DNA of 64,000 nt from Octopus vulgaris (taxonomy: Eukaryota), in assembly GCA_951406725.2 (NCBI GenBank), contig OX597817.1, forward strand, positions 131,564,001 to 131,628,000, given 5' to 3'. The notes under the pieces were generated by a model. That model had not been told where the DNA came from. It worked only from the letters and a program-made list of their open reading frames with translations, and did no database searches. A program made the translations under genes and the position numbers. Below, one piece after another: positions 1-64,000 of this stretch (position 1 is the first letter of the stretch; each line of letters opens with the position of its first letter).

Positions 1-126
1 ATTATTTTTGTATTTCCTCCGAAATAAACTTAATTGCTTATTACTCCAACACTTTAAAGCATAAAAGGGTTTTCTGGGCACGTAGCTGTGTGTCTATATT
101 TATCTAGATATGTCTGTATAGGAGAC

Positions 127-129
<3 letters not shown>

Positions 130-198
<69 letters not shown>

Positions 199-280
199 TG
201 TGTGTGTGTGTGTGTAACTCTTTGCCTTTTTCTTAGTTTGTATCTTTGCACATACACACACACCCACATACACATGCATA

Positions 281-319
<39 letters not shown>

Positions 320-401
320 GCATACATTTATATACATACATATATAGATGCATATATATGTATATTTATATCTATAACTATATCTGTCTATCTATCCATC
401 C

Positions 402-471
<70 letters not shown>

Positions 472-542
472 ATATATATATATATATATGCAAATACAAA
501 TACATATATACATATATATATATATACATATATATATATGCG

Positions 543-580
<38 letters not shown>

Positions 581-660
581 TATATGCATATATATGCATA
601 CATATATATAATTGTGTGTGTTTTTATTTGTTTATGTGAGTGTGTGTATGTGTGTGTGTT
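130..660. repeat. Compound microsatellite block (TG)n/(GA)n/(TA)n/(TATC)n
   Basis: Directly visible; the overlapping ORFs are only repeat translations. Confidence 0.97.
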
Positions 661-1002
661 TGTGTGTGTATGTGTCTGTGTATGTCTGTCTGCATACGCA
701 TGTTTCTGTATGCGTGTATATAAAAGAAAGAAGGAATGAAAGAAAGTGTGGAAAAAAAAAGAACCGTTATATAGAGCAAGCTACTATTAATCGACACGAA
801 CTCTCCGGACAACCCAATACATTCCATGCAGAACTGGTTCGAATTCTTCACTAAAACATTTCCCTTTTGTATTTTAATAGCGGCTGAGTGGGAAAGTTTA
901 TACAACGAGTAAAAACAAATTATTGTAACTCATTCTAAATCTGCACATCATGGTATTTACTTGTGAGGATCACATATCTGAATTTGATACATTTGAATGC
1001 GC

Positions 1003-1443
<441 letters not shown>

Positions 1444-1620
1444 TATAATAAATTTCAGGGCCCCTTCAATGCATATTTGCATTCGTAAATATTTCCCTTC
1501 CGGTCTTGCTGTTATAATGACAAACGTGTATAAACTGATATGGTACACAGCACTTTTTATTCTATTGAGTTACCTTGAAATATTTATCATTGTTGTTTAA
1601 AACAATCTTAATTTTTGCCG

Positions 1621-2051
1621 ACTGGTACTTATTTAATCGACCCCGAAAGGATGAAAGGCAAAGTCGATCTCGGCGGAATTTGAACTCAGAACGTAGCGGC
1701 AGACGAAATTCCTATTTCTTTATTACCCACAAGGGGCTACACAGAGGGGACAAACAAGGACAGACATAGGTATTAAGTCGATTACATCGACCCCAGTGCG
1801 TAACTGGTACTTAATTTATCGACCCCGAAAGGATGAAAGGCAAAGTCGACCTCGGCGGAATTTGAACTCACAACGTAACGCAGACGAAATACCGCTAAAC
1901 ATTTCGCCCGGCGTGCTAACGTTTCTTCCAGCTCGCCGCCTTCTTTAAGGCAAAGTCGACCTCGGCGGAATTTGAACTCAGAACGTAGCGGCAGACGAAA
2001 TACGGCTTAGCATTTCGCCCGGCGCGCTAACGTGTCTGCCAGCTCGCCGCC
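1621..2051 (-). mobile_element. Composite of three SINE family A segments
   Basis: Reverse complement gives head GGCGGCGAGCTGG, B-box GAGTTCAAATTCC and tail ..GCCCCTTGTGGGTAATAAAGAAATAG; junctions near 1712 and 1945. Confidence 0.9.
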
Positions 2052-2522
2052 GTCAGCCACGCGTATATATAATAAGCGCAGTATCGTTGAATGATTAAGA
2101 ATTTTGTTTCATAGTTATCAGTCCTGGTTTCGATTCCAGTTTTGCCTCTTGGTCAAATGTCATTTTCTATTGATTCGGATCGATCCATGTTTTGGAGTGA
2201 AGTTGTGAATGTGAATACACAGAAACTTATGGAAGCATCTCGAACTGATTCTACGTATAACGCTAAGGTCCAACCGTATCGCCGTGTCGTCATTGTTATC
2301 AACTGAGAATTCCAGGAAGGGTGTACATGTGTGTGGGATACGCGATCACTTTAGATGGTGTTAATTCATTGAGTCTGGTAGTTAGTTGGTGAAGCAAATG
2401 CGCGCTTGTGGTCGGGTTATTCGGAAACGCCTACATCAACACAAAACACAATACAAAACAGCTTCATCATACAACAAAAGCAAAGCAAAACACTCTCTCT
2501 CTCTCTCATACACACACACACA

Positions 2523-2571
<49 letters not shown>

Positions 2572-2789
2572 ACACACACACACAATGATCAAAACAATAC
2601 AAAACACATACACTGTAAGAAACAAAAAATGTTGATGGAATAGATTTCAAAGGTATATACATATACAAAGGCAAATTCATAGTCATACACGACTAGTCGG
2701 AGGAACAGAACGCATGTTTTTCCACAGAAATATGATAAGTGACACTTCTTACTTTCTGCCTTTCATACGGCATGAGTTTACTCAAAAGG

Positions 2790-4800
2790 TATAACAAAAA
2801 TGCACGTGGTCAATGTTCTTCTCGAAGCAACGACTTCAGATCACTAGAATTAGTTGTGTTCGCCATCAGAGAGACCAACCTTTCCATGCTACGAGCCTTC
2901 GTGCCCTCTTCGATGAAACGGGAAGCGGAGTCGCTGTGTTGCATCAGAAACGTTTATATCGCACAATACGGAACCCATAAAGTAAGGCTATGGAGCTGAA
3001 TGTGACTGGTACGAGGACCATACTTTCCGATTGGTAGCCATATATGCATCGACATAGGCAGAGTAGCCAGATTTCTTTAGGCATCCAGAATCTTTCCTCG
3101 GAACATCCTCTCTTTATTGCTAATAAGACATTTGGATTCACATTAGGACTGCGTGACACTAGTCGATAGGAGAGTGGGGTGCAAATGCCTCAGAAGCCTG
3201 CTCAGACATTGGATTCCCTGCATGCACCAATGTGGACATGGACAAACCGCAGATCACATATAGACAAAGTATTCTGCAGACCAGTGGACAGGGATAGCGA
3301 ATTTGTGGTTTGTACGGTCGACCGAGATATACTTCACAGGCAGGAATCCGGTTACTGGATACTGAACATATTTTTCCAGAGCGCATATTTTACGCGGACC
3401 GAAATAGCGAATTAGTTGAACGAATTTTGAAGGGGTGGGGGGTAATTGTCAACAACAGATCATAGTTCTCCCTAACATCAGCGATTAGAACAGAATTGAT
3501 AACGTTTCGTAGGGGCGTGGCGGTTAAGAAAAACAAATGAGAAGAAGTCTAAGCTAGAAACCTAGACGAGATGTTTATGAAAAACTACACAGCGACGTAC
3601 TCGACAGGAGGAGTACCGAATCAAAGATTGAATTGTAACTGACACTTAAGAATTATACATGCTCCTTCGATGGGCCTTCACCATTTCTGTACAGCAAATT
3701 TCCTTCACAATGCTTTTGCCTACACAAGCCTTATGGTAGAAAACATTTGCACAATGTTCCACACTGTGGGGGAAAAAGAACCCTGATACTACAGCCACAC
3801 CTATACCCATATTAGACATATATTCAATAGTAAAAATAAATAAACGAATATGTAATAGATAAATAAAAAAATGGGTTTCTTATTAAGTTACTATATTTGC
3901 TAAACACCGGCAAGCATTGCTAGTCGCTACCAAAGCAGTTGTTTGTATTTTGAGGGCTTCCTCATCCTAATAAAGAATCACATCTAGACAAAGTATTCTG
4001 TTGGCTAGTGGACAGGGATTGTCGACGAAAGAGCTTCTTAACTACCCCGTCTATGGCCGCATCTGTTGGACTGATATTGCTAACAGATATAGAGACAATG
4101 TGGAGAGCCTCTCGTTGGCTCACCATGACCCATCGACAATGAAGTAATGAAAAAAAACAGATGGGAAATCTTTTACATCGATATCTCCTGACAATCTGTG
4201 GAACTGGAAGCAGCATATAAAAGAGACTATTTTGTCGTCAAACTAGGGGCTTCATTGTAAAGAATATGGAAAATGTGATATCATCGAAAGGGAGTAAAAT
4301 GTATGTGATTAATAAATGAACAGCTTTGAAGCCCAGCTATCGTTTAGAACTGAATATAAACTTATGCTAAATCTAAGGGACATAACTATAGTAAGGGAAA
4401 TAATTCGGTTCAAGGGAGACAACTAAGTGAAAAAGTTAATGTTGACTAAGTTGTTGAAAATATTGTATCGGGTTTTGTCTATTCTTAATAATTGAATTCC
4501 ACTCAATCAATCTTTCAATGAAAGGAAGGGAATGCAATGATTGAAAGCAGGTAAGTAAGTTTCTACAATTCAATATAATTAAGATGATTTAAACTTGCCA
4601 AAAGTTATAGCGAACGCTGGAAGTTGATACAAATAATATAGGTTTGAAGAGTGTCAGCTTCCCATCCGGCTAACTCGCATTAATTTTTTTTCAAATATCA
4701 TTTGAAGAGGAAAACGAGGATAGAGAAGGAGATGTTACCTTCTAGTATGTTTGTCGAAAGGTGGATGAGAGTGGCAAGAATGGAAAGGCTGAATGGATCG
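2790..4800 (+). pseudogene. Heavily decayed, deleted L1/Tx1-like ORF2 remnants
   Basis: 3225-3370 (APMWTWTNR..HIDKV, GGTTACTGG) aligns by eye with 60757-60945; NARG and AIRET endonuclease remnants near 2800-2880; a putative C-terminal piece lies at 4685-4800. Confidence 0.6.
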
Positions 4801-4850
4801 ATTCAGCGAATCATTTTCTAAGTAAGAAGAAACTCGAAGATTATTATTTA

Positions 4851-4987
4851 GGCGGTAAGCTGGCAGATTCGAAAGCAAATCGGACGAAATGTTTTCAAAA
4901 ATTCTGCCGCAGTCAGCTTTGCATATCATCCTTTCGGAGCCGATAAAATAAAATGCAAATCAAGAACTGGGGTAGATGCAATCAACC
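4851..4987 (+). mobile_element. Diverged SINE family A copy
   Basis: GGCGGTAAGCTGGCAG head and CATCCTTTCGG..CGATAAAATAA body. Confidence 0.7.
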
Positions 4988-5119
4988 AGCTAAGTCTTAT
5001 TACTTAATGGTGGTGCTTAAGGTTCTACTGCCTTTTCGACAGAGACATTTGCCTTTTATTAGTTTCGTATCTTAAGTTGTTAATATCTAACAGGTGTGAT
5101 ATTGTTTTAAAAAACGGAT

Positions 5120-5372
5120 TTGGTCATGAATGACCATGGAATTGCACCTAGAAAGTTCCCTTCCGACGCACAAGTCCGGTCAAGGTTGTTTATGGAAGAT
5201 CAGCAGTCGCCCATGCATACGGGCCTCCCCTCTCCACGCCACCGATGTTATCCAAGGGAAAAGCAAAGGTCCGATACAGCTTGGCACCAGTGATGTCGCA
5301 ACTCATTTTTATAGCTGAGTTAACTGGAGTAACGGGAAATAGTGTCCTGCGCAAAAACACAACACACAACCG
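5120..5372 (-). mobile_element. SINE (family C-related body) with probable RTE-type 3' part
   Basis: Body homologous to 48085-48140 (CAGCTGAGT..ACTGGAG.AACG.GAAAT.AAGTGTC); the RTE origin of the tail is inferred. Confidence 0.55.
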
Positions 5373-5566
5373 ACGCTCTAACCACTGGGATATTGTCTTA
5401 CCACCACAGAAATGGAAAACCCTAAACAACTGCGCTGCATAAATAAAACCCTCAACAAACTGGGAAAAACAAATAAGTTTCGTACTGCGCGACACTTTTT
5501 AGAAAGCACAGAGATTGAAAACCGATATAAAAGCCATTCGGGGGAGGATTACGTCCTATGTTTGTG

Positions 5567-5772
5567 GAGGAACATAGGTTAGTGGTTAGGATGTTGGACT
5601 CGTGATGGTAGTTGCGATTCGTGGATCGGGAGATGTCTTGTGTTCTTTGAAAAACACTTCATTTTACGTCGCTCCAGTCCACTCAACTAGTATTAATAGG
5701 TAACCCGGGTACGGATCGGTGTCCGGCCCAGGTGGGGAATAGATGCATCAAAGAAACCAAGAAACCAACCAT
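5567..5772 (+). mobile_element. Old tRNA-derived SINE (family C-related)
   Basis: TAGTGGTTAGG A-box head and AAAACACTTCATTTTACG body as at 50438; a similar decayed copy lies at 41674-41885. Confidence 0.6.
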
Positions 5773-5834
5773 GTGCTCCTAATAGAGTAATGTGGACTAA
5801 CTTCGTCATATCTACATTGATCTCTACTCAGAAA

Positions 5835-6026
5835 TATTGGATTTGTTGTGAAGGTAGATTCTTTAGTCGTACAGAAAAGAAACCTCACTCGATGTTCAGG
5901 GGTGTTGGAGTAGCTGCGAATGAGAGAAAAGATGTTGCCAGAAAATTGTCGGAAGCTGTTGAGAGCTCAAACCGTTATACATGGCTTAAGAGAAAGAACG
6001 AGCAGTACAGCAACATAAAGCGTTGA
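5835..6026 (+). pseudogene. C-terminal fragment of an RLE non-LTR retrotransposon (HERO/NeSL-like)
   Basis: SMFRGVGVAANERKDVARKLSEAVESSNRYTWLKR resembles the LG..G.ERK..R.L.EAAE..S.W.W.KR end of this group. Confidence 0.5.
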
Positions 6027-6960
6027 ATGTTCTTCATACCACCAGTTTGCCATCACTCCTTCCTTCCTTATTCATCGATCAACCCTTCCTTTCTCATTCT
6101 TGTGACGGTGAAAAACACAAGAGTTTTATTATAGAAGTTATATTATTGTAAGAATAAGGCGGCGAGCTGGCAGAAATGTTATCATGCCAGGCGAAATGCT
6201 TAGCGTTATTTCTTCTGTCTTTACGTTCTGATTTCAAATTCGGGTGTCTTTCGACTAAGGACGAATTAAATTAACCTGGCGTGTGTGAAAGTAAAGCCTT
6301 ACGGCAGGGACATAAGAGATGAAAGTCATGGGAAGGAATATAAATGTTGTACGGATGGTTCTTTCTTGGTTCAGCTATCATCCTCTCGGAGCGCCTGATG
6401 AGAAAGTGGGAATGTTCTACATGATCGATCGATCTTCTAGAAATATCTGCCAAATCTCCAACGAGCAAATAACAGCGCATTAGAAAAGGACATTGATTGA
6501 TGTATGTACTGGATTCCTCGCATATCGATAAAAGAGGGTATGGTCACGGATGGAATGATTTTTAATACTAAGTTTGGTCTATAGGTGTGCTGACCAGTAG
6601 TCAATCCAAGTCGAGAACACAAGCAACAAGAACAGAAAACAAGAACAAAACCACAACCACCACCACCATCACAACAACAACAACAAGAACAAAAACAACA
6701 ACAACACCTACTTCACCACCACCATCAACAACAACAGCAACAACAATATCGACAACAGTAACAAGGACATGATCACGACGACTACCACCACCATCACCTC
6801 TACCGCCTCTACTGCCAGCAACAATAACGACAATAACAACATCAATATCAATGGCAAGAGTATCACTTCCAGCATCAGCGCCGCCACCACCACCACTATT
6901 AACAACAACAACAGCAACAAGGTAACCGTTTCTGTGAAAGATTGCAAATGTGAAAGGTAG

Positions 6961-7350
6961 GCGCAGGAGCGGTTGTGTGGTAAGATGTTTGCTTCCCAAC
7001 CACATGGTTCCAGGTTCAGTCCCACTGCATGGAGCCTTGAACAAGTATCTTCTACATTAGCCTCAGGCCGACCAAGGCTTTGTGAGTGAATTTGTTAGAA
7101 GGAAACATATATAAAAATATATATTTGCGAATGCGTGTGTATGTGTGTGTCTGTGCGTCTGTATTTGTCGCCAACTACTGCTTGGCAACCGACGTTGGGT
7201 TTGTTACGTCGCGTGAGAGACCGATAGGATTAGGTTTAAGAAAACACACAAGTACTGGGCTTGATTCATTTGATTAAAATTCTTCAAGGTGGTACCGTTG
7301 CATGGCCGCAGTCTAATGAGTGAAACAAGTACAAAGATAAAAGTAAAAGT
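6961..7350 (+). mobile_element. SINE family B, full length
   Basis: Head GGCGCAGGAGCGGTTGTGTGG through tail TGAAACAAGTA..AAAAG. Confidence 0.88.
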
Positions 7351-7603
7351 AGTTTGACTGGACATAAATGAACGACGACAACCCATACGCGTACATTTAT
7401 ATACACGAGGAATAAGATATGATAGAAACTAGTATAGCCGTGTCGTCAAAAATGCCGACGGTTTTTATGATGATAGGAAACGACATCAAAAGAATGGGAG
7501 AAACCGTTGGTAGATGTTCACAATCGAGTCAATACAAATACATATATAGAAATGAAGCGCTTGAACAATTAGATACATTTGAAACGTCTCGGCTGAAAAT
7601 ATT

Positions 7604-7834
7604 TATTTCTTTATTGCCCACAGGGGGGTAAACATAGAGGGGACGAACAAGGAAAGACAAATGGTTTAAGTCGATTACATCGACCCCAGTGCGTAACTGG
7701 TACTTATTTAATCGACCCCGAAAAGATGAACGGCAAAGTCGACCTCGGTGAAGTTTGAATTCAGAACGTAACAGCAGACGAAACACCATTAAGCATTTCT
7801 CCCGGCGTGCTAACGATTCTGCCAGCTCGCCGCC
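7604..7834 (-). mobile_element. SINE family A, full length, tail type 1
   Basis: Reverse complement matches 48202-48432. Confidence 0.92.
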
Positions 7835-8000
7835 CGTGTAATATATATGCGTACCTTCGTTTTGGGATCACCAATACTTTATTATCTCCCCTTCTTTCAG
7901 TCTCTTCTGTCAAACGCTTTTTTATTTCCTAATCAGTCGCCATGCCTGACCGCTAAATCCAGTTTTTTTTTTATTCTCCCTCTTTTTATTTTCTCTTATT

Positions 8001-8040
8001 CCTTTCTGCTGAGGAGCATAGGCTTGAAACGTAACAGACT
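8001..8040 (+). ncRNA. Decayed minimal hammerhead-like motif in a Penelope-type terminal repeat
   Basis: CUUU-CUGCUGA-G-GAGC-AUAG-GCUU-GAAA-CG-UA-ACAG; core A6 is mutated; the downstream sequence recurs at 29040-29142. Confidence 0.4.
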
Positions 8041-8133
8041 TTTTCCCTTTCCCGAGCGTGAAACTAATACACCTGCTTGTTGTTCATACACTGTCTTTCG
8101 TTTTTTGCTTTTCTATAAATTTCAACTATATGC

Positions 8134-8174
<41 letters not shown>

Positions 8175-8250
8175 CGCGCGTGTGTGTGTATCTTGTGTGT
8201 GCCTGTGTGTGTTTGTGTGTTTGTGTGTATATGATGTATATATATATATG

Positions 8251-8289
<39 letters not shown>

Positions 8290-8679
8290 AAACATCCGCT
8301 TTTCCATGCTCGCATGGATGAGACGTGTTCCCGTCGCCAACCCCCACCTGCTTCCAAGTAAGGTAATACTTCACCATGCCCAGACATGATTACGTGGAAG
8401 ATTGAAGACAAAGAACACCTCTTGTATGACAGTCGCACTTGTTTATAGCCACTCCATACGCGCGCGCGCACACACACACATATATGCATATGAAGCTGAT
8501 CGATGGTGTAACCATGATGTTCTGGCTCATTGATTTGTGAATATACAATTGTATTGTGTAATTCAGTGCATATATTTCAATGCAGCCATATTATCGTAAT
8601 TTGTTGAACACGGAAATTAATATTATCATAATTTGTTGAACACGAAAAGTCCGTAATATATTTATTCCATTTTTATTCC

Positions 8680-9140
8680 TTGGTTCGACTACTACCCGTG
8701 CAACATCTATATTCGTCCCTATACTTGTCATCTCTTATGTCCCTGACGTAAGGCTTTACTTTCACACACGCCAACTTAATTTAATTCAACCTTAGTCAAA
8801 AGACACTTGTTGTTAATGTCATGTTATTTGCATTTGTGTACCATCTCCCCATTTTTTTCCCGTCCTTGTTTTCGTATACATTCGCTGCTTTCTTCCAAGG
8901 AATCTAATGCTCTTAGCTTAGTTTTTCCTTGGGGCTGGTCAGATTAGAGCAATCTCGAGGATAACCAGCCGAAATTGCAAAGATAATCTCGAACTCGACT
9001 GAAGAAAGAAAACTCCAAATGACCCGTCCTTCTTTTGTATCGTCTGTCTGGATGTTTTGTTGTCTGGATGTTTTGTTGTCCCTTTTTTGTATTATCTAAC
9101 TGTCTGGATGTTTTGCGTTCTTGTCCCACTTTTGGTATTC

Positions 9141-9143
<3 letters not shown>
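8680..9143 (+). mobile_element. (TA)n-anchored repeat, possibly Penelope-derived
   Basis: GGCTGG..CCAGCC-GAAA hairpin, CTGAAGA remnant near 8999, three TGTCTGGATGTTTTG copies, ends in (TA)n. Confidence 0.35.
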
Positions 9144-9208
<65 letters not shown>

Positions 9209-9600
9209 TTGCAGTTATACAAAAATGTCGAAGGTCCAGAAAGTTACTTTTTCAGAAAACGAAAAAATAGTTTCACCATTCCTTTCCTTTTTACATTAGC
9301 AACAGTTTCAGCTAAACAATAATACTTTGTTGGGGGCATAAAATCGTAACTCCATGCATGTACGATATTTTCAGTCGGAAATGTTTTTGCAAAAACTGTC
9401 GTATGTGGGACTTATTACACTTTTGAAAAATGCTAAGCCGTTGTACTACACTTTGACAATTTTTAATATCTTGGCATCTGAAGCAGCTGGAGATATGATA
9501 GTTTGACCAAAAGAACCGGGTATTGCAAGCAAAATTAGATATTGAATCACAAAACGCATTTGGCCAAATTTAGACATATGAAAGTTTAACATAATAACAG

Positions 9601-9668
<68 letters not shown>

Positions 9669-9786
9669 TCATACACATGCACACACACATTATGTATATA
9701 ATGAAAGTTATGTCTCTCATCTATTTTGCAGCTTTTCCTCCTCTGTGAACATAAATGTTCAAAATCCCAACATTTACTTCTATCTA

Positions 9787-9789
<3 letters not shown>

Positions 9790-9849
<60 letters not shown>

Positions 9850-9869
9850 CAATCTATCTATCTATCTAG

Positions 9870-9952
<83 letters not shown>
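9790..9952. repeat. (TATC)n directly followed by (GATA)n (inverted microsatellite)
   Basis: Polarity switches at about 9868. Confidence 0.95.
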
Positions 9953-9954
<2 letters not shown>

Positions 9955-11072
9955 TTGGGTCATCCCATAAATAATTCGGTTTTTACATACTGTTATTTTT
10001 TTGAAATTAAGATAAACAAAGTTCTTTTTAAATCTAGAATATACTCTCCTTCCTTTTCAGCAATGCTCTTCCATCTATCTGGTAGAATTAAAAGATCCCT
10101 CTTCCAAAATTCAATTGTCTGTGACGAAAAATACTCCTCCGCTACTGCTCTGACCTCGTCTACAGAATTCATGTTTTTGCCGTCCAAATCTTCTAATGGA
10201 TGAACACTGTTCGTCTTGAAACCAAAGATGTTCGTTGACTTAAGCCGCTCCAGCTGCTGGCAGATCTCCTTTGTTATCATTTGGTTTGGGTTGAAAAGTT
10301 CAAAGTGGACTAAACTTTTCATACCCCTCCATACAGATAACAACACCTTATGTGGGTGAAGACCTTCTTTAGCCTGAGGTGCCGGTGTATCTCCTTTCCT
10401 TACCCACTCTCTTCAACGCTTGACATTTTTATAGAGAACCCATTTCTCGTCACCAGTCTCTATTCTGTCCAAAAAGGATTCATTCGTGCGGCGTGACAAA
10501 AAAGATGAGTACACGTTCTCTCTCTGCGCGCGATTAGACTCGGAAAGTTTGTGAGAAACCCGTTGATCCAATTTGCTGACTTTTCCGATGGCAAGCAGGT
10601 GTCGATGAATGGTTGAATGACCAAATCCAGTTCCTTAACAGTTATGATGGGATTTAGTTCTACTAGGGTTTGTAGGACGTTCTCGTCGAGGTCTACAGAA
10701 CTTCCAGGACGAGACTCGTCTTCTTGGATGTAGTTTCCGGCTCGGAATTTCTGGAACAACCGTTGACACCAGCTTATTCTTATTGTCCGATCCCCGTATA
10801 CTGCATTAATATTCCTCGCACTTTCCGTTGCGTTGTTACTTTATTGAACTCATAAAACAAAATATGCTCCTTTGTCACTTTCATTATAGCTTTGAAAAAA
10901 TAACTATTAATATCAAAGTGCATTCTTCAAAGCTTGCACAAAGAATAAGGACAAGGTAAAATTACTGTCTGCTTTTATAGCAAGTTGATGCAGGTAGTTT
11001 ATCCCACTCCCTCTCCAACTTTTAGTTCATGCAAATGAAAAAAACCCCCGCATTATTTATAGGATGACCCAA
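9955..11072 (-). mobile_element. Mariner DNA transposon, internally deleted, transposase pseudogene at about 10030-10884
   Basis: TIRs TTGGGTCATCCCATAAATAA / TTATTTATAGGATGACCCAA, left TA; motifs RVSHKL (WVPHEL-like), TGDEKWVLYKN, MLLSVW and LPDRW..EGEY; frameshifts present. Confidence 0.93.
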
Positions 11073-11116
11073 TTGATAAATAGATAGATAAACAGATAGA
11101 TAGATAGGTAGATTGT

Positions 11117-11159
<43 letters not shown>

Positions 11160-11507
11160 TAGATAGATAGATAGATAGATTGGTATGTTCTTAGGTAGGT
11201 AGGTAGATTGGGTGGCAGATAGGTAGGTAGGTAGGTAGGTAGGTAGGCAGGCAAGTAGGTTGGTAGATAGATATTGACATACATATCTATAAACATACAC
11301 GCATACATGGGTGTATGTGCGTCTGTGTATGCGAGTAGGAATGATTGCATGTAAATAAACGTGTGAAATGAGTGGTTGAGAGAAGGTGAAGGAGTAAAAA
11401 TATCCGAAGCGTTATTGAATTTCTCACGCTACGATTTTATTACGTGGATATGAAAATCACATGACTCCGATATCATGTGATTTTTTTAACAGCATCCTTC
11501 TTTCCAT

Positions 11508-11603
11508 TAACCTGAAGATTGACTGTAACCATAACTCGAATTATTAATTGAATTTAAATTATTGTTATTCGAATTGGTACAGCCATGAAACGATCGTAGA
11601 GTT
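11508..11603 (+). ncRNA. Type I hammerhead-like motif with long stem II
   Basis: CUGAAGA at 11512, stem UGACUGUAACCA/UGGUACAGCCA plus UCGAAU/AUUCGA, GAAA-CGAUCG-UA at 11587-11598; stem I is weak. Confidence 0.6.
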
Positions 11604-11974
11604 TTACTCTTTATCTTTTATTAAACTTTTAATACTTTTGATATTTAAAAAATATATAAAGAGAAAAAAAATTAATTAATTAATAAATGAAATAATATAT
11701 AAATATAAAAATATACATACATATATATATATATATATATTTGTATGTATATATAAAATTTATAAGTTTAAATTACTTAAATAATTTTTTATTTTTAACT
11801 TCTATATTTCTAAATTAATTTTATGTATTGGCTTATGTTTATCACTGTTTGATTTGCCTAATAGTGGTTTTATCTCTAATTTAATATAATATGATATAAT
11901 GTATGTATACTATAAAATTGGATTTAATCCTAAATCTAATTTTTCCCTCTAAGTTTGGATGTATTCCCTAATGT

Positions 11975-12017
<43 letters not shown>

Positions 12018-12021
<4 letters not shown>

Positions 12022-12572
12022 AGGTCACTTTCGAGTGCTACTGGTAACATGTAACCCAGTACAACCTGTTGCATGGTCGGGTCGCTGGCGACTAAACCGG
12101 CAACTCCACCAAGTTTGCTTGGCGAGGAGGGTGTTTATTGGACACCCTGGGGGATGAAAAACAAAACCCGTCAAAGGGCAGAGGAACTCTTGAGAGTCAA
12201 CGGCCATCCAATAAATGTCTTAAGGCTGTATCATGCGCGGGGACATAGAAATAATCGGACTGAATACCGATCGCGCGGTTAAACCATTGGGAGTGAAAGA
12301 CTCCCAGCCTTTGTTAGGGCATCTTTCTAGGAGAAGGTAACTCAAGTAACTGGGATAACTCCGACATAAAACCTGCGACTCAGTGGTTACCGATGATGTT
12401 GACTTGTTCTTCTTTTTGGATTATGGCTGCTGTTGCTTTGTGAGTGGGATTGACTCAATGCACAGCCTTTCCTCACTTAAAAAAAAAATCTTCTTGCACA
12501 GGCATTGCACGATAACAACATTGATTAAGCTTCGTGCAATGGCCATACTCGTTAACGAGGGGGCAGCCACCA
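12018..12572 (+). mobile_element. Non-coding dispersed repeat of about 555 bp inserted in (TA)n
   Basis: End-to-end reverse-complement homolog at 63396-63927; both copies are flanked by TA repeats; strand assignment is arbitrary. Confidence 0.9.
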
Positions 12573-12945
12573 TATATATATATATATATACGGAACAATC
12601 TTACTTAGAAATGGATGCGTGCGTTCCGTCATATAATAAATTAATAAATAAAATAAAACATATGCAGATATGGCGGTGCCCCTGCATGGCCAAAGCTCGT
12701 GAGCTGAAACTAGATAAAATAATATACATACATATATGTACTTACCTACCTCTACATGTATATATACATGCATATATGGGTACAAGACACCAAAAAAACG
12801 TCGAACACAATAAGAAACGAAAACATGAATACAAAACCAAGGAAATGGACATTTTTCTTAAACAACGAAATAATAGAGTACAGGACATATAATACAAGGA
12901 AAATTCCCCTTCTTCAATCACCTTTGTTTCATATACTCATAAGTT

Positions 12946-12999
<54 letters not shown>

Positions 13000-13710
13000 T
13001 ATATTCTTTTCCAAGGGTTTTGCTTGTTTGGACTGTTTAATAAAAGTGTGAATCATTCATGCTGTGATCGATTTGTGATATTTAACTAACGAAGGCGGTT
13101 TTGGATTTCATTGAAAAAAGATATCACCAGAAGAAAAAAAAATAGAAATAGACAAAAAGCAACGATCAGGATGGTGATGTTGACGATGAGGATGACGAAG
13201 ACGGCGATGATGACGATTGCAATAACACCACCACCAACAACAATTATTAACCTATACAAATTGCAGAAGCTTCCATTGCAGGATTTCTGTGGTGTCCCCG
13301 TTCGCTGTCATTCCTTCAGACATGACATACAGTCATATATTCACATGTGAACGCCTACACCACACACACAGAGACCCCCCCACACACGAACATATATATA
13401 TATATATATATATATACAAACGTAGACACACACACACACATATATGTGCGTGTGTATATATTCATTTATATGCGTTCATATATATATACATACATAAAAA
13501 TACGTATATATACATATGAATAATATAAGTATATGTATATATACACACACATATACATACACACATAAATGTATACGTACAAATATATATATATACATAT
13601 ATATAATTATGTATATATTACTATGTGTATAACATATGTATGTGTGTGTGTGTGTGTGTATGTACATACATGTATTCATATGTTTATAAAAGTGTGCCTA
13701 TATATGTGTG

Positions 13711-13777
<67 letters not shown>

Positions 13778-14219
13778 TGTATACGAGAGAGAGATGGAGA
13801 GTGGGAGAGAGAGGTGTAAAGAGGCACATAACTTCTTTTAAATATATGTATGCATGCGTGAGACTGTATACAATCAAATGTGTACAAATAGATCGATCAA
13901 TCGATATATCGGCCTTTAGATCAATAAACAGTTAAATATATAGACTGACATTTCTATATATACAACCATAAATGCATACATTCGCGCACAAACGCACACA
14001 CGCTCACAAGTACTCACAAATATGCATACACACGTACATACATATACACACGTACATACATATACACACATACATACGTACATACATATATTGAGAGAGG
14101 GTGGGCGGGAGAGAGAGAGGGTGAGAGAGACGCATATAAAGATGAATGTATGTATCTATAAAATATGAAATTATTGCACAAACACAGAGAAATACATACA
14201 TACACACACACACATTCAG

Positions 14220-16859
<2,640 letters not shown>

Positions 16860-16860
<1 letters not shown>

Positions 16861-17069
16861 TCTCTCTTCTGCGGCCATGCTGGGGCACAGCGATGAAGAA
16901 CTTTTGTCGAACAAATCAACTCCCAATACGTATTCTTTATATAATCCAGGCACTTAATACCGAACCTCCTAAGTTACGGAGACGTAAATAAACCCACACC
17001 GGTGGCAGGGGACGATCACAAACGCACACACACGTATACATACATACACATACACGCGCGCGCGCACAC

Positions 17070-17147
<78 letters not shown>

Positions 17148-17319
17148 GCGTGGCTGTGTAGTAAGGAGCTTGCTTCCCAACCACATGATCCCAGGTTCAG
17201 TCCTACTGTGTTGCACCTTGGGCAAGTGTCTTCTGCTATAGCCTCGGGCCGACCAAAAGCTTGTAAGACGGAAACTGAAAGAAGCCCGTCGTATGTATAT
17301 ATATATATATATAAATATA

Positions 17320-17356
<37 letters not shown>

Positions 17357-17490
17357 TTGTCACCCCCATCACCACTACCATCGATTGACAACCGGTGTGG
17401 ATGTGTTAACGTCCCCGTAACTTAGTGGTTCGGCAAAAGGGTCCGATGGAATATATATATATATATATTTATATATACGTATATATATGC

Positions 17491-17578
<88 letters not shown>

Positions 17579-17728
17579 TATATGACTGGGGTTTTTTCAG
17601 TTTCCTTTCACAAGGCTTTTGTCGGCCCGGGGCTATAGTAGAAGACGCTTATCCAAGATGCTACGCAGGGGGATTGAACCCGGAACCATGTGGTTGAGAA
17701 GTAAACTTCTTAACTGCAGCTATGCCTG
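16860..17728 (-). mobile_element. SINE B copy (minus) with a plus-strand SINE B (17146-17450) nested in its microsatellite
   Basis: Minus-strand tail at 16860-17010 and minus-strand head at 17590-17728 bracket an oppositely oriented copy. Confidence 0.75.
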
Positions 17729-17773
17729 GCCATAGTAACACAAACATCTTACTTCATTTCTCCCGATCGCAAA

Positions 17774-17830
<57 letters not shown>

Positions 17831-17839
17831 CTCTCTCTT

Positions 17840-17904
<65 letters not shown>

Positions 17905-17905
17905 T

Positions 17906-17936
<31 letters not shown>

Positions 17937-18386
17937 GTCTCTGTCTTTTGGTCTCTTCCTCTCTGTCTCTCTCGCTCTCTCACTGTCTCTCTCCCCCTCT
18001 CGTTTTCTCAGTCTTCCTCTTGCTACTCCTCTGAACCTTCGTTACTAACTCATCACTTCATATCAACAAGTGTTACGGTGATAGCAACAGCGAAGCTAAT
18101 GGACGGGGGAATCCCCGAAATGATGGAATCCTCAAACACATTAGTTTCGTTCTGTTCAGCCTCTCTTTCACCCACCCATACACGCACAGTCGTCTAAGCC
18201 AACGAAGGTATTCGAAGGCGGTCACTGGATTGGCTAGAAATAGCAGTCACATCTCCATCAAAGCACAGATCAGTTTTAAAAATAGATATATCGAATAACA
18301 TAGTAGTTGAATTGCTCCCTTGGCGGTCATAATTGGAAATAACAACATAAACACGCATACACAATGACAAACATGCACACACGCAA

Positions 18387-18433
<47 letters not shown>

Positions 18434-18687
18434 TGCATAAACCTATATATATAGACACATACAATATAGAGGTAGCAGTCATACGTACAAGCCTACAATG
18501 ACGCAGGAAGATGGTCACTGGATCTGCTAGAAATAGCAACCAAATCTCCATCAAAACGCATACTTAGCATCTTAAGGAGACATTTCATAAAGATACATTG
18601 TTCCTGAATATAGGGAGGCGTGGCGACAAGTGGACCTTCACGGTTGACAATGGGTTAAACATAAAAATCAACATACATATACATCCG

Positions 18688-19166
<479 letters not shown>

Positions 19167-19525
19167 AATGGATATAACTTTGCTTACACATTCACACACA
19201 ACTTCCGGTAAATATTCAATGTGGTTAAAATGGTCTACCTTTTTGTTAAAGTAAATTCCCCTAAAAGCAAAAGTAAATTGCGGAAGTGACGACAGTAACA
19301 TCCCATAATTTCACGAAGACGCTGAATGTAACACTCTCTTATCCTCTTGCGTATTAGTTGAAATATACGGTAGGATGAAATAGTTCTTTCCAAAAAAGGA
19401 ATTGGTTCGTATTATCCGAATGAATACGAAGGATCGAAGTCATTGCTTCCCATCGGTTCTTTTTTTCCACAGGTCATCAATCGTGCTGGAATATAGCATT
19501 GTTCACATGTAACTGTGGTGACTAT

Positions 19526-19935
19526 CACTCCTTTCTACTATATGCACAAGGCTGGAAACTTTGGGGAAGGGGCCAGTCGATTACATCGACCTTAATACGC
19601 AACTGGTACTTAATTTATCGACCCCATAAAGATAAAAGGCAAAGTCGACCTCGGCGGAATTTGAACTCAGAACGTAAAGACAGACGAAATACCTATTTCT
19701 ATTTCTTTACTACCCACAAGGGGCTAAACACAGAGAGGACAAACAAGGACAGACAGACGGATTAAGTCGATTATATCGACCCCAGTGCGTAACTTGTACA
19801 TATTTAATCGACCCACCCCGAAAGGATGAAAGGCAAAGTCGACCTCGGCGGAATTTGAACTCACAACGTTACGACAGACGAAATACGGCTACGCATTTCG
19901 CCCGGCGTGCTAACGATTCTGCCAGCTCGCTGCCT
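19526..19935 (-). mobile_element. SINE A composite (tail 1 copy joined to tail 2 copy) with 12-bp TSD
   Basis: TGTGGTGACTAT at 19514-19525 and 19936-19947; internal junction near 19693. Confidence 0.92.
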
Positions 19936-20139
19936 TGTGGTGACTATGATTCAAACCACTGAATCACCTTCTCAGAAGTGTCCGTGCAGGCTATCGTATA
20001 TTGGAACGGTGTCCTTCAGTTAAAATTTCTGAAATACTTAACACATCATAGGAATTTAATACATTTGCAGGTGGCTGTGAATGTGACATAGCGAGGGAAT
20101 TCTTTATATACTTTGATGGAATTTTTTTTATGTCACTCT

Positions 20140-20331
20140 CAGTGCCGGATTCTTGACAAATGAGGCCCTGTGCTAGTTAAGTTATGAAGCCCCTTACCTG
20201 GACAGTCAGACATATATGCTCAAGAAATTCATTGTAAAAGATTTTAGGGGCAGAAGAGAGGCCCGCACCCACCCTGGTCAACGGGGCGCTGTGCTTTAGC
20301 ACACCTAAGTATAATGGTAAATCCGACACTA
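20140..20331. mobile_element. hAT-type MITE
   Basis: TIRs CAGTGCCGGATT / AATCCGACACTA; imperfect 8-bp TSD GTCACTCT / GTTTCTCT. Confidence 0.7.
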
Positions 20332-20557
20332 GTTTCTCTCGTCACTTCCGCTTTCTGTCACAATTTACTTCCGCATTCTTAGGACAATTCTCTTGCACTG
20401 TTTACCAAGCTAAACTACAGAGAAAGCCAGCATTTTCTTCATATGATACATTTGAACCTTATTCTTCGTGCTTGCTTAAATCACATAGCTATAAATTCAT
20501 AGCACCGACTGCCTACAAAGTCGTTGTGCACACTCAATGCTGAAATATCTCGCTTTG

Positions 20558-20778
20558 TCCTTTAGCATTCGGATTCCCCTGTCAAATGTAATGCTTATTT
20601 ATTCACATTGTTTTGAATTAATCATACATTATCTCATACCTTTGAGATTTTGATGACTTGAATGTTTATTTTCTAGAATGACAATGAAGGGTAGGTGTGA
20701 GAGGCTGGATCTGGTCAGTCTGAATATAAAACAGGTGCAATATTTCGGCCCGATATAGCCAGTTTGAATGCCAAATGG
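20558..20778. mobile_element. Decayed piggyBac-type MITE
   Basis: Ends CCTTTAGCATTC / GAATGCCAAATGG followed by TTAG (TTAA-like). Confidence 0.55.
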
Positions 20779-21695
20779 TTAGCTAAACTAATATTGTAGT
20801 AAAGATTATTTGCCAACATAACATGGCAGTCCTGGTTTAGGACGAATGTTGCTGTAATTTAGCCCCAGGAGACATCGTCTGCAGCTGGCTATGCGACATG
20901 ATCTGTGTCCTTGAACGCTATGTTGGCAAATAATCTTTACTCGAAAGTACTGTTGCTGAATATCTCTTGTTGTGAGATTTACAAATAGTAATTTTCTAAT
21001 ATTGTACTGTTCCACTTCATGTTACTCTATCCAGTTATAGCTAGCGGCTTTTATAAAACAGCTATTATTCTTTGCTTGGTCCTGAATTCAAATCTCACCG
21101 CGGGCAAATTTGCTCTTCATCCTTTCGAAGTTGATAAGACATTGTAATGTAACAGCCAAGAACCGGGAACGGTGAAATCAACCTACTCCTAGGGACAACA
21201 AAAGAGGGTTCTGGGTGTACGTATGTATGTACGTACGTATGTATGTATGTTTTATGTACATATATATGTGTAGGTGAATGCATGTATGTATATATATATA
21301 TGAAAACACACGCACACAAACACACGCACACACACATACACACAAACACGCACACAAACACATACATACATATGAATCTAAAAAGAATACAAGGGGGATT
21401 TAAATTTCATTGATACATTCATAGCATTAATCCACCATCCTCTAGCTAGGTGCTTATGTTATGATATCTAGCTAGTCCCGGCGGGCGAAATTTTTTCCCA
21501 CGAGTGTTCCGGACCCCAGTCATGCACTCATTTGCATACAGCCAACCAGAGCTCAACTAGTGTCCACCAAGTCACGAAAATACTCTGGTAGAGTTCAGTG
21601 GAAAATGTGCGTTCTAGCAAAATCTAACTGTTCCATATACGATCTCACCATCTATACATTATATGGTTAAATGAAGAATTGTCTTTCGTATAACA

Positions 21696-21745
21696 ACGGC
21701 TGACGAAGTGAATGGTCACCGAAAATTCTTGATGTCTCTTACCGT
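21696..21745 (+). ncRNA. Candidate type I hammerhead ribozyme
   Basis: ACGG-CUGACGA-A-GUGA-AUGG-UCAC-C-GAAA-A..U-UA-CCGU; core intact, 4-bp stems I and II. Confidence 0.55.
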
Positions 21746-22164
21746 ATGTATGTAGGAGGAGGCGGTGTAAGAAAAAGAACAAGCAAAAAGTGAGTTTTTA
21801 ACAATACGAAAAGATACCTTGAGTAACTTTTGCACATTCCAGGCACAACCGCTCATCAGCAGAAGTATTCGACGTTTAAAAATATGAGTTTATGTAAATC
21901 CTACTGTTTAGATTATCGACAGGATCTACGTTACTCCAGATCTCTAAACACTGAATACATCGGATAATAGAGGTTTGTGCCTAATAATAAAGATTACTTA
22001 ATTTTTCTTCTTGATCGTTCTTCCATTTTTGTATCACATGTCCTTCAAACATATAACAAAGATCTTCCTAAATATAAGTGAACTGAACCCACTTATGTTA
22101 TTCTTCAAGCTTCCTTCTCCTCCTTATCTCCTTTCCTCTCTTCCTAGATTCTCCAGAACTTTTG

Positions 22165-22205
22165 TCATTTATCTGAAGAAGAACTATGTCCGAAACGTAA
22201 TATGA
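22165..22205 (+). ncRNA. Minimal hammerhead motif (Penelope type)
   Basis: UAU-CUGAAGA-A-GAAC-UAU-GUCC-GAAA-CG-UA-AUA; palindromic ACGU replaces stem III. Confidence 0.55.
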
Positions 22206-22495
22206 TTTCTCTTTCCTTTATTCACTGAGCGGCGAATTTATGATATTGGCTGCGAACTCCTCTTGCACTTTTACTGCCTTTTTCGTTTACACACTGTTTT
22301 GGAGTGAACTGATACCCCTGCACATGACTGCCAGTTGACTGGACGAATCTTTAAATTGATGAGCCAGTAGCCAGTTGAGGTCGAGCAGTGTGAGCGTTAT
22401 TCTTGTTATTGATTCTGCATTGGAACAATTAGATAAGCAACTCTTGTTACATTGCTTAGTGTTATACGGTTATACGTGTACTGTGATGTACTGTT

Positions 22496-22584
<89 letters not shown>

Positions 22585-22739
22585 TCACTGACGATACAAC
22601 ACATGCACACATACACACACATGTACGTATGCATATGTATGTATGCGCACAACAATATGCATATGTATAAATGTGTGTGTGTGTACGTGTGTGTGTAACA
22701 GGATATGTATGCGAGCATGCGAATGCATGTGTTGTGTGT

Positions 22740-22910
22740 ATCTTTGTTTGTCCCTCACCAGTGCTTGATAACTGGTGTTAGTTTGTTTACGTCCCCGCAA
22801 AATATTCCGATACGATAAGTAACAGGGCTCGATTTGTTTCACTAAATCTCTTCAAACTGGTGCTCCAGCATGGCCGCGGTCTAATGACATTGACAAGTAA
22901 AGGACAAAAG
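22740..22910 (+). mobile_element. SINE B 3' half
   Basis: GTTTACGTCCCCG..GGTGCTCCAGCATGGCCGC..ACAAGTAAA. Confidence 0.75.
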
Positions 22911-23057
22911 ATTCCTATTTGCATTTGCGCGTGAAGCCGAACGCAACGACGAGTTTCTTGCGCCCGCACATGTTTCCTAAACATTCTCCTACAATCGCCG
23001 TCACAGCACTTCAAGGATCAAACGACAGCATACGCCTACACACTGGCACACATACAA

Positions 23058-23134
<77 letters not shown>

Positions 23135-23497
23135 TACACAAATACGCCCTCTACACATACACGAACACACGCACTTATGCACAAATACACACACACACAC
23201 ACACACACCTACGCGTACACACGCTCATTTGCATGTTGTTATGCGTAGATTCGTACAACGTGCGGATGCATAGATGTCGATCACACAGCTCATGCGCGCG
23301 CGCCCACACACACACACACACATGCAGACACATGCAGACACACACACACACATACACAAAATCCCGAACGCGCATATACACACACACACATCACATGCAC
23401 AAGAACACAGAGGCACACACGAGTACACATGCGCACACGACACAGCAACGCTTGTAAACAGAGTCACTGACATGCCTGCTGACACGCCATACAAACC

Positions 23498-23561
<64 letters not shown>

Positions 23562-24115
23562 TTCCTGCACATACGCTTACTTGGCCTAATTTTTTCCTGC
23601 TTTCTCTCGCACATACACACACAATGACACACATCAGCCCATCTGTATTCTCTCCCCTTTTCCCTCAACCTCTTCTATGTTCTATTCCCCACATTCATAC
23701 ATATACACAGATACACATATAAATGCATACACGCTACTGTGTACGCTGTGAAACATTTCAACACACCTATACTCTCCCCGCCTCTACTTCTCCTTCTTCG
23801 ATTTTGTGTGATACACACATATAACACGCAGTCGCATAATTACGGATAATTTCCCTCACACACATATATGAGCACGCAGATATATACACACGAACATACA
23901 CTCAAAGGGTCATACACGGAAGAAACACGCAAACGCACACACAATCGCATATATACACTCACTCACACTCATATAGGCAAACGCACACAAACACACCATC
24001 AATATACATACAAACACACACCACAGACTCACGTAGAATACACAAACAACGAAAATAGTCTCTTTTTCTCCCTCTTTCTCTCCCTCTTTCTCTCTATCTG
24101 CCCGTCTCCCTCTCT

Positions 24116-24187
24116 TACGTACACACATACACTCGTACGTACACACATACACTCGTACGTACACACATACACTCGTACGTACACACA
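24116..24187. repeat. 20-bp tandem repeat x3.5
   Basis: Perfect ACACACATACACTCGTACGT units. Confidence 0.95.
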
Positions 24188-24441
24188 CTTCTCCATGAAC
24201 TCACTAACAGAAATATATAGAAAAGACTGCGATGCTAATTCAAAATTGCTTGAAATAGCAGCCAATGTCCTTAAACACACGTTATATTGTTTTAAAATAA
24301 AAAAAATCCCTCTCTGGACAACGTATTTTAAAGGTATAACACAAGTGCGATGTGATGGTCAAGGGTGGAACACATCAGATCATACAGCTGATCAATAACA
24401 TTATCCACAACAGCTGGTCAATAACAGTATCAATAATAAGC

Positions 24442-24492
<51 letters not shown>

Positions 24493-24803
24493 CTACCCAG
24501 TCAATAATTGAATGGACGGAGACTAGGTCTTGTTGCTGTATATTTACCTGGGTACAACCAAGGTAAAAACGGCCGCGACAGACAGGTAGTGCGCGCGCAT
24601 GTGCGTGTGTATGTACGTATGCATGTGTGTATGTATGTAAGTATGTATACATATATGCATGTATGTTTGTATGTATGTATCTATATATATGTATGTATGA
24701 AGAAAAGAAATGTATTTCAACACAGGAAGGAATATTGGAGTTGGTTTTGGGAAACGAAAATCTATCTGTATCTTGAAAAGTGTAGTCGCTTTTAAAATTT
24801 TAT

Positions 24804-24854
<51 letters not shown>

Positions 24855-24958
24855 ACATATATTTATATATTATTTATATTATTATATGATCGAACGCCAC
24901 GCATCTGTTTCGAAGTAAGCTTTATCTATCTACCTATCTTTATCTGTCTACCTATCTA

Positions 24959-25034
<76 letters not shown>

Positions 25035-25118
25035 CATCTATCTATCCATCTATCCATCTATCCATCTATCTATCTATCTATATATCTACCTACCTACCAA
25101 TCTATCTATCTATCTATC

Positions 25119-25191
<73 letters not shown>

Positions 25192-25208
25192 ATCCATCCA
25201 TCTATCTA

Positions 25209-25247
<39 letters not shown>

Positions 25248-25331
25248 TTTATCTTTTACTTGTTTCAGTTAATGGACTGCAGCCATGATGGAGCAACAGT
25301 TTAAAATCCCCCAATACGTTTATAGAAATAC

Positions 25332-25385
<54 letters not shown>

Positions 25386-25541
25386 GCACACAGGGAATAG
25401 AGCGAGAGAGAGAGAGAGGGCGAGAGAGAGAGGGCGCGAGAGATATAGACATCGTTACACACAGACATACACGCAGGCTCACTTGCATAAATATAAATTC
25501 ACATATTCTGACATACAGTTAGATAGATAGATAGATATTGA

Positions 25542-25576
<35 letters not shown>

Positions 25577-25759
25577 AAAATCAATAACAGAAACTGAGGT
25601 TTGAACTAAGCGCATTACAGCATCGACTTTTGCTGCTCTGATGACGATAATTACAGTCAGTGGAGAGAAGGTGACGTTTGCAATATCGTTACAGTGTGTG
25701 TGTGTGTGGTTTGGGAAGCGGAATTATTGAACAGTATGAGTGAGTTGTTAACCCACATG

Positions 25760-25800
<41 letters not shown>

Positions 25801-25817
25801 GTGTGTATATGTAATAT

Positions 25818-26027
25818 TTTCTACTGGAAGCACAAGGCCAGAAGTTTGGGAGAAGGGATTAAGTCGATTACATCGACGCCAGTGCGTAACTGGTACTAAT
25901 TTTATCGATCCGAAAAGATGAAAGGCAAAGTCAACCTCGGCGGAATTTGAACTCAGAACGTAGCGGCAGACGAAATACGGCTACGCATTTTGTCCGGCGT
26001 GCTAACGATTCTGCCAGCTCGCCGCCT
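25818..26027 (-). mobile_element. SINE A, tail type 2
   Basis: Family A body with a ..GGCCTTGTGC..AGTAGAAA tail as at 19526-19580. Confidence 0.88.
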
Positions 26028-26649
26028 TGCATGTGAAAAATATTATATACATATATAAAGTTTAAAAATACACTGAAAATATTATTTTTTTTTTTAATTG
26101 TGAATTACCTTTTGAGAAAATGTGTGTTTCTATGTGTGCGTGTGCGCGCGCGTGCCAAGTTGTAGGCATGCACTACATAAAAAATTACAACCTGTGGCCT
26201 GTTTGGAACCCCGGTGACTAAGCCTGCAGTTCACCAGGTTAACCTTACCAGGAGGGCAGTAGAAGACCCAGCAAGCTAGAAACAACATTTGTTTAAAAGG
26301 ACTAAACATAAACCTAACATAGTACTAACAATTATCTAGTAACTGTCTGGTGGACACGAACATTTCAAACTTGATGGGTTGGACGCTCATTGCTATTGAC
26401 CAGCATGTAGGTGTATCATGTGGGGCATGAAATTTCATGTGCAAGACAACGTTGGGATTCAGTAGCTGAGCAGGCGTCAGAGTAAATCCATGTAGCGAAA
26501 GAGAGTACTGTTCACTTGGTCTCAGTAACGGTTCGGGAATTAGGGAAACAAATACTACATGACTTTTTTGTCTGACCAGTTTAATACAACTGATGAAGGT
26601 CCACTTTGCACTCGAGAAAACAAGAAGGGAGTTCGACACTACAGCATTT

Positions 26650-27195
26650 TTCCAGCCTTGATATTGGTTCATCTGGGACCTTGAATGATAGGAGGTGAAG
26701 TTGTTTCTTGAAAGCATCTACCCCTACTCCATAAAGATCCCTCAGTTGTTTTGGCACGGCGTTAAATAGCTGTGGGTCCTTGAATCACAAGCTATTGCAG
26801 TACGTGGCCTTCACTCTAGACGCGATAACTGTCGACCTTTGCAATAGTGCAGTGACGTCCATTTCGGTGGCTGGTAGAGCTCTGGATATTAAAGTTTCGT
26901 GCCAGCCCTTCCATGATCTTCCATACGTATATCACTGCATACTTGTCCCTTCTTCGGTGCAGGGAGTAGAGTCGTGTCTCTTTCAGTCTCTCTCAGTAGC
27001 TCAGTTTTTCCGTCGATACATTCTTCCTGGTGTAGCACTGCTGAACAGCCTCAAGTTCTGCTATTACTAATAATTCGGCACTGTAGTGCGGCCACAGTTG
27101 AGAGCAGAAGTCTAGACATCTGAGGACAAATGTCCTTCATAGAACCAGCATAGTTTCCTGGGACCTTGTTCTGAAGATTCTCAGAACCCATAACT
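26650..27195 (-). pseudogene. CR1-like LINE ORF2 C-terminal fragment
   Basis: WVLRIFRTR..LDFCSQLW..ELEAVQ..LSY*ERLK..LYSLHRRR..YVWKIMEG..PQLFNAVPKQLRDL..VPDEP. Confidence 0.85.
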
Positions 27196-27199
27196 GTTC

Positions 27200-27460
27200 G
27201 ATATTCTTCTAAACAAACTCAGAGATTTGCGAGGTGTAGAGTAAGGGATCTTCAAAGAGCGTCTGTACAAATTTTTATCTAGGATATCAAGTGATTCTAT
27301 ATCGTGGGTGGAGGCACAGACAAAAGAAATTCCATCCAACTCGCTGCTTCAACAGAAACAGTATTAAAAAAAGAAACCCAAACTCAAACACTCTGAAAGG
27401 CGGTGCTCCAGCATAGACACCGCCTCCAGCTGAAACCAGTAGAGGTTAAAAGACAAAAGA
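27200..27460 (+). mobile_element. 3' end of a second CR1-like LINE
   Basis: LRDLRGV..FKERL.KFLS..SNSLL followed by tail AAAGGCGGTGCTCCAGCAT..CTGAAACCAGTA..AAAAGA. Confidence 0.7.
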
Positions 27461-28249
27461 TTCAATAAAAAAACAAACTTAAACCGGTCTTTTTATGAGG
27501 CAACCGTTCCAAATATTCTTGGAACTGCGTTTCTGCCGACATACTGTCTTCTTTTAATGATTACGAAACACGATATGCAATCTGTATAGATCTTCACGAT
27601 GTTTCAAACATCGAAGAATGTTTTCCAAGCAGTGTACGTTTTATGGTGTCAAATAACTTGCCGAAATTGAGATTTACGATAACATTGATTGTTCTTGTAT
27701 TTCTTAACAAATGCATAAAAGCTTTTCGTATTTCATTTGATTTGATTTTCTCTCTTATTGCCTTTAACCATTCTCTGTTCCTCATGTCATCAATGACAAT
27801 CCCATTCGTATGTTCCGGCGGGAATTTTATAGTCTTTCCGCTGTTTGCTCAGTTTTAATGTTTGGATTGGACAAGCAATGGCTGTATTTAATTTTGATGA
27901 TCCTCGAGTTAATCTTCTTGACGTAGCGAGTTCCTGGAAGGTGATTTCCCGACAATGTCTCCAGTGTGTTTGCATTTCCTTTTATTTATTTTGTTATTGA
28001 ATTATTTAACGGGTGCGGAACAACGGTCTCGGTCATTGTAAGAAATGGACAACCTTCAATGATAACCTGTACAAATGATTTCGGCTTTTCTCCATAGAAC
28101 TGAATTGATGAAAGAATTTTATGGACAATAAAATGGAACTCGCAGATTAGGTTATTTAGTTATCGCCGATAAGACAGCGTGGAACGTCAAAGAAAGATTA
28201 GAGAAACACATACACTCACACACACAACACACACACACACACACGCACG

Positions 28250-28338
<89 letters not shown>

Positions 28339-28847
28339 ACATGCATATAATAAAGATTTCTATGTGGTATGCTCATATATCTTCGCCGCCACTGGTTTCA
28401 TAATTTAAGTTAATTAAATATACAAGATAAATGAGAGAATCTTAAAGGCCAGTCATGTTTATTATACAGCCTCGTCGACTACAAAAGAAAGATGGACAGG
28501 ACGTTGCTGTTTCTTGTATGGTACCTTTCGTCACGGCTGACGAAAGGTTAAAAACTAAAATTTACGTAGTCATATCAATGTTTCACTCACTGTGTACGTT
28601 TATGTCGTGTAATAAATGACTGATTTTTACGATTGGTTCAAATATCTTGTAAAGTTAATTAATACTTTTGATTAAATCATGAAACCATTAGTGGCTAAAA
28701 TCTTTGAGAAATCCTCAAATTAATTTAAGAATGAAAATTAAACACTGCCAGCATATCGGTAATGGATACAGGGTCTCTATAAATTATCCCTTCAACGTCC
28801 ACATATCTATATTCCAAATTGTAAATGAACACATTTTTCTCGCTCTA

Positions 28848-28915
<68 letters not shown>

Positions 28916-28987
28916 CTTCGGATTTTATAAGTATGCTAGGGCACTGGTTTAAATTAATATTAATAATATTAATTTCTATCCTAATTA

Positions 28988-29040
<53 letters not shown>

Positions 29041-29204
29041 AAAGACTTGTTTTATTTATATTTCCTGAGCGCCATACTAATACAATTGTTCGTTTGTTTT
29101 CCACCTGCCTTCGTCTTTTGTTTATTTCATAAAGCTTCCCGTTATATATATATATATGTATATATGGGATGATAGATATGAGGTATATATAAATTATATT
29201 TTAG

Positions 29205-29382
29205 TTTCAAATTTTGGCACAAGGCCAGTCAATTCCATCAACCCCTATTGCGCTTTTTATTGACTCCGAGGGATGAAAGGAAATGTTGACCTTGGTGGAA
29301 TTTGAGCTCCGAACGTAAGTTGCATGCGGATGTCGCTAAGCATTTTGTCCAGTGCGCTAACGATTCTGCTAGCTCGGCGCCT
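29205..29382 (-). mobile_element. Diverged SINE A
   Basis: Family A head and body in reverse complement. Confidence 0.75.
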
Positions 29383-29497
29383 TAGAGATTAACTATATAT
29401 TAAGAAAAATATACAGTTATGGTCGTGAGAATAAACTCTGATAGTCATCTACTTGAATTTCTGAAACAAGAAGCTTTAAGTAGTAAAACACGAATGC

Positions 29498-29542
<45 letters not shown>

Positions 29543-29815
29543 TGCACACATATGTACAAATGCACACACACATGCACTATCGCATGGGGGGGAATACCTG
29601 GAAAAGGCCGAGGAACTGTGCGACAATTAAAACACATTGGTTTTGGCTCTGATGCTAAACACGTTAAACTTCCACCGTCTCTTGTACACAGATGTTGTCC
29701 GCATCCGGGGATGGATTATGATGTAATACAAATATGCAGCAGTAATAAGAAGAAAGAACATTGGCATTACACGGTGCTCTTTAATTCCAATTCTTACCTA
29801 TGTTTCAGTATCCAT

Positions 29816-30049
29816 CACGGCAGCACATGATGTAAGACTATAGATACAACTAGCAAATGCAGCATATAGGGCCAACATGGCTCAAACTCATGTTCAGACA
29901 ATCAAGAAAGAAATACACGTTAGAGGTAAGAGGCAGTAAATTTGGTTACCTCTAACCTGTATTCATTTTTCGAATGTCTGACGATGTGTCTTCCTCACGT
30001 TGGCCTTATAACTGGTTGCATCTGTAGTGTGACGTCAAGTGTTGCCGTG
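29816..30049. mobile_element. Decayed foldback/MITE-like palindrome
   Basis: CACGGCAGCAC/GTGTTGCCGTG, CTATAGATACAACTAG/CTGGTTGCATCTGTAG and GTTAGAGGTAA/TTACCTCTAAC are nested symmetrically. Confidence 0.75.
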
Positions 30050-30580
30050 CCAAATACTCCGGCTAAATACTCTATCAGTCACGACAATGAGGGTCCCAGT
30101 TGATCTGGTCAACGGAACAGCTTGCTCGTGAAATTAACGTACAAGTGGCTGAGCACTCCACAGACATGTGTACCCTTAATGTAGTTCTCAGGGAGATTTA
30201 GTGAAGAAAAACATCTTGTTTTGTTCATCCTGTGGATCTTGAGTTCTTACACATTTATATTGTCCAAGATGTTGTAATCACTTGTAGTGTATAAATTAAG
30301 GACTTTTATTCTCTCTCCATGATATCAAGTTCAGCCATGCTCTGCTCCAGATATGATACGTGTCTTGTTACTGCAATAATAAGTGTATCACGGACGCTGG
30401 GTCTGCAAATGGTCCCCAGAGGGCAGCATATTTCCACAGCAGAACATATTTTTTCCTTGTGGTCCCACACAATATCTGGTCAAGTGTTTTAACTTGATGG
30501 CCGTTTAAATGATGATGATGATGATGATGATGATGCCGACGACGACGACGACGACGATGACGATGATGATGATGATGATG

Positions 30581-31730
30581 AATGCTCGGATGCAGTATCA
30601 GGCACTAGATCTCGTGGCTTCTGAACTTAACTGATTGGAAGTGTTATCATGTACATTGTTTTGTCTTGGTATAAAAGATGGCTACAGCAAATATTCTGCT
30701 CGATACCACAGATTTACTTGTCAGTTGTTTGACCTTAACCAGTTGAGCATGTCCCTTTGTGACTGACGATATGTGCCTCTCTGATCACGAGCAGAAGTAG
30801 TGGGGGAGCATCATAGCCATGTGTTGAGAGGAGTTCTTTGGGGTTTAGATAATTTACTTTTAGAAATATGTGTGTTTCGTTCAACATCCTTAAACAACCC
30901 ATATTTAGTTACTTAGGGACCTTTTGAGCGGGAAGGGCTACACAACCTGACGAAAATCTAACTGAGCCCCACCAGCAAGGCCAGAATAATCAGGAAAGTA
31001 TTAGATAGCTGAAGAAAAACGAATAGCATTGGTGCCGTGGTGTACAGGTACAAAGCCCGCTTCGCATGCAAAACTCCAGGAGCTCCAACAAAACCTGTTA
31101 TAAAGAAAAAATGAGAGAAGATAAAGGGATGTGGACAGAGTATGGTTTAGTCGGTGGTCAATATAGCATGCTAAAATATATACGAAGCCCAGTATACCCA
31201 TCATAATTATCCGTCTGATAAAGGGACACCAGGCACATGCATCACAACCATATGTGCGTGATATAGTGATCTCATATCAAGGTAAACTGTGCATGACCTT
31301 GCAGATAGAGCCCAGTTAAAATTTTCTTCAGGTCGAGCTGCGCATCCCCCTCCAAAGGTCCCCGAATAAGGTTTGTTTAGGTTGTTGAACGAAACACCCA
31401 TGTCTCTAGAAGTGAATTGTTTAGACCCCAAAGAATTTCTCTCAAAACTTGGTTGTGATACTCACCCCTACTTCTGCTCATAATCAGAGATGCACATATC
31501 ATCAGCCATCAAGGGATATGCTCAACTGGGTAAGGTCGAACAGATATGTGGTTTTGTGTAGAATATTTGCTGTAGGCCATCTTTTATACCAAGTCAAAAC
31601 ATGTACATGATAACACTTCCAATCAGTTAAGATCAGAAGCCATGAAAGCCACTGCCAGGTGCTCTGATACAGTACCAGTATATTTTACCCCAGTGTCACT
31701 TTGATGGCATGCACTGCTCCCTCACACTAT
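30581..31730. repeat. Two diverged inverted copies of an unclassified repeat (30581-30980 and about 31170-31660) plus a terminal remnant
   Basis: For example TTAACTGATTGGAAGTGTTATCATGTACAT near 30627 pairs with ATGTACATGATAACACTTCCAATCAGTTAA at 31601. Confidence 0.88.
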
Positions 31731-31744
31731 AATAATTATAATAA

Positions 31745-32520
31745 TACTTTGGAATATAATGCCCCGTAGAGTATCCACAGAAAGTTCGCCTCATAGGGAT
31801 AGCAAAAATTTATCAAGAAGTTTCTAGGTACTTAAAAGGCTACTGAAAATTTGTGGACACGTAAGGTTACAGGTAGTAACCCGCAACCCCCGTAAATCCT
31901 ACCAGGAATAAGACCGAACCTGAATCAAACTAAAATATCAATGATGGTGATGGTAATAATGATGATCCTGATCATGATCATGGATGATGATTGTAATGAT
32001 GGGAGAGTTGAGAATCAAGTTATTCAGCTCAATAGAGATGTTGCAGTAGCTAAAAAGATGGTGAAGGAAAGACGCATGAACCAGCTCCAAATAAAGCACA
32101 ATATTAGACAGTGAGGATACAGGTAGTTAATGAGGCGTTCAGGCAAATGATTAAAGTAGTGTTAGGTAATAGACCCCATCAGAGAATAAACCAATGCCAG
32201 TAGGACAGGCTGTTTAGATGAAAGGAAATGCTACCAACAGCTGAACATTGAGAATAAACATCAGAAGGACGATGTGCCAGATGCACGGAAGTAGTAAGAA
32301 AGATTAGTCAGACATCTTAAGCAAAGAAGTTCAACATAACATAAAGCAGACTAGCTTTGAAAATTTAAAGAGAAACGGATTGCGCAGCGAAAGAAGAATA
32401 TAAGAGTATTGCAGGTAAGAAAGTGGAAGAGATGATCAGAAAATACCAGCCTGAAAATTCCCCGGACCAAATGGTGTTCAGTGATTCTGGCTCAAATATA
32501 TTTCAGTTATTCACAATCAT
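31745..32520 (+). pseudogene. Decayed R4/Dong-like fragments (3' end at about 31745-31930; pre-RT region at about 32000-32520)
   Basis: KFPGPNGVQ*FWLK resembles WKxPGPDGVQGFWLK; VPDA and QRINQ remnants; a QKV.LIG.AKI terminal motif. Confidence 0.55.
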
Positions 32521-32974
32521 GGCTTTCGGAAGGCAAGATTAGCCTTGCCGTGTCTGCTGATAAGCAGACACGAGCTGAGGCTGTTCTGGCTGCAGGTGTC
32601 CCTGATCAGTGATCATGTGGAAGCTCATTTTGTAAGACATATTTCCACAAATCATTCTGAGTCAAGAAAAGAATAAGAATTAGCACTCAGCAATTAGAAT
32701 GTCACCAGACGCTCACAGATTGGAAATACAGTTAGTAGAAATCCTACTTTGACAATATATAGCGGGCTAGTGGAGAGGAAAAGCGATGACTTTGATAGGG
32801 AAACACTAAGTATCGACGTGGATGAACGGACTGGTTAGCCCCGGTGGACATTCGGGCCGAATGCTGAAGGCTTCTATACATAGCTTAGCCTGGTATTACT
32901 ACTAAGGGTCACTATTAGTTGGAGATGAACTGTACAAGCACAGAAGTAGTCAAATTAATGGGAAAAATCAGGTA

Positions 32975-33160
32975 AGACTCCTTTACCAACACACTCGTAC
33001 CTGCGCTTATACTCTTTCTGTGCTAGTTTTCTGTATACACTTGAGAGATAGTTAATGCTTTCGTCTTTTTTCCCACAGATTCTGCGTTTGCTCTCTAACT
33101 GAGTTTTGTCAAACTTTGCCTTTATCAGATTGGCGCTTCGGTTTCTTGTTTCAGTCAATA
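32975..33160 (-). pseudogene. R4/Dong-like zinc-knuckle region fragment
   Basis: DKTQLESKRRICGKKDESINYLSSVYRKLAQKEYKRRY parallels CR..G..ETINHIISG..LAKKEY at 37570-37660. Confidence 0.75.
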
Positions 33161-33202
33161 CCAGCTTTATTTACTTCTATCCTTACCAGTTTATGACAAG
33201 AA

Positions 33203-33376
33203 GTGGCCAGCTGGCAGGATCGTCACCACGACGGACAAAATGCTTAGCACCGTTTCTTCTGTTCTTTGCTAAGTTCCGAGTTCACTTTCCGAGGACGCCG
33301 ACTTTGCCGTCCATTATTTCGAGGTCGATAAAATTGTACCAATGGAGCACTGCAATCAATACAATCGACTTCACTC
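33203..33376 (+). mobile_element. Diverged SINE A
   Basis: AGCTGGCAG head and GACTTTGCC..GGTCGATAAAAT body. Confidence 0.7.
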
Positions 33377-33389
33377 AACATTGGAAACA

Positions 33390-33846
<457 letters not shown>

Positions 33847-33855
33847 ATTTATTAC

Positions 33856-33963
<108 letters not shown>

Positions 33964-35429
33964 CATTAAACTCATTAAAATATCGATGATTAAAGTAAAA
34001 TACATGTACAAAACAATTTTTTTACAAACTGATAAATAAGATAAAAAAAATTGTCGATTAATCTACAATTAATTTTTCACTGTTTTTTTCTTTCTTCATT
34101 TTCTTACTAATTAACCGAACATTGAAATGAAGGTAATCTCCCTCGATCTCTTATCTTTCATCATATTAATCTTGCTTTCGTTTTTCCCCTCTTTTTCCCT
34201 TTTCTCTCTCTATTACTTTCTCTCCAAAATCTCTCTCTCTCAATATCTGTCACCCTTTCTTTCTCATCCTACCTCACCGGCGTTTCCATTCAACAAAACT
34301 GTTACCCACCAAAACCACCACCACCACCACCACCACCATCGCCGCCACCGCCACCACCACTACCGCCGCCGCCACCACGGATGTAACTGCAAGATCATTA
34401 TCATCATCATTATCAGAAACAACAACACTGCCAACAATAGTATAGAAACTAATAGCCTACACCTACCTAACGATGGCGATGGCGGCTAAAACTGTTGGAA
34501 ATCGTAGCCGGTTCTATATGAAATTTCAACCCGCGTCCTAAAATAACGAGTTACAAATTGCATATTACTGGAATGTCTTTGGAAATAAGTCTGTTTGATC
34601 CTGGTTTCTTGGGGACTAAACTAACACCACCACCACCACATACCAAAACAACAACAACGTCTCGTTGAACCAAGCTGACCAGGTGGGTTAACAAGGATGT
34701 TTATAATTCTCACAACGCTATGAACCCCGCACCATTGCCTATATTACTGTTACTTTGGTATACAAACCCCAGGTCTACCATACCATTACCATTCAGCCAG
34801 TGGTATTCCTACCAGAACCGCCATTCCTACACCACTGCCTCAATACAATGGTATTTGCCAGCACGGTTTTGCCATCATTAATTCTATTCAAATACCAGAC
34901 ATACCGACTTCTCTCTTGAAGACAAGCAAATTATAACAGAGTGTGAGGCGTTTTTGAGGACATTTAATTATCTGTATATTATTTTCTTCAAACTAATGGA
35001 AAGATTTGTATTTCTTTCAGGTACCCCAGATAAATTGCTAACACAATGAATGAAAATACATACAATCATTGTCGAAATATATACAGAGCGCAGTGATTTA
35101 GATATTGTCAAGTTTCTAAATGATGAGAGATTTCTTTGCACACAAAGTTTGGATGGAATTAAAAACCTCCATCAATATATTTAAACCATATCACAAAAAT
35201 ACATGTTCTAAACACTCGGAGTCTATAAGAAAACCGCAACTCGTTAAATGGTTTTAAATCATTATCCCGGAAAATCAATGAGGGTCATCACTTCAGTGGT
35301 CGGAAATGACAACCTGAGCTGTGGTGCCCGATGCAACTCGTATGAACAAGTACTGAGTTGAAGAAAATTCGTGTCTGTGAAGACATGAAAATGGTTTGAT
35401 TTTTACCAAACTAGGTAAAAGCTCTCATA

Positions 35430-36085
35430 AACATGGCATGCTTTGGTTCTTCTATTGCATATAATGAATCTTTATTCAGCTGACTTGGTCAGTGAATCCT
35501 CTGCAACGGAGGACAATCGACGGCCAGATGAGCTGCCACTGATCGCACTATCCCAAAGTGTGTATGTATGTGACCGGGGACCACATGTGAACTTGTGTTC
35601 ACAATGAAACGTCGAATATGGACTCTGTACCTCAACAGCGAATGACGACCACGGCTACGGCACCCGCGCTACTACAACCAAATATCAGAACTGGTCAGTA
35701 TTCGTGAGAGACATGGTGAAATCGATAGTCAGAGCCGGTTCAAACCACCCCAGATGAATTCCGCTGCAAGTACAAGTAAATATTGGTAGCATGCTACTGG
35801 CAAAAGCCAAACGAATCTGTAATCTACATCACCGTTGTGATCACCGTTGCTCGATGTTTCTCGTCTGCGACTGATATATCTGTGCTTTTAGACTCAGTCC
35901 GTCCTGCTCCATGTTCGAGTGGTCAGCATCTTGACCGGTTCCCCCACTAGGGTTGCTTGCTACTCTTGTGAAGAGGGCGTCTGGACGTCCAGCAGGATTA
36001 AATTTAAGACCTGCCAAAGAGTAGATGAGCTCTATGTGGCCTAATGGCCATCCGACAGTGGATGGCAAACAGCAAACTACCATAA
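35430..36085. mobile_element. Decayed LINE 3' fragments (RTE-like), convergent
   Basis: Plus-strand piece ends GATGAATTCCGCTGCAAGTACAAGTAA (short-repeat tail); minus-strand piece has an LGHI motif. Confidence 0.4.
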
Positions 36086-36670
36086 TATTTCCGCCAAGAA
36101 AACATTCTGAGAAAGTCAGAACTAAGTAACGCTATAGTTCTATCCCACGGAAGAACTTGAGCTTATTCAGGTAGACTCTGTTTAGCATCAACAACGGCCA
36201 TAAGACGATTGTTCCAGTTAATTTGCTTTTGGTGATGTCTAACAGGAAAAATAAATGGTTATATGCAGATACATTTGATGTCTCCTTAGGGATGCACAAA
36301 AAAGTTTCCAGCATCTGGGATGGTTTGTATGTGTGGCGAGAAACAACAGTCGTGTGATGTCACCTAACGTCTTTCCGCAGGGTCTTAAAATAAATGGATA
36401 CGTTGAGGGCTGAAGAAATTTCATTTGATAAATTTTCGGATGAAGTACTTAGTAGAAGGTCATCAACATTCCAGCAAGGCTCAGCGTCTTCTCACAAAAC
36501 CCACGCAACACAAGAATTGATGGCAGACAATCTTTACGATCATGTAGCACCAAACTTGTGGCTTCGAAATTTGTCAACTTTAAATCCCATACAGTTCTAT
36601 ATTTAAGAGATGAGGAATTATGTACATTATTTACATTTGACAGATATTCGTCCTCATCTTGTTTGTTGTT

Positions 36671-36718
36671 AACATAACGTTTCGGCTGATATATACCCTC
36701 CAGCCTTCATCAGGTGTC
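36671..36718 (-). ncRNA. Minimal hammerhead ribozyme motif within a module at 36594-36775
   Basis: GACAC-CUGAUGA-A-GGCUG..CAGCC-GAAA-CG-UU-AUGUU; palindromic AACGUU; one stem I mismatch. Confidence 0.7.
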
Positions 36719-36786
36719 TTGGGGAAATTTCAAACCTGGGTTCCCATTCCTAAGGTATTTGTCGATATTTTTATTATTATCAATAT

Positions 36787-39180
<2,394 letters not shown>

Positions 39181-39698
39181 TCGTCATTTGCGTGAGTGTG
39201 TGTCCTGTAAATTTCACTTAGTTTTTACAACATTGATGTGTATGTGTAGTACTATGGATATCAAAATGTATATATGATTGTGTAGACATTCGAGAGTATG
39301 CGTAATTACTCAATTTATGTACTCACTATTTTTTTTATTTTGGTCAGTTTCTATTTTATAATTTGTAAACTTTCCGGTGTTGATATCGCGCGTGTGTTTC
39401 GCACATGTTTAACTGGGACACCGTGCGTAGGAGAAACTACTTTGTATGGCAGTCAAATTTCGTTTTTTTTCTCAGTATCTTCGTTAAAAGGCCGCTTCCT
39501 TCAGGTCTTCCTCAGGTTCCTTTATCTAATTCCATCGATGTTATTAGATTAGATTTGTTTTTGAATGGAGAACCCGGTTTAGTGCATCCATGTTGTTCTT
39601 ATTACATCCATGTTGTTGTTGTTGTTTTTATAACAATAATTATTTTTTATAATAATAATTATTTTTATAATAATAATGATTATTATTATTATTATTCA

Positions 39699-39768
39699 CA
39701 TGGCGTAGCGGTTAAGAGCGCGGGCTACTAACTCCAGGATTCCGAGTTCGATTCCAGGCAGTGACCTA
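39699..39768 (+). mobile_element. Isolated tRNA-like SINE head between ATT/AAT repeats
   Basis: A box TGGCGTAGCGG and B box GAGTTCGATTCC; no intact acceptor stem. Confidence 0.65.
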
Positions 39769-39964
39769 AATAATAACAATACCAAATATCTTATTAATGT
39801 TTTAATGCAATCCCTAATAATATTTATTTGTAAAAAAATAACGAGAACTTCTGCCCCAAATAGCGGCGTCCCTTATTGAAACAATATTGTGAGGACCTCG
39901 ATTAGTTTCCCTTTGAACAACGCTCCAAACGTAATAATCCATGGGATTAAAATTTGACAAATTT

Positions 39965-40083
39965 TTTTTAAAAATCGAATTGTTATGAGGCTTCACCCGA
40001 AGAACATATAAATTAGAAGCGTCCACCCGAGTCATATAAAAATCAAAAAAGTACATAGGTAAGAAAATGGTTGGGAACCACTG
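39965..40083. mobile_element. hAT-type MITE, one end only
   Basis: Ends GGTTGGGAACCACTG (reverse complement CAGTGGTTCCCAACC). Confidence 0.6.
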
Positions 40084-40793
40084 GCTTAGATGATGTCTAA
40101 AATGAATAAGGACCATTTAGTGCGAACATGTCATTAGTATTGGTCCCGCATCGAAACAGTTGCCGAATTTTGAGGCGAATTCATAAATAACCTCACGAGA
40201 AAGCTTATCGAAAAGAATCGCATTGATTTTATTAAAATGTATTCGGTTTTTCTGTAGATTAAAGTTCTTTTATCAAATAACCAAACGTGTCCTCAAATAC
40301 CTCTCGCACCTTGTATAGTCTATCCCTCACACATCCACTTCACCGCCCCTACAATTATTTAGACCGTTATTGCTACTCCCATCAGTACCACTACTCAAGA
40401 CCAACACAACACCATGCCACCGTCACCATCACCATCGCCATCACCAACATCATCAACACTATATTTCAATAAATTCTCACGCTGGCACATTTACTAGCAC
40501 CACCGTCTTCACCACTACCACCACCACTGCCAATATCAGCAGCAGCAGCACGACGACGACCACCACAACCACCAGCACCAGCACCAGCACCACCACAAGC
40601 ACCATCGCCACAGGCACCATCACCACCACCACTACTACCACCACCACCACCACCAACACCACTACCACCATCACTACCACCATCACCACTACAAGCACCA
40701 CCACCACCACCACCACCATAGCAGTCACTAGCACCATCACCATCACCATTAAAACCCCCACCATGACAGCTGCTCTCACCACTGTAGTAGTAA

Positions 40794-40846
<53 letters not shown>

Positions 40847-42678
40847 ATGCCGTGACCCAGTCCTCACTAAACCTTAGCGCAACCCTTCCCTAATCGATAT
40901 CTTGTGGCAAGAGTGGGGAATCGAAACTAATTAGTTGATTCCAGTCGATATTGGTGTATCTTATTGGAATATTAAATAGATTAACGACACCCGTGGCAGC
41001 AGCAGTAGCAGCAGCAGCAGCAGTAGCAGCAGCAGCAGCAGCTGACTAAAGATGCTGAAAACTTCGTATAGACAGAGGTGTGGGTAGAAGAAGGGGGAGA
41101 GAAAGGAGCAAGAATTGGAAGAAGAAAAGACAAAGAAAGAAAGAAGAGGAGGAAATAGGAGAAGGGGAGGGAGCAGGACGAAAAGAAGAAGAAGAACGGT
41201 AACGGTGTATTATGAAAATATTGTGTGAAAGGGAGAATAAGAATTGAATTTGTATTAAAGAACGTTGGCTGATTGTAGAGGTCAGAAACTGGAAATGTTT
41301 GAAACAATAAGGTGGCCGACACGGCTAAAGGCATCAGTTGATGTTAGATACAAGAAAAGACACAATCGAAATTGGTATTGGGAATGTGATGGACGGTGAT
41401 AGAGGTAGAAATGGCGATATGAGGGTCAGCCGTATGTTTAGCATTGACGGGGTAAAAAGGTCAACTTGTTTTCGGTGGCCACCATCGTAATTTAAATTAG
41501 CAACGGAGGACTTTTGCCTTGCTTTTCTTCACGAGTGCTTTGACATAGGGAGACATCATTTGAGGTTGGTCAGGTTTTTATTCTATTGTGTCTATTTTGC
41601 CACAGAATGAATATAAAGGAAGACGGACCTCTGAATGGATATAAAAGCATGGTATATCACTAACTGTGCAGATGCCTGGCCCAATGGTTAGGAAGTTGCT
41701 CGCATGATTGGGGTTTCCAGGACCGGACGGTGTGTTATATTATTGAGCAAAATACTTGGTTCTATGATACTCCAGACAACCTCGCGGTAAATAACCGATC
41801 TTGCAGCTGATTGGCGTCCCGTTCGTGGGCCGTGCTGTCAATTAAACGCTGGTTACCGGTTTCTAAGAGTCCCAGGACTATAGACAATAATGTCCAGAGG
41901 ACTTACCATACTTTTATATCACCAGCTGTTTTATTGGAAAAAAAGTATTTTGTGCAGATTAGCGAATTCCTACTTAATTTTATGTCATTCACAGAGTGCA
42001 TAGAAGCAGCCGGTGAACCGAAAGGCAGTGAGTCGTGAAGAAATAGATATTTCGAGTCAGTGATCTTTGCTCCGTTTCTATAGTGGATAACTTAAAGAAG
42101 GAATAAAAAAAAACTATGTCGCTACAACCAAGCTTTATATATATGTGTGTGTGTGTGTGAATGGAGAAATCAGTCGGTTCAGTGGAGCAGGATCCACTTT
42201 AGTAGCGGTTAAAAGGAAAGATTGATCGGATAGCACGTCTATCGATTAGAGATTGCAGAGTGCATGGGAGAGTGACTTCGTGCCGATAGCTGGATTAGCC
42301 CTTTAGGGTCGAAGCTGTTTGTAATGTGTAGCTGTAAGAAACGTTTCAAATCATGGTGCAATACGTTTCACTTCTGGCTCTCCTTTCATATTTGCAATTT
42401 TTGCGAGATGCGATACATTCTGGCTCGCAAGTGGAAGGCCAGACTTTGTGATGTAGTCTTTATAATGTGGAATGTGAAATCATAAGAAGAGAACCTCAAT
42501 GACGTTCTGGTTGAGTGTTGTTCATGTTTGTTTCATGCGGGTTGGTATAACATTGCTTTCATGGTATATGTAGTGATTGTGTATTTCCATTGTTGAAGGA
42601 GACAAGATTAACATGGCGGCTCCGTTAGAGAATGTTTTCAGAATTTCTCTTCATGAAGTCTTTACGGATTTGACGTAA

Positions 42679-42940
42679 GGCGCGGGCGTGGTTGTGTGGT
42701 AAGAAGCTCCCTTCTGAACCGCATGGTTCCGGGTTCAGTCTCCCTGTGTGGCACCTTGGGAAAGTTTTGGTGTGATTACGGTCCCGTAACATAGCGGTTT
42801 GTCAAATGAGACTGATGGAATATGTAGCAACCTTAAAAATGAAAACAAATACGTACAGGGGTTGATTCATTTCGCTAAAAATTCTTCATGGTGGTGCCCC
42901 AGCATGGGGGCACCTTAATGAGTGAAACAAGTAAAAGATG
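42679..42940 (+). mobile_element. SINE B, internally deleted
   Basis: Family B head and tail, central part missing. Confidence 0.82.
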
Positions 42941-43389
42941 AATAACTGTTCATCTTTTATATATATATATAATGTTCACATAATAATATGTATGCATGTA
43001 TGTTCACATAATATACATATATATGTATCTGTACACATACATACGTATGCATATGCACACACATACACATTCATGTAAAGTTAGGTTTAACACATTCATG
43101 TGCATTCGTATGTAATAAGATGTGTCACTGCACGAATAGTCCAGGAGAAAACCATTCTCCTCTTCGAATTATTTAATAACGTATATGTGCGTAACTTTAT
43201 TAGATCTTCGGTCACTGCTTTCTTAGGGCTCTCCGCTTATTTGTGTGTGTGTTTAACTTGTAACCTTTACTTGTTTCTGTCATCAGCTTCGGCAATATTG
43301 AATGACTGACTGAATGAATCAACACCCATACTCATTTTTAAAATTTCAACCCTGACACTTATTCCTTCAGTTTCTTTTAAGGAAATTTA

Positions 43390-43620
43390 AGGTGACGTAA
43401 AGACACCAACAATAGTTGTCAAGCGGTTGTTGAGGACACATGCGCGCGTGCGTGCAGCACACAGACATATACAAAAGATTCTTTAAGTTTCCGTCTATCA
43501 AATCCACTCACAAGGCTTTGGTTGCCACCCCACAAACTACAATAGAAAACGCTTGCCGAAACTGCCACGCAGTGAAACTGAACACAGAACCATGCAGTTG
43601 GGTAGCAAATGTTTTACGAC
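43390..43620 (-). mobile_element. Diverged SINE B
   Basis: TTTCCGTCTATCAAATCCACTCACAAGGCTTTGG is the reverse complement of the family B body. Confidence 0.75.
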
Positions 43621-43630
43621 TATATATTTA

Positions 43631-43770
43631 TATATAAGCATGTGTATGTGTGCGTGCGTGTGAGACTGCGTGTGTGTGCGCATATATGCATATATATGTA
43701 TATATAAGCATGTGTATGTGTGCGTGCGTGTGAGACTGCGTGTGTGTGCGCATATATGCATATATATGTA
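43631..43770. repeat. Perfect 70-bp tandem duplication
   Basis: 43631-43700 is identical to 43701-43770. Confidence 0.95.
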
Positions 43771-43845
43771 TATATATGCACATATATATATGTGAGTGTG
43801 TGTGTGGCATATATATATATATGTATATATATATATAGATATAGG

Positions 43846-43979
<134 letters not shown>

Positions 43980-43982
43980 ACG

Positions 43983-44051
<69 letters not shown>

Positions 44052-45403
44052 AATTAAGGACTGAACACGAAAAGTGGACAGTCAACATGCTAGATATAGA
44101 CGTCAAATCGTCATTCACCACAAAAGATTATGTTCTCAGATCAAACTCAACATATATATATATATATATATATGGCAAGAAAGAAAATGGAAAAAAGATT
44201 TTCTATTTTGCTGTAAATATTAAGAGTAAACAACTTTTTACTCCCGCCCATGTATGACACTTGATTTCATTTTTGTGTAAATTAGACGACAGCTTATACA
44301 CTTCACCCTGTATAAAAATATACACACGCGCGCGCGCACGCACACACACAAACACATACATATATATATATACATACATAGATACAGTCACACACATGGG
44401 AATACCACTTTTCTGGAAAATGAAAGAATGTTAAAAACAATGAGAGAATATGAAAATGGTTTGTTTGAGACTAGATACAATACCTTATATATAACGGATG
44501 AAAAATGAGAAGTGGTGGCGTTTATGATTTTCCAGAGGAACAAACCAATCTAAATGATGTGAAGCCCCCTCAAATGGAAATGAAATCCATCAAAGGCACC
44601 ATATTATTTAATGTTAACTTTGAAAGGCAAAAACAATATCTTAAGATCAGAAGAAATAAAGAATGAAAGAATACGAGAATGAAGGAATATAAGAATGAAG
44701 GAATCAATTGAAAAGAAAACGCTTAGTAGAAGAAGGAATAAAACTAAAATAAAGAAAAGAATACTGTTTGGACGAATGAATGAGAAGAAGTAGAAGAAAA
44801 AGAATTAATGGCCAAACGCAACGAAAAAATAATAAAAAACAATGTTTAAAAACACAAAAAAGAAAATATATATTGTTTTTCATGAAGTCTATAACTGGAT
44901 TCCTTTCTTCAGGGACCATTTAATAATTCTTTCTTTTGAAACAACAAGATTAAAAACCCGAAGAGAAGTAGATATATATAAAAATATAGAGAAAGAACAC
45001 AGCTGAAAACATGGCCGCCAACATAAACAAGTTTAATAGAAAGGAAAAACACATAACTTATATCCACCACCAGCACCACTACCACTATCACCGCCGACGC
45101 CACCAGCATCACCACAACAATCACCACAACCACGAAGACGACAAACATGACCACGACTACAACCACAACGACGACCACGACCACCACCGCCACCACCGCC
45201 ACCGCCGCTGTCTCTATTAGAACCTTCGAACGTTTCGCCTCTATAGAAGCAGTTTTGATCTGATTAAAATAGCTCAATGTTTTCGCCATTCAATTTGTTG
45301 TTTCTCGTGGTAACATTCCATACGTGTTGTGTGTGGCATACATGTATATATATATATATATATATAGATATACACACACATCACACATACATACATACAT
45401 ACA

Positions 45404-45490
<87 letters not shown>

Positions 45491-45643
45491 AGAAGTGTCA
45501 GGGTGTAAGAGCCGTTACATTGTGTTTTATTGTAGGGATGTTAGGGTGTTAGAGTGTAAGGGGAGTTACATTGATTAATTCTCCCATACTCTAGCTGGCT
45601 TCTTCGATCAGTTGGGCTTGCGTCCTCCATTTTACTTTCTTAA

Positions 45644-45708
<65 letters not shown>

Positions 45709-45803
45709 TATATACATGTATATATATAGATGCACACACATATATATACACACAAGTATATATATACATGCATATATATATATGTATATATATTTATGTA
45801 TAT

Positions 45804-45849
<46 letters not shown>

Positions 45850-46070
45850 GTATATATATATACATATTTATACATATACATTATATTTGCATATACATAT
45901 ATATGTACGTGTGTATGTATGTATATATATCTATATCTATATCGATATATATATATATATATGCATTTATTTACAAGTATACACATACGCACACGCACAC
46001 ATATTTATATTTGTACATATATACTTTTATGTATATATATATATATTATATTCATATACATATACGTATG

Positions 46071-46136
<66 letters not shown>

Positions 46137-46225
46137 CATACATATACATATATATATATATATATACATACATACATGCATATATATATATATAATATAT
46201 ATGTATACATCAATCAAACCATCCT

Positions 46226-46327
<102 letters not shown>

Positions 46328-46602
46328 TATATATATATATGTATGTATGTATGAATGTATGTATATATTAATTTATATATTTATTGAGAACGCAAAACAA
46401 AATACACATGTATATATACTCTGCATTACGTACTCATTTGTGTTGCCCCCGTTTATAAAAACTAACTGACACCGTCTCCCCCTGTACTCTTCTCTCTTCT
46501 CCCTATTCTATCACCCCTTCTCTTTCTCCCACTGCACTTTATCTCTCTTGCTCTCTTTACGTGTGTGTATATATATATATATATAAATATAAATATATAT
46601 TA

Positions 46603-46638
<36 letters not shown>

Positions 46639-47330
46639 TGTATGTATGTATGTATGTGTATGTGTGTGTGTATGTGTGTGCGTGTGTGTGTGTGCCTAAA
46701 TCTAAAAAGCAGCAAATAGCTCTTAAGAAATGTGTAAAACAATACATTGCTCATAACATATATTCAATGATCAAGCTATAATGGACGAACTAAATAATCA
46801 TCGTAACTACCAACGCATTCTCTCCATTGCTACACACTTGTCACTGCGTATATGACTTCTTGTTTTCATAAGTCTATAATACAAATTTACCAACAAGCTG
46901 AATCTTTGGACAAATATCTGAGATATGTTGCCATGTCTCGGCCAAAGATTGGCCCAGGCCATATCTAAAGCACCACCTGATAGGATTTGTTAAGTCATTC
47001 TAAAAACAAAGTTTTCTGGTATCATACTATTCAAGTAAGGAGTTATTGACTGAGATGTAAACAGGTATGCAATAACCACATTGATTTTTCCGGCTTCATA
47101 ATCCATAACGTTTTGTATTTGATGAATTGCGACGTCCTTACAGTGTTCGAACGCTTAAAATGTTTTTATTTTATTTTTCTCATTTACAGTTGATACATTC
47201 TTGTTAGAGGCTTCCACTCCTATCTAGGCCACTGGTTCCCAGAGTGGGCCGTATTGCCCCCATCCCCCTGGAGGTGGTGGAAAGTTTCAAGGGGGCGTTG
47301 GAGAAAAGTGGAGTGATAATGGAGTAGCAA

Positions 47331-47450
47331 TTCATGTAAATATTGGGGCAATAATGAGGAGATGATTCATATAAATATCGGGGCAATAATAGGGTGGGTT
47401 TCATGTAAATATTGGGAGAATAATGGGAGGGGGATGATTCAAGTAAAATC
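47331..47450. repeat. Minisatellite, unit about 35 bp, x3.4
   Basis: Units of TTCATGTAAATATTGGGGCAATAAT.. Confidence 0.85.
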
Positions 47451-47704
47451 AACAAAATAATGGGTTCATTAGGCTAAGTTTCCTTTGTGAAATACAATTG
47501 CTTTGAATTTGCTTCAGAAAGAGGACTGGGTAAGCAAGGAATGTGGTCTGGGTGTCAAGGAGGCAGAAGCTCGAGAAAGTTTGGGAACCGTGAACTAGGG
47601 CAGTCGGTCGGCGTGCGCAAGTCAGTCACTATCATTTACTGTTGAACTACTCGTTTAAAGCGGCCGCTTTCTAATCAGATCAGAGTTATCTCTTTCTTTG
47701 GTAT

Positions 47705-47747
47705 CTCCTTCTGATGAAGTGTAACGAACCAGAAATGCATGTAGGAG
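47705..47747 (+). ncRNA. Decayed hammerhead-like motif
   Basis: CUCC-UU-CUGAUGA-A..GAAA-UGCAUG-UA-GGAG; stem II is poor. Confidence 0.4.
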
Positions 47748-47897
47748 TCCAAGAGAAGTACCACTGCGCTGAAGATTCTGTATTCACGCCTTTTACCATT
47801 AGCGAGAATTTTTTCTCTACGGTAAACTTCAGGGAAAATCCCACCTAGAAGTTAAAATGTGTCACAAACATATTTGAACTAATCAAATAATTGGTAC

Positions 47898-48180
47898 TCA
47901 GTCAGTTACGACGACGAGTGTTGCAGCTGCTCTGACAGCGGAACAGTTTGTTCGTGAAATTAACGGGTAATTTGGCTGGGTACTCCACACACACACACGT
48001 ACGCTTATCTTATTTCCCAGGGATATCCAGCATGGCAGAATGCAACAAAGTTGGTCGTCTGAACTGCAGGTACAACATTTTTTACCAGCTGAGTGGAGAG
48101 AAGCAACGTGAAACAAAGTGTCTTGCCCAAGAACACAACGTGCTTTTCAGATTCGAAATCCCGACCTTACGATCGTGGAA
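47898..48180 (-). mobile_element. Diverged SINE C-related copy
   Basis: TCGTGAAATTAACG..ACTCCACA tail and AAGTGTCTTGCCCAAGAACACAAC body. Confidence 0.75.
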
Positions 48181-48201
48181 CTAACGTAAAGCTTATATTA
48201 A

Positions 48202-48432
48202 GGCTGTGAGCTGGCAGAAACGTTAGCACGTCGGGCGAAATGCGTAGCCGTATATCGTCTGCCTTTACGTTCTGAGTTCAAATTCTGCCGAGGTCGACTT
48301 TGCCTTTCATCCTTTCGGGGTCGATAAATTAAGTACCAGTTACGCATTGGGGTCGATATAATCGACTTAATCCGTTTGTCTGTTCTTGTTTGTTCCCTCT
48401 GTGTTTAGCCCCTTGTGGGTAGTAAAGAAATA
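48202..48432 (+). mobile_element. SINE A, full length, tail type 1
   Basis: A/B boxes and tail TCTGTGTTTAGCCCCTTGTGGGTAGTAAAGAAATA. Confidence 0.92.
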
Positions 48433-48637
48433 TATATTTGTGTATACACACACACGCATACACACACACGCACGTACACACACACACTCACACACACACA
48501 TATACACATATATACACAAACACACAAAAACATACATACATACGCACGCACATACATACATGCATGTATAATTTTATGTTTATTTACATTTATATATGAA
48601 CCCGTGTTTGTTTATATAAACGTATTGTACGAGTAGT

Positions 48638-49009
48638 GGAGGCGTAATGGCCCAGTGGTTAGGGTAGTGGACTCACGGTCGTAGGATCGTGGTTTCGATT
48701 TCCAGACGGGCCGTTGTGAGTGTTTATTGAGCGAAAACACCTAAAGCACCACGAGGATCCGACAGGGGTTGGTGGTAATGAACACTGCTGTACTCTTTCA
48801 CCACAACTTACTTTCACTCTTTCTTCCTGTTTCTCTTGTAACTGTATTTCAAAAGGCCAGCCTTGTGTCCCGCTGAATCTCCCCGGGAACTACGTTAAGG
48901 GTACACGTGTCTGTGGAGTGCTCAGCTGCTTGCACGTTAACTTTACGAGCAGGTTGTTCCGTTGATTGAATCAAATGGAACCCTCATCGTCTTAATCGAC
49001 GGAGTGCCA
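48638..49009 (+). mobile_element. SINE C, full length, with 12-bp TSD
   Basis: ATTGTACGAGTA at 48624-48635 and 49012-49023. Confidence 0.93.
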
Positions 49010-49751
49010 TGATTGTACGAGTACTGTTTAATTAGTCACCCTTCCCCTCCTTTCTTCATATACTTGACTCTTAAAACTTCGATATTTCATTAAGAACCCA
49101 GTCTTTCCACATTGGCAAGTGCTTTGTTTAGACTCATTCGTATTTGTGAGTGTGGGTGTGACGGCATTTCTTTTTCACTGTATTTCTTTTGTACTTATTA
49201 CTTTGTCTATGTATTAATATTTTTTTTTAATCCGTAGGTTTGCTTCTGCCGGTGATATTTTCACAATGTGAAGATATCACTTTCAGTGAAGCAGAGGCCT
49301 AAGTTGTTATTGTTCCTGGTCGGAAACAATGTGGGTTGCTGCATGAACATCATTTTCGATAGATCAAACAGAGATTCTACTTGACTGCATTCTTTACGTG
49401 TCGTTTCTGAGATTATGTAGCCTGGTTGAGGAACTTGAAGTCATCCACGAGAAGTACATTGATCGACTTTGGTTAGTGTTTCTTTATATTACTTTAAAGT
49501 TCTCAAAATTTTGATCGTGATTTGAGATGTCAGGTGAACAATTTAATGTCCTTAGCACATCGCACATCAATTCGTTTTCAATATATGAATGTGATAACTG
49601 CCTCGAGGATGTGACATCTTTGCCGATATACACGCAACACCACTGCGACTTCTTTCTTTTCTGCTTGTACGAAACCCAGCATACATGGCTATATGTACCT
49701 CCACATAATTTTTATCTGCAGACAGATATGTTTCTGCAAGTGCAATGGGTG

Positions 49752-50085
49752 CTGCTTTGGTGTGTGATCTACAAGGGATTTTGCTTTATGTTATTTTAAA
49801 GTTTACTTCTCAATTTCTAAAAAGCCGTAAATTGTTGGCTAAAGAGGTTTACAATGTGATCTGCGACGAGACGAAGGCGGTTGCATTGTTACAAGAAACC
49901 AGCACTAAATTCACATCATTTCTTAAGAAAAAGAAAGGTACCATTTGGTGTGTGATTTACAATTTAAAGAGAGATTATTTTAGGTTACGAGGTCGAAGTA
50001 ACCGGTAGCCGGACAGTAAACGACAGAGCTGATTGAGATATAGGGCAGCAGAGTTATCTCCCTTGTAGATCACACACCAAAGCAG
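49752..50085. mobile_element. Segment bounded by a perfect 27-bp inverted repeat (MITE-like)
   Basis: CTGCTTTGGTGTGTGATCTACAAGGGA at 49752-49778 and its reverse complement at 50059-50085. Confidence 0.7.
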
Positions 50086-50438
50086 TACTGTGCAAAAGCA
50101 TATTACATGATCGAACGCAGAAAGATATCTCAGAAATGAGATTTTGCTTTTTTCTGTTGAACTGCAATAGGCCTCTGATATATGTCAGTACAATGGGTTT
50201 TATGGTGATGGTGGTGGCATCCGTGAGTCTGTTATTTGTGGAGGCCACCGTGAGTCTGTTTATTCGTGGTGACCATTCGTGGTGGTCTCGAGTATGGATA
50301 TATATTACTTTCGCTAAATTTCCTTTTATAACTATGACAGACGCTGTACAATATTTTCTGACGCGCTTAAATTTTTTTAGCGCCAATGCTACAGCTCTTG
50401 CTGCATTTACTTATAGTTTTCTGGTATATGGCATACGT

Positions 50439-50700
50439 GGAGGCACGCGTGGCCTACTAGTTAGGGTGTTGTGCTCATGATCATTAGATTGTGGGATCTG
50501 ATACCCGATCCGAGCAGCGCGTTGAGTTCTTGAGCAAAACACTTCATTTCACGTTACCACTTACGAACTTACCTTTTTATCAGGCGAATTGTTGGTCAGT
50601 TCGCCTAACCTGTAGGACGACATCAGTGAAAAATTAATTCGATCAAAGTACATTGTGACCAGCGATGTATAACAACATCTGATGGTCTGCTCTATCATGC
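50439..50700 (+). mobile_element. Diverged SINE C-related copy with alternative tail
   Basis: tRNA-like head; tail CATTGTGACCAGCGATGT shared with 53150-53170. Confidence 0.7.
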
Positions 50701-50848
50701 AATAACGCATACCAAATGCGGTGTGTGAGCGTGTGTATGTGTATGTATATATGTATGTATGCAGTGAAGCTATACATTAGCGTCGTATTTATTACGTTCG
50801 CTATTTTCCAGTAGATATCGGTGCTTCGTTGTACCATTTATTTACTTT

Positions 50849-50917
<69 letters not shown>

Positions 50918-50956
50918 CGTGGTGGCCATATATATATGTGTGTGTGTGTGTATGTA

Positions 50957-50996
<40 letters not shown>

Positions 50997-51035
50997 AACG
51001 TATGTATGTATGTATGTATGTACACATACATGTAT

Positions 51036-51416
51036 GGCGTAGCTGTGTGGTAAGAAATTGGCTTCCCACCTTCATGGTTCCATGTTCAGCCGCACTGCAT
51101 GGCACCTTCAACAAGTGTCTTCTACAAAAGCCTCGAGCCAACCAAAGCCTCGTGAGAAACTGAAGGAAGCCTGTTACATATATGTACATAAGCCGGTGAG
51201 CTGGCAGAATCGTTAGCGCGCCGAGCGAAATGCTTAGCGGTATTTCATCTGCCGCTACGTTCTGAGTTAAAATTCCGCCGAGTTCGACTTTGCCCTTCAT
51301 TCTTTTGGGGTCAATAAAACAAGTATCAGTTATGCACTGGGGTCGATGTAATCGACTTAATACCTTTGTCTATCCTTGTTTGTCCTCTCTGTTGTCCACC
51401 CTGTGGGCAATAAAGA
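51036..51416 (+). mobile_element. SINE B head (51036-51177) followed by SINE A (51192-51416)
   Basis: Both family heads are recognisable. Confidence 0.85.
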
Positions 51417-51484
51417 CACATATATATGTATACATATATATATATACATATGTATATATATATATGTACATGTGTATATATATG

Positions 51485-51544
<60 letters not shown>

Positions 51545-51985
51545 CATATATATACACATGTACATATATATATACATATGTATATATATGTGCACGCATG
51601 TGTGTGTGTGGTTGTGTGTGTACATGCAAGCACAGATATATGCGCATGCGTTATAAGCTTACTTAAGCATATTCTGTCTTTCCTTATATTAATACGTTCA
51701 TTTCAACTCTGCTAGAGGAATATACACATAAATTCTATCTCAACAAACACACACGCATGCATACACACACACACACACACACCATACACACACGCTCAGA
51801 GACACTCATAAATACATGTATGTACGAGTGGGTGTTGTTTACACACTCAGCCAGACAGCATATACACATACATACATACATTTATGCATTCATACATACA
51901 TATGTATATCAAGTTGTATTCTTTAAAATAACAGCTCTAATTCTACAGTGTATGCGTGTGCGTGTTAGTGTGCGCGCGCGTGTGA

Positions 51986-52029
<44 letters not shown>

Positions 52030-52208
52030 TATGCGCGCGTTTGTTTGTCTTTGGTTTTTGCCTGCTGAGCATTTCAAACGTATATTTTTCTACATCAAAG
52101 GAATGAGATGCTGATGTAAAAGATGGATATCACACAACATAGAAGCAGCGGCGAGAAAAGAGATAAAGTGAGGAGCATTACAAAAAAAGGAAAGAGAGAT
52201 ACAAATAC

Positions 52209-52250
<42 letters not shown>

Positions 52251-52569
52251 TAGAGACAGAGAGAGAGACAGAGAGAGAGACAGAGAGGAAGAGATAATGG
52301 TAAAGGAGAAAAAAGCGAGGTGTATGAGAGTATTCATGAGCAAATGTATGGAAGATCAAAATAGTAAGAAAATATACACTGAGTTAAGTGTGCATATAAG
52401 CGAGTGGGCGTGAGAATACGAAACCTATGCCCTTAAATTTATAGATAACTAAACAATTCTTTTCTCTGAATCTCCCATGTTTCTCATATATATACACATA
52501 TGTATAACTACAATGCATACATGTAACTAAGGGAGAGCCAGAAAATGGTATTCTGGAGATTCTTTATTA

Positions 52570-52673
52570 TCACAACGATCGTTTCGACCCATCTTGCATC
52601 GACCCCACGCGGGTGAACAACTACACAACTGGTTATGGTACATCATTTGATGCTGATGGATCCCATTAGGTGA
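52570..52673 (-). ncRNA. Hammerhead fold with mutated core
   Basis: UCAC-CUAAUGG-GAUCCAUC..GAUGGGUC-GAAA-CGAUCG-UU-GUGA. Confidence 0.55.
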
Positions 52674-52759
52674 GTTTCCCATATTATCAGGTGTATACAT
52701 AAGATTTAATTACTTACATACAGACACACACAAACGCGCACACACAATTATAAATAAAT

Positions 52760-53197
<438 letters not shown>

Positions 53198-53209
53198 ATA
53201 TATATATAT

Positions 53210-53800
53210 CTAATGTAGGATAAAATTTTTCGAAAAAAATTCTGTCAATGGCTAGCATATTAAAAAATACCTTTAAGGGTTAAATTTATAAACAATTTAT
53301 AAGTAAGGGCAAAAGAAAAAAATTCTAATGCCAAAATATGCCGAAAATTGACACAACGTCAATAACCATGTAATTTATCACTACAAGCTCGCGTTTCGAA
53401 GAAAGCCGGCAGAAATTTCTAAAAAAATCCCGTTATTACCATATCAGACCCGATTTCAGAGTTAGTTCATATAGAAACTCTCTATATTGGATATATTTGG
53501 GGTACTTAATTGTGCTCATGACTTAGTGTTCGCTTCTTCCATGGGTATAAGTAAGTATTTCACTTATTTCTTTGCCGCATTTATTACTGATGAAGGGAAG
53601 GTTCTTATGAACTAACTCTTAAATCCGGTCCGATATGGTAATAACGGTTTTTTTAGAAATTTCTGCCGGCTTTCTTCGAAACGCGTGCTTCTAGTGATAA
53701 ATTACATAGTTATTGACGTTATGCCTATTTTCGGTATATTCTGGCATTAGAAATTTTTTCTTTTGCTCTTACTTATAAATTGCTTATATATAAATTTATA
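53210..53800. mobile_element. Foldback element with arms of about 200 bp and a hammerhead-like core
   Basis: Arms 53281-53478 and 53601-53798; CTGATGA at 53587, GAAACGCG at 53678. Confidence 0.8.
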
Positions 53801-53956
53801 CACAGCAGAGTAAGCACATAAATGTGAAACAAGGTGGAGAAAACAGTACTCGAATACCAAAGGTAGAGTAATATGCAGCAAAAATGTCACAGCTGCTACC
53901 CAGTTACACGTTCCCAGGAATTTTTATGTATCTATGTATGTATGTATGTATGTTTG

Positions 53957-53993
<37 letters not shown>

Positions 53994-54092
53994 CTATATA
54001 TATATATATATACATACAAATATACATACATACACACACATATGTATACACACACACACGCACACACACGCACACACGCACACGCACACATA

Positions 54093-54178
<86 letters not shown>

Positions 54179-55853
54179 TACTAGAGTTAGAGATTGGAAT
54201 AACCGTCTAAGGTATAAAAGTACATATGCAAGCATATTACGCACATTTAATACAGTCAATGACAAAGATAAACATGAGTTTACAAGGAATCAAATTTAAA
54301 GTAAATAGAAAATGGTGAAATTTCTCCATTTTTTGTTTACACACACACACACACACACATATACATATATATATACATTATAAATATAGATATACATATA
54401 GAGACATTAAAAAACATACATGCCTATATATATATATGTGCGTGAATGTGTTTGCGTGTGTGGAGAGAGAAAGACAGAGAGAGAGAGATGAAGAGAGAGA
54501 GAGATGAAGAGAGAGAGAGATGAAGAGAGAGAGAGAGGGAGAGCGTGAGCAATTGTGAGGTTTTGAGTTGTACATTAGGATGTTACAAAGGTAGAGAATA
54601 AAATTGTTGCGGTTTCCCGAGGTATTTGAGGTGAGTAGAAGTTATTGGGTTACTTTTCAGTGGAACGATGGTTTATAATTGAATAATTGACGGGGTTCGA
54701 GGTTCAATCGTTATTACAAAGAAAATAAATCATTTTCATGGTCGTATGTACCCTCCATATACTCTCCCTTTCTATTGTTTTTTGTAATACTTTGGAGAAT
54801 TTTCCCCGACAGAAAGGTTACAAAATGTTTAATTATAACATAATCAGATGTGTTTGTTTCTGTGGCTCAATATATACCTTGAAATTAATAAAGTTCTTTG
54901 CACTTCATTTTGTCGTCTAACAAAGCTCAATAAACCTTTGGCGTTCTCTTGTAAAATTAAGAATTGAATCCTTGATTCGCGTAATGACTCTTAAAATGAA
55001 ACGTACCGATTTATGAGCTTGCGTCTTCCAAACTTTAATTGAAGTAAATCATATTAGCTGTTGTAAATTTCTGGTTTGCTTTGGCATTTAGGGTCAATAG
55101 GAGAGTGATCAACAATTTTATCATGAGATAGCTGGTATATCAGTAATTGTACTTATCGATTGTGGCTAACTAATCTCAGACACCTGGCTGCAGCATGCAA
55201 TAACGTTTCGGATACACGAAAAACGAATATGACTCACCTGAGTGTTTTTAAACGAAATTTAGAAGTATTTAACTCTACTATAAATTACATTAAGTAAGAA
55301 GGTGGATTAAACCAGATAACATACCTTTTATGGTTGAATTCGTTGTTGTTCTTTCCCCCCTTAATATTCCTGGATATAAATCTATTTTCTTATGTGAAAT
55401 CGTTAATCTCAAATCTCTGTTTACAGTAACTGGTCGCACATACTATCATAAAGCTTCGTCAAAAGATAATCCTATAAATACATGTCTAAGTTATAAGAGG
55501 GCAGTTAGCTTATGTGGGGTACCATACAAAATGTAATAAATATGGTAGACCATACAACAGCAACATCGATTGCATCTGGACATCCAAACTAAGATTACAT
55601 CTATCCACATGCTTTCCCCACTTCAAAACACCCCGAGAGATTTAATCATCAAGATATTACGATCAGCATAAAATACACAGATAGGATATTGGTTATTAGA
55701 TTATTAAAGAGAAGAACCTTATTAATAAATTAATTACTTCTGTCAGCAAAATTCCGCTGCGTTAATTGACTAATGTAACGCTTCTGATCTGTGACATGAG
55801 TCCTTTCAGCTCATACCTATGCAGATCAGAGATGAGCTGAGTCTTAATTATTC

Positions 55854-55890
55854 TTCTTTGATAAAGGTTTTTAAAGCCGAAATATTAGAA
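55854..55890 (+). ncRNA. Decayed minimal hammerhead-like motif
   Basis: UUCU-UUGAUAA-A-GGUUU-UU-AAAGCC-GAAA-UA-UU-AGAA; two core changes. Confidence 0.35.
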
Positions 55891-55987
55891 TATTAAGTAA
55901 AAGTATGAACAGGTCTCCAGGTTTTGCTCTTATTTTCATTCTTTTAATTCAAACTAACGTTATAATGGATTTCCAAATCAGTCATTT

Positions 55988-56370
55988 ATCTTTTACTTGT
56001 TACAGTCATTGAACTTCGGCTATGCTGTCGTGCCGCCATAAAGGGTACCACAGTCGAACAAACTGACTCCCATTTCTTATGTATTTTTAGGTCTCGTACA
56101 TATTCTATCGATATTATTGCCGAACCGTTGATTTATAGGGGCGTAAACAAACCAGCACCGACTGTCAAGTCGCGTGGGGAACAAACACCAACACAAGGTC
56201 ACCACAAAGACAGAGACGCACGCACACATATACACACTGGCAGGCACGTGCACGCACACACACACACACATATGTATTTGATGAGGGTCCTTTACAGTTT
56301 GTATCTATGAAATGAACTCACAAATCATGGGTCGATTCGGAACTATGGTAAAAAAACCTCCTCAAGTTGT
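55988..56370 (-). mobile_element. Diverged SINE B
   Basis: TCTTTTACTTGTTACAGTCATTG tail and CGTAAACAAACCAGCACCG body. Confidence 0.7.
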
Positions 56371-56425
56371 ATGTATGTGTGTGTTTGTGCACTCGCGTGT
56401 GCATGTGCATATATATTCATATATA

Positions 56426-56479
<54 letters not shown>

Positions 56480-56485
<6 letters not shown>

Positions 56486-57054
56486 TAATAAGGGTAGAAA
56501 TTGATATTAATAAATTAAAACCAATGGCTTAGCAAATTTTAAAAAATCGAAGATTAAAAATTGTGTTACATACAAAATTTAGAGAACTGACCACTAAAGT
56601 GGACAGCCTATATGCTAAACATAAACGTCAAATTGCCATTACCACGAAGAATGTGTTGTCAAGAAAAATCTCAGCAAAAAATCAATGTAAAACTAAGTGA
56701 AGGCATTTGAAAGATACACATAAATTTAATTTGCAGAACTTTATACATGCTGGATTTCAATTGAGCGTTCTGTATCTAGTTCTGGAAATTGTGTTTTGTA
56801 AGCGACAGACTATGCTGATGATCTTGCAGATATTTGCGCGTTCATATACGTAAATATTAACAAGTGAAACCAATAGTACATAAGTAATAGTTTTTGATTT
56901 CGTATATTTTCATTTGTCTTTCTAATTTTTACATTTTGTTTTTTTTTTGCTGAGATTTTTCTTGGGAACATATTCTTCGTGGTAATGGCGATTTGACGTC
57001 TATGTTTAGCATATAGGCTGTCCACTTTAGTGGTCAGTCCTCTAAATTTTGTAT
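56480..57054. mobile_element. (TA)n-flanked foldback element with arms of about 125 bp
   Basis: Arms 56570-56692 and 56927-57054; homologous pieces at 44050-44150 and 28912-28995. Confidence 0.85.
56811..56882 (+). ncRNA. Type I hammerhead ribozyme candidate with intact core
   Basis: UAUG-CUGAUGA-U-CUUG..AUAUUUGCG/CGUAAAUAU..CAAG-U-GAAA-C-CAAUA-G-UA-CAUA. Confidence 0.72.
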
Positions 57055-57287
57055 ATATATATATATATTTTTTTTTTTCAGAATGAGACAAAAAACCAAG
57101 GCAGTGAAAATTTTAGAACATTTATAAATAGAAGGTTTAACCGCTGTTTCCAGTTGAAGCATCAAGTCAGTCCTGTATATGAATGTTTGTATGCATATAC
57201 GTATGAATGTACGTATGTATATATGTATGTATATATACACGCACATACATATATGCATAATCTATATAAATATAACTAAATGTACTT

Positions 57288-57556
<269 letters not shown>

Positions 57557-57933
57557 ACGTTGTTGCATCGGCTCGTAGGTTAATCGCCTTTTTCTATTGT
57601 TTATTGGAAAAGTTTTGCTTTAAATTTTCGCAAACGGGGTGTGTAAGGCACCCAACTTTCGTCTGGGTGTGTTTTCCGAGAGGGAATTTGCCCCTAGGGG
57701 CAATTTCAACCCTATTTTAATATCAAAATTTTTGCTTTCTCGATTTTTACATATGTCGGGAAAGCGTATCGTCTGGCGTGTAAGCGTATTGTCTGCCTAA
57801 CGTGTTTACAGTTTTTGCTTTCGAAGTTTGTGAAGCGCCCAACTTTCGTTTGGGTATTTTTAAGGGTGGAATTGGCTCCTAGGGGCAGTTTCATCACCAT
57901 TTCAATATCGAATTTTATTTCACGATATTAAAA

Positions 57934-58287
57934 ATGTCGAGAAATTTGATTGTAGAGCAGTGGTCGACAGTATTCGTCGACGAAGACTTTCCCAGTCTAG
58001 GAATGATGGAGGGAAGAAGAAAAGACGACGAATCGTTCGATCGCATACACTCGAAAACAAGCGCTGAAAAAGAAATTGCTGTCAATACAATAAATAATAT
58101 TTCGATGGTCGTTGACAGCCCTGCCATCGCCATCGCCACCACCACCACCACCTCCACCACCACCACCACCACCACCATCACCACCACCAGAACTATCACA
58201 TCTACCACCTCCGCTGCCACAACAACCATTAACAACAACAACAACAACAACAACAATAATAATAATAATAACAATAATAACAATAAT

Positions 58288-58349
<62 letters not shown>

Positions 58350-60130
58350 CAATGACAACAAGAATAACAACAACAACATCAATGATATAGCTATAAATAT
58401 GCCTGCTATTTCGCAGGATTTGAATATCTCACCTATTACTGGTGATGATAATAATATTAATATTAAGAAGGCAACATCCACTGTTCCTGGAAATGCCAAT
58501 ACACACATTACCACCACCACTACACTATCAACTAACACTAATTTTGCTGCGGCAACCACCAACATCCACAACGACAACAACAGTACAAAGAAAATTTCTA
58601 TTAATTTCGCAGACATGCTCAAGCAAAAACCCCCCAGAAATTGTGCATTTCACAAATGAAGAGTTACTCGAGACCCGGTCACTTTTCACAACATCCGGAC
58701 AAAACCTAATACTGCACACACCACAACACGTTAGAGAGGATGTGGAAAAGAGAACAATTGTATTTAAAATTATTAGGAAAACCCCCAAAACAGTTGAACA
58801 GATAACTAAAACAAAAATTACAAAAAATGTGCCAAAACAACAATGAAAACAAAACAATACATAAACTGGGGTCCCCAATTTAATACTGTGCAGGTCCGCT
58901 TCCATAATCAGGAAGAGGCAAAACAGCGCTCTACGCAAACACTACAGAACGATGAACTCGTCATGGTCCCATACTACATGGGACAGAGAGTAAGCAAAAT
59001 CAAAATAGAGAATATCCCACCCGAAATTCAACCAAAGTGGATCACATCGGCGATATGTTTTCATTTGAAAACAATAGGCATAATAGAAATCGCCAGTTTT
59101 CACAATGAAAACTGGACCGGCAAATCGATTGAAATCACGATCCAAATGGATCAAGATTCTATCGAAAAATTGCTCAATGTGATCCAACTCGAAAATGGAC
59201 AAAGCCTGTATGTGGTGGTGGAGGGGAAAACCGCGTTGTTACCTCTGCGGCAGCCCAGACCACTTAATAGCAAAGTGCGTTTTAGCACATAAAAACAACA
59301 AGAACAATTGCAATCAAAATACAAAACAAATAGAAGACAACCTTTGCTATCAGCACCACCAAACCCACAACTGATGCAAGAAATATACAGAAAAATGGAA
59401 CAACGTCAAGAACAACACCAAACCAGCAAACAAAACCCAAGAACATCACCAAGAAGAGAAACAACACCATCACAGTTACCTCCAACACCGCAACCAGCTA
59501 GAGAAACTACACCACCACCATCAACAGATAAACCAACACCAACACCAAGAACAACAAACAAGAAAACAAATACCACTGAAGAAAAGACAAATTCTGACCC
59601 TAATTCCCCAACAACAACAACACACACACACTACACACCACAACAATTTCTACAAACACACATATAGAAGCAAATGCTCTGCCTTTATCCCCTTCTGATT
59701 CGTCAGACTTTTCGTCTAACGACGAAATTTCGACAGAATGGCAAATAGCCACAGGGGGTGAAAGGAAAAGATAAAAAAACGACCAAACAAGCAAATGCAA
59801 GTAAAGCAGGGAGATATATAACCCCTGACAGCCCCTTACACAATCAAACCAACAACGACACCGCAACAACACACACTGCTAACAGCACTAGACATAGAAA
59901 ATACAAAACTAATGAACTACATCACATCTCACACATGAAGATGTCTTTAAACTGAACAACCATCCACGCACTACACCACCGACACACATAAAACTAGTAC
60001 ACATCACACAAACGCAGCACCACACACTCAAAACCCCCTTTCCAAATGTGGTCGGGGGGTTCCAAAATACTTGTCGAAGAATCTTTTCAAAAACCTCCTC
60101 CAAGATATTTCAAAAGAGTAGAAAACTACT
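57934..60130 (+). pseudogene. LINE ORF1 (frameshifted) with CCHC zinc knuckle
   Basis: Consecutive ORFs at 57934, 58442, 58843 and 59308; VVEG..RCYLCGSPDHLIAKC near 59215-59277; 3' boundary uncertain. Confidence 0.75.
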
Positions 60131-60208
60131 AAAACTTTCGAAAGGAGTAACATTCCCTCTCGTCTCTTTCGCTGTTGTGTGTGAAACACAAATTTTCGAC
60201 CATGAATT

Positions 60209-62087
60209 ATGCTTAAATTAGGTTGTGTGAATGTACGTGGCTTGGCGTCGGCTTGGAAGCAAGTTTATCTTCTAAATAACATCAAGTCACTGAACGTTGA
60301 TATAGAAGCTATCAGTGAAACCAGACTCAGTAACCCGTGGGCCCTCGCATCCATGTTTGGCGGACAATTCGACATTTATTTTTCTCCCTGTCTGCCAAAC
60401 ATGGGTGGTGGTGGTGGTACCGCGGTGCTTTTTCGGAAGAGTCTAAACGTAAAAGTAAGATCAATATTCCTAGACCCGGAGGGTAGGCTGGTGGTCGATG
60501 GCAGAAATGGGTGTGCTTTCCGCCTGATGGCAGTGTATGCACCGTCCTTAATGGGCCGGGCGGATTACTTCAGACGTCTAGAGGTTTTCCTGGGAACGTC
60601 TCGATCTTTACTGTTAGTAGGGGACTGGAACGCTACCTTGGACACGCATCTAGACTATGTGGGAATGGATAGGAATAGAAGCGGATGTAAGTGCCTCAAA
60701 GACCTGCTCAGACGTTTCCATTTGTCTGACAGGTTCCGACTCGACCATCCGAATGTGCCAACGTGGACTTGGACAAACCGCGTCGGACTGTAGATATCGT
60801 ATCTAGATAGAGTTCTATGTTGGACAGAAGATAGAGATAGTGTAGGATGTCCACAATTTAAAATAGTCAGATCACAAATTTTTGACGTGTACGCTCGACT
60901 TAGATAAGACACATAGGCAGGGGCCCGGTTACTAGAAACAGAACATGTCGCTCTTATCGCGGCAGGTTTATAGGAACCGGATTAGTGAGTTAATTAAGAG
61001 GGCATTAACAGGAGCCATCGTTAACAACCGCTGGTGGCTTGCCCTGAAAATGGCAATTAAATCGGAATCGATTAGGTTTGGCAAAGAATTAGCGATAGAT
61101 CGAAATAGAACAGAGGGAAACTTAGTTAAGAAACTAAAAGAGGCTCTTACAACTGGCAGTGCAACCAACGTACTGGCTGCGAGGATGACCCTAGACCAAC
61201 ACCTTAACGCCAAACGCGAGGGTTGCGTCGTCAGAGCTAAAATGCGTACCTTAAGGAACGAAGGGATCGAAGCTGCGCGAGAAGCCCAGGTAGTGGAGGC
61301 GCAACGTGGCAAAAAAGCCACCATTCGGTCTCTAATAGATCAACAGGGATGCAATTTACTCGAACCCGAAAGATGTGTGAGGCCTTTCAACAGCACTTTG
61401 CTCGACTGTTTGGTGCGAGTGGTGGGTCGGAACGCGGGATGGACTTCAGAGCCTACCTGACCGGCCTGCCGCGGCTGTCGGCAAGAGAAGCAGAGTGTTG
61501 TGAGGGTCTCATCACAGCTGCTGAAGTACGAGATGTGAAAGCGGGCTGCGCGAGGGATAAGTCGCTTGATTAGATGGTCTACCCTACGAGCTGTATTGTC
61601 AAATGCCAGACTTGTTTGGCAACCTCTTGGCATCCGTCTACTGCAACAGGCAACAAAACGGGAGAATCCCCGGTTTCGTGAGCCGAGGTGCAGTGACGTT
61701 GCTGAAGAAAGACCCAAACAAGGGGAATTTTATAGATAATTCTAGGCCCATCACTCTGCTCAACGAAGATTTTAAAATTTTGGCCAAAGTAATAGTCGAG
61801 AGGTTGGCGCTTGTCATCGATAAACTCATCGATAAGGCGCAAACATGCGCCGTGCCGGGGAGAACCATCCATGACAACCTCAATCGGATGTGCTACATCG
61901 TGGACAGGGTAGTTAAGGATTCTGGCATGGGTGGGGCGCTGATCAATTTGGATCAATCTAAAGCTTTCGATAGGGTCGACCATCAATACTTGGCGGCCGT
62001 CCTCAGGGCGGCTGGCTTTGGTCCCATCTTCCGCGGTTGAATCGCTGCCTTGTATAGCGACATCTGATCGGTAATTTGGGTGAACAC
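60209..62087 (+). pseudogene. LINE ORF2: APE endonuclease and N-terminal half of reverse transcriptase
   Basis: NVRG, SETR, AVYAP, VGDWN, SYLDRV; RPITLLNEDFKILAK, PGRTIHDN, LDQSKAFDRVDH; stops and frameshifts; breaks off before QG and YADD. Confidence 0.92.
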
Positions 62088-63395
62088 TAGCGATTCCTTT
62101 ATATATTTCTTTCTTTTTTTGTACACCATACAGCCCAACGATCCCCATTGATCGAACCTTTTCTTTGTGTGTCCCACCGGTCCCACCTCGAAAAGAAAAA
62201 AACTCTACATTGTATTTCGTCTATTTTCTGTGTTTAGCCCTGTGTGGCCATAATAAAAAGATATCTAACTATCTGTCTGCCTGTCTGTCTGTCTATCTAT
62301 ATACATATAAATATAGACGGATATATAGATAGATAGATTTACACACACATGTATGTATGCATGCATGTACGTATGTATGTGTAAACGTGATATGTGCGTT
62401 TCTATGTAATAACTAATATAATGTGATTCTGTGAGATGCTATTTTTCATAAACACTGCATTGTATATCGATTTTATTTGACGGATGGATATACGTTGGAT
62501 AAAATGAGAACTCATATAAAACTCGAAAACTAAGTTAACGATGCATTAAGTCATTAATCCACTAATAATTAATTTCATTCTTGTTCAACAATCATAAAAC
62601 AGAGTTCTTAACGACCCACGTGGAGTTTTGCTGAATGTAAACAACATTGAACTCATGTGACAGAGTCTATAGTGACTGGCTTAGCGAATCTTGTGAAGAC
62701 ATTAAGCAATCAACAGTTAGCAAATCTCTCCATGCAAGCAAATTTAGGTATACGCTCACACACACTCACACACTCACATTCACGCACGCACACTCTCGCG
62801 CGCGCACTCCCGCGCGCACACACACATACTAACGTACGTACACGCAGGCACAGTCACACACACGCACGCACACACACGCACTAACACACGCGCACACACT
62901 CACACACCTACGCACACACATACTCGCGCGCGCGCGCACACACATACTCGCGCGCGCGCGCACACACACATTCACACACACACTCACATACACAGCTACA
63001 TACTTAGATCTTTTATCTGTTACTTGCTTCAGCCATTAGACAGCGGACCTGCTGCAGCATTGCCTTGATGAAATTTAGTCGAATGAATCAACACTAGTGA
63101 TTATGTTTTTGGAAGCCTGGTTCCTATTCTATCGGTCACAAAAAATTAATTTACGAAGATATTAATTTTGTTATTATCTTGTGCCGAAGATGCTAAGGCT
63201 AATTTTGTCAGTACAGAAACCGCTGCATGTGAGTCCAAATACTTCAATGTATGCTGGGAGATTACCTTAATCTGATTAACCTTCGGTTGATTTCTGTAGT
63301 TATCATAAGTGTATTTTAGAGATTTAAATAAGAGTTTTAACTGTTATTTCCAGCAGGTAGACATACTTAATATATCCTTTGATTAATTATATATA

Positions 63396-63927
63396 TGGTG
63401 GCTGCCCCCTCATTAACAAGTATGGCCATTGCATGTGGCTTAATCAATGTTGTTATCGTGCAATGCCTGAGCAAGAAGATTTTTTTAAAGTGAGGAAAGG
63501 CTGTGCACTGAGTCAATCCCACTCACTAAGCAACATCAGCTATAATCCGAAAAGAAGAACAAGTCAACATCATCGGCAACTACTGAGCCGCAGGTTATAT
63601 GTCGGAGTTATCCCAGTTACCTGAGTTACCTTCTCCTAGAAGGATACCCTAACAAAGGCTAGGAGTCCTTCACTCTTAATGGTTTAACCGCACGATCGGG
63701 TATTCAGTCCAATTATTTCTATGTCCCCGCGCATGATACAGCCTTAAGACATTTATTGGAATGCCGTTGACTCTCAAGAGTTCCTCCGCCCTTTGACGGG
63801 TTTTGTTTTTCATCCCGCAGAGTGTCCAATAAACACCCTCCTCACCAAGCAAGCTTGGTGGGGTTGCCGACGACCCGACCATGCAACAGGTTACATGTTA
63901 CGAGTAGCACTCGAAAGTGCCCTGACA
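63396..63927 (-). mobile_element. Second copy of the 12018-12572 element
   Basis: Same termini, small indels, TA-rich flanks. Confidence 0.9.
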
Positions 63928-63983
<56 letters not shown>

Positions 63984-64000
63984 TATGTATATATATGTAT

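Follow-up and report, generated by a model that had tools for sequence, protein, structure and literature searches.

A hammerhead-bearing foldback repeat in a TA tract of Octopus vulgaris, probably formed from two Penelope-like element 3' ends

Hammerhead-bearing Penelope-like elements and the 56-kb locus

Penelope-like elements (PLEs) generally insert together with an inverted, 5'-truncated copy and with a tail of 30–40 bp on one side only, as set out by Craig et al. (2021, PMC8557442). For the Hydra clade the target recorded there is (TA)n in 26 of 27 families, and Penelope-13_HM is among those with an inverted 5'-truncated copy. By our own tally of File S2 of that paper, helix III of the hammerhead ribozyme is 9 nt long in 19 of 25 Hydra-clade motifs, and the core reads CUGANGA-U...U-GAA, with a U·U at the base of stem II, in 14 of 25 families; none of the six Chlamys/PLE-X families carries U·U. 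Eleven of the 14 come from one species, Hydra magnipapillata, and two of the rows are identical. One further entry, Hydra-1_Obim, has the helix III acca-a-tggt and is listed as 'no pLTR'.

PLE hammerheads have been characterised as dimer-type and slow (Cervera and de la Pena 2014, PMC4209133). A PLE protein cleaves both strands of AT-rich DNA and extends them, uses two start sites on its RNA which bound the tail, and assists the hammerhead, the cleavage of which is dispensable in vitro (Frangieh et al. 2024, PMC11167929). Beyond PLEs, a U10.1–U11.1 mismatch occurs naturally and is the best tolerated of mismatches according to Perreault et al. (2011, PMC3088659), and the axolotl retrozyme hammerhead HHR_Amex2, which carries U·U, was 22% cleaved in 1 h as a monomer and performed better as a dimer (Cervera and de la Pena 2020, PMC7229834).

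The locus described here lies within a stretch of 64,000 nucleotides of the Octopus vulgaris genome (the window), AT-rich and microsatellite-laden animal DNA with LINE and mariner remnants. On reading the sequence, positions 56481–57054 form a 574-base hairpin-shaped repeat with a TA tract on either side. Its parts, labelled according to the interpretation favoured below, are:

56429–56479: left (TA)n, imperfect from 56409, the presumed insertion target
56481–56566, minus strand: 86-bp one-sided 3' extension (the 'tail') of the inverted copy, consisting of family sequence
56567–56696, minus strand: left arm, an inverted and more strongly 5'-truncated 3'-end copy that ends short of the hammerhead
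56695–57054, plus strand: 5'-truncated element 3' end, with body, hammerhead and 171 nt to the terminus
56810–56883, plus strand: type I hammerhead motif
56943–57054, plus strand: right arm, the 3'-terminal 112 bp, ending without a tail
57052–57068: right (TA)n

The succession of (TA)n, end module, arm, spacer, inverted arm and (TA)n given in a preliminary description of this DNA is present in full. The arms (56567–56681 and 56943–57057) are 94% complementary over 115 nt without gaps, with seven mismatches; when gaps are allowed, pairing extends to about 56696, and from there a complementarity of about 65% reaches as far as about 56725, so that the arm length of 125 bp given earlier is a fair one. 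The arm–spacer junction is placed, by inference, near the AAG at 56694–56696. Owing to its arms the whole element folds at z = −20.8, a value equalled by none of 100 shuffles. Within the window, (TA)n flanks all three fragments of the family, namely the 56-kb element itself, a lone arm and a lone tail:

44041–44152, minus strand: arm-only fragment, diverged to about 80%, from this family or a sister family; it has a TA tract on each side and shares the end site of the right arm
28915–28993, plus strand: diverged tail-only fragment between two TA tracts, identical to the tail at 65 of 88 positions

The earlier claims of insertion into a TA tract and of PLE-style inverted ends are thereby borne out by the TA flanks, the inverted truncated arm and the one-sided tail. 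(TA)n insertion is not diagnostic for the Hydra clade, because Naiads typically insert likewise. No ORF is seen in the unit, and this copy is non-coding; an antisense open frame through the right arm was considered as a gene and set aside, having no protein relatives in a comparison that covered longer proteins only and is weak evidence. No direct repeat of the unit occurs within 55500–58000, and there is thus no pseudo-LTR tandem copy at the locus.

We consider it probable, at about 75%, that the 56-kb stretch is a head-to-head insertion of two 5'-truncated PLE 3' ends into a TA tract. With rather less assurance, the parent is likely to have been a Hydra-type PLE. The features which match the published Hydra clade are the U·U, the 9-nt palindromic helix III and the TA target. 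As in the entries for Penelope-4_HM, Hydra-1_Ajap, Hydra-1_Crog and Hydra-1_Obim, a sense-strand type I hammerhead lies near the 3' end; the likeness to clade entries extends to the form CUGANGA-U...U-GAA, a 9-nt near-palindromic helix III with a stem I of 4–5 bp, the (TA)n target and the inverted 5'-truncated copy. The traits by which a Hydra-clade hammerhead is recognised here (proximity to the 3' end, often U·U, 9-nt helix III) come from our tally rather than from a definition by the original authors, and all are found at 56 kb. There are also differences: at 42 nt the stem II insert exceeds every one listed for the clade, and the tail of 86 bp compares with the published 30–40 bp. Hydra-1_Obim has a helix III 9-mer identical to that of the majority of the present family, ACCAAUGGU, but its stems I and II and its 3' end are, by eye, unlike those of the 56-kb element and it is without U·U; judged by these sequences, the 56-kb element is not Hydra-1_Obim itself. 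Motif searches of the supplement of Craig et al. brought up no matching family among the matches listed.

The pseudo-LTR hammerheads of Cervera and de la Pena likewise have a long helix II, a helix I of 4–5 bp and a palindromic helix III, and include scattered lone motifs from truncated PLEs and inverted pairs; their consensus differs in having an extra base after A9 and then G10.1–C11.1, where the 56-kb motif has U·U followed by C-G. In Anolis Poseidon (PAc; Frangieh et al. 2024) there are again two alternative 3' ends with a tail between them, an AT-rich target, and a hammerhead 100–300 nt from the end. The PAc hammerhead overlaps the ORF start and its tail is about 30–40 nt, whereas no ORF start is recognised at 56 kb. 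HHR_Amex2 resembles the 56-kb motif in being a non-coding type I hammerhead with U·U at the base of helix II; retrozymes, however, are tandem repeats of 170–400 nt that make circular RNA, as against a single inverted, TA-anchored insertion.

An ORF for a telomerase-like RT and a GIY-YIG endonuclease is absent from the 56-kb copy, as is to be expected of a 5'-truncated end. The Hydra clade is marked in its RT and endonuclease by RWK, DKT and a CxCX5C linker, without CCHH. Since no RT or GIY-YIG sequence is linked to the family in the sequences examined, the identification as a PLE rests on non-coding features; the stretch would work like a Hydra-type PLE end, and we do not file it as a proven member. 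A search confined to papers found none that describes the family.

The hammerhead motif and its variants among relatives

The complete core, stem I UAUG/CAUA and long stem II announced in the preliminary description were all found in the spacer, where it had placed them. The core consists of CUGAUGA (56815–56821), GAAA (56866–56869) and GUA (56876–56878), with U56822/U56865 as the U·U at the base of stem II. Four pairs make up stem I (56811–14/56879–82), and stem II is a 42-nt insert (56823–56864) with CUUG/CAAG plus 13 further positions. Helix III (56869–56877) is ACCAAUAGU in this copy, read as C-CAAUA-G and then U, with A17 at 56878. The motif agrees throughout with the type I core consensus (C3-U4-G5-A6-N7-G8-A9, G12-A13-A14, A15.1-U16.1, H17), and cleavage is predicted 3' of A56878. 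The earlier proposal of a PLE-type hammerhead that would cut at this point is in keeping with the features of the published Hydra-clade motifs.

In the window the core pattern with U·U was found once, as against an expected 0.03, and 3 of 100 shuffles reach that number. A relaxed hammerhead scan found five loci against a mean of 0.71 in 200 shuffles; for a stricter subset, given as stem I of at least 4 bp and also as the U·U type, there were two loci against a shuffle mean of 0.015. Folded in isolation, the motif gave z = −1.55, and its active fold sits 6 kcal/mol over the minimum; as a monomer, pair probabilities are 0.54–1.0 in stem II and at most 0.04 in stems I and III. The Rfam comparison that had been suggested as a check returned no hammerhead: there were three weak, unrelated matches, and no hammerhead model was among the 150 of 222 rows listed. 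Probably the long stem II and 2-bp stem III place the motif outside the Rfam hammerhead models.

Parts of the stretch were found in twenty public runs under five organism labels. No run has half of it, the best having 0.38 of its words, and the exact 56-kb copy is in none. From four of 24 listed runs, contigs placed at 80% likeness numbered 3,408, 2,683, 249 and 73, which indicates an abundant repeat family, though depth is not copy number. Three near-fixed differences in these four runs are changes private to the 56-kb copy. In relatives, 56839 C>T (91–100% of depth) restores a U-A pair of stem II, 56883 A>G (90–100%) supplies a fifth pair of stem I, and 56875 A>G (93%, 97%, 85% and 38% in the respective runs) turns helix III into ACCAAUGGU. 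This family-majority form is a near-palindrome and is predicted to pair between two ribozymes. The remaining variants, at 56832, 56840, 56842 and 56871, are wobble-compatible, in a loop, or pair-restoring. All seven motif variants among the 40 of 155 rows listed thus keep or restore pairing, and none falls in the core or at either U; minor variants of the core may exist among the other 115 rows. On a simple model, zero disruptive changes among seven has P = 0.007–0.026 and three restoring changes out of three has P of about 0.0003–0.0005, values which flatter the case because the pair list was drawn up after the variant table had been seen.

One contig from run X14 (record 23) carries a perfect helix III palindrome, ACUAAUUAGU, as a compensatory form, its phase being judged from matching depths. 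Calculated self-dimer energies of helix III are −9.0 kcal/mol for this record, −8.2 for the majority, −3.6 for the wobble form and +1.4 for the 56-kb copy. The record maps to 56805–56933, is 826 nt long, and has a depth of 46, compared with about 5 for the other contigs of this run, which is guessed to be RNA; after 56933 it departs from the family sequence, and it might represent a younger subfamily. A separate observation, made by eye, concerns 56884–56955 (plus strand), where relatives read AG|GUAAU after stem I and then a U-rich tract ending in AG, an arrangement resembling a short intron. Introns are known in the 5' UTR of PLEs.

The motif had been called apparently intact. This holds for the core; in the stems and helix III, this copy departs from the family majority at three pairing positions, each time to the detriment of pairing. 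Having lost the helix III palindrome as well as a pair in stem I and another in stem II, the 56-kb copy would cut poorly, and its ribozyme is probably inactive. It is likely a decayed passenger, with a single ribozyme and a broken palindrome.

The U·U had been regarded as unusual and as a possible impairment. It is not unusual, because with 14 of 25 families it is the commonest form among Hydra-clade hammerheads, and the suggestion of impairment is not supported, HHR_Amex2 being able to self-cleave with U·U. U·U variants may already have been treated by Lunse et al. (2017). As far as the listed variants go, U·U is the family state, since none of the 40 of 155 rows listed shows a variant at either U.

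Origin of the foldback arrangement

Depth at 56692/56694 was 0 in three runs and 329 in X3, about 1% of that in the adjoining bins, which stand at 29,000–47,000 in X1 and X3. Upstream of 56695 the body normally continues into another common sequence (13 and 11 loose ends in two runs). Six of the 15 joints listed, out of 61, connect the body with the left arm or the tail; no two of the six coincide in position, and each is found in one contig per run. The tail–arm junction is bridged by two of 32 listed pieces (records 1 and 25), whose 17 and 27 differences mark them as separate copies. In X3, 15 loose ends at 56570 enter TA-type repeats, as the right arm does. Together the joints and loose ends show a family that ends at either of two 3' sites, 86 nt from each other, and that varies both in its 5' ends and in its inverted junctions. 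A pattern of shared 3' ends with 5' truncation is also seen in the end site of the 44-kb fragment and in the loose ends at 56570 and 56695. Because both halves are abundant and the arm–spacer junction is nearly absent from relatives, the foldback looks to be mostly an insertion by-product, and the family of foldback units envisaged in the preliminary description is not upheld.

Two X3 contigs do span the 56-kb arm–spacer junction, record 27 at a depth of 213 and record 28 ungapped at 87%, and on a few occasions the complete unit may therefore have been copied. They would fit, as would a unit with no ORF, a dedicated non-autonomous foldback subfamily in which the unit arose once and was then transcribed and re-inserted by a PLE. 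Against this stand the near-empty junction, the many different places at which the listed junctions lie and the loose ends that run into other sequence; moreover, recurrent joining at the self-complementary stretch would likewise yield repeated junctions. We therefore regard such a subfamily as improbable, and only slightly less doubtful is a combined picture of an undescribed, very abundant Hydra-type PLE family (with lengthened stem II and 86-nt tail) that includes a minor foldback subfamily moving as a unit. Were the subfamily real, its RNA would form a 250-bp hairpin whose loop carries a dimer-type ribozyme with U·U, and the imperfectly self-complementary sequence on either side of that ribozyme would act as an inherent hotspot at which ends join head to head.

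The TA that bounds both arms (56570–56571, and 57052 onwards), the mariner remnants in the window and the occurrence of the end module alone at 28.9 kb would suit a TA-targeting, Tc1/mariner-like MITE with 112-bp TIRs that had picked up part of a PLE hammerhead and inserted next to a small repeat of separate origin, the end module. Yet the tail–arm junction recurs in other copies (records 1 and 25), which makes tail and arm one sequence, and the arm–spacer junction is rare although MITE copies should share it. The arm stands alone at 44 kb, an element at 53 kb has the same asymmetry with a different arm length, the tail is one-sided, and symmetric TIRs common to most copies were not found; such a MITE is very unlikely. 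Equally hard to credit is a non-LTR retrozyme monomer spreading via circular RNA, akin to the retrozyme-like reading offered earlier. It would agree with the type I hammerhead, the non-coding character, the low GC and the U·U shared with HHR_Amex2, and solo monomers derived from PLE pLTRs are described in a preprint (bioRxiv 10.64898/2026.07.22.740005). The locus has one hammerhead only and no tandem repeat of the unit, and because there is no tandem array we do not class it as a retrozyme; no head-to-tail joint is among the 15 listed of 61, and a defined 3' end that lies in TA and has a tail is a feature of PLEs. Least plausible is that an AT-rich repeat resembles a hammerhead by chance, a reading to which the missing Rfam match, the modest z score and the energetic cost of the active fold would lend themselves, and against which stand chance rates of 0.015–0.03 per window, variants in relatives that respect the structure, and a feature-by-feature match to published Hydra hammerheads.

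If the stretch is indeed a pair of PLE 3' ends joined head to head, the following course may be proposed. The parent RT/GIY-YIG protein would nick both strands of (TA)n, and two cDNAs would begin on one RNA, one at an outer start site, giving the 86-nt tail, and one at an inner site, giving the tail-less end, in the way that two start sites define the tail of Anolis Poseidon. Both cDNAs would stop early and then join head to head, aided perhaps by the imperfect self-complementarity of 56695–56725 with 56905–56940 and by the AAG overlap near 56695. In the parent, the hammerhead would act on tandem transcripts by way of an intermolecular helix III of 8 of 9 bp, perhaps with assistance from protein, the cut falling after the base equivalent to A56878. 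In intact relatives the hammerhead is predicted to cut only as a dimer.

No new class of element is called for, because both the layout and the U·U core have already been published for PLEs. Additions to the published record are a stem II of this length, a tail of 86 bp and, possibly, a minor subfamily of foldback units. As a marker, U·U together with a palindromic helix III of 9 nt seems to point out Hydra-type PLE ends which go unrecognised by Rfam. Thousands of natural variants in one family offer material for covariation and cleavage tests of dimer function and for work on RT start sites, for which the decayed 56-kb copy would be a poorer object than younger copies.

Other hammerheads and repeats

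The second U·U motif, noted earlier at 11512, is present, though with only one pair in stem I:

11506–11601, plus strand: U·U hammerhead of another family, with the perfect palindrome ACGAUCGU as helix III and a 66-nt stem II insert

Its stem I is broken, it has no inverted arm, and about 380 nt of AT-rich sequence separate it from a TA tract at about 11980. An unrelated family at 53205–53800 (plus strand) follows the same plan as the 56-kb element, with (TA)n, a one-sided extension of about 75 bp and inverted arms (53281–53502 and 53575–53798; 194/227 identical, 85%), and has a CUGAUGA core at 53587. Its left arm extends into the hammerhead in antisense, and the ribozyme is probably inactive because position 17, after an ACGCGU palindrome, is G. 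A similarity between the 53-kb and 56-kb tails was considered and rejected as not significant (score 36 against a shuffle maximum of 41).

At 36713 (minus strand) there is a motif of the type described by Cervera and de la Pena, with an extra A after A9, G10.1–C11.1 and a palindromic ACGU helix III, and no stem I by the scan; it directly follows an (AAT)n/(AAG)n tract that trails an RT-bearing LINE remnant (37359–39183, minus strand). An inverted repeat at 30601–30983 and 31294–31656 (385 bp at 78%, 311 bp apart), in which no convincing hammerhead was found, could represent either a MITE or a pair of SINE-like copies in inverted orientation. Elsewhere in the window lie a broken LINE (58810–62040, plus strand) with endonuclease (PF03372, 60209–60790) and RT (PF00078, 61573–62037) domains, a mariner transposase remnant (9993–10840, minus strand; PF01359, PF17906), and a 554-bp repeat pair, 89% alike and in opposite orientation (12019–12571 and 63397–63926), the first of which begins at the end of a TA tract.

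A motif scan of about half each of a metagenome and a viral contig collection gave 241 matches at 238 loci. In these loci the 56-kb element had no BLAST match, and its arm motif had no exact match in either collection. Six matches, at five loci, pass the stem filters, none of them from viral contigs; all six have U·U, a 9-nt near-palindrome, a stem I of 4–5 pairs and a stem II of 5–11 pairs:

L006:24–180, L019, L060:1–310, L108:293–400 and L022:456–520: U·U hammerheads with 9-nt near-palindromic helix III, on animal-like metagenome contigs

They belong to two or three families with different stem sequences, none BLAST-similar to the 56-kb element, and no PLE ORF is evident on the short contigs that carry them. 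L060 is a head-to-head pair with arms of 138 nt at 99%. By eye, L006, L019 and L060 have at their 3' ends a word of 13 letters that is also present at the end of Hydra-2_Amil.
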